Below, one piece after another: positions 1 through 64,000 of a stretch of DNA of 64,000 nt (positions are counted from its first letter, which is position 1; each line of letters begins with the position of its first letter). The translations under genes and the position numbers were made by a program. The notes below the pieces were generated by a model. The model did no database searches, was not told the DNA's origin, and saw only the letters and a list, made by a program, of their open reading frames with translations. This DNA is from Planctomycetota bacterium (GTDB lineage: Bacteria > Planctomycetota > B15-G4): contig CBDFJQ010000002.1 in the NCBI GenBank assembly GCA_965248575.1, positions 3,202,153 through 3,266,152 of the forward strand. Reading direction: 5' to 3'.

Positions 1-5
1 GGCGA

Positions 6-596
6 TCAGCGCGTGTACTCGATCTCCATCACCTGCATCTCCGAGCCATCCGGCGCGGTGTCGAACATGGTGAAGATCACGGTGCCGTCCTTGTGTTCGA
101 TCAAGGAACGGGTGGGGCGACCGTCAGGCGTCTGGGCGTCGTGCATGCTGCCGTGCGTCTCGATCACGTTTTCGGAGATCTTCACGCCGCGCGACAGCGT
201 GTAGCCGGTGCTCATGCTGTCGATCCAGATGGTCCAGTACTCCTGGGCCAGGTTGTCGTAGCCCTGGATGAGCATGCCTTCGAAGGGCTGCCCCATGAAG
301 TCGCAGCGGTAGTTCTCGATCAAGTAGCGGCCACCCATCGCAGTGCGGATGGTCGAGGTGCCGGGGATCGTCATGGGCGGGGCATCGGGCTCCATCTGCA
401 TCTTCATGGAGGCGTTCCAGGCGCCGACCTGGTTAGCGAAGTCGGCGTGGGCGGGGCCGGGGGTGCCAAACGTCATGGCCGCCTCCATGGCCGCCATGGG
501 ATCCATGCCTTCGTAGGTCATGGTCTTGTCGGAGGTGGCGCAAGCCGAAGCGACGACGAGCAGGCTTCCAAACAGCACGGTCTTCAAGGTCATCAT
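6..596 (-). CDS. DUF1579 family lipoprotein
   Basis: Complete 196-aa ORF. The N-terminal signal peptide has a lipobox-like LVVASAC. The central stretch GGRYLIENYRCDFMGQPFEGMLIQGYDNLAQEYWTIWIDSMSTGY matches the DUF1579 pattern as I recall it. Confidence 0.75.
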   Translation of the reverse strand: MMTLKTVLFGSLLVVASACATSDKTMTYEGMDPMAAMEAAMTFGTPGPAHADFANQVGAWNASMKMQMEPDAPPMTIPGTSTIRTAMGGRYLIENYRCDFMGQPFEGMLIQGYDNLAQEYWTIWIDSMSTGYTLSRGVKISENVIETHGSMHDAQTPDGRPTRSLIEHKDGTVIFTMFDTAPDGSEMQVMEIEYTR

Positions 597-778
597 CTGA
601 GGAACTCAATGAGGGTGTGGGTGGGCCAAACCGCGGGCTCCTGAACAGGCATCGCGGGGCGCAATCAGGCGGGGCATCCTAGCGATTGAGGCCGGGAGGC
701 CGCGAGCGGGGCAGGATGCTGCCAGGGCACCCATTCACTGATGCAGAGGCAATCCACCCTGCCCCGGCACGGCAGCCG

Positions 779-1231
779 TCAGGCGGCGATCCGGCTCTGG
801 AGGAAGGCCTCCAGGCCCTGGGGGTCATCGGTCCCCACCGTGAGCGTCCCGCCGCTCGCCAGCTTGATGTCTACGCATCCGCGGCCTTTGATGTTCCAGG
901 TCCAGCCCTTGAAGGGCAGCCAGTGGATGCCCCAACCCTGGATCAGGGATGTGCGGCCAGCGGTCGCCGAGAGCATGTTCCCGTAAGGCACCTTCTTGCG
1001 CGCCAGGGGCAGGGGCCCGAAGGCGATGGAGAGGTTCTCACCTTTGTCCCGGACCCTGAGCCGCTGGAAAGAAAAGGCAAGCAGCTCAAAAATGCCCGCC
1101 ATGACCCAGGGCAGCGCCTCCAGGCCCGTCTCCAGGACGAGGCCCACCGCCATCATCGGCAGGACCAGGAAATGCAGAAACCAGTGCAGGGATCCACGCT
1201 GCACGTGGTCGTAGGCAGAAGCAGTGGCCAT
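779..1231 (-). CDS. hypothetical membrane protein (two TM helices plus a small C-terminal beta-rich domain)
   Basis: 150-aa ORF with a hydrophobic N-terminal half (WFLHFLVLPMMAVGLVL, VMAGIFELLAFSF). The coding strand was chosen over the overlapping Arg/Pro-rich ORFs. No family recognised. Confidence 0.5.
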   Translation of the reverse strand: MATASAYDHVQRGSLHWFLHFLVLPMMAVGLVLETGLEALPWVMAGIFELLAFSFQRLRVRDKGENLSIAFGPLPLARKKVPYGNMLSATAGRTSLIQGWGIHWLPFKGWTWNIKGRGCVDIKLASGGTLTVGTDDPQGLEAFLQSRIAA

Positions 1232-1376
1232 GGGCTCTCCAGCAACGGGCGCGTCGTCCTTTGGCGCCGTTGTTGGGAGCCGGGCCAGCGAATTGCAGTC
1301 GCAAATCGCCGGCCCGGCCCATCAGCCGCTCTGGAGGGCGCTCAGCCCCCGCAACGGCGGACCCACAAGCGCGCTC

Positions 1377-1991
1377 TCAGTCGTTGAGCGCCTCGTGAAC
1401 CCGACCCACCATCTTGGCGGAGGGCTTGAGGGTGGCGTCACCCTCGTCCTTCCACTTGGAGGGACATCCTTCGTCGGTCTTCTTGGCGAGATACAGGTTC
1501 GCCTTGAACAGGCGCATGATCTCGTCGATGTTCCGACCGTTGTTCAGGAAGTTGACGGAGCTGTTCATGAGCTGCCCTGCGGGGCTGATGATGAACGTGC
1601 CGCGCAGCGGGAGACCCGCCTCTTCCAGGTAGACACCGAACATGCGCGCCAGTGAACCGGTCGTATCCGCACCCATGGGGTACTTCACGTCGGCCAACTG
1701 CTTCTCTTCGCGCTGCCAAGCCAGGTGAGTGAACTGCGTGTCGCAGCTCACGGTGACCAACTCAGCACCCAGCTTCACAAACCGATTGTACTGCTCTGAC
1801 AGAGCAGCGAATTCGGTAGCTCATACGAAGGTAAAGTCGGCGGGGTAGAAGAACAGGATGCTCCACTTCCCTGCCTTGGTGTTCTCAGAGAGGCTGAACT
1901 CCCCGAAGTCTCCCGTGGAGGCATCGAAGGTGGTCAGCTTGAAATCGGGCACCGTTTGCCCGACCTGTATGCCTGCATTCATCTCAGTCAT
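1377..1991 (-). CDS. typical 2-Cys peroxiredoxin (AhpC/Prx1 type) with an in-frame TGA at the peroxidatic Cys position; candidate selenocysteine-containing Prx
   Basis: ORFs 1821..2081 and 1377..1778 are in the same frame and are separated only by the TGA at 1821-1823. The joined translation reads ..WSILFFYPADFTFV-TGA-ATEFAALSEQYNRFVKLGAELV.., the Prx motif FYPxDFTFVCPTE with the Cys codon replaced by TGA. The resolving-Cys motif EGCPSKW is present near the C-terminus. The likely start is the ATG at 1989-1991 (MTEMNAGIQVGQTVPDF). Confidence 0.8.
1782..1816 (-). promoter_or_regulatory. SECIS-like stem-loop immediately downstream of the in-frame UGA
   Basis: The mRNA reads UGA GCUA[CCGAAUU]CG[CUGCUCU]GUC[AGAGCAG]UAC[AAUCGG]. 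It has a 7-bp perfect upper stem, a GUC apical loop, and a 6-bp lower stem with one bulged A. The structure starts 4 nt after the UGA and the apical loop lies about 20 nt from it. Confidence 0.5.
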
Positions 1992-2300
1992 GAGAGTTCC
2001 TTGAGAAAGCTCGGCGAGCAGGGCTCGCCACAACAAGTTGAGGTGGCCGATCTGCTGGCGATGAGTCGCCGGGAACGGCACGTGTTCCGCGCAACACCTC
2101 TCTCGAGGCCCTTGCGGGAACCGGGGAGGTTATCAATTCCGTCGGGAGCCCTCCCGGTGGCACCTCTTCGGACCCGGCGGTAGAGTTCGGAGCCCATGCA
2201 TGCCCCCCCTCCCTCCGCATTGAGCAGCCCTTCTCCGCACGGGGTTTCCGCGGCCTGTGCAGGCTTCCAGCGCCTGGCATCGCCCGCAGCGTGCTGGATC

Positions 2301-4763
2301 ATGTTGGTGCTCGCACTCCTGGTGGCCAGCTCCTGCAGCCCCCCGCAGCCGGACCTGCGGGTCGAGGGCGTGCACGACCTCTACGCGCTCTTCGGCACGG
2401 CCGCCGTGCAGAGCGGCATCGTCTCCGAAGACCCGCCCGTCCTGCTCTACCGCCTGGTGTATCTGGACAACAAGGTGGACGACCGGGACGGCATCGCCTC
2501 CATCCATGCGCCCGCCCGCACCGCCGTGACCTGGCGCCAACTCGCGACCCATGGCCCGGCCCGCCTGAGCTTCGGGTGCGGGGTCGTGCCCATGGAGACC
2601 CGCGCAGCAGTCACCAGCGGCAAGCCGCTCCCAGCCTCCTTACGTGTTCCGGTGCGCTTCCAGGTCGAGGGCTTTGACAGTGCCGCGGGCGAGACCAGCT
2701 TCCGCCCCCTCTTCGACGAGACCTTGGCCCCCACGGATCTCGCCACACTGGACGAAGTGCGCCGCTTCGAGCTGCAGCTCCCCGAGCGCGCCCACGCCTC
2801 GTGGACACTGCGCTTCAGCACGATCCGTGTGGAGCCACCCGCAGCCTCATCCGGCGGCGCGCTGGCCAGCGTGAACTGGCCCGGTTGGTTCGAACCCATG
2901 CTCCGCTCGGATGGCCGCCCTCTGGCCGCAGACGAGGCGCCGGTGGTCGTGCGCACGGTTCACGAGGATCTCGTGGCCTCGCTGGACACGGCAGAGGTTC
3001 TGCAGGAGAACCCGGACGACGTCGTGCGCAGCCGCGCCTTCGACGCCGCGCTGGAGGTCCCGGTCTTCGGCGGGCGGCGCACCCTGGTCTCCGCTAGCGC
3101 ACCGAGCCGTGTGCGCTGGCAGTTGAGCATCCCTCCCGACAGCGCCCTCGACTTCGCCGTAGGCATGGACAGCGAACAGGGCTGGAACCTGCCCGGCGAT
3201 GGCATGAGCTTCGCCGTGGAGATCGACGGGAAGCGAGCCTGGGCGCAATCGCTGAATCCACACAGCGTGACGAACGATCGCGGTTGGCACCTGGCGAGCA
3301 TCGACCTGACCCCCTGGGCAGGGCGCACGGTGGACCTCGAGCTCGTCACGGAGACCGGCGACGACCTGTTGCACGATGTGGGCGGCTGGGCCAACCTGCG
3401 CATCTTGGGCAACAAGAGCACGCGCCGACTGGCTAAGGGCGAGGCGCCCAATGTGCTCGTCCTGCTCATGGACACCCTGCGGGCAGACCGCTTCGGTTGC
3501 TACGGCAACCCCAATGCCCTCACGCCGCGCATGGACGCCGTGGCCGCCATGGGCGTGCGCTTCGCCGACACCCGCACCGTCGCCTCCTACACCTGGCCCT
3601 CCACCGCCTCGCTCTTCACGGGCCTCTACCCCCACGCCCATGGCGTCCTGGGCAACGGGCAGGCCTATCTGGTGGATCGGGTGGAGACCCTGGCCGAGCT
3701 GTTCTCCGAAGCCGGCTACACCACGGGCGCCTTCGTGGCGAACCCTCTCATCAGCCGCGCCGGAAATTTCCAGCAGGGCTTCGAGACCTTCGTGAACGCC
3801 CCCTCGGTGCGCGCCCGGGCGCTCAACGACCGGGTCAGCCATTGGCTGGAGGGGCGCGAAGACACCGCTCTCTTTACCTACGTCCACTACTTCGACCCAC
3901 ACAACCCCTACAACGCTCCTGCGGGCCATGTCCCCGGCGAAGACACGGTGCCCGGCTACAGCCAGACCGACAGCGCCTCCCTCCCGCACCTGGAGCACAC
4001 CTACCCCGACGTAATCTGGGACAAGAAGCAGCAGCGTGACTTCCAGCTCCAGAACAACGGAAACCTGAAGGACTACGACGGCGAGGTGCTCTACCAGGAT
4101 GCGGCCATCGGCGAGCTGCTCGACGAATGGAAGGCGCGCGGCTTGCTCGACAACACGATCGTGGTGCTCATGTCCGATCACGGCGAGGAGTTCTTCGACC
4201 ACGGGCGGCCGTTCCACGGCCCCAACCTCTACGACGAGAGCCTGCACATCCCGCTGATCCTCACGGGCTATGGCGAGGCCGCGCTCGAGCCAGCCGTGGT
4301 CTCCCAAGCCGTGCACATCACGGACATCCTGCCGACCCTCTGCGAACTGAGCGACATCGCCCCACCTCGCAGCCCCGTGGATGGTCGGCCCTTGCTCCCT
4401 GACGGGCGCGCGCCGACCCGTCGCCTGCACGACGAACCGCTCTACTTTCTCTCCATGAACGGCGAGGCTGTGGGCGTGGATGGCATGACGGAAAAGCTGG
4501 CGGTGCTCTCGCCGCCCTGGAAGCTCATCCACACCCCCGTCACCCAGGCCATTGAGCTGTACCGGCTCGATGTCGACCCCGGCGAACTCAACGATCTCAG
4601 CCAAACGGAACCGGCCCAGGCGCAACGACTCATGAAGTCACTGGAGGCCTGGCTCACCAGCGCCATCCAAGGCGGGGCCAACGACACGGGCGTCAGCCCC
4701 GAGCAGGCTTGGTTCCTGCAGCAACTCGGCTACGTCGACGGCACGTCAGGCGACGGGCACTGA
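2301..4763 (+). CDS. sulfatase-like (alkaline phosphatase superfamily) lipoprotein with a ~400-aa N-terminal domain of unknown function; Thr at the nucleophile position
   Basis: The C-terminal half has sulfatase-family motifs: NVLVLLMDTLRADRFGCYG, ASYTWPSTASLFTGLYPHAHGV, VLMSDHGEEFFDHGRPFHGPNLYDESLHIPL, and ELYRLDVDPGELNDL. TWPST occupies the position of C/S-x-P-x-R. The lipoprotein signal MLVLALLVASSC sits at the ATG at 2301. The ORF stays open back to 2196. Confidence 0.85.
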   Translation: MLVLALLVASSCSPPQPDLRVEGVHDLYALFGTAAVQSGIVSEDPPVLLYRLVYLDNKVDDRDGIASIHAPARTAVTWRQLATHGPARLSFGCGVVPMETRAAVTSGKPLPASLRVPVRFQVEGFDSAAGETSFRPLFDETLAPTDLATLDEVRRFELQLPERAHASWTLRFSTIRVEPPAASSGGALASVNWPGWFEPMLRSDGRPLAADEAPVVVRTVHEDLVASLDTAEVLQENPDDVVRSRAFDAALEVPVFGGRRTLVSASAPSRVRWQLSIPPDSALDFAVGMDSEQGWNLPGDGMSFAVEIDGKRAWAQSLNPHSVTNDRGWHLASIDLTPWAGRTVDLELVTETGDDLLHDVGGWANLRILGNKSTRRLAKGEAPNVLVLLMDTLRADRFGCYGNPNALTPRMDAVAAMGVRFADTRTVASYTWPSTASLFTGLYPHAHGVLGNGQAYLVDRVETLAELFSEAGYTTGAFVANPLISRAGNFQQGFETFVNAPSVRARALNDRVSHWLEGREDTALFTYVHYFDPHNPYNAPAGHVPGEDTVPGYSQTDSASLPHLEHTYPDVIWDKKQQRDFQLQNNGNLKDYDGEVLYQDAAIGELLDEWKARGLLDNTIVVLMSDHGEEFFDHGRPFHGPNLYDESLHIPLILTGYGEAALEPAVVSQAVHITDILPTLCELSDIAPPRSPVDGRPLLPDGRAPTRRLHDEPLYFLSMNGEAVGVDGMTEKLAVLSPPWKLIHTPVTQAIELYRLDVDPGELNDLSQTEPAQAQRLMKSLEAWLTSAIQGGANDTGVSPEQAWFLQQLGYVDGTSGDGH

Positions 4764-4829
4764 GGGAAGCTGCCTCGGAGCCACCCCGGGAGCAGACCCA
4801 AGCACGAACTCGAACAGGGCGACGAGCCC

Positions 4830-5897
4830 CTACGACACCCGCTGCAACCAGGCACAGGTGTCACCGCCCTCGACCGGCACGGAAGCGGGCAAGAGCAGGG
4901 GGACCTCCGCTTCCTCCGGGAGCGCAACCTTGCCGAAACGGAAACCCACCCGGGTCTCTGCGGCCCAGCCGTGGGTCTGTGCCGCCCAGACGGCCCACGC
5001 CCGCGCCACGAATCCGAATGTCCAGCGGGGGTTCACCTCGCACAGGGAGCGGAAGGCTCGCTTTCCATCCGGCTTGCGGTAAGCGAAGGCATCGACGCTG
5101 AACGGCCCGAGGTAACCGGCCTGCGCCAGCTGGCCGCCGACCCTCGTGCTGACGAGTTGAAGTTCCTCCCACTCGGCCGTCGACAGCTCAGGCAAGGGCT
5201 CATGACCCAGCATCACATCCACGCCGCGAAAACCCCCGGTGGAGGTGACGTGCAGGCGATGCCCTCCTTCGAGACGCACGCCACCCTGCTCCACCACGCC
5301 CCGGCAGCCCACATCCAGCAAGCGCGGCAACCAGGGTTCCAGCAGGGCGCCACCAGCCTCTCCGCCGGGCGCTGCAAGCATGGCCCTCACGGCTGGCGAT
5401 TCGTCCACAGCCGTCCCATCCCGCAGGGCCGTACCCCGACCGTGCAGGGCCCCGCGCCCCGCCGAAGACCATTCGGACTTGAGCACCCAGGGGAACTCCT
5501 CGCTGCAGCCGCGCTGGCTCAGGGCCGCGTACAGCTCATCGACGTCGTGCACCCAGCGGATGCCTTCCAGGGAGGCCGACTGCATGACCTGCATGCACTC
5601 CAGGTCGAACCGGCGACTGAAGATGCGGGCGTTGCTGCCTCTCTCATCCGCCCAACGGATTCTCGGTTGCAGAAGACGCTGGCCCTCCCCGCTCAGATAG
5701 GTAGGGGAAGGCAGCCCGGCCAGTTCGGGCACCCGGCTCACGTCCAGCTCCCGGGGGGTCCAGAGGCCTTCACGGGGTCGTGCCAACACCCGCAAGAGGG
5801 AGCCCGCTGCAGAGAGCCTTCTCTGCAGCGACTCGGGCAGGGTTTGCCCCCCCAGACGCGCTTCCACATCCAGGTTCGCCAGCACCCCCTCGTTCAT
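4830..5897 (-). CDS. ATP-grasp fold protein (function unknown)
   Basis: 355-aa ORF. The C-terminal part (LGPFSVDAFAYRKPDGKRAFRSLCEVNPRWTFGF) resembles the ATP-grasp E-x-N-P-R signature. Its start overlaps the upstream gene's stop in an ATGA at 5894-5897. Confidence 0.6.
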   Translation of the reverse strand: MNEGVLANLDVEARLGGQTLPESLQRRLSAAGSLLRVLARPREGLWTPRELDVSRVPELAGLPSPTYLSGEGQRLLQPRIRWADERGSNARIFSRRFDLECMQVMQSASLEGIRWVHDVDELYAALSQRGCSEEFPWVLKSEWSSAGRGALHGRGTALRDGTAVDESPAVRAMLAAPGGEAGGALLEPWLPRLLDVGCRGVVEQGGVRLEGGHRLHVTSTGGFRGVDVMLGHEPLPELSTAEWEELQLVSTRVGGQLAQAGYLGPFSVDAFAYRKPDGKRAFRSLCEVNPRWTFGFVARAWAVWAAQTHGWAAETRVGFRFGKVALPEEAEVPLLLPASVPVEGGDTCAWLQRVS

Positions 5898-6706
5898 GAG
5901 CGAGCACCCTCGCTGGCGGCCAGGCGCGCGAGAAAGTCCGGCGGCAAACCCACGGCGCTCCGCACGTCCTCATGCAGGGTGCGCCCCCGGGCGAGGGCCG
6001 GACGGAGCGGCCAGACCAGGCTGCTCTCCCAGGCTTCGACGCAACTCTGGTCGGCCTCCTTGAACTGCTCCAGCCACTGCAAGCCGAAACGTACGTGGCG
6101 AATCTCATCGGCATGCACTTCGCGCAGAACGGCCGCGGTGTCCTTGTCCCCCACCGCCTCCGCTGCCGCCGCGTAGTCCAGGGTGTGGTCCAGGTTGGCG
6201 TTCTCGAACGTCAGGCACATCGAGCAGACAAAGCGGAGCGGCGTCGAGAAGTGTTCGAGTTTGCCCCAGAAGTAGCCGCTGAGAGGGTGGTCGCCGAAGC
6301 GCACACCGTGCTCTTCCAGGCGTTCGATGTAGAGACGCGCATGCCGCTGCTCATCCCGAAGGGCGCTCAGTAGACCCTGTCGGAAGGCGCTGGGCGACTC
6401 GGGGAACGCGAGCAGCGCCCATGCGAAAAGCTCCACGGCCTGCAGCTCGTGATTGGCGAAGGCGTGCAGGATGCGCGCCCGCTGCGCCGGATCCGCCATG
6501 CCCTCCAAGGGCGGCACCTTCGTCTCGGGGCCGCTGCGGATCGCCAGGCGGGATTCCCGCCGGGGCTCGCGCGGCAAGTACTCCGGCACCCGGCCGACTG
6601 GCTCATCAACCAGACTGCGCGCAGGCGCCTCGAGCTTTGCTTCGAGTTCGGTCGAACACACGATGCGCTCGGCGACCTCACGCAGGCTGGAATCGGCACG
6701 GTCCAT
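5894..6706 (-). CDS. DUF455 family ferritin-like (di-iron type) protein
   Basis: 270 aa from the ATG at 6704-6706. Motifs AFANHELQAVELFAWALLAF, LRDEQRHARLYIERLEEHG and VHADEIRHVRFGLQWL give two E..H-type helices as in ferritin-like/DUF455 proteins. The longer 534-aa ORF in the track is an upstream extension with non-protein-like composition. Confidence 0.75.
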   Translation of the reverse strand: MDRADSSLREVAERIVCSTELEAKLEAPARSLVDEPVGRVPEYLPREPRRESRLAIRSGPETKVPPLEGMADPAQRARILHAFANHELQAVELFAWALLAFPESPSAFRQGLLSALRDEQRHARLYIERLEEHGVRFGDHPLSGYFWGKLEHFSTPLRFVCSMCLTFENANLDHTLDYAAAAEAVGDKDTAAVLREVHADEIRHVRFGLQWLEQFKEADQSCVEAWESSLVWPLRPALARGRTLHEDVRSAVGLPPDFLARLAASEGARS

Positions 6707-6784
6707 GTCGGAGAGCCTAGCAAGCTGCCAACCGTGTCTGCTTGCGACGGCTGGTACCATCGGCGCCTTTCCACGGCCGACCCC

Positions 6785-9277
6785 ATGCCTGCCTCTGCTC
6801 GCCAACACGCTTCCGCATCGCCGATGCCCAGGTCTCGGTGGAGCCGACTCTTGCTCATGGCAGGGTTGTCGCTCGCCTGCTCCGCATGTGCCGAGCAGAG
6901 CGCCCCGCTCCGGGTGGAGCGCGTCCATGACCTGGTCAGCATGCTGCCCAGCGCCGAAGCCACGGGACGCCATCCCTACACCCTCGGCCTGCGCCCTGAC
7001 ATCGACAACGAGGTCGACGATCGAGATGGCATCGTCTACATCCGCGCCGCGAACGAAGCGGCCTACACCTTTCGCGAGCTGAGCACCTCCGGTGCGGCAG
7101 AGTTGAGCTTCGGCATCGGCGTCCTGCTTGAACAAGGCGGACAGCAGACACCGAAACCCGGCCCCATCACATTCCGCATCGAGGCGATGGAAGCGGATGC
7201 AACGCACGGCGCCTTCATCACGGTCTTCGAAGAGTCCCACCCGGCGGCGTACTTCCCAGCCCCGGAGCTGCGCACCGACCACCGGCTGACGCTGCCCGAC
7301 CCGGCCTTGGACGTCCTCCAGAACGACGCCGGGGCGAAGAACAGGGACGGGCCCGAACGCCATTGGACCCTGCGCTTCTCCTCTGCCCTCACCAGCGGGG
7401 GCCAGGGCCGCCGCACCTGGCCGGGATGGTTCCAGCCCGTGCTCCGCTCCCAGGGACGCCTCGCGAGCCTGGAAGAACGTGCCGTCCCCACGCGCCACGT
7501 CGCCCTCGACCTGCTGCAGGCCTTCGACTCAGCCCAGGTGCTGCAGGAGTCCGCAGCCGCTGCCGTCCGGCGCGCGCCGCTCGATGCCGCGGAGGGCGTG
7601 AACGTCCACGGTGGCCCCCGGAATTCACTGGCGGCCACAGCTCCCTCGCGCATCGCCTGGGAGCTCGACATTCCCCGCAGCGCCACGCTGGACTTCGCCT
7701 GTGGCATGGACACCCACAGTGGCTGGATGCTCCCGGGCGATGGCATGTCCTTTGCCGTCGAGGTCAACGGCGAGCGCATCTGGTCGCGCTTCCTCAATGG
7801 CCACGAGGTCGAGCTGGAACGTGGGTGGAAGCCCGCGTCCCTCGACCTGTCGCCCTGGGCCGGTCAACGAGTGAGCCTCGAGCTCATCACCGAAACGGGA
7901 GAGGACGGCGAGCACGATGCCGGTGCCTGGGCCCATCCGCGCATCCTGGAAGCGGGGGAGACCCCGCGTCGCGCGGCAGGCGACGGGCCGAACGTGCTGC
8001 TGATCGTGATCGACACCCTGCGTGCGGACGCCCTCGGTTGCTACGGAGCGCCGGGCAACCCCACACCCCGTCTGGATGCCTTGGCTGCCCAGGGAGTGTT
8101 CTTCTCCCAGTCCCGTTCGGTGTCCTCCTTCACCTGGCCCGCGACGGGCAGCATCCTCACCGGGCTCTACCCCCATGCCCATGGCGTGGTGGGCCGCAAG
8201 CGAGCGTTCCTGGCAGATCATCTCGAGACGCTGGCCGAGCTCTTCACCGCAGACGGTTACAGCACGGGAGCCTTCGTGGCGAACCCCATCGTGGGCTCCG
8301 CCACGAACTTCCATCAGGGTTTCGAGAGCTTCGCCAACCTGCCTCAGGCCCGGGCCCGCGCACTCAACGAGCGCGTCATGCTCTGGACGGAGAATCAGCA
8401 AGGCGCGGCTGTCATGGCCTACGTGCACTACTTCGACCCGCACGACCCCTATCTGCCCCCCGCTGAGTTCCGGCCGGAGCTGGAGATCGATGCCGTCAGC
8501 ACCGCGCTCGACGACGTCTCCATCCGCCACCTCACGGCACTCAAGGGCGACGACGTCGACGCCAGCTGGGACGCCGAGAAGGTCGATCTCTTCGGCCGCT
8601 CCGTCCGACTCGACGAATTGCTCTACGAGGCTGAGGTGCGCTACACCGACGCTGCCATCGGCGAACTCATCGACGCTTGGCAAGCCGCAGGGCTGCTGGA
8701 CGACGCCTTGGTGGTCGTCACCGCCGACCACGGTGAGGAGTTCTACGAGCACGGCCGTCCCTATCACGGCACCCACCTCTGGGAGGAGAGCATCCGCGTG
8801 CCGCTCTGGGTGACGGGCTTCGGCAAGAGCGCCTTTCCCGGGCGCCGCGTCGACACACCGACCAGCGTCGTGGACATCCTGCCCACCCTGCTCGAAGCCC
8901 TCGGCCTCGAGGCGCCGCCCTACGACCTGCCCGGCAGGTCGCTGCTGGACTCCTTCAGCACGGAGCCCTCCTTTGCGCACACCGCCTCTGGGCTGGAGCT
9001 GGGCTTCGAGGGTGCCCTCGATCGGCTCTGCGCCACGCTCCCTCCATGGAAGCTGATCTGGACGCCGGGAGCCGAGCTCGCTCAGCTGTACAAGCTCGAC
9101 GAGGACCCGCGAGAGGCCGTCGATGTCGCCGCGCAGCATCCCGACGTCGTGGCGCGCCTCAAGGGGGCCATCGACGCCTGGTTGGAAGCGTCCATCCGCG
9201 CCGCACCCGAACACGACGGAGCCGTGGGCCAGGAGATGCAAAGCTGGCTCGAGGCGCTGGGCTACACCGGGCGCTAG
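6785..9277 (+). CDS. sulfatase-like lipoprotein, paralog of 2301..4763 (same N-terminal domain, Thr at the nucleophile position)
   Basis: Collinear similarity to 2301..4763 runs along the whole length: LRVERVHDL, DNEVDDRDGI, WPGWFQPVLRS, GDGMSFAVEVNG, LDLSPWAGQRVSLELITETGED, NVLLIVIDTLRADALGCYG, SSFTWPATGSILTGLYPHAHGV, TADHGEEFYEHGRPYHG. Signal peptide is RLLLMAGLSLACSAC. The start is the ATG at 6785 or at 6824. The upstream part of ORF 6449.. overlaps the DUF455 gene and is not coding. Confidence 0.85.
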   Translation: MPASARQHASASPMPRSRWSRLLLMAGLSLACSACAEQSAPLRVERVHDLVSMLPSAEATGRHPYTLGLRPDIDNEVDDRDGIVYIRAANEAAYTFRELSTSGAAELSFGIGVLLEQGGQQTPKPGPITFRIEAMEADATHGAFITVFEESHPAAYFPAPELRTDHRLTLPDPALDVLQNDAGAKNRDGPERHWTLRFSSALTSGGQGRRTWPGWFQPVLRSQGRLASLEERAVPTRHVALDLLQAFDSAQVLQESAAAAVRRAPLDAAEGVNVHGGPRNSLAATAPSRIAWELDIPRSATLDFACGMDTHSGWMLPGDGMSFAVEVNGERIWSRFLNGHEVELERGWKPASLDLSPWAGQRVSLELITETGEDGEHDAGAWAHPRILEAGETPRRAAGDGPNVLLIVIDTLRADALGCYGAPGNPTPRLDALAAQGVFFSQSRSVSSFTWPATGSILTGLYPHAHGVVGRKRAFLADHLETLAELFTADGYSTGAFVANPIVGSATNFHQGFESFANLPQARARALNERVMLWTENQQGAAVMAYVHYFDPHDPYLPPAEFRPELEIDAVSTALDDVSIRHLTALKGDDVDASWDAEKVDLFGRSVRLDELLYEAEVRYTDAAIGELIDAWQAAGLLDDALVVVTADHGEEFYEHGRPYHGTHLWEESIRVPLWVTGFGKSAFPGRRVDTPTSVVDILPTLLEALGLEAPPYDLPGRSLLDSFSTEPSFAHTASGLELGFEGALDRLCATLPPWKLIWTPGAELAQLYKLDEDPREAVDVAAQHPDVVARLKGAIDAWLEASIRAAPEHDGAVGQEMQSWLEALGYTGR

Positions 9278-9288
9278 AGCCGCGCTTT

Positions 9289-10905
9289 TCAGCGCTTGCT
9301 GAAGATCAGCGGGTTCCGCACGTCGAACTTCAGGCGCAGGGTCCGGGTGGCCACACCGTCGCTGACCTGCAGCTTGGCAAAGGTCTTGCCCACATCCTGG
9401 AACTGGGGTGCCCAGAGCAATGTGCCGGCCATCGCGTCGTAGCTGGCGCCCTGGGCAAAGGCACCCACACCCATCACGGGCGTCACCGTGAGTGGGTCGC
9501 CATCCCGGTCCGCCACCAGGATCGGGAGCGCGAAGGGCACGCCCACGAGGACCTGGGTCGGGGCCACCTTGCTCGCCACGGGCTTGCGGTTTTTCGGGCT
9601 CGTGTCGACCGGCAGGATCCGGATCCGGTAGGTGAACACCTGCGCTGGCGCGCCCGTGCCGTCGTCCACGCTCACATGGAAGCTGTACTTTCCCACGGGG
9701 CCCGCGCTGGGCCAGTTGACGGTGCGGGTGCCGGCGTCAAAGGAGGCCCCGGCGGGCAGCTCCCCAAAGTGGGGCGCCACGAACAGCTGGTCCTCGGCCT
9801 GGTCGAGATCGTTGGCCAAGAGGGGCAGGGCGATCGTCTCACCTTCGATGGCCTTGACCGAATACACCGCCGCGCGCGGCAGCGAGTTGTCGACGTCCGT
9901 CAGATCGGGTGCCGTATCCCCCAGCGCCAGGCGCACGTAGCGCTTGCCCGTGAGGTCGACCTGGAGATCGGTGCTCGTGCCCCGGTAGAGCTCTCCGTCC
10001 CAACGTACGGCCCAGAAGTCGCCGTTCAGGACAGCCAGGTCGACGAAGGACTCTGCCTTCTTGCTGGTCTTGGTCTTGCCCGGATAGTCCACCAGCTCGT
10101 TCACGACATCCGCCGAGGAGTAGACGCGACCATCCCGGCGCAACACGTACCACGTGCCGTCCGCCGAGAACTCCAGGTCGACGTAGCGATGGCCGCCGCG
10201 CAGCTTCTCGGCCTTCTTGGGAAACGGCAGGTCTGGAAGCACCGTGGGCTCAGGGTCTCCCACGGCCCAGGACTGCATCTGGCCGTCCCCCCGCAGCGCC
10301 ACGAACTCACCCGAGACGGGGTTCGCCACCATGCGCACCCACAGGCTCTCGCCGAAGACCCCCTTGCCCTCCTTGTTCTCCAGCTTGCTCTTCGTGCCGT
10401 CGAAGTCCGTCACCGCAAGGGGCTGGTCGTCGACGAAGACGGAGCCGTCCGCACGCAGGACGTAGACCCGGCCGGCCTGGGCCAACAGGTCCTGGAACAG
10501 GAAGCCCTGCTTCTTGAAGGACACCGTGATTCCGTTCACGGACAACAGACCGTCGGTGCGCAGGGCATGCACGGCACCGCCGTCCACGATCAGACGCCGC
10601 CAGAGGAAGGTCGACACGAAGAACGGCAGATCCTGGAGCTTGGCGCCGTTCTTCTCCACGCGCCCATCGAGGCGCAGGGAGTAGCGGTCGGCACCGTCCA
10701 CCACGAAGTCCGTCCAGCGATCGGTGCCCTTGGGGGCATCCAGATCCTGGGGGTTGAAGGCACCCGTAAGGGTGTCGAGCGGTGTCGAGTTGAGTAACAC
10801 TCGCCCCTTCTCGTTCACTGAGTAGACCAGGAACGAGGGCCCGCCAGCCCGTGCACCCGAGGCCATGGCCAACAGAGCGAGAGCGAGGCAGAGGCAGCGC
10901 AGCAT
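9289..10905 (-). CDS. secreted repeat protein: N-terminal beta-propeller-like repeats plus two C-terminal cadherin-like/putative-Ig domains
   Basis: Signal peptide is MLRCLCLALALLAMASGARA. It carries a recurrent (L/V)R.DG..(Y/F) motif: LRLDGRV, LRTDGLL, LRADGSV, LRGDGQM, LRRDGRVY, VRWDGELY. The C-terminal segments (LPLLANDLDQAEDQL..YSFHVSVDDGTGA and LPILVADRDGDPLTV..LQVSDGVAT) resemble cadherin-like Ig domains. Confidence 0.65.
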   Translation of the reverse strand: MLRCLCLALALLAMASGARAGGPSFLVYSVNEKGRVLLNSTPLDTLTGAFNPQDLDAPKGTDRWTDFVVDGADRYSLRLDGRVEKNGAKLQDLPFFVSTFLWRRLIVDGGAVHALRTDGLLSVNGITVSFKKQGFLFQDLLAQAGRVYVLRADGSVFVDDQPLAVTDFDGTKSKLENKEGKGVFGESLWVRMVANPVSGEFVALRGDGQMQSWAVGDPEPTVLPDLPFPKKAEKLRGGHRYVDLEFSADGTWYVLRRDGRVYSSADVVNELVDYPGKTKTSKKAESFVDLAVLNGDFWAVRWDGELYRGTSTDLQVDLTGKRYVRLALGDTAPDLTDVDNSLPRAAVYSVKAIEGETIALPLLANDLDQAEDQLFVAPHFGELPAGASFDAGTRTVNWPSAGPVGKYSFHVSVDDGTGAPAQVFTYRIRILPVDTSPKNRKPVASKVAPTQVLVGVPFALPILVADRDGDPLTVTPVMGVGAFAQGASYDAMAGTLLWAPQFQDVGKTFAKLQVSDGVATRTLRLKFDVRNPLIFSKR

Positions 10906-10910
10906 GAGCT

Positions 10911-11237
10911 TCACCCGCCCTGTTGCTTCACGAGCTCCTCGCGAAAGCCCGAATACTCTGCGACCACCAGGGCCGGGGGCGGATTGCACGAATCGATGCC
11001 CTTCGCCTCGTACTGCTGCAGGTGCTTCGCGCTCGCAATGACGTCATCCAGGGCGGCGAGCTTCTCCTCGTAGGTCTGTCCCCGTTCGTGGAGATGCATC
11101 GCCTCGTAGATGACGTTGCTGTGCTTCTCGATGTCGGGCGAGACCGTCGGCTCGCACGCCTTACACAGGCCTTCCTTGTCCACCTTCTGGAAGAGCCCAC
11201 CTTTTTCACAGTATTTGCATCGTGCCATGGCGCGCAT
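10911..11237 (-). CDS. small zinc-ribbon protein (CxxC..CxxC) with a helical C-terminal half, function unknown
   Basis: The roughly 105-108 aa protein begins MRAMARCKYCEKGGLFQKVDKEGLCKACEP. It ends 6 nt upstream of the next gene's start, so it is likely co-transcribed with 9289..10905. Confidence 0.55.
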   Translation of the reverse strand: MRAMARCKYCEKGGLFQKVDKEGLCKACEPTVSPDIEKHSNVIYEAMHLHERGQTYEEKLAALDDVIASAKHLQQYEAKGIDSCNPPPALVVAEYSGFREELVKQQGG

Positions 11238-11482
11238 CCTACCGATCGGCGCACGTCTCCGCTTCCCATCAGGAGCCGGCGAAGCGAGGCCCCTGACGCG
11301 GGCCTCCCGGCGCAGAAATTGCCGACCCACATGGCCCGGGGGCTGTCGACTTGGCTGGGCCACGGTAGGCTTGTGGTCCTCTCCCAGTACTCTCTCCCAC
11401 GCCACCCGCTGCCGCAGGGCCCGCCCCGAAACGGTCCCCGGCTTGACCTCGCAGCAACGGCGCACCCCAAGACGTCCACACC

Positions 11483-14395
11483 ATGCTCTCCGCCCCAGAA
11501 GCGCGTCCTCCTTTGGCTGGCCTCTGCCGGCTGCTCAGCCTGTGCCTGGGCTGCGCCGCTCTTCTGTCAGGCCAGCTGGCCGCCCAATCGCCTCTCACCG
11601 GCGGCTTCAGCAAGGGACGCCTGCAACCCAAACAAGGCCAGCCAGCTCCGAACGATCTCGATCCCGCTTTCGTCAACTTCGAGACGCCTCACGTCCACCC
11701 CCTCGAACTGGCACCGGACGGGCAGACCCTGCTCGCCGTGAACACGGCCGACAACCGGCTCGAGGTGTTCGATGTCTCGCCCTTGCCTCTCACCCACTTG
11801 GCATCCATCCCGGTCGGGCTGGAGCCCGTCACCGTCAGGGCCCTGGACTCGGACACGGTCTGGGTCGTCAACCAGGTGTCTGACTCCATCAGCATCGTGG
11901 ACCTGGACACGAACACCGTCGTAGCCACGGTGTTCACGGATGACGAACCGGCGGATGTGGTCTTCGCGGGCCAACCGATACGCGCCTATGTGAGCTGCAG
12001 CCAGGCCAACACGGTGCTCGTCTTCAACCCCTCCAACCTGTCGGCCGCGCCAGTGCGCATCGAACTGGATGGGGAGGACCCACGCGCCCTGGCCGTGAGC
12101 ACGAACGGCAAGCGGGTCTACGTGGGCATCTTCGAGTCGGGCAACGGCACAACCATCCTGGGCGGGGGCTCGACCGAAGGCGGCGGCTTTCCCCAGAATG
12201 CCGTGAGCCATGTCTCGGGACCTTATGCCGGTGTGAACCCGCCGCCCAACGACGGCGCGAACATCACGCCCTCCATGACGCCCGGCCTGCCGCTCCCACC
12301 CGCCGTGGGCCTGATCGTGAAGCAGGACCCCAGCTCGGGTGACTGGCTCGACGAGAACGGAGGCGACTGGACCAAGCTCACATCTGGCCCTGACGCCCGC
12401 CTCTCCGGGCGCCAGGTCGGCTGGCAGCTGCGCGACCACGACGTCGCGGTGATCAGGACCCAGAACTTGACCGTGACCTACGTCGATCAGCTGATGAACA
12501 TCGTCATGGCGCTGGGCGTCAACCCGGCCAGCGGTGTCCTGTCGATCGTTGGCACGGAAGCCACGAACCACATCCGCTACGAGCCGAATCTCAACGGAAC
12601 CTTCGTGCGAGTCCTGGGCGCGAGGTACTTCCCCAGCTCAGGCAACCGACAGACCTTCGACCTCAACCCACACCTGGACTACAGCACCAGCACGCTGCCG
12701 CAGAGCGAGCGCGACAAGAGCCTCGGCGACCCTCGGCAGATCCTCTGGAACAGCAACGGCCAGAGGGCCTACGTGGCCGGCATGGGCAGCAACAACGTGG
12801 TGGTGCTGAATGCCTTCGGCAATCGCGCCGGGCTCAATGGAGCGATCGAGGTGGGCGATGGCCCCACGGGACTCGCCTTGCATGGCGGGCTCAATCGGCT
12901 GTTCGTGCTCAACAAATTCGATGCGAGCATCTCCACGGTCAACCTGGCCAACGAGCTGCAGGAGGACGTGCGGGGGTTCTACGACCCCACCCCGGCCGCT
13001 GTCCGCCTGGGCCGCCCCTTCCTCTACAGCACCCACGACAGCTCGGGGCTTGGGCAGGTGTCTTGCGGCAGTTGCCACGTCGACGCCCGCATGGATCGCC
13101 TCGCCTGGGACCTTGGGAATCCGACGGGCGACATCTCACCCGTCGCGGGGCAGAACCAGGGCATGAACAACCCCGACCTGGCCCAGGGCATCGCGGACTT
13201 CCACCCCATGAAGGGGCCGATGACGACCCAGACCTTGCAGGACATCGTCGGCAAGGAGCCCTTCCATTGGCGCGGTGACAAGAACGGCTTGGAGGACTTC
13301 AACGGCGCCTACACGAGCTTGCAGGGCGACGACGCCATGCTCAGCCCCGCGGAGATGCAACGCTTCGAGCATTTCCTGGCGAGTCTCAGCTTCCCGCCGA
13401 ACCCCTTCCGCAACATGGACAACTCCCTGCGGACGGACATCGACCTCAGCGGCCTGTTCACGACGGGCAAGTTCTTGCCGGAGGGCCAACCGCTCCCGCC
13501 GGGAGACGCCCAGCGCGGGCGACAGCGTTTCGTGGGCCCCAACGGGCTCGTGGGCGGGCAGTTCGACTGCATCACCTGCCACACGGCCCCCACCGGCCTG
13601 GGCTCCAACTCCATCGATGTCGGTGGGTTCCTGGAGCTCCTGCCTGCCGGCCCCAACGGGGAGAAGCACCACGCCCTGGTGGGCATCGACGGCAACACGA
13701 ACACGACCATGAAGATCCCCCACCTGCGGAATCTGCACGAAAAGGTGGGCATGAACATGGCCACCACGGAGAGCTTCGCAGGCTTCGGCTTCCTGCACGA
13801 TGGCAGCGTCGACTCCATCGCCCGATTCCTCTCGAAGCCCAGCTTCGGATTCACGAGCGACCAGGACATCGCCGACATGACGGCCTTCCTGCTCTCGTTC
13901 TCGGGCGGCGGCATCGATCTCGGCGACCTCGACAACCCCATGAAGCCGTTGGGTCCCCCGAGCCAGGATGCGCACGCAGGCGTCGGCCAACAAATCACCC
14001 TGAGCGCTTGGCCGCCCACGGCTGGTGAGGCTCAACGCGCCCAGGACATGGTGAATCTTGCCGAGGCAGGCGCGCTTGGCCTCACGGTGCGCGGCGTGCA
14101 CGACGGCCACATGCGGGGCTGGACCTATCTCGCTGGAGGCATCGCACAGTCAGATCGACGCAGCGAGCGCTTGCCCTTCCTCACGCTGCTCGCACAGGTT
14201 TCCCAAGGGGGCACCCGGACCCTCACACTGGTCCCCAAGGGCAGCGAAACGCGCATAGCTCTCGATCGCGACACGGACGGCGCCTACGACCAGGACGAAC
14301 TCGACGCAGGCTCGAGCCCCGCAGACCCCCAAGACACACCGGGAGGCCCGCTCGGCACGGTCACGCCGACGAGCAAGCAGCCGAAGACCCCCTAG
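11483..14395 (+). CDS. secreted fusion protein: YVTN-type beta-propeller repeats plus a di-haem cytochrome c peroxidase-like domain
   Basis: 970-aa ORF with a signal peptide. It has repeated propeller-like units (NTADNRLEVFDV, VNQVSDSISIVDL, SQANTVLVFNP, GSNNVVVLNA, LNKFDASISTVNL). It has two haem-binding CxxCH motifs (SCGSCHVD, DCITCHTAP). Confidence 0.8.
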   Translation: MLSAPEARPPLAGLCRLLSLCLGCAALLSGQLAAQSPLTGGFSKGRLQPKQGQPAPNDLDPAFVNFETPHVHPLELAPDGQTLLAVNTADNRLEVFDVSPLPLTHLASIPVGLEPVTVRALDSDTVWVVNQVSDSISIVDLDTNTVVATVFTDDEPADVVFAGQPIRAYVSCSQANTVLVFNPSNLSAAPVRIELDGEDPRALAVSTNGKRVYVGIFESGNGTTILGGGSTEGGGFPQNAVSHVSGPYAGVNPPPNDGANITPSMTPGLPLPPAVGLIVKQDPSSGDWLDENGGDWTKLTSGPDARLSGRQVGWQLRDHDVAVIRTQNLTVTYVDQLMNIVMALGVNPASGVLSIVGTEATNHIRYEPNLNGTFVRVLGARYFPSSGNRQTFDLNPHLDYSTSTLPQSERDKSLGDPRQILWNSNGQRAYVAGMGSNNVVVLNAFGNRAGLNGAIEVGDGPTGLALHGGLNRLFVLNKFDASISTVNLANELQEDVRGFYDPTPAAVRLGRPFLYSTHDSSGLGQVSCGSCHVDARMDRLAWDLGNPTGDISPVAGQNQGMNNPDLAQGIADFHPMKGPMTTQTLQDIVGKEPFHWRGDKNGLEDFNGAYTSLQGDDAMLSPAEMQRFEHFLASLSFPPNPFRNMDNSLRTDIDLSGLFTTGKFLPEGQPLPPGDAQRGRQRFVGPNGLVGGQFDCITCHTAPTGLGSNSIDVGGFLELLPAGPNGEKHHALVGIDGNTNTTMKIPHLRNLHEKVGMNMATTESFAGFGFLHDGSVDSIARFLSKPSFGFTSDQDIADMTAFLLSFSGGGIDLGDLDNPMKPLGPPSQDAHAGVGQQITLSAWPPTAGEAQRAQDMVNLAEAGALGLTVRGVHDGHMRGWTYLAGGIAQSDRRSERLPFLTLLAQVSQGGTRTLTLVPKGSETRIALDRDTDGAYDQDELDAGSSPADPQDTPGGPLGTVTPTSKQPKTP

Positions 14396-14477
14396 CGACT
14401 GGCCGCTGGGGCCGTCGTGCGCAACCATCGCCAGGGCTTCCGCTCTTGTCATGGCTGCGGCAGACCGTGGCCCCACC

Positions 14478-15449
14478 CTACGCCTTTTTGAAGATCTCCT
14501 TCAGCGAGCCCATCGAGCCCAGGACAGCTGCCGATTCGAAGGGCATGAAGACGGTGTCGTTGGCGCTCGGGTTCTGCGCGATGTCCCGCATCATCTTCAG
14601 GTACTCCATGCTGATCAGGTACTGCGAGGGGGTCGTGCCCGAATCACGCAGCGACTCGGTGACCTTCTGGATGGCTCCTGCCTCGCCCTCTGCCTTGAGG
14701 ATGAGTCGTTGGCGCTCCCCTTCCGCCTCGGCCACGGCGGCATCCCGAATACCCTCGGCGCGCAACACGCGCGAAGCCTTCTCGCCTTCGGCCTCCAGCA
14801 CCACGGCACGCCGGGAGCGCTCGGCCTTCATCTGCTTCTCCATCGCCACCTGGATCTCCGGAGGCGGGTTGATGTCCTGAAGCTCCACGCGGTTCACCTT
14901 GACGCCCCACTTGTCGGTGGCGTCATCCAGCACCGCGCGCATCTTGCTGTTGATGTCGTCGCGGCTGGACAGTGCCTTGTCGAGATCCAGGTTGCCGATG
15001 ATGTTACGCAGCGTGGTCTGGGCAATCTTCTCGATGGCGTTGGGGAGGTTGTTCACCTCATAGGCCGCGCGCATGGCATCCGTGACCTGGGCGAACAGGA
15101 GGCCGTTGATCTCGATCACCACGTTGTCGCGCGTGATCACACGCTGCTGCGGAAAGTCCAAGACGGCTTCGCGCATGTCCAGGCGTTCTTGGATCCTGAC
15201 CACGTTGGCCGTGCGGTTCCCACTCCGAACGATGGTCAGCCAAGCCAGCTGGCGCGGCCTGTCGATGATGGGCCAGAGCACGTTGATCCCGGGGGTCAGC
15301 ATGCGGTGGTACTTGCCCAGGCGCTCTACGAGCATCACCTCGGCCTGACGCACGATCTTGATGCCCCGGGCAACGAGGACGACGGCCAAAACAAGGAATG
15401 AGAGCAGGATGGCTGTGGTCGGGTCGACAGCGAGTAGGACGGGGTTCAT
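14478..15449 (-). CDS. SPFH/band 7 (stomatin/HflK-like) membrane protein
   Basis: 323 aa from the ATG at 15447-15449. There is an N-terminal TM helix. Motifs are IKIVRQAEVMLVERLGKYHR, ITRDNVVIEINGLLFAQV and the Ala/Glu-rich coiled coil EAEGEKASRVLRAEG. Confidence 0.9.
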   Translation of the reverse strand: MNPVLLAVDPTTAILLSFLVLAVVLVARGIKIVRQAEVMLVERLGKYHRMLTPGINVLWPIIDRPRQLAWLTIVRSGNRTANVVRIQERLDMREAVLDFPQQRVITRDNVVIEINGLLFAQVTDAMRAAYEVNNLPNAIEKIAQTTLRNIIGNLDLDKALSSRDDINSKMRAVLDDATDKWGVKVNRVELQDINPPPEIQVAMEKQMKAERSRRAVVLEAEGEKASRVLRAEGIRDAAVAEAEGERQRLILKAEGEAGAIQKVTESLRDSGTTPSQYLISMEYLKMMRDIAQNPSANDTVFMPFESAAVLGSMGSLKEIFKKA

Positions 15450-15507
15450 GTGCGAGTCCTCCGGGAAACGGCCAGATGGGCTGATCGAGCGAGTGAATCT
15501 TGGGGTA

Positions 15508-15993
15508 CTAGGACGCAGGTCCGACGGAAAGGGTGTTGCCTTGGACAGCGACGACCTTGACGGCATCTCCGACGTCCAGAGTCTGCTCCGCGGTCGCCCG
15601 CCACTCCTCGTTGGCGAGACGCACCCGGCCCACTCCACCGGGAGGAACCTGGGCGACCACGGTGCCACGGCTTCCCACCAGAGCGTCGGTGTTGGTGAGG
15701 ACCGTCTTCGGAGAGAAGAGACGCACGAACACCGGGCGCAACCACAGCAGGGAGCCGATGGAACTTGCAGCGAAGAATCCCACCTCGACCGGTGCCGGCC
15801 AACCGAAGTAGGCCACGCCAGCCGTGAGCAATGCAGTGATGGAGAGCGCACCCAGGAAGAAGCCCGCCGTGAAGATCTCGGCAGTCAATGTCACGAGCGT
15901 GAGCCAGAGCCAGAACTCGACGTGTGACTCCAAGAATCCGCCCAAGGTGAGCAGGTCATTCAGAGCGGATTCAGCGACAGCTAGCGTCCACAT
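15508..15993 (-). CDS. NfeD family membrane protein (partner of the SPFH protein)
   Basis: It has hydrophobic N-terminal helices and a C-terminal OB-like segment, LVGSRGTVVAQVPPGGVGRVRLANEEWRATAEQTLDVGDAVKVVAV. It lies directly upstream of the SPFH gene, the classical pairing. The start is taken as the ATG at 15991-15993. Confidence 0.8.
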   Translation of the reverse strand: MWTLAVAESALNDLLTLGGFLESHVEFWLWLTLVTLTAEIFTAGFFLGALSITALLTAGVAYFGWPAPVEVGFFAASSIGSLLWLRPVFVRLFSPKTVLTNTDALVGSRGTVVAQVPPGGVGRVRLANEEWRATAEQTLDVGDAVKVVAVQGNTLSVGPAS

Positions 15994-16207
15994 ATCAGCA
16001 ATCCCGAAGAGATTGGCGAGCTTCCATTTTCCGGTTGTCAGTGTAGACAAAGCCGGTGCCAAGAAACTGCGCCAGGGCCCCATGTGAGCCCCTTAGTCCT
16101 GAATCACGCCCCAATCTTTTACGAAGCCATCCGCCGGGACAGGCACGTCGGCTCGCTTGGCGTGGCGACTTCGCGGCATCCAGAGAGCTCGTTCGGGCAC
16201 ACAAGGG

Positions 16208-16948
16208 CTAGCCGAGGAACTCGCTCTTCGCGACTGCAGCCTCACTCTCAGAGAGCTCGGCCGACTCAAGGCCCCCTACGCAAAGAGAAGCTCGGAAGTT
16301 CGCCGTCAGCGCATCCGCGAGTTCGCCCCACTCCACCCGCCTGCCCGCAGCCAACTCCACTGAGCCCACATCCGGAGACAGCGACGGAACGGAGAGGGGG
16401 ATGGAACCATGGTGCAAGACGCGGCCCCCTGCGCGGCGCTGTGCCGAGCCCACGACCTTCCTGCCCGACGAGTCCACGAGATCCAAGGCCGTGTGGTCGT
16501 CAAAGCACATGGAGGCCTTGCGCGGGTGAACAGAGAGAGGAGCCTCGCCACCGCGAAAGTCCAGTTTGGCACCCAGCCCCGAGAGCGCGTTTCGCACCAC
16601 CGCGTGCACGCACTCGTAGCCGGCAACGGTTTCGGCGGGGTAGCCGTCTCGACCAGGTGTTGCCACGAGGCAGAACGTCAGCTCGTCGGCGTGGTGGATG
16701 GCACCGCCGCCCGTCTGTCGACGGACGATCTCCACCTGGGCTTCGGCAGCCCGCTGCTCGAATGCCTCCCGGGGCTGGAAGTAGCCCAGGGACAGCGCGG
16801 CTGGGAGCCAGCCATAGAGGCGTAACGCAGGACGCTCCTCCGGAGACCGGAGGAGCGCCTCGTCACACGACAGGTTGTAGCGAGGGCGACCGAAGCCGCT
16901 TCGAAGCAACCTCCATGTCCGCGCCGGCTGCTTGCCTGAGGCGGACAC
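16208..16948 (-). CDS. lipoate-protein ligase / octanoyltransferase family protein (BPL_LplA_LipB domain)
   Basis: Motifs: CDEALL, LRLYGWLPAALSLGYFQ, IVRRQTGGGAIHHADELTFCLV, KVVGSAQRRAGGRVLHHGSIPL. The start is uncertain. GTG at 16948 was chosen because the longer ORF overlaps the upstream gene. Confidence 0.75.
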   Translation of the reverse strand: MSASGKQPARTWRLLRSGFGRPRYNLSCDEALLRSPEERPALRLYGWLPAALSLGYFQPREAFEQRAAEAQVEIVRRQTGGGAIHHADELTFCLVATPGRDGYPAETVAGYECVHAVVRNALSGLGAKLDFRGGEAPLSVHPRKASMCFDDHTALDLVDSSGRKVVGSAQRRAGGRVLHHGSIPLSVPSLSPDVGSVELAAGRRVEWGELADALTANFRASLCVGGLESAELSESEAAVAKSEFLG

Positions 16949-16968
16949 GTGCCTACACGCCGTCCCGT

Positions 16969-18861
16969 CTACTTCGTGGCGACCTTGACCTTCGCCAGCA
17001 CGCTCTTCAGGCACTCCTGCGCCCAATACTGGTAGTTGAGGTCGAGGTAGTCCTCGATGGCCTGGTCCTCGTCGCGCCCTTGAAGGGGGCTCAGAGGACG
17101 GTCACGGGTGAAGCCGTTGAGGCGCCCCGCCCAGGAGCCGGCGTTGAGCTCGGCACCCCAGGCATGGCGACGGTTCCGCATGGCAACGGGAGCGAAGACT
17201 TCACCGGGAACGCCGTGGTAGTAGATGTCGTCGGCAAGGCTGTAGCCGTCGATGAAGATCGACATCTCGGACTCTGTGAGACGGATCCGCAAGGGGTTGC
17301 GCTGGAAGTAGCGGTCGGCCTGGGCGTCACTCGTCTGGGTTTGCCGCGTCGGGGGGCGGGGGAAGATCTTCGCCAGTTCCTTGAAGTCATCGGGGCCGGA
17401 GTCCTCGCCCAGGGTGTCCAGGGCAGCCGCCAAGGCGGCAGTGGTCTCGGCGAACAGGGATTCGCCGAAGCCACCATCTTGTGCAATCCGGCTGTAGATC
17501 AGATCCACCTCAGCGCTGCCACGCTCGAAGAACAAGCGACCCGAAGTGCGGTAGTGCTCTTCGACCTCGTCGGTGCTCAGCGACTTCTTGCGCCAGCGGA
17601 AGTAGGCCTCCTTGTGACGCCAGTGCTCGCGGTAACGATCCAAGGAGCGGTAGCCCCGCAGCACGATGATGGAGCCGAGGGGGAACAGGGTGCCTTCGAA
17701 CTGGGCGTTCAGGTCGGCGTAGGCCTGCTTGGTCTCCTCCTCGTCCATCCACTGATCGACGGCACCAAGGGTGGTGCGCACGCCGTGCAGGGTGAGCAAC
17801 TCACGGAGGATCAGGTTGACGTCCGTGTCGCTGATGTCGTCCTTGATCATGTCCCACAGGCCGTCGACACCCAAATCAGCGTCACCCAAGCGCAGGAAGA
17901 CGTCGTCAGGGAGGTCGGTGTCGAAGAAGAACTTCACACCGATCGCCGCGATCACACCGGTACGGATGGTGGTCGTGATCTGCCCACGGAAGAAGGACGG
18001 GATCGGCTTGCCCGACTTGCCGTGGCTCTTCACGAAGGTGCGCAGCTGCATGCCGGAATCGTTGGTGCCCAAGGCATCCCACGTGATCTGCGGCATCCAG
18101 TCCGGCTTCGGGTCGTCCTCCGGAATGGGGCCGTCACCGATGCCCCAGACCTCGCCCTCCTGGGGCTCAGTCGGCATGGGCAGGAACACCTTCTCGAAGG
18201 CCACCTCCGCCGACATCATCTGGCGGTAGGCCTCCATGCCCATGCTGCTCTCGATGGACGCGATGAACTCCGCGCGCGCCTTGGCCGCCAGCTCGGCAGC
18301 CTTCTCCGGCTCCGCCTCGGCGTTCGGCCCGCGGGCCTGCATCTCCACCATGCTGACGATGTTCTGGACCTTCTCGTCCAGGTCGGCTTCCGAGATCACC
18401 AAGCTGGCGGGATCGATGCCTGCAGCAATCTGGGCAGCGCGCTGCGTTTCGGTGACGAGCCGTGTGATCTCCTCGTCGACGCGGTTGACGCCCAAGAACA
18501 TGATGGCCCGCTTGCGGAAATCGTTGCGGGTGATGGGCGTATCGCCCACCGTCATGATCACGTCGGCGTCCAGGTCGACATCGCCCAGGCCCACCTTCAC
18601 GACATCCGCGAGGCGCCGCACGTAGGGCGAGGGGGTCATCCGGTGCAGCTGGATGTCCTCGATGGAACGGCCAAAGCTCGTCTGGCTGATTGCGGGGACG
18701 AGCACGGGGCCCTCTTGGGCCTCCTGCGTGTCGACCGGCGTCATCTCGGTGACCAGCACGGGTGCGGGTTGCGGCTCCGCCTCCTGGGCAGCAAGCATCG
18801 GGAGCGCTGTGGACGCAAACGCGAGGCTCAAGACAGCTTTCGGGAACATCAGACGGGACAT
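16969..18861 (-). CDS. secreted hypothetical protein (about 630 aa)
   Basis: Signal peptide is MSRLMFPKAVLSLAFASTALPMLAAQEA. Amino-acid composition is protein-like throughout. The opposite-strand 977-aa ORF is Arg/Gly/His-rich and was rejected. No family confidently recognised. Confidence 0.65.
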   Translation of the reverse strand: MSRLMFPKAVLSLAFASTALPMLAAQEAEPQPAPVLVTEMTPVDTQEAQEGPVLVPAISQTSFGRSIEDIQLHRMTPSPYVRRLADVVKVGLGDVDLDADVIMTVGDTPITRNDFRKRAIMFLGVNRVDEEITRLVTETQRAAQIAAGIDPASLVISEADLDEKVQNIVSMVEMQARGPNAEAEPEKAAELAAKARAEFIASIESSMGMEAYRQMMSAEVAFEKVFLPMPTEPQEGEVWGIGDGPIPEDDPKPDWMPQITWDALGTNDSGMQLRTFVKSHGKSGKPIPSFFRGQITTTIRTGVIAAIGVKFFFDTDLPDDVFLRLGDADLGVDGLWDMIKDDISDTDVNLILRELLTLHGVRTTLGAVDQWMDEEETKQAYADLNAQFEGTLFPLGSIIVLRGYRSLDRYREHWRHKEAYFRWRKKSLSTDEVEEHYRTSGRLFFERGSAEVDLIYSRIAQDGGFGESLFAETTAALAAALDTLGEDSGPDDFKELAKIFPRPPTRQTQTSDAQADRYFQRNPLRIRLTESEMSIFIDGYSLADDIYYHGVPGEVFAPVAMRNRRHAWGAELNAGSWAGRLNGFTRDRPLSPLQGRDEDQAIEDYLDLNYQYWAQECLKSVLAKVKVATK

Positions 18862-19030
18862 TTCGGTAACTCCAAGAACACCGGGGGCGACCTCATACGC
18901 CCGTTCGGGATGGGACGTTGGCCATGGATATCGGTCGCGGGAGAGCGCCACATCAAAGGAAAGGTCGCCAAGAACTGTCAAGGCGCGCGATTTGATCGGA
19001 CCGCCAGGTCTCGCTAGGGTCCGGCGGCGC

Positions 19031-19768
19031 GTGGCTGACTTTCCGAAAGACCTACTCTTGGCCGTTGATGGCCCCGGCGGCGACCCCGCCCTCCGCTGCC
19101 TCTCGCTCCTTCACGGTGCAGCGGTGATCGGGCGTTTTGATGCCGTCCAGGCCCTCGCAGCCCACGCTTTGACCCTGGGCCTGCCCACCGCCAAGCTGGC
19201 CGCTGCAGGCCTGCAGGTCGCACCCTATGGCGGCTTCCCGAGAGCTATCGAGACCCTGAGCCTGATTGCGGAGGCTCAACGGGCATCTGGCCCCGCAAGC
19301 ACCGATTCGGGCTCGAATCCGGGCAGGATCCGGCCAAACGCCCCCCAGGAGGAGGCGCTGCAGAGCCAGGCAACCCCCTCCGCTGATTCCTCCTTGGATC
19401 GCCTGCGAGTCGCCGGGCTGGAGGTCTTCCGCATGGTCTATGGCGACAACACCGAGGCCGTCCTGGAGCAGCTCGCCACGCTGCATGCCGATCTCCCAAG
19501 CCACGTCCTGGAAGCCGCCTACGGCAAGGTTTTGTCCCAGCCAGGCCTGAGCTTGGGCGAAAGGGAACTGCTCGCCGTCAGCGCCCTGGCGCTGGCCGCC
19601 CTGCCCGCGCCACTCGGTTCCCACATTCGAGGTGCTCTCCGCAACGGTTTCACGAGCGCCGCCGTAGAGGATATTCTTCACGCCTCTACGTCCCTGGCCG
19701 ACAAGAGCGCTCTCCCCGTCATCGATCAAGCGCTCGATCGGCTCTCCCGGAAGGTCTACCGACCATGA
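19031..19768 (+). CDS. carboxymuconolactone decarboxylase (AhpD-like) family protein
   Basis: The C-terminal half (GLSLGERELLAVSALALAALPAPLGSHIRGALRNGFTSAAVEDILH) fits the CMD-family pattern. The start is uncertain (GTG at 19031). The stop overlaps the next gene's start in an ATGA at 19765-19768. Confidence 0.6.
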   Translation: MADFPKDLLLAVDGPGGDPALRCLSLLHGAAVIGRFDAVQALAAHALTLGLPTAKLAAAGLQVAPYGGFPRAIETLSLIAEAQRASGPASTDSGSNPGRIRPNAPQEEALQSQATPSADSSLDRLRVAGLEVFRMVYGDNTEAVLEQLATLHADLPSHVLEAAYGKVLSQPGLSLGERELLAVSALALAALPAPLGSHIRGALRNGFTSAAVEDILHASTSLADKSALPVIDQALDRLSRKVYRP

Positions 19769-22700
19769 CTCTGACTCCGTCCCCGTCCACCGGAGCCTCG
19801 TCAACCGAACCGACCGGCGGCACGGCCCTTCCGGCCCTGCTCGTCAGTCTCGTCGCGCTGATTCTCTACCTGCCGACACTCGGCCACGAGCTGGTCTACG
19901 ACGACTGGTTCCTCATCGACCCCGGGCAGAACGCCTCCATGCAGGGGGTGAATGACGACTTCGGCGTCGCCCTCAACCTGTTCACGGAAGAATACTGGGA
20001 AGGAGTGAACCCCTCTGGGGTGGAGGAGCTGAAGAACAGGGGACAGGCCCTCTACCGCCCCCTGACCACCTTCATTTGGGGCACGCTCTCCTTCCTGTTC
20101 AAGTACGAGAACGCCACCCAGGCGGTGCCCTACCACCTGGCCAACTTGCTGGCGAACGTCTGGGTCGTGTACTTGCTGTTCCAAGTCATCGTGCGTCTGT
20201 TCGGCTCCGTGCGCTTGGCCGTGCTGGGGTCACTGCTGTTCGCCTTGCATCCGCTGCACAGTGAAGCCGTGGCCTATGTGGCCGGGCTGTCCGATCTCAT
20301 CTCGACGGTCGCTGTCTTGCTCGGGCTGCTGTTCTGGCTACGCGCCACCGACAATCCCGCCAAGCTGAAGCTCGGCCCCTACGTGGGCCTGCTGGCGACC
20401 ATGTTCATCGGCCTGCTCGGCAAGGAAGGCGCCGTGCTGGTGCTCGCCGTGGTCGGACTCACGGATGTGATGCTCACCCTCCGAGGGCGGGTCACCTCCA
20501 TGAGCCAGCGGATCGCCACCTACGGCGGCATGCTGGCGGTGATGGCTGCGAACATCGCGCTTCGCTTCGCGGTGATCGGCTACATCAAGCCCAGTTCCAA
20601 CGCCATCGGCACGCTCGACAACGTGCTGATCAATGTGGACACGGGCGTGCGTGTCGCCAATGCCTTCAAGCTCCTCGCCAAATACGTGTGGCTGGTGCTC
20701 TGGCCCAAGGACCTGTCTGTTGACTACTCCAAGAGCGTCATCGACGTCTCGCCGGGCTGGGCGTCACCAGGCCCCTTGGCGGGCATCATCCTCATCACGG
20801 TGATGGTCTTGCTCGGCTTGGCGAAGCTGCGCAGTTCGCCGGCCTTCGGCTGGGGCCTGTTGTTCTTCGTGGGCTGCGCCACCTTCGTCTCCAACATGTT
20901 CGTTCCCATCGGAACGGTCATGGCGGAACGTCTGATGTACCTGCCAAGCATCGGCCTCTGCCTGGCGGCGGCCACAATCCTGAACCGCCTGCTCGCCCCC
21001 AGCGAGACAGCCAGCGGCGCCAAGGCCGGTGCCGGAGGGGGCCTCAACCCGGTGGGTCTCCTGCTGTGCGTCCTGATCCTCGGTGGAGCCGGCATGCGCA
21101 CCTATTCGCGCAACGCCGACTTCCACGATCCGATCACGCTCTTCGAGGCGGCCGAGCAGGTCGTGCCGGAGAGTGCTCGTGTGCACTTCCAGCTCGGCAC
21201 GCTGTACTACAACTTGGGGCGCTTCAACGCGGCGGTCACACAACTCGAGACCTCGCTCCAGTACGACCCCAACTTCGTGCGCGCAGCCATTCAGCTGGGA
21301 GACGTCCACTCGGGCGACCAGAACTGGGAGCGGGCCATCGAGACCTACGGCCTGATCCTCAAGAGCGTCGACGGCGTCGACGCCGATCCGGGCGACCTGG
21401 CAGCCTTGCAGGACATGGTGCTCACCAAGCGAGCGGAAGCCCATCGCCGTTCCGGCAACCTGGAAGCCGCACTGGCGGACGTGCAACGCGCAGTGGGTCT
21501 CAGCTCTGCGGGCTCCGTGGCCGATCGCCAGCTCGTGAGCATGTTGCAGGGCCAGCAGCGGTGGGAGGACTCCATTCCCGTCATTCGCAACGCCCTCGCC
21601 CTGGCACCGGACGATTCGCAAATGCTGTTCGACCTGTGTCGTGCTGCAGCCAACACCGGCGACCAGGAGCTCTACAACGACTCCCTTGCCCAGCTGAAGG
21701 AAACCCCGGACGGACGCGCCCTGGGCCTGGTGATGGAGGCGGTCACGCTGTATGCCCAGGCCTTGACCAACAAGAACGAGGCTCTCCGCGCCAAGGCCAT
21801 GGACAAGTTCGAGCAGGCCATCGAGCTGGACGACAGCATGGCCACGCCCTACGCCTTCCGCGGTCGCTACATGGCCGAACGGTCCCAGTTCCTGCACGAC
21901 GCCGTCACCGAGTACGACCGCGCCCTGGAGCGTGACCCGCTGCACCACATGGCGCTCGGCCTGAAGGCCACGGCCCTCACGCAGCTGGGCGAGTTCGAGG
22001 CAGCCCTCGACACCCTGGCCATTCTCGAGACGGTGAACCCCAACCCCGACCTGCTCATCCTGAAGGCGGAGGCGTATTTCGGCTTGGGTGAGCTGCAGGA
22101 GCTGGAAGAGATTCGCGATCAACTTCGGGAGCTCGGGCGCGACCCCATCGAGCTCCTGTTGAACACCGCCATCACCTACGACGCGCAGGGCGACACCGAG
22201 CGCGCCCTGGACCTCATCAACCAGGCTTTCGTGGATCCCGAGGCAGCGCAGAATCCAGAAGTCTGGCGCCACCTTGGCGTGCTCAGCCTCAACGCCAAGA
22301 AGTTTGAAGAGGCGCTGGCTGCTTTCGTTCAGCAAGAAGCCACCACGCTCACGAACATCGAACTCCAGGGCCCCTTCCCCTACATCCCGCTCAACAAGGC
22401 CAAGAGTTTCCTGGGCCTTCAGCGCGATGTGGAAGCGGCTGCGGAGCTGGAGAGGGCTGAGGCGATCCTCCAGGGCCTGGACCAACAGGGTCCGCTCTGG
22501 CGGCTCCTGAGGGCCGACATCCTGCTCACGCGTGCCGACCTCTTCATGGCTCCTGGCAGCTTGCTGTTCGACGCCGAGCAGGCTGAGCTGTTGTGCCAGG
22601 AAGGGATGGAGCACACCAACAACCAATACCCGCCGTTCCATGACCGCTCCATCGAAGCCTTGCTCCGGGCGGACAACACGGCGGAGGCCCTCGCAAGAGC

Positions 22701-22881
22701 GACCGCAGCTCAGGAGCGCTTCTTCAAGCTGGATCGCTTCCCGGTCGTCGTCGAAGCCTTGGAACTCGCCGCGGCAGGTGACAAGGCTGGCGCCATCGCA
22801 CGCCTGAAGCAGGGCGAGGACGAGGAGCAGACGGACCGCACGGACGCCCTGGCCCGACTGGCTGATGTGCTCGGGGGGTAG
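19765..22881 (+). CDS. multi-pass membrane GT-C-type glycosyltransferase-like domain fused to a long TPR-repeat domain (TMTC/PMT-like architecture)
   Basis: 1038 aa. The N-terminal ~430 aa contain about 10 hydrophobic helices, with an early acidic-loop motif LVYDDWFLID. The C-terminal ~600 aa are TPR-like helical repeats (FQLGTLYYNLGRFNAAVTQLETSLQYDPNF and similar). Confidence 0.75.
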   Translation: MTLTPSPSTGASSTEPTGGTALPALLVSLVALILYLPTLGHELVYDDWFLIDPGQNASMQGVNDDFGVALNLFTEEYWEGVNPSGVEELKNRGQALYRPLTTFIWGTLSFLFKYENATQAVPYHLANLLANVWVVYLLFQVIVRLFGSVRLAVLGSLLFALHPLHSEAVAYVAGLSDLISTVAVLLGLLFWLRATDNPAKLKLGPYVGLLATMFIGLLGKEGAVLVLAVVGLTDVMLTLRGRVTSMSQRIATYGGMLAVMAANIALRFAVIGYIKPSSNAIGTLDNVLINVDTGVRVANAFKLLAKYVWLVLWPKDLSVDYSKSVIDVSPGWASPGPLAGIILITVMVLLGLAKLRSSPAFGWGLLFFVGCATFVSNMFVPIGTVMAERLMYLPSIGLCLAAATILNRLLAPSETASGAKAGAGGGLNPVGLLLCVLILGGAGMRTYSRNADFHDPITLFEAAEQVVPESARVHFQLGTLYYNLGRFNAAVTQLETSLQYDPNFVRAAIQLGDVHSGDQNWERAIETYGLILKSVDGVDADPGDLAALQDMVLTKRAEAHRRSGNLEAALADVQRAVGLSSAGSVADRQLVSMLQGQQRWEDSIPVIRNALALAPDDSQMLFDLCRAAANTGDQELYNDSLAQLKETPDGRALGLVMEAVTLYAQALTNKNEALRAKAMDKFEQAIELDDSMATPYAFRGRYMAERSQFLHDAVTEYDRALERDPLHHMALGLKATALTQLGEFEAALDTLAILETVNPNPDLLILKAEAYFGLGELQELEEIRDQLRELGRDPIELLLNTAITYDAQGDTERALDLINQAFVDPEAAQNPEVWRHLGVLSLNAKKFEEALAAFVQQEATTLTNIELQGPFPYIPLNKAKSFLGLQRDVEAAAELERAEAILQGLDQQGPLWRLLRADILLTRADLFMAPGSLLFDAEQAELLCQEGMEHTNNQYPPFHDRSIEALLRADNTAEALARATAAQERFFKLDRFPVVVEALELAAAGDKAGAIARLKQGEDEEQTDRTDALARLADVLGG

Positions 22882-23130
22882 GCGGGCAGAGCGAACGCAG
22901 GCTTGCTGGATGTAGACCTGCCCTCATCGGTGGACTTCTTGCGAGAAGCGTCCGGCTCGTAGGTACTCGGGATTCACACGAAACCGCGAGTCCGTGGAAT
23001 CAGCCTTGCCGGTGTGACGAGTACGATCCGCCTTGTGGGAGTCTTGCGCTTCGTGGGCACGAAGGCGCGTCGGGCTGATGAAACCTCCCAATCCCCCGCC
23101 GACTCACGAGTCAGCGGTCTCCAGCGATGA

Positions 23131-23235
23131 GTGGGAGGCAGATTTTCGGGACGCAGATCTGAGGCGAGTTTTCGAGGCGTCTGTTTGCCTCGCTGTCTGA
23201 GCAGCAGATCTAAGTCCCGAAAATCTGCCTCTCAC
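23131..23235 (+). repeat. 105-nt palindromic intergenic element, copy A (31-nt arm / 43-nt conserved core / 31-nt arm)
   Basis: Left arm is GTGGGAGGCAGATTTTCGGGACGCAGATCTG. Core is AGGCGAGTTTTCGAGGCGTCTGTTTGCCTCGCTGTCTGAGCAG. The distal 22 nt of the arms pair with a single G:T and the core-proximal 7 nt pair perfectly, with a 2-nt internal mismatch between them. The core contains a 6-bp hairpin, CGAGGC/GCCTCG. It lies between the convergent gene ends at 22881 and 23253. Confidence 0.85.
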
Positions 23236-23252
23236 GGCATACGCCCTGCAGC

Positions 23253-23774
23253 CTAGCTGCCCTCGGAATCGGGGGCCGTGATCTCCACGATCACGTCGCC
23301 CTGCTCCACCGTGGTACCCGTCTCGCCGTGGATGGCTCCGACCACCCCATCCAGCTCGGCTTTGACCTCGTTCTCCATCTTCATGGCTTCGAGGATGAAG
23401 AGCACCTGGCCGGCGGTCACCTCGTCGCCAGGGCGGACACGCATCTCGCGCAGGATGCCGGTCATGACGGCTCGAACGGACGCATCACCGCCCTCGTTTT
23501 CCTCACGGATGGAGCGCGCGAGGAATTCCCGCTCGCCCAGCACCTCGGTCGCGTAACGACTGCCGCCGATGAGCAGGTCGAGGCGGTCGCCATTCTCTTC
23601 GGCACCGATGTCCACCGAACGGCCATTCATCACGAGCGAATAGGCACGGCCATCCACGAGCGTTGCCACATCGATGTGCCGGGAGTCGTCGGTGATGGTG
23701 GCTCGCACCCCGGCGCCGTCGGCTTGCACGTCCACTTCATAGTGCTCGCCTGCCACCAGCACGTGGTACTTCAT
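23253..23774 (-). CDS. biotin carboxyl carrier (biotinyl-domain) subunit of an acyl-CoA carboxylase
   Basis: The C-terminal biotinyl domain carries the EAMKMENEV motif (LFILEAMKMENEVKAELDGVV). Its start at 23772-23774 overlaps the accC stop in an ATGA. Confidence 0.85.
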   Translation of the reverse strand: MKYHVLVAGEHYEVDVQADGAGVRATITDDSRHIDVATLVDGRAYSLVMNGRSVDIGAEENGDRLDLLIGGSRYATEVLGEREFLARSIREENEGGDASVRAVMTGILREMRVRPGDEVTAGQVLFILEAMKMENEVKAELDGVVGAIHGETGTTVEQGDVIVEITAPDSEGS

Positions 23775-25327
23775 GAGCCTGCTCCCGGACGGAAGGAATC
23801 CACCCAACGGGTCCCTGCCGACACAGGGCCGGCCGCCCCCGCAGCTTCATTCGCGTTGCCTGCATTTCCAGCGCGTGCCGCAAAACCGCGGCGGCCGCGC
23901 AGCAGGTGGGCCATGGTGGCCGCCAAGAAGGCGATGTCCAGCTGACGGCGCTCGCTGGTGCGCGGGGCGAATTGCTTCGGATCGGACTCGACCGTGCTCG
24001 TGTCGTACTGCCCGCTGCCGAAGGCCTTGCTAGCGATCACCCGCCTCAAGAACGGCAGATTCGTCGTGACACCGGCCACCGTGGTTTCCGTGAGGGCGCG
24101 CGCCATGCGTTGGATCGCCGCTTCGCGATCCGCTGCGTGGACCGAGATCTTGGCCAGCATGGGGTCGTAGTGCAGCCCCACCTCCATGCCTTCGAAGAGG
24201 CCGGTATCGACCCGCACGCCCGGTCCGCCGGGCATCTCCAAACGGTGCACACGCCCAGTCGCTGGCAGGAAGCCGTTGTCGGCATCCTCCGCATACAGCC
24301 GACACTCGATGGCATGCCCGCGATGGACGATCTCGTCCTGCGCCATGGGCAACGGTTCGCCACGCGCCACCATGATCTGCCAGCGCACCAGATCGATGTC
24401 GGAAGTCAGTTCGGTGATCGGGTGCTCCACCTGGAGCCGCGTGTTCATCTCGAGCACGTAGAAGTTCTTGTGCTTGTCCACGAGGAACTCGAGGGTGCCT
24501 GCGTTCTCGTAGTTGATGGCCTTTGCGGCGCGCACGGCGGCCTGACCCATCTGCTCACGAAGCTCGTCGTCCAGGATGGGCGACGGCCGCTCTTCCACCA
24601 CCTTCTGGTGGCGCCGCTGGATGGAGCACTCGCGCTCACCGATGTGCACGACGTTGCCGTGACTGTCACCGAAGATCTGTACTTCGACGTGGCGCGGTTG
24701 CTCGAGGTACTTCTCGATGTAGACGGTGCCGTCGCCGAAAGCGTTCTGCGCTTCACTGCGCGCACGATTCGCTGCCGCGAGAAGCTCCTTCTCATCGTGC
24801 ACGATGCGGATGCCCTTGCCGCCGCCGCCCGCGCTGGCCTTGATCATCACCGGGTAGCCGATGCGCCCGGCCTCGGCCAGGAGGGTCTCGTCGTCCTCGA
24901 CAGGGTCCGCCGTCCCAGGAACCACGGGCACTCCTGCCTCGATCAAGCGCCGGCGGGCCTGGATCTTGTCGCCCATCGCCTCCATGGCGTCGCCGGAAGG
25001 GCCGATGAAGACGATGCCCGCCTGCTCGCAGTCCCGGGTGAAGCCGGCGTTCTCCGACAGGAAACCGAAGCCCGGGTGGATGGCGTCCGCACCCGTCTCG
25101 AGGGCTGCCTTCAGGATCAGGTCCCCCCGCAGGTAGCTCTCGGAGCTGGCCGCCGGCCCCAGCCGCACGGCCTGGTAGGCGGCCCGAACGTGCAGGGCAT
25201 TCCTGTCCGGGTCCGAATAGACGGCCACGGTCTTGATACCCATTTCGCGGCACGTGCGCATGACGCGCAGTGCAATCTCGCCGCGATTGGCCACGAGGAT
25301 CTTCTCGATCTTGCGTGCAGCAGCCAT
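23771..25327 (-). CDS. accC: biotin carboxylase subunit of acetyl/propionyl-CoA carboxylase
   Basis: Begins MAAARKIEKILVANRGEIALRVMRTCREMGIKTVAVYSD. Other motifs are PVMIKASAGGGGKGIRIV, HVEVQIFGD, ECSIQRRHQKVVEE and LEMNTRLQVEHPITE. It carries a ~70-aa C-terminal extension. Confidence 0.95.
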   Translation of the reverse strand: MAAARKIEKILVANRGEIALRVMRTCREMGIKTVAVYSDPDRNALHVRAAYQAVRLGPAASSESYLRGDLILKAALETGADAIHPGFGFLSENAGFTRDCEQAGIVFIGPSGDAMEAMGDKIQARRRLIEAGVPVVPGTADPVEDDETLLAEAGRIGYPVMIKASAGGGGKGIRIVHDEKELLAAANRARSEAQNAFGDGTVYIEKYLEQPRHVEVQIFGDSHGNVVHIGERECSIQRRHQKVVEERPSPILDDELREQMGQAAVRAAKAINYENAGTLEFLVDKHKNFYVLEMNTRLQVEHPITELTSDIDLVRWQIMVARGEPLPMAQDEIVHRGHAIECRLYAEDADNGFLPATGRVHRLEMPGGPGVRVDTGLFEGMEVGLHYDPMLAKISVHAADREAAIQRMARALTETTVAGVTTNLPFLRRVIASKAFGSGQYDTSTVESDPKQFAPRTSERRQLDIAFLAATMAHLLRGRRGFAARAGNAGNANEAAGAAGPVSAGTRWVDSFRPGAGS

Positions 25328-25582
25328 CCGTCGCCTGTCGCGGGGGGGGGGGAGTGGGAGTTTGTGGACCGGGAAAGCTGGAACAGCCCTCAGCCTCCTG
25401 ACAAGCCGGGGATCATAGCAACGGCCTCCCTGCCGCGAGAATCCTCCCTCTCCCAGGGGCGAGACCGGCGCCCCCGAGCGGGTGCCGGGGGGCGGAGTTC
25501 CAGAAGTTCCGCAGCTGAGGGATTGACGTGGCGAGCCCCGCTCGCAGGATTCTCTGGACCAACACCCATCGAGCGTCCCCCG

Positions 25583-26890
25583 ATGTCCGACTCCTCCACC
25601 GCCCCACACCCCTCGCCCCGCGACCACGCCCCCTCGGTCTTCCGGGACGTGCCCTACATGGGTGTGATCTTCGTCGTCGCCGAAGCCATGAAGCGCGGCT
25701 TCACCAACGGTCACCCCGATTGGTGCAACCTGGGCCAGGGCCAGCCCGAAGTGGGCGAGATGGCCGGCTCACCCCCGCGCATCTCCCACGTGGACCTGGC
25801 GCCGGAAGACCACGCCTACGGCCCGATTGAAGGCACGCCTGAGCTGCGCTCCGCGGTTGCCGACTACTACAACCGGCTCTTCCGGGTCGGCAAGGCGAGC
25901 CAGTACGGCCCCGAGAATGTCGCCATCGCCCAAGGGGGCCGGCTCGCCCTCTCCCGGGCCCTCGCGGCCGTCGGCCCCACCATCGTGGGCTACCAGCTGC
26001 CTGACTACACCGCCTACGAGGACATGCTCGACCTGCATCTGGCGCGCATCACTCCCATCCCTCTGCGCGCCTCCGAGTCGAACGGGTTCGCCCTCACCCG
26101 CACAGAGTTCGAGTCGGCTGTCCAAGACCAAGGGCTCGGCGCACTCATCCTCAGCAACCCCTGCAACCCGACCGGCAAGGTGATCGCCGGTGACGAGCTC
26201 AAGGGCTTCCTGAATGTGGGCCGCGCGGGTGGCTGCACCATGTTGATGGACGAGTTCTACAGCCACTTCATCTACGAGCAGGGCGCCGACGGTCAGTTTG
26301 TTCCCGGCGCTGGCCCCGTGAGCTCTGCGGCATACATCGACGACGTCGAGCAGGACCAGGTGCTCATCTTCGATGGCTTGACAAAGAACCACCGCTACCC
26401 GGGCTGGCGCATCGGCTGGGTGCTCGGCCCCTCTGAAGTCATCAACACCATGGGCCGCGTGGGCAGCGCCATGGATGGCGGCCCCAGCCGGCTGGCACAG
26501 CGCGCCGCCCTCCAGGCCTTGGTGCCAGAGGTTGCGGACCAGGAGACGACGGCGCTGCGCGAAGTCTTCACCGCGAAGCGCAACCTGATGGTGGAGCGCC
26601 TGAGCGCCATGGGCGTGCGCTTCGCAGAAACACCGGAGTCGACCTTCTACGCCTGGGGCTGCCTCGACCAGCTTCCAGCACCGTTCAACGACGCCATGTC
26701 CTTCTTCTGGGCCGCTCTTGAGCAGAAGGTGATGACGGTGCCAGGCAAGTTCTTCGACGTGAACCCCGGCAAGCGCCGCAGCGCCGAGTCGCCCTACACC
26801 CAGTGGATGCGCTTCAGCTTCGGCCCGCCCATGGACAACATGGTGCTCGGCCTCGACCGTCTTGAGGCCATGCTGGCAGCTGCTCGCTAG
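25583..26890 (+). CDS. pyridoxal-phosphate-dependent aminotransferase (class I/II)
   Basis: Motifs: YGPIEGTPELRSAVADYY, LILSNPCNPTGKV, LMDEFYSHFIY, FDGLTKNHRYPGWRIGW (the Lys in the SxxK-equivalent position), and RFSFG. Start is the ATG at 25583 (MSDSST..). Confidence 0.85.
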   Translation: MSDSSTAPHPSPRDHAPSVFRDVPYMGVIFVVAEAMKRGFTNGHPDWCNLGQGQPEVGEMAGSPPRISHVDLAPEDHAYGPIEGTPELRSAVADYYNRLFRVGKASQYGPENVAIAQGGRLALSRALAAVGPTIVGYQLPDYTAYEDMLDLHLARITPIPLRASESNGFALTRTEFESAVQDQGLGALILSNPCNPTGKVIAGDELKGFLNVGRAGGCTMLMDEFYSHFIYEQGADGQFVPGAGPVSSAAYIDDVEQDQVLIFDGLTKNHRYPGWRIGWVLGPSEVINTMGRVGSAMDGGPSRLAQRAALQALVPEVADQETTALREVFTAKRNLMVERLSAMGVRFAETPESTFYAWGCLDQLPAPFNDAMSFFWAALEQKVMTVPGKFFDVNPGKRRSAESPYTQWMRFSFGPPMDNMVLGLDRLEAMLAAAR

Positions 26891-27396
26891 CGCGTCAGGA
26901 CCGGCAGGAACTCGACCCAGGGCCCCACCTCCTGGCCCCAGCGGCGGGCCATGACCCGCGAGATCTGGGCCAGGTGGCCCAGGTCGTGCACGACCCAGGT
27001 GGCCAGCAGTTCCGAGAGCTTCACGCGCCCGAAGGCCGGGTGCGTACCCGTGCGTTCCATTTGGGCGGCATCCAGCTGGAGCGCGGCGAGGCTCGCCAGG
27101 CTCACCCGACGCAGCTCGCTGAAGTGTCGCAAGAGGACCTCCACGTCTTCGCCTTCGAACTGATCGAGATGGGCGCTTCGATCGAAGGGCTCAAAGGGTT
27201 TCTGCTCGCCGTGCTCCAGCAGGCGCACCACCCGAGGGACCCAGTCGGTTTGCTCGCCGTGGACCAGGTGGCCCAGCACCTCAAAGGGGCTCCAGGCCTC
27301 GGCAATCTCCCGGGTGTGCAGCCATTCGGGTGCAAGGCCGCTCAGCTGGGCGGCCAGGACCTTCGGCGTCCGGGACAGGATCTCAAGGTGTTCCAT
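26887..27396 (-). CDS. DinB family (DinB_2-like) metal-dependent protein
   Basis: 169 aa. The four-helix pattern has conserved His residues (EVLGHLVHGEQTDW, VVHDLGHLAQI), typical of the DinB superfamily. Confidence 0.7.
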   Translation of the reverse strand: MEHLEILSRTPKVLAAQLSGLAPEWLHTREIAEAWSPFEVLGHLVHGEQTDWVPRVVRLLEHGEQKPFEPFDRSAHLDQFEGEDVEVLLRHFSELRRVSLASLAALQLDAAQMERTGTHPAFGRVKLSELLATWVVHDLGHLAQISRVMARRWGQEVGPWVEFLPVLTR

Positions 27397-27453
27397 GATC
27401 GGTCTCCTGTCAGGAACGTCCGAAGGCAGGGGCAGGACGCGGGACGACGACTC

Positions 27454-28992
27454 CTACAGCGGGATGTTGCCGTGCTTCTTGGGCGGGTTTCGGTCGCGCT
27501 TGGTTTCCAGGAGGCGCAAGCCGGCGATCAGCTTGGCGCGCGTCTGCCGGGGCTCGATCACCGCATCGATGTAGCCGCGGGACGCTGCTTCATAGGGGTT
27601 CGCAAAATTCGCCTCGTACTCGGCCACCAGGCGATCCATCTCCGCCTGCTTGTCCTCCGCGCCTGCGATCTGCTTGCGGAAGATGATCTCCACCGCGCCC
27701 TTGGCCCCCATCACCGCGATCTCGGCCTGGGGCCATGCCAGGTTCAGGTCGCCCCGGATGTGCTTGCTGCTCATCACGTCGTAGGCACCGCCATAGGCCT
27801 TGCGGCAAATGACCGTGAGCTTGGGCACCGTGGCCTCGCAGTAGGCGTACAGCAGCTTCGCCCCGTGGCGGATGATGCCGCCATACTCCTGGGCGGTGCC
27901 CGGCAGGAACCCCGGCACATCCTCGAAGGTCACGAGGGGGATGTTGAAGGCGTCGCAGAAACGGATGAAGCGAGCGCCCTTGTCGCTGCTGTCGATGTCG
28001 AGCACCCCTGCCAGCACCATGGGGTTGTTGCCGATGATGCCGACGCTGCGACCGTCCAGCCGCGCAAACCCAACGGTCAGATTGCCCGCGAAGTCCGGCT
28101 GCACCTCCAGGAACTCGCCGTCGTCCACCACACGCGTGATCACTTCGCGGATGTCATAGGGCTTGTTGGGGTTCTCGGGCACCAGCGTGTCGAGCGCCTC
28201 ATCGGCCCGCGAAGCCTCATCGTGGCAGGCCACGCGCGGCGGATCCTCGCGGTTGTTCAACGGCAGGTAGCTCATCAGCCGGCGCAGCAACGCCAGGCAG
28301 TCGGCGTCGTTGTCCGCCCGGAAATGTGCCACGCCGCTCTTGCGGGTGTGGGTCCGCGCGCCGCCCAACTCTTCGCTCGTGACCTCTTCGTGGGTCACGG
28401 TCTTCACCACGTTGGGGCCCGTCACGAACATGTAGGAGCTGCCTTCGACCATCACGATGAAGTCCGTGATGGCCGGGCTGTACACCGCCCCGCCTGCGCA
28501 TGGCCCCATGATGGCCGAGAGCTGGGGGATGACGCCGGAGGCCAGGGTGTTCTGCAGGAAGATGTCCGCGTAGCCGCCCAGGGAAACGACGCCCTCCTGG
28601 ATGCGCGCGCCGCCGCTGTCGTTCAAACCCAGCACGGGCACGCCCACCTTCAGCGCCTTCTCCAGGAGCGCCACGATCTTCTGTGCGTGGGCCTCGCCCA
28701 AGCTGCCACCGCTGATGGTGAAGTCCTGACTGAACACCGCCGCCGGGCGGCCATCGATGGTGCCGAAGCCCGTGATCACGCCGTCGGTGAGGTGGGGCTT
28801 CGTGCCGAAGGCCGTGATGTCTCCGCGAATCAGCTGGCCGTACTCCTCGAAGGAGCCTTCATCCAGCAACAGATCCAGGCGCTCTCGCGCCGTGAGCTTC
28901 CCCTTCTCGTGTTGCGCGGCGACCCGCTTCTCACCACCCCCGGCCAAGGCCTCCTCGGTGCGGCGGCGAAGGTCTTCGAGACGGTCAGACAT
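27454..28992 (-). CDS. pccB: propionyl-CoA carboxylase beta chain / methylmalonyl-CoA carboxyltransferase
   Basis: Begins [50 protein letters not shown]. Other motifs are [48 protein letters not shown] and [11 protein letters not shown]. Confidence 0.95.
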
Positions 28993-29192
28993 GACGAACT
29001 CCAGGTGGCGCTGCGGAACCGCGCCCCTTCCATGGAACGCATGGTCAGGGTGCGAGTGGGTCGGGCCCATGGATCCGCGAAAGGGCGGGATTATAGGTGT
29101 GCGTCCCTCGTGATCGGAAGCGATCAGTCCCCAGCCGTTTCTGTGGACCAGGCCGCGTGGCGCAATCCCGCTCCACACCGCACAATCCCTGC

Positions 29193-30779
29193 ATGCCTGC
29201 CCCCTCCGCCGTGCCCACCTGCCTGCTCCTGCTCGCTCTTGGCCTGCTTGAGGTCCCTGAATCGGGCGGGGAAAGCCCCCCCGACCCCAAGGCGGGCTTC
29301 GCCCTGATCCAGGAGGACGACCTGCAGGGCGACCTCGAGATCCTGGCGGCTCCGGCCCTCGAAGGGCGGGACTCACCGAGCCTTGGCCTCACCCTCGCCG
29401 CCGAGTACATCGTTTCGCGCCTGCAAGCGGTGGGCTTCAAGCCGGCCCCCGGTTCGGAGAGTTTCCTGTCAGCGTTCTCGCGCGATCTTCCGAGCCCCGA
29501 GATCGAAGCCTGCTCGCTGTCGCTGACGAACGCAGAGGGAAACGAGACACCCTTCATCTACGGCGAGCACTTCGTGCCGGTCTGGAAGGCGGACGGGCAG
29601 GCAAGCGGCGAGCTCGTGGTGCTGGGCTTCGGCATCGATTCCGACTCTGACAAGTACGACGACATCACAGGCAAACTGTCGGGCAAGGTCGCCGTGATCC
29701 TCAGCGGCGAGCCGCGCCATCGGAAGAAGTTCGAGGGGCCTGATGTCACCGACGCGGCCGACCTCTACAGCAAGCTCCGCTCCTTGAAGAGCGCCGGACT
29801 CTCCGGCGTGCTCGTCGTACGTCGGCCGGTGGGCCACGAAGCAGGAGTCAACGGCGAGCCCATCCCCCAGCCGGAACGGCTCGGCTTCCGCCACACCTGG
29901 GCGACGTGGATCAACGAGCGCACCAAGAACACACGTGACGTGGGTCTGCCCGTGCTGGAGATCTCACCGGAGGTCGCAGAACAACTCACGGGCGTGGACC
30001 TGCTCGCGCGCGCCGCCGTGGTGGACAAGAAGGCCAAGCCGCCCAAGCCCATCTTCACGGAGCGTTCGGTGAGCATGAGCAGCGCTTCGGTCATGCGCAG
30101 CACGCCCATCGACAACGTCGTGGCCGTGCTTCCAGGCAGCGATCCAGGACTAGCCGATGAGTACATCGTGCTCGGCGCGCACTACGACCACATCGGCGTC
30201 GACACCCGGGGCCGGATCGGCTACGGCGCCGACGACAACGCCTCGGGCGTGGCAGCCCTGCTCGAAATCGCAGAGGCTCTCGCCAAGAACCCGCCCCGCC
30301 GCTCGATCATGGCCTGTGCCTTTGCCGCGGAGGAGGACGGCCTGGTGGGTAGCAAGGCCCTCTGCAGCAACCCACCGATTCCACGCGAGAAGATGGTGGC
30401 CATGCTGAACATGGACATGCTTGGCCGCGGCAAGGAAAAGGAAGTGGCGGTGCTGGGCGTGAACGAGAACCCCGGCTTCGAGAAGTTGCTCGAAAAAGCC
30501 CGCAAACAGCTGCCTACCAAGATCAAGAACATCGTGACCGGCCAGGGCCAGGAGCTCTTCGAGCGCAGCGACCACTTCCCGTTCCATGAGATCGGCGTGC
30601 CGGTGCTCTTCTTCTTCGAAGGCCTTCCTATCAGCAAGAACGAGGACTATCACACCTGGCGAGACACCCTCGACGAGGTCGATGTCGACAAGATCGCCAA
30701 GACGGCGCGGCTGGTGTTCAGCACGGCGTGGATGCTGGCCAACGACGACGAACGCCCCCCCAAGCCGCGCGGCAAATAG
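29193..30779 (+). CDS. M28 family metallopeptidase with an inserted PA domain
   Basis: It has a signal peptide. Zinc-ligand motifs are [45 protein letters not shown] and [12 protein letters not shown]. Confidence 0.85.
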
Positions 30780-30895
30780 CGGCGGCCACCACGCAACCCG
30801 AACTACGCCCGTCGGTTTGACAGCGCGACGGCGCGGAGCTTGCACTCGAGCCAGTACCCCGAGCGCCCGACCGACGCGGCCCTCGAGATGAAGTC

Positions 30896-32713
30896 GTGAA
30901 CCCTTGGACAGAATCCGTCTGCGCCCAGCGCGCGCGGCCCGCAGCACACCCACGGCTCTGGCTGGGCCTCTTGAGCGCCCTCGCCCTACTCGGCGCCTGC
31001 GCCCCGGCGGAAGCAGCGCCCCCCCTGCCAGAACCGGCATCGCCAATCACCAACTGGAGCGAGCTGGAACCCAAGAGTTCCCGAGTGAGCACGGTCGTCA
31101 TCTTCCCAACCCACGCTCAGCTGACTCGCACGCTTCAGGTCGAAGCCCAGGCCGGTGAGAATCGGCTGCTCTTCGGCGGTCTCGTACCAAACCTCGATCC
31201 CCAAACCTTGCGAGCCAGCGTGAGCGAGGGCGCCCGGGTCACCGGAACGGAGATCAAGACACTCCACTTGGAACAGTCGAGCACCGAACAGATCGCAGAC
31301 CTCGATCAGGCCATCCAGGATCTCGAGGACACTCTCACGGAGCGCGCCATGCAAGAAACGCGCGTCCAAGAACGCGCCGCTTTCTATCGCTCCGTGAAGG
31401 GCCGCCTTGCCAGCGACATGGAAGCCCAGTTCGTCGGCGGCAGCATTCCCGTGACCAGCTGGAGCGAGGTCCTGGGGTTCGTGGGCGACGGCCTCGCTGG
31501 GTGTGACAAGGAACTCGTCGAGATCGGACTTGAGCGGCGCTCCCTGCTCGGCCGACGGGACGCAGCCAGAGCGGAGCGCCAGGGCTACGCAGGGCTCGAA
31601 GCTCACACGGAGAAGCAGGTGGCCGTCACCTTCCAGGCCGAACAAGCGGGGCCCATGACCGTGAACGTGCACTACATGGTGTCGGACGTCATCTGGAAGC
31701 CCAGCTACGACGTGCACCTGGATCGCGCCACGGGCGCACTCGAAATCATCGGCTACGGACACATCAAGCAGTGGACAGGTGAGTCCTGGACGGATGTCGA
31801 TCTCTCGTTGGCGATGAGCCGACCGGATCACCAACTCGCACTGCCAGCCCTCACGCCCCTCGTCGCCAGTCTCGATCAGACCGCGCTCAGGAAGCTCGCC
31901 AAGGAGGCCTCCTTCCTCGGCCTCTCGAAGGGCCAGGCCGCCCAAAAATGGGCGGCCGGCCGGTTCGCCGGACGCCAGGACCGGGAGACCTTCCGACGCA
32001 ATCTCGAACAACTCGCGCGCTTGCCTCGGGATCGAATGACGGCCTTGGGCCTCAGCCCGGAGATTCTCGAGGAAGCCCTGTCTCACCTCATCAACCGCTT
32101 CTCTGGTGTTCGCTACCAGATTGCGCAGCGCGCCACGATTCCCTTCGACAGCTCGCCCCACAAGGTCGTGACCTTCGCGGCCCGTGTCCCTGCTCAGCTG
32201 CGCTACGTCGCCACACCCGCCCTCGGCGACACGGTCATGCTTCAGGCAGTGGCCACCAACTCCACGGGACACCCGATGCTGGCAGGCACGGCAGCGCTCT
32301 ATGTGGATGGCGCCTACGCGGGAGCCTCCGAACTCGGCGGCGCAGCACAGAACGAAGGCATCTCCTTCAGCTTCGGCCCCGACGACGCGCTGGTGGTGAA
32401 ACGCCGGCTGATCTCCCGAAGCGTCAAAGGCCCCGAAGCCTTCAGGCAATCACAGGTCCTGACGTACCACTACGCCATCACCGTCGAAAACTTCAACGAC
32501 CGGGACGTCGAAGTCCACGTCGTCGATCAGATCCCCATCAGCAAGACCGCCGAGATCCAGGTGAGCTTCCTGAACTCCACAGAACCCCACACCCTCTACC
32601 CAGAAACCGGCGCCCTCATCTGGAACCTCTCCATGCCCGCCGGCAAACGAACCGAAGTCGACTACTCGTTCAGCGTGGAATGCCCCATAGGCCAAGACGT
32701 CCACTGGCAATGA
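30896..32713 (+). CDS. DUF4140/DUF4139 domain protein (mucoidy-inhibitor MuiA-like family)
   Basis: 605 aa with a GTG start and a signal peptide. The N-terminus (VVIFPTHAQLTRTLQVEAQAGENRLLFGGLVPNLDPQTLRASV) is followed by a coiled coil, then a C-terminal part with YDVHLD and AHVVDQIPIS-type motifs. This is the architecture I recall for that family. Confidence 0.7.
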   Translation: MNPWTESVCAQRARPAAHPRLWLGLLSALALLGACAPAEAAPPLPEPASPITNWSELEPKSSRVSTVVIFPTHAQLTRTLQVEAQAGENRLLFGGLVPNLDPQTLRASVSEGARVTGTEIKTLHLEQSSTEQIADLDQAIQDLEDTLTERAMQETRVQERAAFYRSVKGRLASDMEAQFVGGSIPVTSWSEVLGFVGDGLAGCDKELVEIGLERRSLLGRRDAARAERQGYAGLEAHTEKQVAVTFQAEQAGPMTVNVHYMVSDVIWKPSYDVHLDRATGALEIIGYGHIKQWTGESWTDVDLSLAMSRPDHQLALPALTPLVASLDQTALRKLAKEASFLGLSKGQAAQKWAAGRFAGRQDRETFRRNLEQLARLPRDRMTALGLSPEILEEALSHLINRFSGVRYQIAQRATIPFDSSPHKVVTFAARVPAQLRYVATPALGDTVMLQAVATNSTGHPMLAGTAALYVDGAYAGASELGGAAQNEGISFSFGPDDALVVKRRLISRSVKGPEAFRQSQVLTYHYAITVENFNDRDVEVHVVDQIPISKTAEIQVSFLNSTEPHTLYPETGALIWNLSMPAGKRTEVDYSFSVECPIGQDVHWQ

Positions 32714-32754
32714 CCCTCACTGCTCGCCGACCGGCGGGGTAGGTCCACCGAGGA

Positions 32755-32859
32755 GGGGAGCCCTGAGGGCCGGGCACCTGGTCTGAAGCGAGTTTTGGAG
32801 GCATCAGCTCGCCTCCTTGTCTGAGCAGCAGACCAGGTGCCCGGCCCTCAGGGCTCCCC
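32755..32859 (+). repeat. 105-nt palindromic intergenic element, copy B (perfect 31-bp stem)
   Basis: Left arm is GGGGAGCCCTGAGGGCCGGGCACCTGGTCTG. Core is AAGCGAGTTTTGGAGGCATCAGCTCGCCTCCTTGTCTGAGCAG. The right arm is the exact reverse complement of the left. The core hairpin GGAGGC/GCCTCC carries a compensatory C-G to G-C change relative to copies A and C. It lies between the convergent gene ends at 32713 and 32868. Confidence 0.9.
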
Positions 32860-32867
32860 GGCCGCGT

Positions 32868-33092
32868 CTACCCCTGCCGATACTGCTCGCCAATGCCATC
32901 CACGAAGAACTCCACGCGCCCACACTCCGGGCAGACATAGACGTCAAACTTCTCGCGGTTGGTGAACAGCTCACCCAGTTCACCCAATGCGCCCCAACGC
33001 GTGCCTTCGTGAAACTTCTTGGTGCCCACGAAATCGAGAGCGCGCTCGCAACGGGGGCAACGCAGGGGGCTGTCGGGGTCTGGGCTCACCAT
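32868..33092 (-). CDS. small zinc-ribbon protein (74 aa)
   Basis: Sequence is MVSPDPDSPLRCPRCERALDFVGTKKFHEG...DVYVCPECGRVEFF, with two CxxC pairs. The longer 129-aa ORF includes an unlikely N-terminal extension. Confidence 0.55.
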   Translation of the reverse strand: MVSPDPDSPLRCPRCERALDFVGTKKFHEGTRWGALGELGELFTNREKFDVYVCPECGRVEFFVDGIGEQYRQG

Positions 33093-33150
33093 GGCTTCAT
33101 GTCCTTCGGGTCTTCGACTCTCGTCATCTTGCGCGAACTGGCCTGATCCG

Positions 33151-33567
33151 TCAGTGCGCGTCTTGGGCCTGGACCAGCTCCACGAGCACGCCGCCGGTGG
33201 ATGCCGGATGGACGAAGGCCACTGTCGTCCCGTGCGCACCTGACCGGGGTTTTTCATCGATCAGGCGTACGCCTGCCTCACGCATGCGCTCCAGCATATC
33301 GGCAATGTCGTCCACTTCGAAAGCGACGTGGTGCAGGCCCGGGCCGCGCTTCGCCAGGAACTTGCCCACGGGGTTCTCGCCCTCGTCGGGCTGCAGCAGC
33401 TCCACCGCCCCGGAACCGGCACCGAGGCGCAGCATGGCGACGGAGACACCATCGCTCGCCACGTGCTCGATGTGCTCCACGGGCAAGCCGAGCAGATCAC
33501 GCCAGAATTCCAGCACGGCTTCGTGAGCAGGGACCGCAACGCCGAAGTGGGACAGACGAGTCGCCAT
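33151..33567 (-). CDS. mce: methylmalonyl-CoA epimerase (VOC/glyoxalase fold)
   Basis: Motifs: LSHFGVAV, VAMLRLGAGSGAVELLQP, PVGKFLAKRGPGLHHVAFEVDDI, VAFVHPASTGGVLVELVQ. It lies 9 nt downstream of the mutase gene. Confidence 0.85.
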   Translation of the reverse strand: MATRLSHFGVAVPAHEAVLEFWRDLLGLPVEHIEHVASDGVSVAMLRLGAGSGAVELLQPDEGENPVGKFLAKRGPGLHHVAFEVDDIADMLERMREAGVRLIDEKPRSGAHGTTVAFVHPASTGGVLVELVQAQDAH

Positions 33568-33575
33568 GGGTCTTC

Positions 33576-35219
33576 TCAGAAGATGGACACGGGGGCGTGC
33601 TTGCCGAACACGCCTTCGAACTGGCCGCATACCTCGCCCACCGTCGCACCTGCTTCGACGGCTTCAAGAATGAGGGGCATCAGGTTCTGCTCGCCCTTGG
33701 CGGCATCCCGCAAGGCCAAGAGCGCGGCGTCGCAAGCGGAGCCGTCCCGGGCAGATCGCCAGGCGGCCAACTCTTCGCTGCGGCGCTCACCCAGCTGGTC
33801 GTCGACCTTCAGCAGGGGTTGCACGGCCTCCTCATCCACCGTGTAGCAGTTGACGCCCACGATGCGGCGCTCGCCCTCTTCGACGCATCGCTGGTGTTCG
33901 TAGGCAGCGCGATGGATCTGCTGCTGTTGGTAGCCCTCCTCCACGGCCCCCAGGGCCCCGCCCCGCTTGTCGACCTCGGCGATCAACTCACGCGCCTCGG
34001 CTTCGACGCGATCGGTCAAGGCCTCCACGAAGGGTGAGCCGCCCAGTGGGTCGATGGTGTGGGTGACGCCGCTCTCCTCGGCGATCACTTGTTGGGTCCG
34101 CAAGGCCAAGAGGGCTGCATCCGCCGTGGGCAAGCTCAAGGCCTCGTCACGGCTGTTGGTGTGCAGTGACTGCGTCCCACCCATCACGGCCGCCAGGGCC
34201 TGCAAGGTCACGCGCACGACGTTCACATCCGGCTGCTGGCTGGTGAGGGTCGAGCCTGCGGTCTGCGTATGGAAGCGCAAGCGCATGGCCGAGTCCTGCT
34301 TGGCTCCGAAGCGCTCCTTGAGCATCGTGGCCCACATTCGACGCGCCGCCCGGAACTTGGCCACCTCTTCGAAGAAGTCGTTGTGGGCGTTGAAGAAGAA
34401 GGACAACTGGCCCGCGAAGGCGTCCACGTCGAGCCCCCGATCCACGGCGCACTGCACATACTGCAAGCCATTCGCCAAGGTGAACGCCAGCTCCTGGGGC
34501 GCCGTGCAACCCGCCTCGCGCATGTGATAGCCGCTGATGGAGATCGGGTTGAAGCGCGGCAGTTCCTTGTTGCAGTACTCGATGACATCCGTCACCAGAC
34601 GCAGGGACGGGCCGGGCGGGAAACGGAAAGTGCCGCGAGCGATGTACTCCTTCAGCAGGTCGTTCTGCAGCGTCCCTCTCAGCTTCCCGGGGTCCACTCC
34701 CTGCCTGCGGGCCGCGGCCACCAGGAACGCCAGCAGCACCGGCGCGGTGGAGTTGATGGTCATGGAGACGCTGACATCGCCCAGCGGGATGCCCTGGAAC
34801 AAGGCCTCGAAATCACCCAGGCAGGCCACGGACACACCCACCTTGCCCACCTCCCCGGCGGCCAGATCAGCATCCGGGTCGTGGCCCATCTGGGTCGGCA
34901 GATCGAAGGCCACGCTCAGGCCGGTCTGCCCGCGATCGAGCAGGAAGCGGAAACGCGCGTTGGTCTCCTCAGCCGTGGAGAAGCCGGAGTACTGGCGCAT
35001 GGTCCACGAACGCCCGCGATACATGGACGGGTAGGGCCCGCGCGTGAAGGGGAATGCTCCAGGCATGCCCAGACCGTCGCCCGCCTCCGTTGGCACATAG
35101 AGCGGGTCGATCTCCAGGCCCGACGGCGTCCGCACCTCTCGTGGCGCGCCACTCGGGAGCGAGGGGCTGTAGGAATCCTTCAACCAGTTCTGCAGCGCCT
35201 CGGGATCAGTGTCGGTCAT
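33576..35219 (-). CDS. methylmalonyl-CoA mutase, catalytic (N-terminal) subunit without a B12-binding domain
   Basis: Motifs: FPFTRGPYPSMYRGRSWTMRQYSGFSTAEETNARFRFLLDRGQTGLSVAFDLPTQMGHD, INSTAPVLLA, ISISGYHMREAG, FFFNAHNDFFEEVAKFRAARRMWA. At 547 aa it ends before the position where the cobalamin-binding domain occurs in fused enzymes. Confidence 0.9.
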   Translation of the reverse strand: MTDTDPEALQNWLKDSYSPSLPSGAPREVRTPSGLEIDPLYVPTEAGDGLGMPGAFPFTRGPYPSMYRGRSWTMRQYSGFSTAEETNARFRFLLDRGQTGLSVAFDLPTQMGHDPDADLAAGEVGKVGVSVACLGDFEALFQGIPLGDVSVSMTINSTAPVLLAFLVAAARRQGVDPGKLRGTLQNDLLKEYIARGTFRFPPGPSLRLVTDVIEYCNKELPRFNPISISGYHMREAGCTAPQELAFTLANGLQYVQCAVDRGLDVDAFAGQLSFFFNAHNDFFEEVAKFRAARRMWATMLKERFGAKQDSAMRLRFHTQTAGSTLTSQQPDVNVVRVTLQALAAVMGGTQSLHTNSRDEALSLPTADAALLALRTQQVIAEESGVTHTIDPLGGSPFVEALTDRVEAEARELIAEVDKRGGALGAVEEGYQQQQIHRAAYEHQRCVEEGERRIVGVNCYTVDEEAVQPLLKVDDQLGERRSEELAAWRSARDGSACDAALLALRDAAKGEQNLMPLILEAVEAGATVGEVCGQFEGVFGKHAPVSIF

Positions 35220-35285
35220 GGGAACGCGCCTTCGTGTTGTGTGTCCGGCTGCCGCGCAGCGAGGGCAGCGCTCGGGCGTGAGAGC

Positions 35286-36305
35286 TCAGGCCTCTGCCGC
35301 GGCCTCTTCCAGAATCTCCACGAGCTCCGCCATGTCGGGCGGCAGCGGGGATTCGAACTGAACGTCTTGCCCCGTGCCCGGGTGCTCGAAAGCCAGGGTG
35401 CGAGCGTGCAGGGCCTGGCGCGCTATCGAGGGCGCCCGCTTGCCTTGCTCGGCGCGCTTCGCCACCCAGCGCCGCCAGGACTCCTGCTGGGTGACGCCGT
35501 AGTTCGGGTCGACGAGGATGGGGAAACCCAGGTGGTCCAGGTGCACCCGGATCTGATGCGTGCGCCCGGTGCGCGGCGAGACATCCAGGATGCTCGCCAC
35601 TCCGAGCCGCGCCTTCACCTCGTAGAAGGTCGAAGCGGCTTGCCCGCCTTCGCTCACCACGGCCCTGCGTTGCGGCTTCTTCGGGTGCACCCCCAACGGC
35701 AAGTCGATCCAGTCGCTGTCGAAGGGCATCTCGCCCCAAACCACGGCGCTGTACTGTTTGCGCACCTTCTTGGCCTTGAACTGGTTCACCAACGACTTGG
35801 CGGCGTCGTTGGTGCGCGCCACGACCATGACCCCCGTGGTCTGCCGGTCGAGCCGGTGCACGATGCCGGGCCGGTCCGCTCGACCCACCACGGCGAGCTC
35901 CGGATAGAGCTTCAGCAGGCCGTTGACCATGGTGCCGGTGGAGGCTCCGCTGCCCGGATGAATCACCAGACCCTCCGGCTTGTCCACCAGGATCACGGAT
36001 TCGTCCTCGTGAAGAATCTTCAGGCCCAGCTCCTCGGCCTCGGGCAGCCCGGTGGCCGCCACGCCCAATTCCCCCGCGATGACCATGCCCTCCATGACCC
36101 GAAGGGAGCCGCGGACCTCCTGCCCGTCGACCCGGATGGCACCCTCAGCGAGCAAGGCTGAGAGGTAGGAACGGGAGTAGTGAGGGGCCAATGCACGCCC
36201 CAGGGCCCGATCCACGCGCGATCCCGCCTGCTCGGCGGTCACCTCCAGGCGGAGGTGGCCCGTCTCATCGACGGACGTTGGGCGGGCCTGTTCAGCGGGA
36301 TCCAT
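35286..36305 (-). CDS. rluD: RluA-family 23S rRNA pseudouridine synthase (RluD-like)
   Basis: It has an N-terminal S4 domain (RVDRALGRALAPHYSRSYLSALLAEGAIRVDG). The catalytic motif is GIVHRLDRQTTGVMVVART. QIRVH is present. Confidence 0.9.
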   Translation of the reverse strand: MDPAEQARPTSVDETGHLRLEVTAEQAGSRVDRALGRALAPHYSRSYLSALLAEGAIRVDGQEVRGSLRVMEGMVIAGELGVAATGLPEAEELGLKILHEDESVILVDKPEGLVIHPGSGASTGTMVNGLLKLYPELAVVGRADRPGIVHRLDRQTTGVMVVARTNDAAKSLVNQFKAKKVRKQYSAVVWGEMPFDSDWIDLPLGVHPKKPQRRAVVSEGGQAASTFYEVKARLGVASILDVSPRTGRTHQIRVHLDHLGFPILVDPNYGVTQQESWRRWVAKRAEQGKRAPSIARQALHARTLAFEHPGTGQDVQFESPLPPDMAELVEILEEAAAEA

Positions 36306-36345
36306 GGGTGGGTGCCAGGTGAGGGAGTACAGAATTCCGGTCAGG

Positions 36346-36373
36346 TTGACAGTCTAGAGGCCTCTGTTACAGT
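36346..36373 (+). promoter_or_regulatory. candidate sigma70-type promoter (TTGACA - 16 nt - TACAGT) with an embedded palindrome
   Basis: A perfect -35 hexamer TTGACA lies at 36346-36351 and a -10-like TACAGT at 36368-36373. The spacer contains the palindrome AGAGGCCTCT. ACAGTCT occurs twice as a direct repeat, and AGTCTAG/CTAGACT form an inverted repeat reaching to about 36390. Confidence 0.4.
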
Positions 36374-36398
36374 CTCGCGGCCGCTAGACTACATTCAT

Positions 36399-36437
36399 GG
36401 AACCGGTTGGTTGTGTCCGACCGGGTCCGTTTTTTTT
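36399..36437 (+). terminator. intrinsic-terminator-like hairpin followed by a T8 tract
   Basis: GGAACCGGT (36399-36407) pairs with ACCGGGTCC (36420-36428), giving 8 of 9 pairs around a 12-nt loop. One G follows, then TTTTTTTT at 36430-36437. A T8 run is very unusual in this GC-rich window. Confidence 0.45.
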
Positions 36438-36546
36438 AGCAGGCTTCAGGTTTTTCAGGCCCTTATCACACGCCCCCGAAGGCGCCGATAAGACGCATGA
36501 GGAACAGCACCCCCGAGCGTCCCCGCCCCGAGGAGCCCAGCCCCAC

Positions 36547-38199
36547 GTGCTAGCCCCCCTCGCAGGTTTTCTTTCTGTGTTCGTTTGCGCCTCTGCTTGC
36601 GTCGTTGGCCAAGCAGCGCGCGCGCTTCCCAAAGCACAGAACGCACATGCACAACACGCCTCCCGGGCGCCCGTTCGCAGCGACCTCCAGAAAGAGGTCC
36701 GGCTGAACAGCGACCCGAACAATCCGGAGGCGCCCTACGGCATGGTGCTCATTCCGGCAGGCGACGTGATCATGGGCACCGACCCGGACCTGGTCCCCAA
36801 GCTGGGCCAGAACTTCCAGGCGCAGATGACTGAGATCGCTGCGGAAACGCCGCGCCACACGCGCGAGGTCGACCAGTTCTTCATCGACGCCAACGAGGTC
36901 ACGAACCTGCAGTGGAAGGTCTACCTGGACGCCACCGGCCGCGAACCATCTTCGGTGCTCGTCACCAACGGCTGGCCCAACAGCAAGATCCCTGATGGAC
37001 AGGACTACTTCCCCATCACATTGGTGAGCCTGCCCGAGATCGAGGAGTTCCTGGCCTGGGCCGGCAAGCGCTTGCCGACCGAAGCCGAGTGGACCCGGGC
37101 AGCACGTGGCGACGACAGCCGCAGCTACCCCTGGGGCGACAAGTGGAACTCCAAGGTCGTGAGCTATGGCGGCCGTTCACCCGCGCTGCCTGTGAGCGTC
37201 GACGAGTTCGAGAAGGGCGCGAGCCCCTTCGGCGTCGTCAACATGGCGGGCAACGTCTGGGAATGGGTAGACACCAACTACACCCCCTTCAAGGGTTTCG
37301 AGCCGATCCCGTTCAAGCTGAGCAAGCGCGAGGTCGTGCCGCTGACGCCTGAGTTCGACTCTCGTCGCTACGTCATCAAGGGCGGCTGCTACGTCTCCAC
37401 CCGCGACATGTCGCGCATCGACTACCGCGTCAGCGTCGACCCCAATGACGCGGACGCCGGCCTCGGTTTCCGGACGGCACGCTCCGTGCACGCCGGCGCC
37501 GAAATCATCCGCAGTAGCTACCGCCGCCTGCTCCCCTCCGCCATCACCGGCGAGGACATGCTGGACAAGACCGACATCTTCGCCCAGGAGCGCGCCTCCT
37601 ACCTCGAGGGCAGCGACGGCCGTATCATTTCCGGCTTCCGCTACCTCGGCTTCGCCCACCCCAAGCCGCTTCGCCAAGCGGGCCTCTCACGCATACGCAA
37701 GTCCTCCAAGGACGAGCCGGTGACCCTGGGCCTGCTCACCACGAGCGAGCCCCTAGCTGAGCCACCGCTCCCGCCCGGTGACTACGTCGTCGCCTTCAAG
37801 GGGCGCGGCGAATCCAAGAAGCACAAGGAAGCACGGCGCAACAGGAGCAAGGACAAGAAGAAGGACGACGACGCGGAAGCCCCCCCCGCACCGCCCGCTC
37901 CCAATGGGGATAGCGGCAGTCTAGCTCCCTGGCCCTTCGCCGTGGACGACGTCGTCGAGGACATCGAGTTCGACCAGGACATGGATGTCTTCCTCTTCTA
38001 CAACGTCAACAACGCCGTGGTCGGCTGGACCCTCGCCGGTGAAATCACCGAATCCGCCTTCGCACCCGTGACGCACGAGGTGGATGCCGAGGGCAAGAAG
38101 TGGGACATCGCTTTCAGCCTCGACGTGGTCAGCAAGCGCGTCCCGCGCTTTACGCTTCCCATCAAGGTCGCGGGTCCTGGGCTCGGCACTCCTGACTGA
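36547..38199 (+). CDS. formylglycine-generating enzyme (SUMF1/FGE-sulfatase) domain protein with a ~220-aa C-terminal extension
   Basis: Motifs: MVLIPAGDVIMG, PRHTREVDQFFIDANEVTNLQW, LPTEAEWTRAARG, YPWGD, GVVNMAGNVWEWV, IKGGCYVS, GFRTARS. The start is uncertain. GTG at 36547 gives the signal-like VLAPLAGFLSVFVCASAC. The ATG at 36397 would include the hairpin/T8 region and AT-rich codons. Confidence 0.8.
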   Translation: MLAPLAGFLSVFVCASACVVGQAARALPKAQNAHAQHASRAPVRSDLQKEVRLNSDPNNPEAPYGMVLIPAGDVIMGTDPDLVPKLGQNFQAQMTEIAAETPRHTREVDQFFIDANEVTNLQWKVYLDATGREPSSVLVTNGWPNSKIPDGQDYFPITLVSLPEIEEFLAWAGKRLPTEAEWTRAARGDDSRSYPWGDKWNSKVVSYGGRSPALPVSVDEFEKGASPFGVVNMAGNVWEWVDTNYTPFKGFEPIPFKLSKREVVPLTPEFDSRRYVIKGGCYVSTRDMSRIDYRVSVDPNDADAGLGFRTARSVHAGAEIIRSSYRRLLPSAITGEDMLDKTDIFAQERASYLEGSDGRIISGFRYLGFAHPKPLRQAGLSRIRKSSKDEPVTLGLLTTSEPLAEPPLPPGDYVVAFKGRGESKKHKEARRNRSKDKKKDDDAEAPPAPPAPNGDSGSLAPWPFAVDDVVEDIEFDQDMDVFLFYNVNNAVVGWTLAGEITESAFAPVTHEVDAEGKKWDIAFSLDVVSKRVPRFTLPIKVAGPGLGTPD

Positions 38200-38213
38200 G
38201 CTCGGCTGAGGGC

Positions 38214-38318
38214 CGGGTCGTCCAGTTGAGGGACACTTGGCCTGCAGCTCAGACAACGAGGCGAACTGACGCCTCGAAAACTCGCCTCAGACCAAGTGTC
38301 CCTCAACAGGACGCCCCT
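38214..38318 (-). repeat. 105-nt palindromic intergenic element, copy C (core in inverted orientation relative to A and B)
   Basis: The reverse complement reads AGGGGCGTCCTGTTGAGGGACACTTGGTCTG / AGGCGAGTTTTCGAGGCGTCAGTTCGCCTCGTTGTCTGAGCTG / CAGGCCAAGTGTCCCTCAACTGGACGACCCG. The arms pair over about 26-30 bp with a few mismatches, one of which is G:U only on the minus strand. The element starts 15 nt after the stop at 38199. The 12-mer CTGAGGGCCGGG from copy B's arm recurs at 38206-38217. Confidence 0.85.
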
Positions 38319-38635
38319 CCTCGGTGGACAGGCGGCACCCGGGTCGAGACGCGAGCTTGCGTGCTCGCTCTTGGGGTAAGTGGGCGATGGCGCGACCTTC
38401 GACGGTCGTGACGCTAGGCGTCAAAGACATGTGAGGCGTCGAGACAAGCGAAGCACGACTCGTATTTCGCGCTCGATCCCACACAGCCGTTGGACCGCGA
38501 GCAGGAACGGAAGCCCACCGGTCGCGCCCGTCCCGACAGCATCCTTGATCTCTTGCCGGGTATCACCCCAGCAGGCCGGCGGGCGCGAGCGCTAGCATGG
38601 CGTGCTCCGCTAGCCGCTGAGCGGCCGATCCGTAG

Positions 38636-39691
38636 ATGGTCGAGATCATGAAGAGCCCGAATGCCATTGCAATACGTCAAGATCAGCGGAGGCGTGCCTC
38701 ACTGCGCTCTGCTCGGCCATGGCTTGAGGCTTTCGGGGTCTTGTCGCTGCTGTTGACAGCAACGACCGCCTGCGGGCCGCGCGCCCCGGAGTATGAGTGC
38801 CTTCGCCGGCTGGTTCAGCGCAGCGATCTCGTGGCCAGGGTGGAGGTAGAATGGGTCCACCCGGAAGGCCGGAACATGCGCGTGCACATCCTCGAGGTGC
38901 TGCGTGGTGAGGCGCCGGAGGACGGGAAATGCAAGGTGATCGTGCCGACCACTCAAAAGTCCGGCTGGCTAGACAGCCCAGTGAGCGCAAAACACATCCG
39001 CGAAGGTCGAGACCTTCTGCTGTTCTTGAAACGCCAGTCCAGCGGGCAATATCTGGTCGTTTCTCCGCCGATCAGGGAGTTCTCGTCACCCGAAGAGAGG
39101 GATGCTCAAGCCAAGCATGCTCGGCAGCTGTGCACCGTGCTTGAGATCGAAGACCCGGCGCAACGCGATCTCGCGATGACCTCCTGGCTCGTGAACTTGC
39201 TGGAGGACCCCTTTACAGCCTGGGAGGGCGTCAAGGACCTCATGATGACATCGTCGCAGCGGCGTTCAGGAGCCTACTGGATGCATCAGCGTGACCTTCT
39301 GGACAGGGACTACTTCGGTTTGATGGCAGACGAACAAATCGCGCGACTGGTGAACGTGCTGGGCGCACCGACACATTCGATTCACGAGCGCGGACGGCTA
39401 GCCCAGATCTTGCGCGATGTGAGAGACGAGCGCATCGATACCTGCCTCCGGGAACAGCTCCACGACATGGCCTTCGCGCGCAAGGGTGAGCCGGAGACGC
39501 ACGCACACTTTCCAGAAATGGGGTTTCCGCAGAATCTCTATTGGGACGCAGAGGAGCATATGGAGGTTCTCGTCTACCGCACGGGAAACGCTGCCTGTAT
39601 CGGCATTCTGGGTGACTACAAACGCCTGCCCTACGGCGATGAGCTCGGTCTGCCTCTCGTGAAGCAGTTCCTGGAAGCGCTTGATCACTGA
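38636..39691 (+). CDS. hypothetical protein (possible lipoprotein), ORFan in a lower-GC island
   Basis: 351-aa ORF with a hydrophobic segment and a Cys (FGVLSLLLTATTACGP). Codon third positions are visibly less GC-biased than in neighbouring genes. No family recognised. Confidence 0.55.
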   Translation: MVEIMKSPNAIAIRQDQRRRASLRSARPWLEAFGVLSLLLTATTACGPRAPEYECLRRLVQRSDLVARVEVEWVHPEGRNMRVHILEVLRGEAPEDGKCKVIVPTTQKSGWLDSPVSAKHIREGRDLLLFLKRQSSGQYLVVSPPIREFSSPEERDAQAKHARQLCTVLEIEDPAQRDLAMTSWLVNLLEDPFTAWEGVKDLMMTSSQRRSGAYWMHQRDLLDRDYFGLMADEQIARLVNVLGAPTHSIHERGRLAQILRDVRDERIDTCLREQLHDMAFARKGEPETHAHFPEMGFPQNLYWDAEEHMEVLVYRTGNAACIGILGDYKRLPYGDELGLPLVKQFLEALDH

Positions 39692-39892
39692 GCCTGAATG
39701 GAGCGTTGATTCCTGAAGTCGCTCTCATCGGACAATCCCTGTTCGGGGTCCGCCCGCTCAAGGTCAGATCTCTTCGGCCAGCTCCGCCGACCCAGGTGGG
39801 CGCGAACGAGTCACCGAGATCGACACGAGTCACTAGACCCCCGCGCCCCGATCACCGCCGACACCCTCAAACGCGATCGGATCCACGCGCCC

Positions 39893-42602
39893 CTAGAGAG
39901 CCGCCAGCAGCTCCCGGATGCGCCCAACCTCAGCCGCCAACTCCTCCTTCCGCGCGCGTTCGCGAGCGACGATGTCCTCTGGTGCCCGGCTTACGAAGCT
40001 CTCGTTGGAGAGCTTGCCGGTGACCGCATCCAACTGCTTCTGGACCTTGGCCATGTTTCGCTCGAGGTCGGCCTTCTGAGCCTCCTTGTCCACCAGACCG
40101 TCCAGGTCCAACAGCACCTCGAAGGCTGCGGGAGAGTCGCCCGCGAGGTCGATGGCCGCGCCTGCAGGGCGCTCCGGGTTGGCTTCCGCCACCAGGCTCT
40201 CCAGGTTCGCTAGGCGGCGTACGAGGGCCTCGGCTTCAGCCAAGGGAGCACCCCGGCCGGCATCCAACACCACCACGGTCACCTTGGCCGGCTTGGACTC
40301 GGCCACTTCGTTCTGCTGCCGGAGCTTGCGCACCGAACTGACCACGAGTCGCCCGGCGTCCAAGGCCGCCTCAGCCTCGACATCCTTCGGGAGGCCGTCT
40401 GCGCTCGGGAAACTCGCGCCCGCCAACAACTCCGGCAAGGGCGCTTCACTGGCCTCACGCAGGCGCGCCCACACGGCTTCAGTCACGAACGGCGCGATGG
40501 GGTGCAGCATGCCCAAGATGTCTGCGAGCACGCGGCCCAGGACGGCGGCGGCCACGGGATCGGCGGCCTCCCCTTCCAGGCGCGGCTTCACAGCCTCCAC
40601 GTACCAGTCGCAGAAATCGTTCCAGACGAAGCGGTAAAGCGCGTTGGCAGCGTCGTTGAACTCGTAGCGTTCGAAGTGCCCGTCGACGGCCTCGACGGCG
40701 TGAGCGAGGCGCGAGAGGATCCAGCGATCCTCAAGGGTCGTCACCGCAGCCGCGTCAAAGACCGGCAAGCGCCCCGCCTTGCTCAACACGAAGCGCGACG
40801 CGTTCCAGAGCTTGTTCACGAAGTTCCGGCCCATCTCGAACTTCTCGGGGGCCAGCTTGGTGTCCTGCCCCTCCTTCGTGAGCATCACGAGCGAGAAGCG
40901 CACGGCGTCGGCGCCGTACTGGCCGATCATGTCGAGCGGGTCGATGCCGTTGCCGGCACTCTTGCTCATGCGCCGGCCTTGTCCATCCAGCACCGTGGCG
41001 TGGATGTAACAGGTGGTGAAGGGGCAGCGCTCGCCCTCCGGCCGCTCGTCCATGAAGGCGTAGCCGGCCATGACCATGCGAGCAACCCACAGGTAGATGA
41101 TCTCGCTGGCGGTGGACAGGAACTGGGTCGGGTAGAAGCGTGCGAGATCCTGGGTGTTGTCGGGCCAACCGAGGGTGGCCATGGGCCACAGCCAGGACGA
41201 GGCCCAGGTGTCGAGCACGTCGGGGTCCTGCCGCACGATGGGCTTGCCCGTCTCCGGGTGGGCGTGAACCCACTTCGAGGTCGGTCGTCGAGGCCACCGG
41301 CACACCGTCCTCGTCGTACCAGACGGGGATCCGGTGCCCCCACCAGAGCTGGCGCGAGATGCACCAGTCGCGCACGTTCTCCAGCCAGTCCAGGTAGACC
41401 TTTGACCAACGCGCCGGCTTGAACTTCAGCGTGCCGTCCTTCACGGCTTGGATGGCGGGCTGCGCCAGGGGCTCCATCTTCACGAACCACTGCTCGCTCA
41501 CGATGGGCTCGATGGGGCTCTTGCTGCGATCGCTCACGGACACGTTGTGCTCGATGTCCTTCACTTCACCCAGCAGGCCCAGCGCGTCCATGGCCTTGAC
41601 CACGGCCTTGCGGGCCTTCTCGCGCGGCATGCCTGCGAAGTCGCCGGCGGCCTCGGACAGCGAGCCGTCCTTGCCCATGATGTTCACGATGGGCAGGTTG
41701 TGGCGCTTGCCACGCTCGTAGTCGGCGGCGTCGTGGCCGGGGGTCACCTTCACGGCGCCCGTGCCGTAGCTCGCGTCCACCGACTCGTCCGCCACGATGG
41801 GGATGCTGCGATCCATGAGCGGCAGGCGCACGGTCTTGCCCACGAGATCCTTGTAGCGCTCGTCGTCGGGATGCACCGCCACGCCCGTGTCGCCCAGCAT
41901 GGTCTCAGGGCGCGTGGTGGACATGCACAGGAAGCGACCCTCTTCACCCTCCACCGGGTACTTGAGCTCCCAGAGCTTGCCCGCCTTGGTGACGTACTCG
42001 ATCTCGTCGTCGGAGACCGCGGTCTGCAACACGCAATCCCAATTGACGAGCCGCGCGCCGCGATACACGAGGCCGTCTTTCCACAGGCGCACGAAAGCGA
42101 CGCGCACCGCACGGGAAAGGTTGGGGTCCAAGGTGAACGCCGTGCGCGACCAATCGCAACTCGTTCCCAAGCGCTTGAACTGGTCCAGGATCGTGCTGCC
42201 GTGCTGTTCCTTCCAGTCCCAGATCTCCTTCAGGAAAGCCTCGCGACCCATGTCCTCGCGGGTGAGTTTGCGCTCGGCGAAGATCTTCTTCTCCACCACG
42301 GCCTGGGTGGCGATGCCCGCGTGGTCCGTGCCCGGCACCCACAGCGTGTCGAAGCCCGACATGCGGCGATGCCGCGCCACGATGTCCTGCAAGGTGCCGT
42401 TCAGCGCGTGGCCCATGTGCAGCACGCCGGTCACATTGGGCGGCGGGATCATGATGGTGTAGGTGGGGCGATTGCTGTCGGCAGGCGGCGTGAAGAGGCC
42501 GCTGGCATCCCAGCGCGCGCGCATCGCATCCTCGACGGTTCCCGGCTCGTAGCGGGAGGCCATCTCCCCTTCAGGGGCGGTGGGGGCGTCGGCGGTGCTC
42601 AT
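39893..42602 (-). pseudogene. valS: valine--tRNA ligase, reading frame interrupted by a single frameshift near 41270-41330
   Basis: The N-terminal part (frame of ORF 40755..42674) has PPPNVTGVLHMGHAL, TTRPETMLGDTGVAVHP and WCISRQLWWGHRIPVWYDEDG. The C-terminal part (frame of ORF 39893..41305) has RQDPDVLDTWASSWLWP, GRRMSKSAGNGIDP and the C-terminal coiled coil. The two frames are offset by one nucleotide. Both frames are open across 41262-41305. Confidence 0.9.
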
Positions 42603-42612
42603 CTCGGTTTCC

Positions 42613-43893
42613 TCAGGCATCGGGCAAGTGTGCAGCGGCGGATGGTGCGGTGGTTGCGTCTTGGAAGTGAGCACGGGAGCCCGAGAGGGATACCCCCGCG
42701 GGAGCCGGCTTGAGCAGGAGCTCCAGCAGGCCGTGCCCTGGATCCACGACGAGATCCCCCGTGGCAGCGTGGGCCTCGGTGTACCGCACGTCGCGATGGG
42801 ACGACACCCCTGGGCCCCAGAGAGCGAAGGGTACGAGGGGGTCCAGATCGTCGCTGCCCACGAGGGAGGACGTCATGTGGTCGGTGGTCACGAGCAGCCG
42901 CAGGTCCAGCCGGCGGCGGGCCTCTGCCAGGAACGGTGCCACCAGGCGCCGGTCGATGTCCTCAAGCACCCGTTGCTTCAGGCGCACGTCGGTCTGGTGG
43001 CACGCCTCGTTGGCGGCGGCCACGTGCACGAGCACCACGTCGTGGGTTTCCAAGAGCTGCAGGGCAGCCTCCACCTTGGCCTCGTAGAGAGTCTCGGGGT
43101 CGCCCGTGGCGCCCTCCACATCCGGCACCGTGGCTCCCACCGCCAGGCCGAGGCCCCGCACGAGAGGCACCGCGGCCACCAGCCCCAGGCGATGCCCGGT
43201 CTTCAGCTCGAAGGGTTCGATCACCGGCGGACCGCCGCCGCCCCAGAGCCAGATGCGGTCCGCGGCGTTCTCCCCCAGGTCGAGGCGCACCCGGTTCACG
43301 TCGTGATGGCCGAGCAGCCGCGCGGCCTCCTCCATCATCTGCGCGAGGAAACCTCCGTCCGGACCGCTGGGCAGGTGTTCACCCACGGGCAGACCCTGGG
43401 CGCGCGCCGGCGGAACCGTCTCGGCGTCCAGGGCGCCGCGGCCGTGCACCACCATCAGGTTCCGGTAGCCCAGGCCGGCGTGGAAACTCACGTGCTCACT
43501 GCCCAGCTCCTCCTGCAGCGACTGCACCAGGACCCGCGCCTCCTCAGTGCTGATGGGGCCCGCCTGGAAGTCCACCAAGTGCTCCCGGAAGGTGGACGCG
43601 AAGTTCATGCGCAGGGCGTAGTCGTCGGCCTCCAGCGCGACCCCCATGCCCAGCGCCTCCAGCCCCGCCCGGCTGACCGTTTCGCGCCGGGGGTCGTAGC
43701 CCAGGAGCGACACGAGGGCCGCGTCGCTGGAGATGGGCAGCTCGGCAGGAACCGGCCGCACGCGCCCCAAGCGGCCTTCCCGCGCCACGGCATCCATCTG
43801 CGGCGTCTCGGCCGCTTCCAGGGGCGTGCGCCCCTCAAGGGCGGGGTTGGGGCGATCCGAAAGCCCGGTGGGGACGAGAATGAGGGCCTTCAT
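42613..43893 (-). CDS. apgM: cofactor-independent phosphoglycerate mutase, archaeal-type (ApgM / COG3635 family metalloenzyme)
   Basis: Motifs: MKALILVPTGLSDRP, LEGRTPLEAAETPQMDAVAREGRLG, SDAALVSLLGYDP, VLVHVAAANEACH, LLVTTDH. Confidence 0.8.
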   Translation of the reverse strand: MKALILVPTGLSDRPNPALEGRTPLEAAETPQMDAVAREGRLGRVRPVPAELPISSDAALVSLLGYDPRRETVSRAGLEALGMGVALEADDYALRMNFASTFREHLVDFQAGPISTEEARVLVQSLQEELGSEHVSFHAGLGYRNLMVVHGRGALDAETVPPARAQGLPVGEHLPSGPDGGFLAQMMEEAARLLGHHDVNRVRLDLGENAADRIWLWGGGGPPVIEPFELKTGHRLGLVAAVPLVRGLGLAVGATVPDVEGATGDPETLYEAKVEAALQLLETHDVVLVHVAAANEACHQTDVRLKQRVLEDIDRRLVAPFLAEARRRLDLRLLVTTDHMTSSLVGSDDLDPLVPFALWGPGVSSHRDVRYTEAHAATGDLVVDPGHGLLELLLKPAPAGVSLSGSRAHFQDATTAPSAAAHLPDA

Positions 43894-44068
43894 GGGCAGC
43901 GCTGCCTGCGTCGAACGGGGTCACCGGCCCGGATGCACGGCGAAGCCTGTGCCGTGTGCACGAAACCGTCCGCGCGAGCCGCCGGCCATTCTCGGCTCAG
44001 CGAAGCCCGCATGAAAGGGCGCATCGAGAAGTCTGCGCACCCAAGGACTGCCTCGGGGACGGGCTTCC

Positions 44069-44833
44069 TTAGCTGTTCGGGACGGAAACCTCGCCGTCGA
44101 CGCCCGAGTAGCTGATGCTCCCGCTGCCATCGTGATGCACGGCGAACGCGCCCCGGACCTCGTGCACGGAGATGCTGCCCGAGCCGTCGTCCTTCACGGT
44201 CACGTCCCCGGCGACGGAGCCGATGCTCATGCTGCCGGAGCCATCGGTCTCCACGATCACGGAACCGTCCACGTGCTCGATGTCCATGCTACCCGAACCG
44301 TCCGTGAGCCAGACGTCGCCCGCCACCTCATGGATGTCGATGCTGCCCGAGCCGTCCACCACGCGCACGTTGCCGGCGATCTGCGACAGGCTCATGGAGC
44401 CCGAGCCGTCCGTGACATCCACACCGGCCACGCCCGAGATGCTCAGACTTCCCGAGCCATCCAGCACGGTGACGTGCAGGCCTTCAGGCAGCTCGATCAC
44501 GATGTCGATGCCGTTGTTGCCGTTCAGGTCGTCGGGCACCACGGCGGCGATGTGCAGGACGTCACCCCGCTGCTCCACCAGGATCTCGAGCTGGGCCAGG
44601 TTCTCCTTGTGGGAGGTCATGGCATCGCCGCTCACCTGAGCCGCGGTACTGCCCGGCACCATCTCGATGTTCAGGCTGCCGGCCTTGCCCTCCACGTGGA
44701 CCCGGCCGATGCCAACGACCGATGAGGATTGAGCCTCAAGCTGCTCGGAGTAGGCGTAGCCCCAGTTCATGTGGGCACAGCCGGCCAGCAGGACGGCGCA
44801 CAGGGTCGCCAGTGTGATGAGGTGCTTGGGCAT
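44069..44833 (-). CDS. lipoprotein with seven tandem DGSGS beta-strand repeats (DUF4097-like putative adhesin fold)
   Basis: Lipobox is LLAGC. It has seven units of about 18-19 aa with the form DGSGS(I/M/L)x(I/L)xxVxGxVxVx, encoded at 44081-44461. Confidence 0.75.
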   Translation of the reverse strand: MPKHLITLATLCAVLLAGCAHMNWGYAYSEQLEAQSSSVVGIGRVHVEGKAGSLNIEMVPGSTAAQVSGDAMTSHKENLAQLEILVEQRGDVLHIAAVVPDDLNGNNGIDIVIELPEGLHVTVLDGSGSLSISGVAGVDVTDGSGSMSLSQIAGNVRVVDGSGSIDIHEVAGDVWLTDGSGSMDIEHVDGSVIVETDGSGSMSIGSVAGDVTVKDDGSGSISVHEVRGAFAVHHDGSGSISYSGVDGEVSVPNS

Positions 44834-45023
44834 GGGTCTCGCTCCTTCGCGGGGTCGACGTCTTGGACGTGGCTGGCCATTGTTCCCGAGCGACGGCGCT
44901 ACGGCGAGCCCCTAAGGAGGCGCGAGGCCCCAGAGCCACTGCTGGGCCATGCCTGCGCCTGGGGCTTCGAGGGCGCTTCTTGGGCCCGCTTGAGCCCGGG
45001 AGATGCCCTTTCTCGCGTTCCGC

Positions 45024-45791
45024 CTACGAAGCGTCGCGTAGCTCCAGCTGCAGGCCCTGAGGGTCGTGGAAACGCAGGAAACGGCCGTCGTCGCCCACCC
45101 AAAGCGCCACCGTGTGCTGTTCGCCCTCTTTGCCGGCCACGTACTCGAAGCGCCAGGCCATGACCCGGCGCCCAGCCAAGATCAGCTCCTCACGACCGGA
45201 ACAGCGCACCGCTCGCCCCTTGTCCACGCGCGGCCTGGCGCCGAGCGAGAGCAGCGAGAGACGCGTCTCCGTGCCCACCTCGCGCGGCAGCAAGCCCACC
45301 AAGCGCATGAGCCCCTGGCGGATGGCGAACTGATCCGGGACCTTCATATCGACAGTGGCCTCGAAGGTGTGGCCCACGGCGCGTCCGCCTTGCACCTCGA
45401 TCCGCGACCAGGTCGGCGTGTCCTCACGCACCGGCGCCTGGGCTTCGATGAGTACCGGCGTCAGGTGTGGGTCCAGGAGGCAACGGGCAGAGTAGGCGTA
45501 GTCCACCGAAGCCGCTTCGCCCGTGGGGTCGTCCACCCGGGCGGCGTCCTCCAGCTGCACAAAGAGCTCGCCCTCGTGCATCACCAGGCTCTGGCGCAGG
45601 GTCATGCGCCCCACGGCGCGGCCTTTGTCGAGCACGTTGTAGGTGCTCACCGGCCACTCCTGCACCAGGGCAGCGACCCGCTCCACCCAACCGGCGTCGG
45701 GCAGCAATCGGGGAGGGCTCGAGCAAGACGCTGCCAGGCCCAAGAGGCCCAGAAGGCCAGACAGGCCCATCGCCAAGACGAGTTGTCGCAT
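45024..45791 (-). CDS. hypothetical lipoprotein
   Basis: Begins MRQLVLAMGLSGLLGLLGLAASCSS (a lipobox). Composition over 255 aa is protein-like. The upstream part of the 492-aa ORF is antisense to kdsA and was rejected. Confidence 0.6.
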   Translation of the reverse strand: MRQLVLAMGLSGLLGLLGLAASCSSPPRLLPDAGWVERVAALVQEWPVSTYNVLDKGRAVGRMTLRQSLVMHEGELFVQLEDAARVDDPTGEAASVDYAYSARCLLDPHLTPVLIEAQAPVREDTPTWSRIEVQGGRAVGHTFEATVDMKVPDQFAIRQGLMRLVGLLPREVGTETRLSLLSLGARPRVDKGRAVRCSGREELILAGRRVMAWRFEYVAGKEGEQHTVALWVGDDGRFLRFHDPQGLQLELRDAS

Positions 45792-45917
45792 GCCCGATCT
45801 CCCGTGAATGGGTTGCTGCCAAGCGACTGCTAGGATACCGACCGGCTCGGGCAGCCTGCGCTTCCTTCTCATGCTGCCCGAAGCTCGCCCTTTTCTTGCA
45901 GACCGGAACTGACACCC

Positions 45918-46730
45918 ATGCGCATTGGCTCCCTCGAGTTCGTCTCCGGCGGCCCCTTGCTGTTGATGGCTGGGCCCTGCGTCATCGAAGACGACCGCGC
46001 ACCCTTCGAGATCGCCCGCCAACTCAAGGAGATGACGGCCGAGTTGGGCATGCCCTTTGTGTTCAAGGCCAGCTACGACAAAGCCAACCGCACGTCTGTG
46101 AACGCCTTCCGTGGCCCTGGGGTCGAAGAAGGCCTGGCCCTGCTGGGCGCCCTGCGCGAAGAGGTGGGCGTGCCGGTCATGACCGATGTGCACGAGCCCG
46201 AGCACTGCGCCATGGCCGTGGGCAAGGTGGACCTGATCCAGATACCCGCCTTCCTCTGCCGGCAAACCGATCTGTTGGTGGCCGCCGGACAGTCCGGCCT
46301 CGCCGTGAACATCAAGAAGGGTCAGTTCCTGGCGCCCTGGGACATGGAGCACTGCCTCGGCAAGGTGCGCAGCACGGGCAACGAGAATGTCTGCCTCACC
46401 GACCGCGGCTACAGCTTCGGCTACAACGCCCTGGTGAGCGACATGCGCGCCATCCCCCAGATGCAGGCCCTGGGTGCCCCGGTGATCTTCGACGCGACGC
46501 ACAGCGTGCAGCAGCCCGGAGGTGCCGGCGGTTCGACCTCAGGCGACCGGAAGATGGCCCCCGTGCTGGCGCGAGCCGCCGTCGCGGCCGGAGCCGACGG
46601 TGTCTTCGCCGAGACGCACCCCGACCCGGACAACGCCAAGTCGGACGGGCCCAACATGATCCCGCTGGCCGAACTGGCGGGTGTGTTGAAGACGTTGCAG
46701 CGCGTGCAGGCGGCGGTGCGGGAAGACTGA
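45918..46730 (+). CDS. kdsA: 3-deoxy-8-phosphooctulonate (KDO-8-P) synthase
   Basis: Motifs: LLLMAGPCVIE, FVFKASYDKANRTS, FRGPG, EGLALL, VMTDVHE, DLIQIPAFLCRQTDLL, VNIKKGQF, DATHSVQQPGG, ARAAVAAGADGVFAETHPDPDNAKSDGPN. Confidence 0.95.
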   Translation: MRIGSLEFVSGGPLLLMAGPCVIEDDRAPFEIARQLKEMTAELGMPFVFKASYDKANRTSVNAFRGPGVEEGLALLGALREEVGVPVMTDVHEPEHCAMAVGKVDLIQIPAFLCRQTDLLVAAGQSGLAVNIKKGQFLAPWDMEHCLGKVRSTGNENVCLTDRGYSFGYNALVSDMRAIPQMQALGAPVIFDATHSVQQPGGAGGSTSGDRKMAPVLARAAVAAGADGVFAETHPDPDNAKSDGPNMIPLAELAGVLKTLQRVQAAVRED

Positions 46731-46761
46731 GCGCCGCCGGGACACGCGGGCTTCGGCTCGC

Positions 46762-47118
46762 TCAGAGCGCCGACGTCACCGCCTCCTCCACCAAGGCCAA
46801 CGCATGCCGATGCAGAGCCCCCGGCTCGCCATAACGTTCGACGAAGCGCTGCCGTAGCTCCGCTGCCAACCCCGGCCCCCAGGCCAGGCCAGGCAGCAGC
46901 TCCGTGGCCGCCGAGCCCATGCCCATCACCGCGGGGCAGCCCGTGGCCTTGAAGCCCGCGGCGGCCACCTGGCCCGCCTCCTGCCGCAGGTAGAGCACCA
47001 GAAAGTCGCGACAGGCGGCATTGCGCGCCTCGCCCTTGGCGGATGGGCCTCCGTCCGGCGGCCCCACGTTGCGGGGCTCCCGGAGGTGCTGGAGGAGATC
47101 TTCTGGCAGCCGGCTCAT
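46762..47118 (-). CDS. NifU N-terminal/IscU-like domain protein (degenerate: two of the three usual Cys ligands)
   Basis: Motifs are PRNVGPPDG..GEARNAACRDFLVLYL and GFKATGCPAVMGMGSAA. The third conserved Cys position is not Cys (ALHRHALAL). Confidence 0.5.
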   Translation of the reverse strand: MSRLPEDLLQHLREPRNVGPPDGGPSAKGEARNAACRDFLVLYLRQEAGQVAAAGFKATGCPAVMGMGSAATELLPGLAWGPGLAAELRQRFVERYGEPGALHRHALALVEEAVTSAL

Positions 47119-47243
47119 CTCTCCATGCTAACCACCGGCGCCCACCCTCTTTGCCCTCAGGCTCGGGTCGCCTATGATCCGAAGTTCGACTGACCGCCAT
47201 GCGAGCCTCTCGCCCGGCCCCTAGACCGTCCCGGACCCACCCC

Positions 47244-47723
47244 ATGGCCTTCTTCATCATCGAAGAGAAGTGTGTCGGCTGCACCCTGTGTGCCAAGGAG
47301 TGCCCGATCTCCATCATCGAGGGAGAGACGAAGCAGGCCTTCCGTATCTTCGCGCCGGAAGAGTGCATCGAGTGCTCGCTCTGCGCGTGGGTCTGCCCGG
47401 CAGAGGCCATCGAGAACCCCTTCGGTGTGATCCCGCCCAAGCTCAAGATCAACGAGCGCCCGGTGGCCTGGATCGACGAGGAAGGTTGCACGGGTTGTGA
47501 AGTCTGCATGGAGAGCTGCCCCGTGGACGCCATCGACAAGGTGTCCTCCATGGAGCCCAGCGACACCTCGCCCACGAAGGTCTGCCGCGTGGACTACGAC
47601 ACCTGCGTGTCGTGCTCGCTGTGCGCCGTGCTCTGCCCGTGGGAGACCATCTCCATGGCGCTGGACCGCGGCGAGGCCAAGGAGTTGGCCGGCATGCAGG
47701 GCACGCTGCCACTCCCGATCTGA
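47244..47723 (+). CDS. 4Fe-4S ferredoxin-type protein with four CxxCxxCxxxCP cluster motifs
   Basis: The four motifs are CVGCTLCAKECP, CIECSLCAWVCP, CTGCEVCMESCP and CVSCSLCAVLCP. The start is taken at the ATG at 47244 (MAFFIIEEKC). Confidence 0.85.
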   Translation: MAFFIIEEKCVGCTLCAKECPISIIEGETKQAFRIFAPEECIECSLCAWVCPAEAIENPFGVIPPKLKINERPVAWIDEEGCTGCEVCMESCPVDAIDKVSSMEPSDTSPTKVCRVDYDTCVSCSLCAVLCPWETISMALDRGEAKELAGMQGTLPLPI

Positions 47724-47742
47724 GGGCTGCCCGCGAGCGCGC

Positions 47743-48642
47743 TCAGCCTTGGGCCGAATCCCCTCGGTTCCGAACCTCGCCTTCCGGCTCTTCCAGGAAG
47801 CGCCAGATCTCGTCGCGCGTCATGACGGTCTCAAGGGTCGGCCAGGCCGGATCTTCGAAGCCTCGCCCCAAGGCCAGGACGCTGGGGAGAAACACCCACT
47901 CCCCTCGCGTGCAGGGTGCCACGAGCCGGGCAGCTTGAGGCGCGTGGACTGCCGTGCTCGAAAGACCCTCCACGGTGCAACGGAGTGGGTGGCTGCCCGC
48001 AGTGACAGCGCCGTCGCTCACAGCCACAGGCCAGAGGGCCGGAGCTTCGGCGACCTCTCCCTCGCCTTCAGGCGGCAGGGGCCAGGCCAAGGGTGCATCC
48101 AGAGCGAGCTCCGGCGGGCCGCGCAAGACCGGTGACAGGAGCCCACCGCAGCCCATTAACTCGCAGGAGGCCAACGACTGCGCTGCGCCGGACGCGTCGG
48201 GCAGCTCGCGCTCCAGGAAGCTGGCCATGCGAGCGATGTTCCGGGCGTCGTCGGCGTCGTACGGCTCCAGCACCGCAACAGGCTGGCTCAACGCATCCTT
48301 GAGAAAGCCGTCGTCCTTGACCCGCCCCGACGCCACCAAGCGTGAGTCAGGGAAACCCGCCGCATGCGCCCGTTCCAACTCGAGACTCGAGTGGCATCGC
48401 GCCCACCAACCCGCCGACGCGAGCATGCTCAATACCGTGGCCGGCGCGACGCGTCCCACAGACACGGTACGGGGCCCGTCGCAAGCCTCGATGCGCTCGC
48501 TCAGGGCGCCGTGCGAGAGCAACCACACGGCGTGCCCTTCGAGGCCCAGCGTCATCTCACCCAGATCGACCCCGTCCACGCTCAGGCGGCCGTCACTCAG
48601 GACGCATGGCTGAGGCGAGGGTTCGCCCGGTGTGGGCGGCAC
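47743..48642 (-). CDS. hypothetical protein, distantly Orn/DAP/Arg-decarboxylase-like (shortened; the PLP-Lys position is not conserved)
   Basis: The N-terminus (RLSVDGVDLGEMTLGLEGHAVWLLSHGALSERI, then VSVGRVAPATVLSMLASAGWWARCHSSLELERAHAAGFP..LVASGRVKDDGFLKDAL) follows the layout of the LysA N-terminal barrel. It has R where the Schiff-base K is expected. The protein is only 299 aa. The assignment is tentative. Confidence 0.4.
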   Translation of the reverse strand: MPPTPGEPSPQPCVLSDGRLSVDGVDLGEMTLGLEGHAVWLLSHGALSERIEACDGPRTVSVGRVAPATVLSMLASAGWWARCHSSLELERAHAAGFPDSRLVASGRVKDDGFLKDALSQPVAVLEPYDADDARNIARMASFLERELPDASGAAQSLASCELMGCGGLLSPVLRGPPELALDAPLAWPLPPEGEGEVAEAPALWPVAVSDGAVTAGSHPLRCTVEGLSSTAVHAPQAARLVAPCTRGEWVFLPSVLALGRGFEDPAWPTLETVMTRDEIWRFLEEPEGEVRNRGDSAQG

Positions 48643-48645
48643 TGG

Positions 48646-49527
48646 TCAGGCCTGGTTTTCGAGGCGCTCGGCCAGCCGGTCCAGCATGCGGCCGTGAATC
48701 TGGCACACCCGACTCTCGGAGATGCCTTCCTTCTTGCCGATGTCCTTCAGCGTCAGGCCCTTGAAGTAGTAGGCGTCCACCAAGCGCTGCTCGACGGCGG
48801 TGAGTTCACGCCGCACCAGCTCGTAGGTCTCGCGCTTGTGCAGTATGTCGGAGGGTTCCGGCTGCTCACCCAGGAAGTCGGGGCGGTCATCATGAGACTC
48901 GCCTTCCTTGTTCTCCGGGAAGGGCACCATCGAGCTGAAGTGCAACTCGGAGAGCGCCGAGCGCAGGTTGTCGAGGCTCATCTTCAGGAAGCGGGCCAGT
49001 TCGAGGTCCGTGGGGTCGCGCCCCAGCTTCTCGCGCAGTTCGGCGATGGCTTCGTGCAGGCGTGAACCCCGGTTGCGCGCCTCGCGCGGGATCCAATCCA
49101 CCTGTCGCAGGAAGTCGATCATCGCGCCCCGCACGCGCAGACGGCAGTAAGTCTCGAAGCGGGCGTTCTTGTCCGGGTTGAAGGCCTCCACCGACTTGAA
49201 GAGGCCGAAGATCCCGGCGCTCATCAGATCGTCGTGCTCCACGCTGCGCGGCAGGCGCAGGGACAAGCGGTCGGCCACCATGCGCACGAGCGGCAGGTAG
49301 TGGATGACCAGCTCGTCCTTGTAAACACGCCGGCGTGTGCGGAGGAACTTCCCCCACAGACTCTCGGGCGTGGATGCAGTGGCTCGTTTCAAACGAGGCT
49401 TTCCGTACGAGTTGGGGCCCCGGTTCGGAGCGTGCGCGCACTTGCGAGCACACGGGGCCAGTCGACCACCCAGTCGACCACTTCGGGACGACCATGTTGC
49501 CATCCGAGTGTGTTGACCGCTCGACAT
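48646..49527 (-). CDS. fliA: sigma-70 family RNA polymerase sigma factor, FliA/WhiG (group 3) type
   Basis: Region 2: LVIHYLPLVRMVADRL, DDLMSAGIFGLFKSVEAFNPDKNARFETYCRLRVRGAMIDFLR. Region 3: LGRDPTDLELARFL. Region 4: LTLKDIGKKEGISESRVCQIHGRMLDRL. The start is uncertain. Confidence 0.8.
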   Translation of the reverse strand: MSSGQHTRMATWSSRSGRLGGRLAPCARKCAHAPNRGPNSYGKPRLKRATASTPESLWGKFLRTRRRVYKDELVIHYLPLVRMVADRLSLRLPRSVEHDDLMSAGIFGLFKSVEAFNPDKNARFETYCRLRVRGAMIDFLRQVDWIPREARNRGSRLHEAIAELREKLGRDPTDLELARFLKMSLDNLRSALSELHFSSMVPFPENKEGESHDDRPDFLGEQPEPSDILHKRETYELVRRELTAVEQRLVDAYYFKGLTLKDIGKKEGISESRVCQIHGRMLDRLAERLENQA

Positions 49528-49720
49528 GATTCAAGAGATTCGTGCGCGCGAACACAGAAACTTTGACGCGCTCTGCGGCGTGCCATCATGCGCGAAGCGT
49601 GTCGCAACGCATGCAAAAACACGCGCACGGTCATCGGCGTACATGCTCGCAATCCGATGGGCTTTGCTAGCCTGCAATCCTTCGCGCACCCCTTCGTTCG
49701 CACAGGTCTGAGGACGCGCC

Positions 49721-51184
49721 TTGCCCAACGCATCACGAGAACCACAGATTCGGATCGGACAGGTCGTTTGGCCTTGCCTGCGCGCAAGCAAGGGAGAAGC
49801 GGGGCTGGACGCACTCTCCGAGCTGTTCGAGCGCTATCCACCGGGCGGCGTGATCGTGTTTGGTGAGGGAGAAGCACGGGTGGATGCGCTGATCGCCAAG
49901 TTGCGCCTACGCATCCCTGGCGACCCGCTCATCGCGTCGGACCTCGAACGCGGTTGTGGACAACAAGTCCGTGAATACACCGACCTGCCCCCCGCCATGG
50001 CTATCGCTGCCTGCGGTGACGAAGACGCAGCGCACGACGCAGGCCTGCTGACCGCCCTGGAAGCGCGGGATGCCGGGATCGACGTCGTCTTTGCCCCGGT
50101 GGCCGACGTGAACAGCGCTTCCACCAACCCCATCATCGCCACACGCAGCTTCGGCGACGACCCGCAGCGGGTGGCCGCCTTCGCCTCAGCCTTTGCACAA
50201 GGCCTCGATGCAGGGGGCGTGCTTGCCGTGGGCAAGCACTTCCCAGGGCACGGCAGCACGGTGCAGGACAGCCACGAAGAGCTAGCGCGCATCACCAGCA
50301 CCGAGGACGAGCTACAAGCCATCGACCTCATGCCTTTCCGCACCCTGATCGCGGAGGGCATCGGCGGCCTCATGGTGGGCCACCTGGAAGTCCCCGCCTT
50401 GGATCCCGTCGCTGGGCGCCCAGCGACCGCCTCCCCCAACATCATTCTCGACCACTTGCGACGTCGCTTGGACTACGACGGCCTGGTCATCACCGACGCC
50501 CTCGATATGGGCGGCTTCCGCAGTGAACCCGCGGCAGGCCTCGACGTACTGCAAGCCGGGCTTGATGTGCTGCTCATGCCTGCCGACCCCTTGGCCACCG
50601 CCGAGGCCCTGCACGAGGCCTGGAAGCAACAGCACCTGGCCGATGAGGTGCTGGACGCCGCCGTGCGCCGCATCGAGGTGGCGCGCCAGCGGATCCGTGG
50701 TGCCGTCCCCAGTACGCAACGCCCGGACAGCTCGCTGGCGGAGAACCTGCTGGCCCACTCCATCACCTGCACCAGCGGGTCGGTGCCGCAACTCGTCCCT
50801 GGCGCCCCCGTGGACGTCACGGTCTATGGAGAAGACGACAGCGGCATGGTCGTCCCCGCCCTGCTCGAGGCCCTGGAGTCCGAGGGCATCCCCCGCGCGC
50901 CGGGTGGCCGTGCCATCGGCGTGGTGATCACCTCGGTGCGGGCCTGGGCGGGCACGGCTCGGCTCGACCCCACGCTGGAGAAGCGCCTGCACTGGGCCGC
51001 GCAGAACAAGCGACTGGATGTGGTCATCGTGCTGGGTTCGCCCTATGAAGCCCTCGATCTCCCGGCGGGGCCGGACACCCTGCTGGCCTACGAGGCCACG
51101 CCCACCACGGCCCAACAGATGGTGAGGGTCCTCTGTGGCCGAGCCGAAGCACCGGGATGCCTTCCCGTGGGAGCACCGGCATGA
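49721..51184 (+). CDS. nagZ: glycoside hydrolase family 3 beta-N-acetylhexosaminidase (NagZ-like) with a C-terminal extension
   Basis: Motifs: IASDLERGCGQQV, DVVFAPVADVNSASTNPIIATRSFGDDP, AVGKHFPGHGSTVQDSHEEL, GLVITDALDMGG. The ORF begins with TTG, so the start is uncertain. Confidence 0.8.
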   Translation: MPNASREPQIRIGQVVWPCLRASKGEAGLDALSELFERYPPGGVIVFGEGEARVDALIAKLRLRIPGDPLIASDLERGCGQQVREYTDLPPAMAIAACGDEDAAHDAGLLTALEARDAGIDVVFAPVADVNSASTNPIIATRSFGDDPQRVAAFASAFAQGLDAGGVLAVGKHFPGHGSTVQDSHEELARITSTEDELQAIDLMPFRTLIAEGIGGLMVGHLEVPALDPVAGRPATASPNIILDHLRRRLDYDGLVITDALDMGGFRSEPAAGLDVLQAGLDVLLMPADPLATAEALHEAWKQQHLADEVLDAAVRRIEVARQRIRGAVPSTQRPDSSLAENLLAHSITCTSGSVPQLVPGAPVDVTVYGEDDSGMVVPALLEALESEGIPRAPGGRAIGVVITSVRAWAGTARLDPTLEKRLHWAAQNKRLDVVIVLGSPYEALDLPAGPDTLLAYEATPTTAQQMVRVLCGRAEAPGCLPVGAPA

Positions 51185-51648
51185 ACCTGGCCCGCTTTCT
51201 TCGCGAAGAGCGTGTGGACCTGGTACTCGACGCCGCCTTCGACGAGGACCATCCCGCCAGCCTCACGGTCCTCGCCGAACACATGGCCGGCCTGCTCGCC
51301 CTGAGCGACGACATCGTCAACGCTTCCAAGCTGCGCAACGATCTCGTGAATCGTGAGAAACGCGCCCCCTCGCTGCTGGGCATCGGCATCGCCATGCCCC
51401 ACGTGCGCACCCTCCAGGCCCGCAAGCTGGTCATGGCCGTGGGCTTGTCCGAGCAAGGGCTCGAGTTGGACACCCCCGACGACGAACCCATCCGTATCGT
51501 CATCGCCATCGTCGGCCCGCCCTACGACGACAAGATGTATCTCCAGGTCTACAAGCGGCTCTCAGAGCGCTTGCTGGAAGAGGGCGCGACGGACGCCATC
51601 CTGGGTGCGGAGAACGCCGGTCAGGTGGTGCGCGCCCTCTCGGGCTAG
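51181..51648 (+). CDS. ptsN: PTS EIIA type-2 domain protein (PtsN-like nitrogen-regulatory IIA)
   Basis: Begins MNLARFLREERVDLVLDA. The active-site region is GIGIAMPHVR, and IVIAIVGP is present. The ATG at 51181 overlaps the nagZ stop in an ATGA. Confidence 0.75.
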   Translation: MNLARFLREERVDLVLDAAFDEDHPASLTVLAEHMAGLLALSDDIVNASKLRNDLVNREKRAPSLLGIGIAMPHVRTLQARKLVMAVGLSEQGLELDTPDDEPIRIVIAIVGPPYDDKMYLQVYKRLSERLLEEGATDAILGAENAGQVVRALSG

Positions 51649-51670
51649 GGTCGGGCGGCCGGCAGCCGGC

Positions 51671-52975
51671 CTACTGCCTCATCAGCAGGACCTTCAGTGG
51701 CGCCAGCCAGCCTTTGCCCGCGTGCGTTCGTTTCACGTCCTGACACAGGCGTTGGTAGGCCCATGCGCCCAGGGCAGGTCGGGAGTAGGAGAGGTCCCGC
51801 GCCTGTTGCGGATCGGTCGCCAGATCGAACAACTGCCGGCGGCGCGTGCTGAGGTCGAGCTCCAGGCGCAGGCTGCCTTCAGTCCACGTGAGCGCTGGCA
51901 GGGCGCCGTCGCGCAGGATCTCCAGCTGCCCGAGTTGCTCCTGCCCGACGTGACCGTCCGGCACGATGAGCGCCACCCCTTGCACGCTGTTGGTGCCTTC
52001 TCCCAAGGCGGCTCGGAACTCCAGGCGCACGGCTTCGCCAGCCCATGGTGTGAGATCGGCGGCAACGGAGCCTGGCCCTGAAGCGCCCGGAACGGAGCGC
52101 AGCAACAGGAAGGGCTGCTCCCCGTCGGGCAACGCCCAAAGCTCCAACGGGAGGGCCAGCCGCGACAAGACGTAGCGCAGCCCCACGCGCCCCTCCGGCA
52201 ACTTGAGCGCCACGATCGCGCTGGTGCCTCCGGGCAATTCCAATTCCGTCAGGGTCTTGCCGTCTGCACCGGAGACGAGCCCCGCCTGCGGGATGTCCAG
52301 CGCCCGCTGTTCACCCTGCACAAGCTCCAGCTCTTCGTTCGGGGGAAGAAAGCGCACCGTGAGCACGCGCGCCGCCAGGGGCAGCTCGCCCTCCACGCCG
52401 CTGATGGCGGTGGGCTGCACCTGCTCGAAGATCCACTGCACGCGGTTGCGACCCGGCACCTGTAACGCCGCCGGCACCAGCAGGCGTACGGCGCCCGTCT
52501 GCCTGTCGCGTCGCAGGCGGGTCGAACCCAGGGAGTGTCCGTTGAACAGCAGCTCCATGCTCTGCTGTGCGTCCGTCTCGGAGGCCATCGCCATGGTCAG
52601 GTAGCGATCGACGGGCTCCACAACATCCACAAAGAAGCTGGGCCGCTCGCCGATCAGATAGGTGAAGGCCGGGGTCTCGCCGGGCCGGGAGAGGACGCCC
52701 ACGGCCTCGGGGCCCGTGCCTCGCTCAAACTCCACCGTGTGGCGCCGCCCCCGGGGGTTGGCCAGGTTCACGCGGGCCGTGGTGCGCACGTACTCCGCGA
52801 AGCTGTAGTCCCCCATGACGCTGTAGGACGCGCTGAGGGTGCTGTGGAACTGCTTCTTGCCCCAGCGGTCGGCGAACACCCACGCAGCCCAGCAGAGGGC
52901 TGCGGCCACGAATAGCGCCAGGAGCAGGCGGGCGTCCAGCTTGCCCCTGCTCTCCCACCCTGCGCTGCGCGGCAT
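51671..52975 (-). CDS. membrane-anchored hypothetical protein; local similarity to the non-catalytic parts of the two sulfatase-like paralogs
   Basis: It has an N-terminal TM helix (LLLALFVAAALCWAAWVF). ADLTPWAGEAVRLEF resembles IDLTPWAGRTVDLEL and LDLSPWAGQRVSLEL. The C-terminal QLFDLATDPQQARDLS resembles ELYRLDVDPGELNDLS. No sulfatase catalytic motifs are present. Confidence 0.6.
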   Translation of the reverse strand: MPRSAGWESRGKLDARLLLALFVAAALCWAAWVFADRWGKKQFHSTLSASYSVMGDYSFAEYVRTTARVNLANPRGRRHTVEFERGTGPEAVGVLSRPGETPAFTYLIGERPSFFVDVVEPVDRYLTMAMASETDAQQSMELLFNGHSLGSTRLRRDRQTGAVRLLVPAALQVPGRNRVQWIFEQVQPTAISGVEGELPLAARVLTVRFLPPNEELELVQGEQRALDIPQAGLVSGADGKTLTELELPGGTSAIVALKLPEGRVGLRYVLSRLALPLELWALPDGEQPFLLLRSVPGASGPGSVAADLTPWAGEAVRLEFRAALGEGTNSVQGVALIVPDGHVGQEQLGQLEILRDGALPALTWTEGSLRLELDLSTRRRQLFDLATDPQQARDLSYSRPALGAWAYQRLCQDVKRTHAGKGWLAPLKVLLMRQ

Positions 52976-52990
52976 GTGGTTCCGGATCCC

Positions 52991-54046
52991 CTAGCCGTCC
53001 GTCGCCTTCTTGTACAGCGCCCGGGCCTCCGCCACCGGCTCCAGGCCCGGCACCTCTTCCAGCTTGCTGATGTAGGTGCTGGTCTTGTTGGCCACTCGCT
53101 GCCAGTTCTCGGAACCTGGAGTCATGGAGGACTCAAGCTGCGCACGGATCTGCTTCCAGTCGTTGATGCTGTACTCGACGATCTCGTTGCGCATCTCGCG
53201 TGCCGCCTCGACCTGGTCGGGCCAGGCCAGCGAGAACTCTTCCACGGCAGCCATCGCTCCCTTGTAGCCGGGGTTCTGGCTGATCAGGCGCAGGTTCATC
53301 TCGGCCCGGGTGTCCGCCTCGGTGGGCGGCTTGGAGAGCGAGGCGATGTCCGAGTAGCGGAACTCGATCGTCTCGATCTCCGAGACGTGGTCGCTGGCGG
53401 GGTAGCGGTCCTTGAACTCCTTGCAGCGCTTGAGCAGGTAGCGCGTGTTGGGAGCGTAGTTGGGCTCGAGGTGCCCCTTGCCGCCGCGCGAGACGTAGTT
53501 CTTCTCGACGGAAGCGATCAGCGAGTAGAGGTTCTCCGCGCTCTTGAAGTTGACGGCCCTGTCGAGATTCACCTTGCGGCTGATCACCTCGGCGCGCTTC
53601 TCCAGGGCCTGGCTGTAGAGCGGGCTGTCCTTGCCGACCTTGTCGAACTCGGCGATGGCCGCATCGAATTCCCCAGCCTGCATCAGGTCGAGACCGATGC
53701 TGTAGGGGCTCGGAGGATCGCCCTTTTTCAGGGCGAAGTAGCCGCCCAGGACGATCAGCACGGCGACCACCGCGAAGATGGCACCGGCTGCACGATGGTC
53801 CTTCTTGCGTGGGGTCCGGCCGCTGGTCCGGCTCCCGGACCGGCGGGAAGAACCACGTCGGCGACCGGAACTGGAAACCACCGGTGCTGCCTGGGCCTCT
53901 TCTTCCTCAGCCTCGTCGTCCTCGGAATCAGACAGCTCGGGAACCACGATCGGCTCCTTGCACGTCGGGCACTTCCCACGCCGCCCCGCCAACTCGTCCT
54001 TCGCCGTGAAGCTGGCACCGCAAGCATCGCAACTGACCTTGATCAT
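52991..54046 (-). CDS. zinc-ribbon / single-TM / periplasmic helical-domain protein
   Basis: Begins MIKVSCDACGASFTAKDELAGRRGKCPTCKEPIVVP. An acidic then Arg/Ser-rich linker follows, then a TM helix (AIFAVVAVLIVLGGYF), then a ~240-aa helical domain. The start overlaps the FHA gene's stop in an ATGA at 54043-54046. Confidence 0.7.
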   Translation of the reverse strand: MIKVSCDACGASFTAKDELAGRRGKCPTCKEPIVVPELSDSEDDEAEEEEAQAAPVVSSSGRRRGSSRRSGSRTSGRTPRKKDHRAAGAIFAVVAVLIVLGGYFALKKGDPPSPYSIGLDLMQAGEFDAAIAEFDKVGKDSPLYSQALEKRAEVISRKVNLDRAVNFKSAENLYSLIASVEKNYVSRGGKGHLEPNYAPNTRYLLKRCKEFKDRYPASDHVSEIETIEFRYSDIASLSKPPTEADTRAEMNLRLISQNPGYKGAMAAVEEFSLAWPDQVEAAREMRNEIVEYSINDWKQIRAQLESSMTPGSENWQRVANKTSTYISKLEEVPGLEPVAEARALYKKATDG

Positions 54047-55437
54047 GCAGATCTCCGAGCCGGCTGAGCAGGCGGCAGGAACGTGGGGGCGCTGTAACCG
54101 GCGGGAAGGGGTTGGGCGAAACGGATGCCCTCCTCGGGCACCGGCCGAACGCCTTCTCCGATGGCTGCAGGCCCGCTAGGCATGGGGGCGGAAAGAGCCG
54201 CGATGGACGCAACCAGCGGCGCAGGAGCGGCCCGTCGAGGAGCGGCCGGCGTCGACGAGGCACCGCGACTGCGACTTGAACCCGCGAGCGCTCCAGCAGC
54301 GGCGGCGGGAGCTGCAGCAGCGGCTGCTGGAGCGGGCTCGGGTTCCGGGGTGCTCTCGGCCACCGGCTCCAGCTCGTCGAGGGGGTCGAGCTCTTCCAGC
54401 TCTTCGAGTTCGTCCAGCTCCTCGAGTTCGTCCAGCTCTTCGAGGGCAGGAAGCTCTTCCAACTGCTCAAGCTCTTCCAGTTCTTCCAGAGCCTCGGGCT
54501 CCGCGGCAGCAGCAGCAGCAGCAGCAGCAGCAGCGGCAGCGGCAGCGGCAGCAGCCGTAGCAGCGCGCTCTGCCTCTGCATCCAGGGCCCTCTGGTCGGC
54601 AATGGCCTTCAGGGCGGCCTCGCTCGCGGCACGATCCCGCTCCGCCGCCTGTTCTGCAACGGATGCTGCCTGCGCGTCACCCTGCGCAGCCTCAGCCATC
54701 TCCAGGATCTCGCGGAAGCTGGCGTCGGAAAGGCCGTTCTCCATCTCGAAGGCCTCCAACTCAGCCACCTGAACCAGGTTCATGGCACGCACCTGATCCA
54801 AGGCCTTGGGCTTGGAGAGGGAGATGAAGTACTCGGTGCTGCCCTCCCGCGCCAACTTCAGGCGGCGAAGGGACTCCAAGTGCTTCCAGCGAGCCCGCTC
54901 AAGGGCTTCCTCGAGGTCGGGCGACGGCTCCGCAACGGCCTCTGCGCCGGTCGGGGCGGAACCCAGGTCGATCTCTTCGACGACTCCGCGGCGACGGCTG
55001 GCCTTGGTGGGCGCTTCGTCCTCGTCGAGGAGTTCGAGGTCGTCGAGAGACTCCAGCTCCTCGAGGTCCTCCAGCTCTTCGAGGCCGTCCAACTCTTCGA
55101 GGTCTTCCAACTCCGCCAGCTCGACCACCGCATCACCGCCCGCTGCAAAGCCCTCGGCACCTTCGGGCTGCTTGTAGAGCAGCATGACTTCGCCGATGCG
55201 CAAGGTGTCGTTGTGGTCGAGGTCCGCCATCTCGCAGGCTTCTTCGTTGAGCTGCATGTCGCCTTTGAGCAGCTTCGCGCGGTAGCCCCACTTCAAGGGC
55301 TTGAGCTCGATCCGGCAGCCCAGGGCCGTGGCGTGGTCCAGGACCACATCGCAGGAGGGGTTGGAGCCCACGACCACGAGCCCGTCCAGGGGCACGGAGA
55401 CGGGGCCGGAACCCTGGTTGATGATCAGACTGGCCAT
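54043..55437 (-). CDS. FHA-domain protein with long acidic Leu/Glu/Asp repeat tracts and an 18-residue poly-Ala run
   Basis: The N-terminal FHA-like domain is VVVGSNPSCDVVLDHATALGCRIELK..NDTLRIGEVMLLY. Two (L/E/D)-rich tracts and an A18 run follow. Confidence 0.75.
   Translation of the reverse strand: MASLIINQGSGPVSVPLDGLVVVGSNPSCDVVLDHATALGCRIELKPLKWGYRAKLLKGDMQLNEEACEMADLDHNDTLRIGEVMLLYKQPEGAEGFAAGGDAVVELAELEDLEELDGLEELEDLEELESLDDLELLDEDEAPTKASRRRGVVEEIDLGSAPTGAEAVAEPSPDLEEALERARWKHLESLRRLKLAREGSTEYFISLSKPKALDQVRAMNLVQVAELEAFEMENGLSDASFREILEMAEAAQGDAQAASVAEQAAERDRAASEAALKAIADQRALDAEAERAATAAAAAAAAAAAAAAAAAAEPEALEELEELEQLEELPALEELDELEELDELEELEELDPLDELEPVAESTPEPEPAPAAAAAAPAAAAGALAGSSRSRGASSTPAAPRRAAPAPLVASIAALSAPMPSGPAAIGEGVRPVPEEGIRFAQPLPAGYSAPTFLPPAQPARRSA
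54503..54556 (-). repeat. GCN trinucleotide repeat (18 consecutive GCA/GCG/GCC triplets on the plus strand) encoding the poly-Ala run
   Basis: Read directly: gcg (gca)x9 gcg gca gcg gca gcg gca gca gcc. Confidence 0.9.
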
Positions 55438-55589
55438 GAAGTGCAGACCCTCGGGGCGAGAATGGGCCCAACATCCTAGCGGAAGCGGGCCTCTCCGTGG
55501 GATGACGGCGCTGGACTCGCCACCGCCAGGCGAGCTGTCGGATCATGGCCCGGTTCACCGACCCCGCGTGGCGGCAAACAGCTCGGGGT

Positions 55590-57296
55590 TCAGCCGGCAG
55601 GGAGGGTGTCAGCGTCCATGCGCAGGCGCCGTAGGGATTGCGCTTGCCACCAGATGACAGGCAGCAGGAGCAGCGCCCCGAATTCCTGACCTGCTGGCAG
55701 CAACTGGACCCCATGCATCACTGCAGCCATGACACCCACCAGCAGGAAGCCGAGCAGCATGAGCCCCGTACTCTGAGCCTGCTTCGCGGTGAACTGGCGG
55801 CTGAACGGGAAGGCCGTGACCGCGATGCGTCGAGCCACCAAGAGCAGCAAGCACACGGCGAACAGCCCCCCGAAGACGATGTCCATGAGCGGTGCCTGCT
55901 CCTCCATCACCTTGGCCGCGACGAGCACCACCACCATCCACGGCAGAAGGAACGCAAAAGCCACACCCTTGATGACGCCCGAAACGAAGAGCCCAGGGCG
56001 CTCCATGGGAGAGGCGGCATACAACCAGGCCGCATCGGGCGTGTCACTGAAGCGAACCTGCAGCAGGATCATGATCCCGTAGATCACGGGCAGCACCGAG
56101 CCCGAGAGGAAGATGGTCTGTCCGCCGCCTCCGTGGGGTGACAGCGCGGACCAGAGGAACATCACGAAGGGCACCATCAGCAGCGGATAGACGCGGCTCC
56201 GGAAGCCCTTCTCGCGTCGACTCAACGCCAGGAACACATCGAAACCCGCCTGCTCCAGGCCAGGCAAGACGAGCCGCTGCGCCCAACGGCTGATCATGCC
56301 GCGCCGAACGACCACATCCCCACCGCCATGATTCAGGGAAGCCAGCCCCGTGGCTAGACGCGGTCCCGCCAGACGGAGCATGAGCCACAGCGACGCAACA
56401 GGCACGACCGCGGCCAGGGAGAGCAGAGCGTAGGCCAACACATCCTGCCGCCCGGCCAGCACGCCGTACAAACCCCCAAACCAGTAGGGCGGAATCAGGG
56501 CCTGCTGCGCGTGGTCCTCCCGGATCCAGGCGTTCACCGTGTCATTCATGATCAGGCCCAGGCCCAGGTAGTAGCCACCGAAGACCGCGAAGCTGGCAAC
56601 CATCTGTGCTCGCAACAGCACGGCAGACAGCCGCTCACCGTCGAGACGTTGCAACAAGATCAGGAACACGATCATGAGCGCCGACATCACCAACACGCCA
56701 CTCAGCATCGACAGCACTGGGAACGTGAGCATCCAGAGCAGCGTGTCGTCGCGCGTGAAACCGACGAGCCACGACGGCAGCAGGAGACACAGGACGGGCA
56801 CGGCCATGTAGAGCACGAAATGCGCCACGCGGGCCAGCAACAGGGTGCGCCCACTCACGGGCCGCGGAGCCAGCAGGTAGGCCTCCGCCGGATCGATGAG
56901 CGAAGGCAGGTAGTCCGACACCAACAACATGCCCAGCATGACCATGAAGAAGCCCTGCACCGCCGCCATTGAACGCGTAGCGTCTGGCTCCAGCAGGGCC
57001 ACTGCGGCGGCAATCATCAACCCCATGACCAGGAACATGAAGCAGGAGATCCACAGACCGCCCTTGTCCGGGTTCTGGGGGTTCCGCAGCCCGCCTGTGC
57101 GCATGTCGATCCGCAGCCGCGCCTCGAGGATGGCCCTGCAGGCCGCAGGGTCGGCGCCGAGGCGGCCTGCGACGCCAGCCGCCGCTCCAGCGCTGCGCAG
57201 CAGAACTCGCAGGAGCCCGCGATCCCGGGAGACCTCCGGGGCCTCGGTAGCGCGCTTCCTACGCATCGCTCGCTCCCGACGGCTCATATCCGCCAC
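55590..57296 (-). CDS. multi-pass membrane protein, putative permease partner of the adjacent ABC ATPase
   Basis: About 560 aa with at least 10 hydrophobic helices after a basic N-terminus. It overlaps the end of the ATPase gene. The true start may be the internal Met at 57287 or 57266. Confidence 0.65.
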   Translation of the reverse strand: MADMSRRERAMRRKRATEAPEVSRDRGLLRVLLRSAGAAAGVAGRLGADPAACRAILEARLRIDMRTGGLRNPQNPDKGGLWISCFMFLVMGLMIAAAVALLEPDATRSMAAVQGFFMVMLGMLLVSDYLPSLIDPAEAYLLAPRPVSGRTLLLARVAHFVLYMAVPVLCLLLPSWLVGFTRDDTLLWMLTFPVLSMLSGVLVMSALMIVFLILLQRLDGERLSAVLLRAQMVASFAVFGGYYLGLGLIMNDTVNAWIREDHAQQALIPPYWFGGLYGVLAGRQDVLAYALLSLAAVVPVASLWLMLRLAGPRLATGLASLNHGGGDVVVRRGMISRWAQRLVLPGLEQAGFDVFLALSRREKGFRSRVYPLLMVPFVMFLWSALSPHGGGGQTIFLSGSVLPVIYGIMILLQVRFSDTPDAAWLYAASPMERPGLFVSGVIKGVAFAFLLPWMVVVLVAAKVMEEQAPLMDIVFGGLFAVCLLLLVARRIAVTAFPFSRQFTAKQAQSTGLMLLGFLLVGVMAAVMHGVQLLPAGQEFGALLLLPVIWWQAQSLRRLRMDADTLPAG

Positions 57297-58071
57297 CTTC
57301 TCGCATGGCCGCCAGCACGTCCTGCACCGCTGCCTCTTCGCCGCCGGTCCCCGTCAACTCTGCAAAGATGTCCTCGAGGCTGCCGCCTGCGCGCGCCGCA
57401 GCGAGTTCCTGGTAGGAGCCATCGGCAACGATGTTCCCGCCCGACAGGATGACGATCCGATCGCACACCCGCTCGACAACATCCATCATGTGCGAGCAGT
57501 AGAAGACCGTCTTGCCTCCGTCAGCCAAGGCGCGGATGAGGGTCTTCACCAGGATCGTCGAGGCCACGTCTAGGCCCGAGAGCGGTTCGTCGAGGAACAG
57601 CACTTTCGGATCGTGCAGCAATGCGGAGGCCAGCAGCACTTTCTGTCGCTGCCCTCGAGAGAGCGCACCCAAGCGCGAGTTCATGCGGTTGCCCAGGCCA
57701 AAGACCTCCATGATCGCGTTCGCGCGGTGCCGCCCCAAGTCGTCGGGCAAACCGTGCAGGCGCGACACGAGCTCCAGGTGCTCCCGCATCGACAGCGCGT
57801 CGTAGAGCTGCGCATTCTCCGGGACGTAGCCCACTCGCGCCTTGACAGCCATCGGCTCCAGGCGGACGTCCAGGCCATCGACCTCCACCGTGCCGAAGAA
57901 GTCGTCGAGCAAGCCCATCAGGATCTTGATCGTGGTGCTCTTGCCGGCACCGTTCGGCCCGATGTAACCCAACACCTGCCCCGGGAACACCTCGAGGTCG
58001 ATGCCCTCCAACACGGCTTTGAGCGTGTAGGACTTCTTCAATCCGACGAGTCGGATGGTGGGTGTGGTCAT
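57259..58071 (-). CDS. ABC transporter ATP-binding protein
   Basis: Walker A is GPNGAGKST. The Q-loop is present. The signature is LSRGQRQKV, Walker B is LFLDEPLSGLD, and the H-loop is CSH. Confidence 0.95.
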   Translation of the reverse strand: MTTPTIRLVGLKKSYTLKAVLEGIDLEVFPGQVLGYIGPNGAGKSTTIKILMGLLDDFFGTVEVDGLDVRLEPMAVKARVGYVPENAQLYDALSMREHLELVSRLHGLPDDLGRHRANAIMEVFGLGNRMNSRLGALSRGQRQKVLLASALLHDPKVLFLDEPLSGLDVASTILVKTLIRALADGGKTVFYCSHMMDVVERVCDRIVILSGGNIVADGSYQELAAARAGGSLEDIFAELTGTGGEEAAVQDVLAAMREGGGYEPSGASDA

Positions 58072-58098
58072 GCTGTTCCCCCTGCTTACCTCGGGCAG

Positions 58099-60354
58099 CT
58101 AGGCCGGTTCAAGGCGGGCATACTCCGCCATGAGTTGCTTCTCCCCGAAGCGCTCGAACTTGACGGTGATGCGTGCCTTGGCGCCGACCCCGGCCACGGC
58201 AACCACGACGCCCTGGCCGAAATGGGCGTGACGCACCCGCTGGCGAACACGCGGAATGTCCACGTCCTGGTAGTCGTCTGCGCTCGGGACGTAGGACACA
58301 CTCTCCGCCTCGCCCACGCTCTGGGGTGCCTGGTCACTGCCCGAGCTGCCCCATGCGCTGCCCGAGGAGCCGCCCCAGGAACCGCCCCAGCCACCCGAAC
58401 CGCCCCCGCGCCCGGCACGGCTGCCGCTGCGCCGGTCGTCCTGCTGGATGTGCTCGACCGGCAGTTCATCCAGGAAGCGTGACGGCATGCTGGGCGCCCA
58501 CTGGCCGTGCAGCACCCGCCGCCCGGCATGGCTCATGACCAGCCGGCGTTGCGCTCGCGTGATGCCCACGTAGCAGAGGCGACGTTCCTCCTGGACCTCC
58601 GCCTCGCTCTCCATGGAGCGCTGGTGCGGCAGCAGTCCTTCTTCCATCCCCACCATGAACACCACGGGGAACTCCAGACCCTTGGCGGCGTGCAAGGTCA
58701 TCATGGTGATGCGCTGGGCGCTGCCGTCGTATTGATCGACGTCCGAGACCAGGGCCGTCTCCTCGAGGAATCCCGCCACGCTGGCTTCGCTGGCTGCGCG
58801 TTCATAGGCCGCAAGGGCCGCCTGCAGTTCGCCCACGTTCTCCAGCCGGTCGGCACCCTCGGTGCCACCGAAGTCCCGCAGATAGGCTTCGAAAGCGGTG
58901 GTGTCGATGATGGCCTGCAGGGTCTCGCCCGGCGTGCCTTCGATGGTGTGCTGCAGCTCGTCCATCAACTTGCTGAAGGCCAGCAAGGCCTTCTTGGGGC
59001 GCGCTGAGAGGGTCGGCACCTCCGCCGCGCGGCGCGCGGCTTCCCGGGGGCCGATGCCCTGGGGCAATGCCCAGGCACGCAGGCGCTCCAAGGACGTCTT
59101 GCCGATGCCGCGGGTCGGGGTGTTCACGATGCGCAGGAAGGACACAGCGTCCCTGGGGTTGGCCAGCACCTTGAGGTAGGCCAGCAGGTCCTTCACCTCC
59201 TTGCGCTCGTAGAACTCCACGGCGCCCACGATCTCGTAGGACACATTGCGCAAGCGCAGCGCCCGCTCCAGGCCCCGCGAAAGCGCGTTGGTGCGATAGA
59301 AGATGGCGATGTCCGAGAGCGGGATACCCTCGTCCTGTGCTTCGTCGACCAGACGCACCACGGCGTCGGCCTCGGCCTCCTCGTCGTCGCACGACAGCAC
59401 CGTGACCTTCTCGCCGTCGCCCAGCTCGCTCCACAGATCGCCCAGCAGCCGGCCCGAGTTGTTGTCGATGACGGCAGAAGCCGCAGCCAGGATGTGATTC
59501 GTGCTGCGGTAGTTCTGGTCCAGGCGCACCACGTGGGCGCCGGGGAAGTCCCGCTCGAAGTCGAGGATGTTCTGGACCCGCGCGCCGCGCCAGCGATAGA
59601 TGGACTGGTCCGGGTCACCTGTGGCGCACATGTTTCCGTGCCCCTCGGCGATGCTGCGCGCGATGCGGTACTGGATCAGGTTCGTGTCCTGATACTCGTC
59701 GACGAGCACATGGCGGTAGCGCTGCCGGTACTTGTCGAGGGTCTCCGGCTGCTTGTCGAAGAGCTCCACGACCTTGAGCAGGAGGTCATCAAAGTCCGCC
59801 GCATTGGCCTGGGCCAACGCCTCCACGTAGCGGGCATAGACCCTGGCCACCACGCGGTCGAAACTCGACATGGCGTCCGCCTCGGCCTCCTCTGGCTCCA
59901 TGCAGTCGTTCTTCAGGCGTGAGATGGACCACAGAAGCGCCCGGGGCCGGAAGCTCTGACTGTCGATCCCGAGCTCCTGGCAGATGTCCCGCACCATCGC
60001 GGTCTGATCGTTGGTGTCGTAGATGCTGAAATCCCGCCCCAGCCCGACGCCCTCGCCGTCCACGCGCAGCACCCGGGCACAGAAACCGTGGAAGGTGGCC
60101 AGGGTCACGCGGCTGTCGCCTACGAGCGTCTGCACACGTTCCCGCATCTCGCCGGCGGCCTTGTTCGTGAAGGTGATCGCCAGGATCTCCCAAGGCCTGA
60201 CGCCTCGGTCGATCAGGCTGGCGATGCGGCGGGTGATCACGCGGGTCTTGCCACTTCCCGCACCAGCCACGATCAGCAGGGGCCCATCGCCATAGGCGAC
60301 GGCCTCGCTCTGAGGCTCGTTGAGATGGGCGAGGAGATCGTCGCTGCTGGTCAC
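58099..60354 (-). CDS. uvrD: UvrD/PcrA-type ATP-dependent DNA helicase with a Gly/Ser/Trp-rich linker and a C-terminal Tudor-like domain
   Basis: Motifs: AGAGSGKTRVITRRIA, ILAITFTNKAAGEMRER, VLVDEYQDTN, GDPDQSIYRWRGA, YRS, TLHAAKGLEFPVVF, RRLCYVGITRA. The C-terminus is RVRHAHFGQGVV..KFERFGEKQLM. Confidence 0.95.
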   Translation of the reverse strand: MTSSDDLLAHLNEPQSEAVAYGDGPLLIVAGAGSGKTRVITRRIASLIDRGVRPWEILAITFTNKAAGEMRERVQTLVGDSRVTLATFHGFCARVLRVDGEGVGLGRDFSIYDTNDQTAMVRDICQELGIDSQSFRPRALLWSISRLKNDCMEPEEAEADAMSSFDRVVARVYARYVEALAQANAADFDDLLLKVVELFDKQPETLDKYRQRYRHVLVDEYQDTNLIQYRIARSIAEGHGNMCATGDPDQSIYRWRGARVQNILDFERDFPGAHVVRLDQNYRSTNHILAAASAVIDNNSGRLLGDLWSELGDGEKVTVLSCDDEEAEADAVVRLVDEAQDEGIPLSDIAIFYRTNALSRGLERALRLRNVSYEIVGAVEFYERKEVKDLLAYLKVLANPRDAVSFLRIVNTPTRGIGKTSLERLRAWALPQGIGPREAARRAAEVPTLSARPKKALLAFSKLMDELQHTIEGTPGETLQAIIDTTAFEAYLRDFGGTEGADRLENVGELQAALAAYERAASEASVAGFLEETALVSDVDQYDGSAQRITMMTLHAAKGLEFPVVFMVGMEEGLLPHQRSMESEAEVQEERRLCYVGITRAQRRLVMSHAGRRVLHGQWAPSMPSRFLDELPVEHIQQDDRRSGSRAGRGGGSGGWGGSWGGSSGSAWGSSGSDQAPQSVGEAESVSYVPSADDYQDVDIPRVRQRVRHAHFGQGVVVAVAGVGAKARITVKFERFGEKQLMAEYARLEPA

Positions 60355-60459
60355 GTGATGCGGCTCCGCGGGTGCGGGCGCATCCTCGCATCCTGAAGCT
60401 GCCCCGTGCAGCTTTCGGGCACAGCTTTCAGGTGCAGCGAGCCACCTTGCAAGACAGGC

Positions 60460-61209
60460 TCAGCGGATCAGGATCTCCATGGTGCCGCCTGTCGCAGCGA
60501 TCCGTGCGGCGGCGACATGCACGTCACCGGCGTTGTCCGTTGACAGGACCACAACCGAGACGTGGCCGCTCGTGAGCAGGTGGCCATAGCTGTCCACCAG
60601 CTTCTGGAAGGCGTTCAGGTTGACCGTGGCCACGCCGCCCACAGGCAGCACGGTGGAGACACCCGCCGGAATACCGGAGGGATCAGCCAAGAGCTCCTCG
60701 ATGGAATCGAGGGTGTCGACGCTGAAGAGAGCCTTCACGCTCACGGCGTCCACCGGCGATTTGAGGATGGCCTGCAAGGAACCCTCGCCCATGTAGGGCA
60801 TGTTCAGGGACATGCGGCCTTGGATTGCCAAGCCTTCGTTCAGGACTTGGACGGGCAAATCCGTGACAGGTCCCGCCGTCATGCTGGGTTCGCCCACGTC
60901 GGCGTTGTTCGGGCTCGCGTTCTCGACATAGCTCGTGCCGGTTTCGCCCAAGAGATCCACAACCAGCTGACCCATGTCGTCGTCGGGGTCGGTCTCCGTG
61001 ACGCCCAAGCCGATCTGGAGGTCGGTCGGGTCCTCGGAAGAGGACGATGAATCCCCATCAGACGGATCGTCGGTGACGGTCGGCAGCCCCCAGTCGTCGT
61101 CGGGATCGCCTGCGGAGGCGCCCGTCGCGAGGAAGAGGCAAAGGAAGCCACAGATCAGCGGACAGAGGATGCTGAAGCCGAAGCGAGGTGAGATGATAAG
61201 GGCCTTCAT
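60460..61209 (-). CDS. secreted hypothetical protein with an acidic Asp/Ser-rich N-terminal region
   Basis: Signal-like MKALIISPRFGFSILCPLICGFLCLFLATGASA is followed by DPDDDWGLPTVTDDPSDGDSSSSSEDP. It is the last gene of the sigma/anti-sigma cluster. Confidence 0.6.
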   Translation of the reverse strand: MKALIISPRFGFSILCPLICGFLCLFLATGASAGDPDDDWGLPTVTDDPSDGDSSSSSEDPTDLQIGLGVTETDPDDDMGQLVVDLLGETGTSYVENASPNNADVGEPSMTAGPVTDLPVQVLNEGLAIQGRMSLNMPYMGEGSLQAILKSPVDAVSVKALFSVDTLDSIEELLADPSGIPAGVSTVLPVGGVATVNLNAFQKLVDSYGHLLTSGHVSVVVLSTDNAGDVHVAAARIAATGGTMEILIR

Positions 61210-61221
61210 GATCACGTCCAA

Positions 61222-62334
61222 TCAGGCAGCGAACAGCGCTGGTGCCCTCGAAGCGAGGGTCTGTTTCATGGTGATGTTCTGGTCGAGCAGTGCCTGGAAG
61301 TAGGACTTCCTGGAGAGCAGGTCCCGAATCTGTGGAAGTCGAGCCGGGAACCGACCGGCGAGGTCGGCAAACGTCTCGACAGACTTTTCAATCTCCCCAG
61401 CCTTCGCGTAGTTCACTGCGAGGTTGAGGAAGGATGGGAAGAGCCCCGCTTCCACATCTCCATCGTTCGAAGCGCTCGAGACGACTTCCTCGTAGCACTC
61501 GATGGCACGGCGATAGTCGCCTCCTTCAGCGTGCAAACGCCCAAGCGCTTGCACGGCTTGCAACTTGAGCAAGGTTGTCCGCCCCTCCAGGTACACCTTG
61601 CGAAACTGAATGCGCGCCCGATCGGCCCGGCCGACGGTCGCATGACGGAAGCCGAGGTACAGCCGGGCTTCGTCGAGTGTGGGGTCCAGGGCGAGAGCTT
61701 CCTCGAGGAAGCGCCGCGCACGGGTCAGCGTGGCCGACCCCCGGCGAGGTGAACCGAAGAGCTGCCGCGAACGACGGAACAACAGACCCGTCCCGCTGCG
61801 CTCGCCACCCATGCCATCGAGAGCCTCGGCCTCTTTCAGTTCCCGGCGAGCCTTGGCTTCCGTGGAACGCATGGGCAACGGCCGGGACGTGTGAGCGACA
61901 GACTGACGTCGCTTCTCGCCCAGAGCGCGATTGCCGGCCAGGGCATAGGCCTTGCCGATCTCATAGAAGAGGCGGGCAAGACTCTGGCGCTTCTCGTCCA
62001 CCAGATTGCGACTGAGGGACGCGAGCAGCCCCGCAGGGTTCACGAGCCCCGCCAGACGGCTGTCACTCTCGGACTCGACCTCTCCTTCGGTACCTCCTTC
62101 GGCACCGGAGTCGACAGCCGAATGGGCGTTCCGATTCATCTCGGAGAACTGGCGCAGGGTCGTCGTGTAGTCGTGGCAACCCGCGCAGCCACCCATGTGC
62201 TCCACCAACCGCTGAATCGGACTTTGAACCGAAGCTTCCTGCGATTCGGCCCCCAACTCGCCGTCCACGTACGCGCTGAGATCCTCGACGTAGTCGGGGC
62301 AGGGTTGGGTGTGTGTGTTGATGGGAGCGTTCAT
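61222..62334 (-). CDS. anti-sigma factor (zf-HC2-type N-terminus) fused to TPR-like repeats
   Basis: The N-terminus is CPDYVEDLSAYVDGEL...HMGGCAGCHDY (the H-x3-C-x2-C motif). TPR-like helices lie in the C-terminal half. The start overlaps the sigma gene's stop in an ATGA at 62331-62334. Confidence 0.75.
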   Translation of the reverse strand: MNAPINTHTQPCPDYVEDLSAYVDGELGAESQEASVQSPIQRLVEHMGGCAGCHDYTTTLRQFSEMNRNAHSAVDSGAEGGTEGEVESESDSRLAGLVNPAGLLASLSRNLVDEKRQSLARLFYEIGKAYALAGNRALGEKRRQSVAHTSRPLPMRSTEAKARRELKEAEALDGMGGERSGTGLLFRRSRQLFGSPRRGSATLTRARRFLEEALALDPTLDEARLYLGFRHATVGRADRARIQFRKVYLEGRTTLLKLQAVQALGRLHAEGGDYRRAIECYEEVVSSASNDGDVEAGLFPSFLNLAVNYAKAGEIEKSVETFADLAGRFPARLPQIRDLLSRKSYFQALLDQNITMKQTLASRAPALFAA

Positions 62335-63251
62335 GATTTTTGGGTCCCCAAGACGCGGACCATGGACTGGAAAATCTTCTTCCGAGCGCGACACACGACC
62401 ATCTTGAAGTTCTCCAGTCGAATGCCTAGCACTTCGGTTGCGTCGCGGTAACCCATCCCCTGCACCTCCACAAGCTCCAGGGCCAGGCGGTCGCGGTCCT
62501 TCAACTCGTGCTCATAGGCATGCAGGTAAAGGGCCAGCATGAGGCCGTAGACCCGGCGACAGCGGGCAGATGTCTCAGCATCCTCGGAGACCTGCGCGGG
62601 GGTTGCGGTGTTCTCATCCTCGAGAACATCCGCGAGCATCGCCGCAGGAATGCCATCCCGGACCGAGTGCGAAAGGTGCCGATACACCGTGTTGCGAATG
62701 ATGGAATAGGACCAATTGCGGAAGGCGTTCGGCTTCTCGGCGCGGAAGCGGGTGGGGTAGCGGTAGATGGCCAGGAAGGCCTCTTGAAGGATGTCGTTGG
62801 GGTCGGCGCGGGAGCCGCTCATGCGCATGATGCGCGCCGCGATCATGGAGAACGGCCGCACGTTCAGTTCGAAGAGCAGGCTGTAGGCCTCGACGCTCTT
62901 CAGCTCCCGAAACGCATCCATGAGCGCGTTGTTGAGGGCCTGGACTTCGCAGCCGGTTCCCTTGAGGACGGCTGCGGCCAGGAGCGGATGGCGGGTGAGT
63001 TCGGCCACAGAACGCGCCCGTTCGAGGGTCGCCTCGCTGATGTACTCCGGCGCGGGCTTGGCACGCTTCTTGGGCTTGGGCTTGGCGGCCGCTGTTGTGG
63101 TTTGGGCGGCCGGGCTCGGAGCTGTCGAAGCGGCGGCCTGGCGGGCTTTCGAGCTGCTGGGGACCGAGGCCTTGGCCAGCTCGGCCGCCTCGCCACCGCT
63201 CGTTTCGCCAGGCTCGGACAAAAGCTTCGCCTTCCTGCGTGAGGGCTCCAC
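62331..63251 (-). CDS. ECF-type sigma-70 family sigma factor with a ~100-aa Lys/Ala/Pro-rich N-terminal extension
   Basis: Region 2 is DILQEAFLAIYRYPTRFRAEKPNAFRNWSYSIIRNTVYRHL. Region 4 is RLALELVEVQGMGYRDATEVLGIRLENFKMVVCRARKKI. The N-terminal extension is AAKPKPKKRAKPAPE. Confidence 0.8.
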   Translation of the reverse strand: MEPSRRKAKLLSEPGETSGGEAAELAKASVPSSSKARQAAASTAPSPAAQTTTAAAKPKPKKRAKPAPEYISEATLERARSVAELTRHPLLAAAVLKGTGCEVQALNNALMDAFRELKSVEAYSLLFELNVRPFSMIAARIMRMSGSRADPNDILQEAFLAIYRYPTRFRAEKPNAFRNWSYSIIRNTVYRHLSHSVRDGIPAAMLADVLEDENTATPAQVSEDAETSARCRRVYGLMLALYLHAYEHELKDRDRLALELVEVQGMGYRDATEVLGIRLENFKMVVCRARKKIFQSMVRVLGTQKS

Positions 63252-63413
63252 ACCGATTCCTGCGCCCCGGGGACTCCAGACCCGACCCGGACCATTCGGT
63301 GCCTCGTTTGGTCTGTATCCGGGACGTGACGCCGAGTCACATAAATGACACCAGAAATCTCGTCAGAGTGAAATTCCTGGCTCTCTGACCCGGTTTGAAG
63401 CAGGTTGCTTGTC

Positions 63414-64000
63414 GTGCGCATCCTGCGACCGGCCCTGCTACTGACCTTCCTTGTGCTGGTCTTCTCGGCGATCGACCCCGTCTGGCGGATCGATCCTGAT
63501 GCCGCAGCCTACCTGAGTCTTGGCAAAGCGGTGGCTCAAGGTGAGGGCTACGTGCTGGGCGGTGAACTGCACGGAAAGTACCCGCCAGGCTGGCCGCTGC
63601 TGTTGGCAGGATTGGCGAGACTTGCCGATATCGAGGCCTATGGCCTGTTCCATGCCGCCTTGGCGGGGGCCTGGCTCGTGGCGGTCCTGCTCGCCTACGC
63701 CCTCAGCAAGCGTCTCGGCCTGGAGCCGTGGCCGGCCCTGGCGGTTGCTGCTTGCGTGGCCCTGTCCCAGACCCTCTTCGAACTCTCCATCCGGTATCTC
63801 CGGACCGAACCCTTGTTCCTGGCTCTCAGCCTCGCCGCCTTGCTGTGCATGCTGCGGGCCTTCGCGGACTCGCCCGACGCGACGTCGAAACGCCCATGGG
63901 GAACGGCCTTGCTAGCCGGTGCTCTGGTCGTGGCCTGCCTGTCCGTGCGCCTGGCGGGCGTCAGCCTCCTGGCCGTGCCCGCCGTGGCCTTGCTGCGCGG
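63414..64000 (+). CDS. GT-C-fold (ArnT/PMT, GT39/GT83-like) membrane glycosyltransferase, 5' partial (runs off the window)
   Basis: My own translation of the frame, which stays open from GTG 63414 to the window end: VRILRPALLLTFLVLVFSAIDPVWRIDPDAAAYLSLGKAVAQGEGYVLGGELHGKYPPGWPLLLAG... followed by further TM helices. This ORF is absent from the track because it has no stop. The 131-aa ORF 63520..63915 is in another frame and was rejected. Confidence 0.65.
   Translation, partial: MRILRPALLLTFLVLVFSAIDPVWRIDPDAAAYLSLGKAVAQGEGYVLGGELHGKYPPGWPLLLAGLARLADIEAYGLFHAALAGAWLVAVLLAYALSKRLGLEPWPALAVAACVALSQTLFELSIRYLRTEPLFLALSLAALLCMLRAFADSPDATSKRPWGTALLAGALVVACLSVRLAGVSLLAVPAVALLR

Follow-up and report, generated by a model that had tools for sequence, protein, structure and literature searches.

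The intergenic repeats of about 121 nt described here, each of which can form a long hairpin, are a real and previously undescribed family in an uncultured planctomycete lineage. They were recognised in a stretch of 64 kb (the window) out of a contig/genome of 5.29 Mb, and further copies were found in metagenomes. The window has a G+C content of 66% and carries ordinary chromosomal genes (sulfatases, biotin carboxylase, methylmalonyl-CoA mutase, valS and a uvrD-like gene, among others) and no genes of mobile elements. With moderate confidence, we interpret the repeats as small, non-autonomous, lineage-restricted elements that have spread, now or once, to unrelated intergenic sites and are recognised as a folded single strand.

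Structure of the repeat unit and its copies in the window

When the copies were aligned with their flanks, homology ran past the palindrome, through 12 conserved nt on its 5' side (the tail, consensus CTCCACCGAGGA) and four on its 3' side (GGCA or GGCC), and the flanks farther out were unrelated. This makes an asymmetric unit of about 121 nt, composed of the tail, an arm, a 43-nt core, the second arm and GGCA. In three metagenome copies, GGCA is followed by an extra module of ~40 nt that they have in common. The copies in the window are listed below, with covariance-model scores in brackets.

23119..23239, + strand: copy A, full unit (131 bits)
23119-23130, + strand: copy A, 5' tail CTCCAGCGATGA
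23131-23161, + strand: copy A, left arm
23162-23204, + strand: copy A, core
23205-23235, + strand: copy A, right arm
23236-23239, + strand: copy A, GGCA
32743..32863, + strand: copy B, full unit (140 bits)
32743-32754, + strand: copy B, tail GTCCACCGAGGA
32755-32785, + strand: copy B, left arm
32786-32828, + strand: copy B, core
32829-32859, + strand: copy B, right arm
32860-32863, + strand: copy B, GGCC
38211..38329, - strand: copy C, full unit (120 bits)
38318-38329, - strand: copy C, tail (reverse complement of these positions)
38288-38317, - strand: copy C, left arm (30 nt)
38245-38287, - strand: copy C, core
38215-38244, - strand: copy C, right arm (30 nt)
38211-38214, - strand: copy C, GGCC
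22878..22935, - strand: A', probable internally deleted fourth copy, a weak match seen by model and alignment (14.7 bits, E 0.51 window-wide)

An earlier reading of the same DNA, made from the sequence only, had given the palindromes of A and B these same limits (23131-23235 and 32755-32859) and had assigned a 31/43/31-nt architecture to all three copies. This holds for A and B, but the palindrome of C spans 38215-38317 with arms of 30 nt each, one unpaired base having been added per side. A repeat finder recovered each of the 30/31-nt inverted pairs, 43 nt apart, and a degenerate core pattern allowing up to 3 mismatches matched exactly three times in the 64 kb, compared with 0.02 matches expected. 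A covariance-model search of the window with filters off found no full copies beyond A, B and C, only the weak remnant at 22878-22935. This remnant keeps a tail (GTCCACCGATGA), an outer stem GGGCAG...CTGCCC and GCC, and 22 nt replace the middle 87 model positions; it is probably an internally deleted copy, an assignment we make tentatively. Its 3' end overlaps the TAG stop of a TPR gene (19765-22881, +), and a 183-nt spacer separates it from copy A, to which it is oriented head-to-head.

The 43-nt core is about 92% conserved among A, B and C. The core identity of ~80% given previously fits the A-B pair (81%) and understates A-C (91%) and B-C (86%). The arms are only 45-71% alike between copies and 90-100% complementary within each copy. 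Arms of A and B match at 16 of 31 positions on the left and 14 of 31 on the right, not at 17 of 31 as first counted; the finer description was accurate in that the arms of A contain one G:T and one 2-nt mismatch and those of B pair at 31 of 31 positions. The 6-bp apical hairpin with its 8-nt loop is also present as read, and in addition it covaries: it is CGAGGC/GCCTCG in A and C and the compensated variant GGAGGC/GCCTCC in B. The CGAGG of the tail repeats the 5' half of this hairpin and could pair with its 3' half, and GGCA is complementary to UGCC at the apex. In one metagenome copy (L042; these copies are called by their contigs) the tail and both hairpin halves have changed together, a single event with a chance of ~0.03 by our own estimate. 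A hammerhead-like reading of CUGAGGCGAG was considered by eye and discarded, as there is no GAAA and no three-way junction.

Fold, covariation and the constrained strand

For A, B and C alike, the fold of a 125-nt segment is a single long hairpin, which has an internal loop and is capped by an apical hairpin of 6-7 bp. The folding energies are -71 to -101 kcal/mol (z -8.2 to -10.5), which none of 200 shuffles equalled; with DNA parameters they are -34 to -53 kcal/mol. A covariance model of the kind suggested beforehand (R1) was built from the 10 full copies; it re-aligned all 15 and found no others. In this 15-copy alignment, whose fitting to the structure flatters the pairing figures, 98.2% of the pair cells form a standard pair, compared with 82% in column shuffles and 38-47% when the partner was slid by 1-3 columns. 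Changes on both sides were found at 23 of the 37 pairs, compared with 11 in column shuffles and 3-9 with the slid partner, and none of 500 shuffles reached any of the observed pairing measures. A raw comparison of arm against arm gave the same picture, with 286 of 310 positions forming Watson-Crick pairs. Mean identity between copies is 92% in the core and 66-68% in the arms, which range from 45% to 87% across copies and have only GGG invariant at their ends and an internal CCTG conserved. Besides the variant in copy B, the apical hairpin has two other independent compensated forms, CGAGAC/GTCTCG in L042 and CGAAGC/GCTTCG in L032. The hairpin, rather than the sequence of the arms, has thus been kept, as originally proposed.

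That reading had gone on to take compensatory change as a sign of selection on the hairpin itself. The structure is indeed conserved, but from compensatory change by itself it does not follow that every copy is under selection. The mirrored 1-nt deletions and the many GC<->CG swaps fit evolution within replicating master copies, or the templating of one arm by the other, equally well. In C, L035 and L026b, both arms are 30 nt long, which represents at least two mirrored 1-nt deletion events, and double changes of transversion type (GC<->CG, UA<->CG), for which there is no wobble intermediate, are numerous.

The mismatches within the arms differ between the strands. On the strand where the core reads AGGCGAG..., G:T occurs 14 times and A:C twice (p=0.004), so that the wobble first seen in copy A only on the core-sense strand became a stronger signal with more copies. 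The sense fold is more stable than the antisense fold in every copy, by 3-16 kcal/mol, and positions with G:U also carry G:C and A:U. From these three observations, the constrained species is a single strand, either RNA or DNA. In the metagenome copies, the non-wobble mismatches of the arms imply a decay of ~0.8% per site, and unique core changes are at a similarly low level by a rough hand estimate in which recurrent variable positions and compensated pairs were set aside. On this rough comparison, individual copies look young and G:T looks like a tolerated pair. Copies that share identical cores differ at 13-42% of their arm positions and yet pair almost perfectly.

Some of these features could arise if the complementarity of the arms came from copying one arm off the other, by fold-back synthesis during spread or by template switching at a quasi-palindrome, in which case the G:T excess would be due to G.T mispairs of the polymerase or to mutation that is biased between the strands. 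In E. coli, the 'perfecting' of quasi-palindromes by template switching is a well-established route of mutation. The mirrored deletions, the double changes without a wobble intermediate, the divergent but well-paired arms around identical cores and an arm decay as low as that estimated for the core all agree with such copying. Against it, G:U positions with both G:C and A:U are the signature of stepwise compensation, the 6-bp apical hairpin covaries too although fold-back priming would be inefficient at this length, bacterial repeats are not known to have an enzyme or intermediate of this kind, and the gap positions behind the mirrored deletions come from an alignment fitted to the structure. 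We therefore think it improbable that the arms were made complementary in this way. A specific form of the idea, in our opinion no less doubtful, is that the second arm is regenerated at each copying, when a single-stranded intermediate of tail, one arm and core folds back and uses the first arm as template. This would explain why the arms are near-neutral yet complementary, as well as the mirrored deletions, the GC<->CG swaps, the excess of G:T on one strand and the one-sided tail. If true, the family would be a self-templating hairpin replicator polarised to the 3' ends of genes, a mode of propagation undescribed for bacterial repeats.

An origin of the arms outside the element was also considered and rejected. 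If the core had inserted into pre-existing local hairpins, sequence should be shared with the local flanks, but the longest shared word was 6.7 nt with a copy's own flanks and 7.1 nt with the flanks of other copies.

Distribution and host lineage

A scan with an 18-base core pattern (GCGAGTTTT-N21-TGTCTGAGC) found 12 true copies on 10 JGI metagenome contigs (samples Ga0055584 and Ga0316202). One further copy is on an ENA contig, L062, which is 95.5% identical to L026 and begins exactly at the tail of the element; there are thus 13 metagenome copies on 11 contigs, this orthologous copy included. Contig ends cut 5 of the 12 copies from the metagenome scan, which is typical of a repeat that breaks assemblies. 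Taking the window and the 11 metagenome contigs together, 15 copies and one orthologous copy adjoin unrelated housekeeping genes. The element is present in both members of the orthologous pair, L026a and L062, and in this one pair of close strains compared we found no polymorphism for its presence or absence.

No true copy was found in 185,579 representative genomes by the pattern scan, whose 8 matches were non-palindromic, came from unrelated phyla and were dismissed as chance. Four pattern matches in IMG/VR viral contigs were also chance and none was a true copy, and BLAST searches of plasmids and phages found no copy. Relatives' loci of ~113 kb in total, at 74-85% protein identity, had no copies by nhmmer and the covariance model (L009-L011 and L054-L061); by our own calculation, the chance of zero copies in ~113 kb at the density of the window is ~0.005. 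In these relatives, the genes that flank copies B and C are 23 nt apart or overlapping, without the element. Precise empty sites are lacking, because the window also has extra genes at both sites. A common motif around these extra genes, sought as the second end of a larger mobile unit, was not found.

The mutase of the window is at most 84% identical to anything on record, and its named matches are Planctomycetota MAGs. The SulP protein encoded on L026, an element-bearing contig, has named relatives that include Engelhardtia mirabilis and strain Pla163, and SulP of the contig organism is 80% identical to P0130, a protein apparently of the window genome. One related contig encodes a salactin-family protein. 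The core of copy A is 1 nt from the metagenome consensus. Such a near-identical core, despite a protein identity of ~80% between the two host lineages, indicates either strong constraint, comparable to the maintenance of REP sequences by their RAYT, or transfer between lineages.

A family of this size (~105-121 nt) with inverted-repeat arms, intergenic dispersal and contig-breaking copies could be taken for a classical MITE, that is, a deletion derivative of an insertion sequence with a DDE transposase, in which the arms are the terminal inverted repeats bound by the transposase. Fragments that by eye resemble an IS5/IS1182-like transposase adjoin the L014 copy. No target-site duplication is present at any of the 10 full copies, whether the boundary is set at the arms or at the tail and GGCA, and the termini are not conserved, as only GGG and the internal CCTG are shared among arms that are 45-87% identical. 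The asymmetric 5' tail does not fit either, and the genome, metagenome, viral, plasmid and phage searches produced no parent IS sharing the arms. The poor fit to a MITE that had been argued at the outset was therefore borne out, and we regard this origin as very unlikely.

Position relative to genes

All copies are intergenic, and most of the abutting genes were verified, either from a Pfam domain or from their conservation in relatives. In 12 of the 13 assessable copies (p=0.003), 4-79 nt separate the 3' end of the element (GGCA) from the stop of an opposite-strand gene. In the window, the stop codon of a biotin-lipoyl gene (23253-23807, -) is 13 nt beyond the GGCA of copy A, a conserved 73-aa gene (32868-33257, -) stops 4 nt beyond copy B, and the TGA stop of an FGE-sulfatase gene (36397-38199, +) is 11 nt from the GGCC of copy C. 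The tail side is less uniform. A co-directional gene ends 30-555 nt away in 6 of the 9 informative cases. The stop of a DUF4139 gene (30896-32713, +) is 29 nt before the tail of copy B. A divergent gene starts on the tail side of copies C and L042, and in L026 and L031 the tail faces another copy head-to-head, across spacers of 272 nt and 357 nt, respectively. Neither conserved sequence nor an ORF was found in the spacers of the head-to-head pairs. The sequence-only reading had the copies just past stop codons, which is true, but it missed this strict polarity, in which the 3' end points toward the stop of the opposite-strand gene. It follows from the polarity that the best-folding strand is antisense to the mRNA of the abutting gene.

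This position might suggest that the element is a cis-acting RNA selected in place, for example a hairpin for 3'-end protection or termination, an RNase III site or an insulator between convergent genes, and that its spread was incidental. Many copies lie between convergent genes just past the stops, the co-directional genes upstream could supply a sense transcript, and the one-strand wobbles, with GC, GU and AU at the same positions, are what classical compensatory evolution of an RNA would leave. Repeats of the REP type, which are believed to function as RNA, are also overrepresented downstream of ORFs (PMC3733652). The idea of a terminator, raised by the location, is nevertheless weak. A pattern scan found no sigma-70-like promoter and no terminator-like site at the three window loci, and no copy has a U-tract; where an intrinsic terminator would have one, directly after its GC-rich hairpin, the sense strand reads GGCA... 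and the antisense strand TCCTCGGTGGAG. Moreover, the wobble-bearing strand is the one antisense to the mRNA of the abutting gene, and a co-directional gene upstream is missing for copies C and L042 and for the head-to-head pairs of L026 and L031. In relatives, the same gene ends do without the element, and a structural role alone leaves the ~92% conservation of the 43-nt core, unpaired strands included, unexplained. Selection in place as RNA is thus rather unlikely as the primary explanation, though of the alternatives it is the one that we take most seriously.

A multicopy family of small-RNA genes with their own transcription signals, whose variable arms are processed into guide-like duplexes, would agree with the long, stable and strand-specific structure and the single-stranded 5' segment. 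The only sub-threshold resemblances in Rfam, in addition, are hairpins of miRNA precursors. These were obtained in E-value mode, which returned only generic long-hairpin models (miRNA precursors and DUF3800-IV) at 7-48 bits, compared with gathering scores of 39-137; the matches are 20-90 bits under these scores and occur on both strands. Conservation starts just 12 nt before the stem, with no conserved or consensus promoter, and the arms are homologous variants of one consensus rather than unique, spacer-like sequences. We give this explanation hardly any weight.

Comparison with known repeats

Rfam 15 in gathering mode gave 0 matches over the whole window, and our literature searches found no described planctomycete family of such hairpin repeats. 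In kind, the family belongs with the intergenic hairpin repeats of the REPIN, ERIC and BIME types, and it most resembles the small mobile palindromes of the REPIN/ERIC type. It is distinguished by its conserved apex, its 5' tail, its polarity toward stop codons and its mirrored indels.

ERIC/IRU elements are imperfect palindromes of ~127 bp with a conserved central inverted repeat, extragenic and transcribed, for which a role in mRNA stability was proposed. Compared by description, our family differs from ERIC, to which it probably has no sequence similarity; ERIC occurs in Enterobacteria and Vibrio and has a consensus conserved over its full length and not covarying. That no representative genome, of enterobacteria or others, contains the core argues against identity with ERIC. 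BIME-1/RIP of E. coli comprises two inverted PUs around a conserved L motif that binds IHF, and is found after gene ends and between convergent genes. The likeness to our family is in the inverted arms that flank a conserved central motif, but PU arms are conserved REP sequences, the centre is a protein-binding site in duplex DNA and not a hairpin, and there is no similarity in sequence. The ends of IS200/IS605 elements, and PATEs, involve strand-specific recognition of DNA hairpins with a short 5' guide segment, no functional terminal inverted repeats and no target-site duplication. The 12-nt tail occupies the place of this guide segment. They have two different short subterminal hairpins, whereas a single 30-bp stem closes the whole element here, and their orientation follows the direction of replication, a pattern not seen in our copies.

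REPINs are the closest in form. They are long hairpins with compensatory changes, have an excised form with a 5' tail and are proposed to move by an IS608-like mechanism (PMC3116915). Like them, our repeats are intergenic, are ~100-120 nt long and fold into one long hairpin as single-stranded DNA or RNA (PMC3116915, PMC3733652). They share compensatory changes in the stem and an asymmetric form with a single-stranded 5' tail (PMC3116915), and also lineage restriction, higher-order arrangements of copies and the absence of target-site duplications (PMC3116915, PMC3733652). Sites after ORFs and between convergent genes are also where repeats of the REP type accumulate (PMC3733652). In REPINs, the ends (two REP palindromes) are conserved and the centre varies, whereas here the apex is conserved and the stem is variable (core 92%, arms 66-68%). 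By inspection of the aligned copies, the arms are not palindromes and contain no recurring self-complementary motif, and no RAYT gene is linked within the window and the element-bearing contigs. In genomes with REP or REPIN repeats, the cognate RAYT (a Y1 HUH transposase) has a single-copy gene that the repeats typically flank. A REP/BIME unit is defined as an imperfect palindrome of 20-40 nt, one end of which bears an unpaired tag, GTAG or CGTC (PMC3733652). Our unit of ~121 nt carries the tail CTCCACCGAGGA, and a CGTC is present only within the apical loop, where most copies have it and B does not. Because the arms are not REP-like palindromes and there is no GTAG/CGTC tag, the family is not REPIN in the strict sense.

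Other systems are more distant. An attC site also acts as a folded single strand with conserved structure and variable sequence, but it conserves the base of the stem (R''/R'), varies at the apex and lies in cassette arrays beside intI. In place of RYYYAAC / GTTRRRY, the stem base here is GGG/CCC, the copies are solitary or head-to-head, and the window has no integrase. Unlike the regularly spaced direct repeats of CRISPR, the window copies are 5.4-9.6 kb apart in both orientations. The window and the element-bearing contigs have no reverse transcriptase gene as a retron would, and neither conserved terminal inverted repeats matching a parent IS nor target-site duplications, as in classical MITEs, were seen. 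The label 'unclassified' that was first given to the element is thus right in that no Rfam family and no CRISPR, attC or retron context applies. It was overstated in that REPINs share the long hairpin, the compensatory changes and the 5' tail (PMC3116915).

Proposed mobility as a folded strand

Dispersal beside unrelated genes, absence from relatives, breaks in assemblies and the occurrence of subfamilies show that the repeat is spreading now or did so once, presumably through a single-stranded intermediate. We favour recognition of a folded strand over a MITE of the DDE type because the stems are free in sequence but strict in structure, one strand is constrained, and there are neither duplications nor conserved termini. 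The element would then be recognised as a folded single strand, and not as duplex DNA with sequence-specific termini. The conserved parts would be the likely contact or cleavage determinants for an enzyme acting in trans, namely the apical hairpin, the internal-loop strands AGGCGAGTTTT and TTGTCTGAGCAG, the top of the stem (GGTCTG/CAGACC), its base (GGG/CCC), the 5' tail and the 3' GGCA. For the central part of the 30/31-bp stem, pairing alone would suffice. The closest mechanistic model is single-strand transposition of the REPIN/RAYT or the IS200/IS605-type HUH kind. HUH enzymes recognise hairpins on a specific strand, leave no target-site duplication and use a conserved segment 5' of the hairpin foot.

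Some observations do not sit easily with transposition of this kind. The arms differ from copy to copy, which would not be expected after a recent burst from a single master copy. The polarity toward stop codons (12/13) is not predicted by an HUH mechanism that depends on the replication fork, and copies of both orientations are found within 15 kb. Among the proteins of the window and of the element-bearing contigs, a Pfam search found no HUH/Y1, RAYT or other transposase, integrase or reverse transcriptase, and there was no PF01797-type match among 40 window proteins and 10 contig proteins. The position of the copies 4-79 nt after stop codons makes it possible that some were co-opted as transcript-end or insulator hairpins, and an RNA role in place may coexist with mobility.

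The finding adds a well-defined family of hairpin repeats to a poorly studied and mostly uncultured planctomycete lineage. Judged by the relatives of their SulP, the organisms that carry the element are close to Engelhardtia and the 'Saltatorellus' clade, where no such element is on record. Since the element breaks short-read assemblies, the covariance model is usable for masking or for a census. The polarity toward stop codons and the mirrored indels are concrete oddities that can be tested. With its clean covariation and one constrained strand, the family is a good test case for a long-standing question shared with REP, REPIN and ERIC repeats, which is whether the hairpin is kept for the propagation of the element itself as single-stranded DNA or for a function of the host at the RNA level.

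Extra segments beside copies C and B

Copy C of the hairpin-forming element lies in a stretch of about 1.5-1.7 kb (window 38200-39892) that is present here and missing in relatives, in which the FGE-sulfatase gene and valS either overlap or stand 143 nt apart. The segment carries the following features:

38211-38329, minus strand: copy C, inside the segment missing in relatives
38636-39691, plus strand: open reading frame in the same segment, with lower GC3

A Pfam search with this reading frame returned no match, and its predicted N-terminus resembles a lipoprotein signal. Copy B also has a neighbour, a DUF4139/DUF4140 gene (30896-32713), that relatives lack at their syntenic loci; at one such locus (L010), only 23 nt separate the 73-aa gene from the M28 peptidase gene.

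The valS gene (about 39896-42602, minus strand) occupies two reading frames with a break at window 41244-41263. In a tblastn comparison, residues 1-453 of a relative's ValRS matched frame -3 and residues 447-902 matched frame -1. Either this essential gene is frameshifted, or the assembly has an indel here.

Other hairpins and repeats in the window

Further strong intergenic hairpin clusters (dG -78 to -84 kcal/mol, z about -4) were found at 1232-1376 and 16725-16870. Their sequence is unrelated to the element, and they may be ordinary transcript-end structures. Within a coding region, 9-nt periodic repeats at 54289-55139, GAG/CTC-rich with CAG/GCG runs, probably encode, on the minus strand, a low-complexity acidic stretch of protein. 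Repeat families D2, D3, D10 and D11 correspond to two sulfatase paralogues 4541 nt apart, with about 70-75% nucleotide identity, a pair typical of planctomycete sulfatase expansion:

2196-4763 and 6449-9277: paralogous sulfatase genes

Sequences flanking the metagenome copies

In the element-bearing contig L014, frameshifted pieces of a putative DDE transposase, judged by eye to be IS5/IS1182-like (1652-2206; recognised motifs WLPEDHLPFFV..LDLS and VAVDGSRMKANAS), directly abut the copy on its tail (5') side.

The contigs L026 and L062 represent two strains, 95.5% identical overall, with orthologous copies of the element. Just 2 arm positions differ between these copies, both on one base pair, and the roughly 45 nt directly 3' of GGCA (L026 1970-2020, L062 120-175) are almost unalignable.

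Three metagenome copies share an additional module of about 40 nt (GGCACGACGCCACTGG...GATCTGTGGCGCAGNCNCCT), which contains a small hairpin of its own (CGCCAC/GTGGCG):

L014 2329-2376: module 3' of GGCA
L046 94-139: module 3' of GGCA
L043 about 2289-2320: module 3' of GGCA

The module suggests a mosaic organisation.

Follow-up and report, generated by a model that had tools for sequence, protein, structure and literature searches.

Copy B and its setting

The gap between two convergent genes of this planctomycete contains a palindrome with perfectly complementary arms, and the question raised by the locus is whether such an element serves as a bidirectional terminator or an mRNA 3'-end stabiliser, as an earlier note on this DNA had proposed, or belongs to another kind of sequence. 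The window (the whole stretch of 64,000 nt that was analysed) can be assigned to a planctomycete, its DUF4139 protein having 54-66% and its mutase 71-82% identity to the closest Planctomycetota MAGs. It also encodes DUF1579, and the relatives of the metagenome contig L009, which carries another copy of the element, have PSCyt2/PSD1 domains.

Both gene ends reported for the locus, 32713 and 32868, are correct. The gene ending at 32713 (+) encodes a DUF4139/DUF4140 MuiA-like protein, and the gene ending at 32868 (-) encodes a 74-aa zinc-ribbon protein, the last of a methylmalonyl-CoA mutase/epimerase cluster. This zinc-ribbon gene (32868-33094, -) has two CxxC pairs and the conserved C-terminus DGIGE[EQ][FY]R; at least 193 homologues are found in metagenomes and MAGs of many phyla, most of them without a Pfam family. 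It follows the methylmalonyl-CoA mutase and epimerase genes in the window and in L042, the epimerase not being identified in L040.

The arms of the palindrome, here copy B, had been described as exact reverse complements, which is the case for 31/31 positions (32755-32785 against 32829-32859, with 43 nt between them). This inverted repeat is the longest and the sole perfect one in the 64-kb window, and its fold reaches -103.2 kcal/mol, compared with -60.3 ± 4 in shuffles (z against shuffled sequence: + strand -10.7, - strand -9.85). An unrelated palindrome of 68 nt (54278-54345), with no spacer and with 34-nt arms that are 79% complementary, is located at the start of the ORF 54280-55479. The element of copy B extends beyond the span first reported, with the 5' flank TCCACCGAGGA (32744-32754) and the 3' flank GGCC (from 32860), and its stem ends 8 nt from the zinc-ribbon stop codon (CTA, 32868-32870, in + strand letters). 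It is bracketed by a 12-bp outer helix, present in the predicted fold, and by a 10-nt direct repeat. The parts of copy B and the other copies in assembled planctomycete genomes are the following.

23111..23254, + strand: copy A; arms 23131-23161 and 23205-23235, 28/31 paired; arms plus core 23131-23235
32719..32728, + strand: left member of the 10-nt direct repeat ACTGCTCGCC; the right member, 32882-32891, is inside the zinc-ribbon gene
32732..32742, + strand: 5' strand of the outer helix, CGGCGGGGTAG, in copy B only; pairs with 32868-32879 (inverted-repeat search and predicted fold)
32744..32754, + strand: distal (5') flank of copy B, TCCACCGAGGA; family consensus CTCCACCGAGGA, directly before the stem
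32755..32785, + strand: long stem P1 of copy B, 5' arm GGGGAGCCCTGAGGGCCGGGCACCTGGTCTG, 31 nt; complementarity 31/31, columns co-vary across copies
32786..32796, + strand: 5' internal-loop strand of copy B, AAGCGAGTTTT, conserved
32797..32816, + strand: small tip hairpin of copy B, GGAGGC / loop ATCAGCTC / GCCTCC; the other 13 copies have C-G where copy B has G-C
32817..32828, + strand: 3' internal-loop strand of copy B, TTGTCTGAGCAG; no other segment of the family is as conserved
32829..32859, + strand: long stem P1' of copy B, 3' arm, 31/31 complementary to P1
32860..32867, + strand: proximal (3') flank of copy B, GGCCGCGT, between the stem and the zinc-ribbon stop codon
32868..32879, + strand: 3' strand of the outer helix, CTACCCCTGCCG, in copy B only; equals the zinc-ribbon codons R-Q-G-stop (- strand)
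38195..38340, - strand: copy C; arms 38215-38244 and 38288-38317, 27/30 paired; arms plus core 38215-38317
L042:9357-9442 (- strand) and L042:9815-9918 (+ strand): the copies of Planctomycetota MAG DHS20C15 (BQJR01000002.1), with perfect stems of 23 bp and 29 bp

Because the zinc-ribbon homologues end in GE[EQ][FY]R.., the 3' strand of the outer helix is native coding sequence. A clean insertion of copy B with ACTGCTCGCC as a 10-bp target duplication was rejected on these grounds, and the inverted copy of the native codons on the far side of the element may come from palindrome extension by template switching or from chance. An empty site for copy B was also sought in relatives and discarded, the DUF4139/zinc-ribbon junction not being syntenic in L040, L042 and the Logan and JGI relatives.

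The compensatory double substitution described in the core hairpin is real, with GGAGGC/GCCTCC in copy B and CGAGGC/GCCTCG in copies A and C. The unpaired strands flanking this hairpin had been called invariant; this holds for GCGAGTTTT, identical in the three copies, but TGTCTGAGCAG is exact in A and B and reads TGTCTGAGCTG in C, a single change by which the word was slightly overstated.

A repeat family with a covarying stem and a conserved tip

The family was searched with the pattern CTGANGCGAGTTTT-N17-25-TGTCTGAGC, for which the number of chance matches expected in the window is zero. The exact pattern has no match in 185,579 GTDB species representatives and retrieved 11 metagenome contigs, of which nine are real and hold 11 copies, the matches in L002 and L007 being due to chance. 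A covariance model (R1) recovered only the three known copies in the window and two diverged copies in the GTDB loci, both in Planctomycetota bacterium DHS20C15 (L042), with E-values that are rough owing to a shortened calibration. A phage or provirus origin was rejected, since the 10 viral-contig matches to a looser pattern are all chance matches and the model matches none of them. The collection therefore comprises 16 copies, some with shared ancestry: three in the window, 11 on metagenome contigs and two in DHS20C15, the latter head-to-head, separated by ~350 nt, in the gap that runs from a gene's stop codon to the methylmalonyl-CoA mutase start. The copies adjoin unrelated housekeeping genes. 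Rfam at gathering thresholds gave 0 matches over the window, and permissive scans of copy B and L009 gave only generic long-hairpin (miRNA-precursor) matches, far below threshold. The family consists of scattered non-coding palindromic repeats of ~135 nt, with a long form of up to ~190 nt, is confined to a few Planctomycetota and has not been described before.

Read 5' to 3' on the strand carrying GCGAGTTTT, the layout of the family includes the flank CTCCACCGAGGA, a stem of 23-31 bp, an 11-nt loop strand A-R-GCGAGTTTT, a hairpin of 6-7 bp with a 6-8-nt loop, the 12-nt loop strand TTGTCTGAGCAG, the return arm and the flank GGCAC(GAC), the proximal consensus being CCC followed by GGCAC(GAC). 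The 5' flank is kept in 12 of the 13 copies in which it is known and is replaced in L011, whose core is flipped. Several metagenome copies have, in addition, an outer helix of the CCACAGATCG type and the terminus ...GTGGCGCAG.

Among the 14 most similar copies, 98.2% of the stem cells pair in a model-based alignment, changes on both sides are found at 22/42 pairs, and 20/35 pairs of the long helix change. No column shuffle reached any of five covariation measures (0/500), and pairing falls to 40-45% in a control with slid partners; RNAalifold on an independent MAFFT alignment gave 22/45 pairs. Tip and core have 90-100% identity in the main family, whereas about half of the stem positions differ between copies of one genome. 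The swap seen in copy B thus generalises across the family, a further G-C to A-U swap being present in the tip hairpin of L008, and the proposal of a structured nucleic-acid element, with a constraint on pairing and conserved unpaired strands, was well founded. That covariation and conserved loops are the signature of an RNA does not follow, as the hairpins of REPINs, which are mobile DNA, evolve with the same compensatory pattern (PMC3116915).

The 5' loop strand reads A[AG]GCGAGTTTT in 14 copies and AGGCGAGTTT and ACGTGAGTTCT in the two of DHS20C15, and the 3' loop segment TGTCTGAGC is unchanged in 16/16 copies. Its invariance in the 14 copies is partly a matter of ascertainment, because the search pattern specified it; the DHS20C15 copies were found independently with the model. 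The inner hairpins of these two copies (TGCGGCC/GGCCGCA and GCGGCGC/GCGACGC) are unrelated to those of the main family and the stem-closing pairs are also replaced, with A[GC]G[CT]GAGTT and TGTCTGAGC kept. Since the DHS20C15 copies keep the loop strands alone, these correspond to the sequence-specific part of the element and the helices to scaffolding. Hammerhead-like or K-turn-like loops were considered and rejected by eye, the consensus positions not fitting. Several strongly diverged copies pair without a mismatch or wobble along stems of 31, 29 and 23 bp, which suits DNA palindromes better than typical RNAs.

The non-Watson-Crick cells of the long stem are 18 G·T, three A·C and five others, and single columns run through U-A, U·G and C-G or through G-C, G·U and A-U (several hand-checked, in ungapped arms). 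The G·T positions of one strand are A·C mismatches on the complementary strand, and the excess of 18 over 3 indicates that one strand folds, namely the strand antisense to the neighbouring gene. When shared ancestry is allowed for, the numbers are perhaps 11-12 independent events against 3, and the asymmetry is suggestive, not overwhelming. The excess of C-to-T changes known for coding strands would act in the direction opposite to the G·T excess.

Placement at stop codons and distribution among relatives

The 3' flank is known for 14 copies, and in 12 of them (A, B, C, L001, L003-, L004+, L005, L006, L008, L009, L010 and L042m), the 3' end is 0-80 nt (median ~24 nt) from the stop codon of the convergent gene, and the 5' side of the copies is 10-590 nt from whatever feature is there. 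L003+ and L042p depart from this rule: each is the second member of a head-to-head pair and has a co-directional gene downstream of it. Head-to-head pairs are found at L003, L004 and L042, three in all, and their interpretation as ends of composite elements was rejected, the three centres having no similarity. A, L001, L005, L009, L011 and L042m have the terminus C(T/G)GCAG at a distance of 1-5 nt from the stop codon. In copy A it reads CTGCAG, 1 nt from the biotin-carboxyl-carrier stop codon (23253-23255, - strand gene). The 3' end of copy C is 5 nt from the stop codon of an FGE-sulfatase gene (38197-38199, + strand gene), and the gene that follows this copy (38636..) is co-directional with the FGE-sulfatase gene.

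The GC skew is negative across the whole window (-0.025 to -0.078 over 1-64000), which places the window on a single replichore, where the + strand is the C-rich one. Copies A and B are on the + strand and copy C is on the - strand; with both orientations under a uniform skew, orientation follows the adjoining gene and not the replichore. In L011:1-140 (- strand) the flanks keep their relation to the gene but enclose a stem and core of the opposite orientation: where other copies have their 5' flank, L011 has the usual 3' flank in reverse complement (46-nt alignment, score 52 vs 14), and GAGTCTGCGCCAC directly abuts the stop codon TAG of the gene for a succinate-dehydrogenase Fe-S subunit. A flipped core between flanks that keep their relation to the gene is as expected from recombination between the inverted arms.

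The closest comparison of a filled with an unfilled locus is that of L009, where the element adjoins a fatty-acid hydroxylase gene, and L029, which has the orthologue (96% aa identity) without the element. Upstream synteny is kept, with an upstream gene 95% identical, and DNA identity of ~88% continues through the stop codon and two further bases (TGAGG), ending exactly at the start of the element. The downstream gene of L029 is a different one, so a rearrangement is possible and the event was not necessarily a clean insertion. Two small ordinary hairpins (CGCGCG..CGCGCG and GGGAC-ATG-GTCCC) follow the stop codon in L029:1435-1480. Hydroxylase orthologues at 84% and 82% aa identity (L030-L033) also have no element.

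No copy was found in ~50 kb around the DUF4139 homologues, in ~64 kb around further hydroxylase homologues or, besides L042, in 1.13 Mb of GTDB loci, and ~1.3 Mb from relatives and other phyla contained none except those of DHS20C15. The contigs of homologues (58-96% identity) together with 64 GTDB loci contributed just the two DHS20C15 copies. Even close relatives differ in whether they carry the element, which is found at synteny breaks. The earlier note had named a lack of conservation at orthologous loci or elsewhere in the genome among the observations that would speak against its reading: the element is absent from the 96%-identical orthologous locus, and it is conserved elsewhere in the genome.

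The proposal of a bidirectional terminator is not supported. A G+C-rich hairpin between convergent genes resembles an intrinsic terminator; however, the family has neither a U-tract nor an A-tract, its stem is far longer than needed, and its internal loops are conserved. No U-tract follows the hairpin on either strand (the tails read CCCGGC... on one and CCTCCTCGGTGG... on the other), and a terminator scan calls none of the three copies of the window. The element is present at only 2 of ~11 convergent gene pairs of the window, the convergent setting fails for copy C and for the three head-to-head pairs, and the element is asymmetric, with an orientation fixed relative to one neighbour. No canonical promoter or terminator was found at the copies.

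Hairpin-plus-T-run sites resembling terminators number 10 in 22500-39000 (16.5 kb), against 9.0 expected from shuffles, and the organism may not rely on canonical intrinsic terminators. In the same 16.5 kb the sole sigma-70-like promoter match is at 36346-36373 (TTGACA and TACAGT, 16 nt apart, plus a TG extension), which shortly precedes the FGE-sulfatase gene (start 36397). The element may have a role as a 3'-end stabiliser, and any terminator or stabiliser role would probably be secondary.

Mobile repeat, 3'-end signal or recombination site

The nearly fixed tip, the co-varying stem and the position at stop codons make the family more like mobile DNA of the REP/REPIN type than like a terminator. 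Here it is proposed, with a probability of roughly 45%, that the family is a new REP/REPIN-like, probably mobile, structure-constrained repeat, the tip of which is a putative protein recognition site. The observed basis is the family itself, its structure with covariation, the strand asymmetry, the placement rule and the presence or absence between close relatives; from these we infer that the family is mobile, that a protein partner exists and what kind of molecule folds, with ssDNA favoured over RNA. The functional unit would be the single-stranded hairpin of one particular strand, with a tip formed by the loop strands GNGAGUU and UGUCUGAGC around the 6-7-bp hairpin, and this tip would be the sequence-specific recognition site of a trans-acting protein. 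The stem of 23-31 bp would need pairing only and would drift by compensatory change. New copies would arise by insertion or recombination directly downstream of stop codons, in the orientation set by that gene, and would then be carried in 3' UTRs, where the long hairpin could incidentally block exonucleases or transcription.

The family appears, by analogy, to behave like selfish or domesticated DNA of the REP/REPIN or MITE type. As in REPs, BIMEs and REPINs, the copies are short, non-coding, dispersed palindromes, often in opposed pairs, with a lineage-restricted and patchy distribution; the hairpin is kept by compensatory changes, and it is located downstream of ORFs near stop codons. REPs are found within ~20 bp of the 3' ends of ORFs, in the gaps of convergent or unidirectional genes, sometimes supplying the stop codon (PMC3733652). 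However, REPs have 20-40 bp and a GTAG or CGTC tag, whereas the family has no conserved tag: GTAG is present in copy B only, where TAG is the stop codon of the neighbour, and CGTC only in the proximal flanks of L001, L010 and L011. A REPIN has conserved arms, which are REPs, and a variable tip or spacer; the family shows the reverse, with a conserved, asymmetric tip and variable arms of 23-31 bp, and its polarity, unlike that of REPs and REPINs, is tied to the neighbouring gene.

The MITEs with which the family can be compared (Correia/NEMIS, ERIC/IRU, RUP, Nezha and RPE) are likewise non-autonomous long-hairpin repeats of 100-170 nt near gene ends, which are co-transcribed and in some cases influence the stability of mRNA or termination; they have conserved terminal inverted repeats and defined duplications (e.g., TA), neither of which is found in the family. 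The ends of the IS200/IS605 family, the PATEs and the SNRs of Deinococcus are also DNA hairpins of one strand without the usual terminal inverted repeats. However, IS200/IS605 elements have two different subterminal hairpins, in contrast to the one long hairpin of the family, and they orient with replication (lagging-strand template), whereas both orientations of the family are found on one replichore.

REPINs, which are doublets of REPs, are mobilised by RAYT (TnpA-REP), a Y1 HUH transposase encoded by a single-copy gene that the repeats usually flank. A Pfam scan of 17 window ORFs and nine metagenome ORFs gave no Y1_Tnp (the window covers 64 kb of a 5.29-Mb genome), and no transposase, recombinase or RAYT-like gene adjoins any copy or is present among the window ORFs tested. 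A search for direct repeats that flank 10 full copies revealed neither a consistent target-site duplication nor sharp ends, and no longer element (a parent IS) sharing the ends was found at the loci examined. An autonomous parent beside a copy was rejected, the ORF downstream of L003+ encoding a SulP transporter and the other neighbours being housekeeping genes. Against a mobile repeat there are, then, the lack of a transposase beside the copies, of a consistent duplication and of a strict filled/empty pair, together with the orientation set by the gene, which sets the family apart from IS200/IS605 ssDNA elements and suggests a process linked to transcription or RNA. The combination of an antisense folding strand with a gene-set placement is explained only in part.

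The strongest alternative, although on balance unlikely, is a cis-acting 3'-UTR RNA element in the mRNA sense, in which a protein-bound hairpin would process or stabilise the 3' end as do chloroplast 3' inverted repeats, the REP stabilisers of E. coli and the histone stem-loop, and which would have spread through its usefulness. A variant of it, a modulation of translation termination, is suggested by the start of the element 1-8 nt after the stop codon. The orientation defined by the flanks matches the adjacent gene in 13/15 copies independently of the replichore, the proximal end is 1-5 nt from the stop codon in the six copies with the C(T/G)GCAG terminus, and the chance-level frequency of canonical terminators means that another 3'-end signal might be needed. 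However, reading the element in the mRNA sense turns the wobbles into A·C mismatches (18 vs 3), the strand under pairing selection being the antisense one. Moreover, only a small minority of genes have the element (3 in 64 kb), the 96%-identical orthologue manages without it, and the flipped core of L011 indicates that either core orientation is tolerated with the flank context unchanged.

An RNA in the folding sense would agree with the G·U excess and the wobble intermediates, including the U·G of L042p at the internal-loop pair. Such an RNA would be a terminator or insulator for transcription running toward the 3' end of the neighbour, or a cis-antisense RNA, with the conserved tip binding an RNA-binding protein. 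Six copies (A, B, L001, L008, L009 and L011) are downstream of a co-directional gene, and the members of head-to-head pairs both point outward from the intergenic centre. This explanation is nevertheless improbable: no conserved promoter is present upstream and the upstream stop codon of copy B is just ~30 nt away, copy C and the pairs have no co-directional upstream gene, the U-tract is absent, and a selected RNA would not usually contain wobble-free duplexes of 29-31 bp, which would be substrates of RNase III.

A still more doubtful explanation is an ssDNA recombination site with the logic of integron attC sites, where a tyrosine or HUH recombinase would read the folded "bottom" strand and the elements would delimit gene-sized units subject to movement or rearrangement. 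The geometry is that of attC: an imperfect hairpin immediately 3' of an ORF, directly after its stop codon, with the folding strand antisense to that ORF, and read on one strand by its structure and a few fixed unpaired bases, the helix sequence being free. The synteny break of L009/L029 falls exactly at the element, and the gene pair of copy B is non-syntenic in the nearest relatives. However, this break is on the gene-proximal side, so that gene and element do not travel together. The R''/L''-L'/R' boxes (GTTRRRY) of attC are absent, the bases of the family hairpin reading ...GAGGA followed by GGG and CCC followed by GGCAC, and the conserved part of the family is the tip and not the base. 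Neither a cassette array nor a nearby intI or other integrase is present, and the copies of the window, at 23.1, 32.8 and 38.3 kb, are in mixed orientations 6-10 kb apart among multi-gene housekeeping operons.

Chance palindromes or ordinary gene-specific terminator hairpins, for which a convergent-gene gap is the expected location, can be set aside almost entirely, given a 43-nt core common to 14 copies at 90-100% identity beside unrelated genes on different contigs, a pattern with zero expected chance matches and a covariation far above controls.

Next to the preferred REP/REPIN-like mobile repeat, a broader possibility, unlikely but deserving attention, is that the element is the cis-acting site of a Planctomycetota system for mobility or recombination that has not been described, with attC-like logic and without integron architecture, or of a new protein-RNA 3'-end system. 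In such a system, a protein would read the asymmetric loop motif at the tip of the single-stranded hairpin and would place or keep the element a few nucleotides from stop codons, with an orientation according to the gene. Planctomycetota are poorly covered by catalogues of non-coding elements, the family is absent from Rfam, and the Planctomycetes repeats in the literature surveyed are GTAG/CGTC-tagged REP families only. Conserved unpaired nucleotides on a helix of free sequence are a pattern that nearly always marks a specific protein partner, and the family adds two unusual properties, a folding strand antisense to the gene that it abuts and an anchoring to stop codons whatever the direction of replication. 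For genome scans, the family is a caution that covariation, however strong, is not by itself enough to distinguish structured RNAs from mobile DNA that depends on hairpins; for the Planctomycetota that carry it, the partner protein would tell a new mode of moving DNA from a new 3'-end signal.
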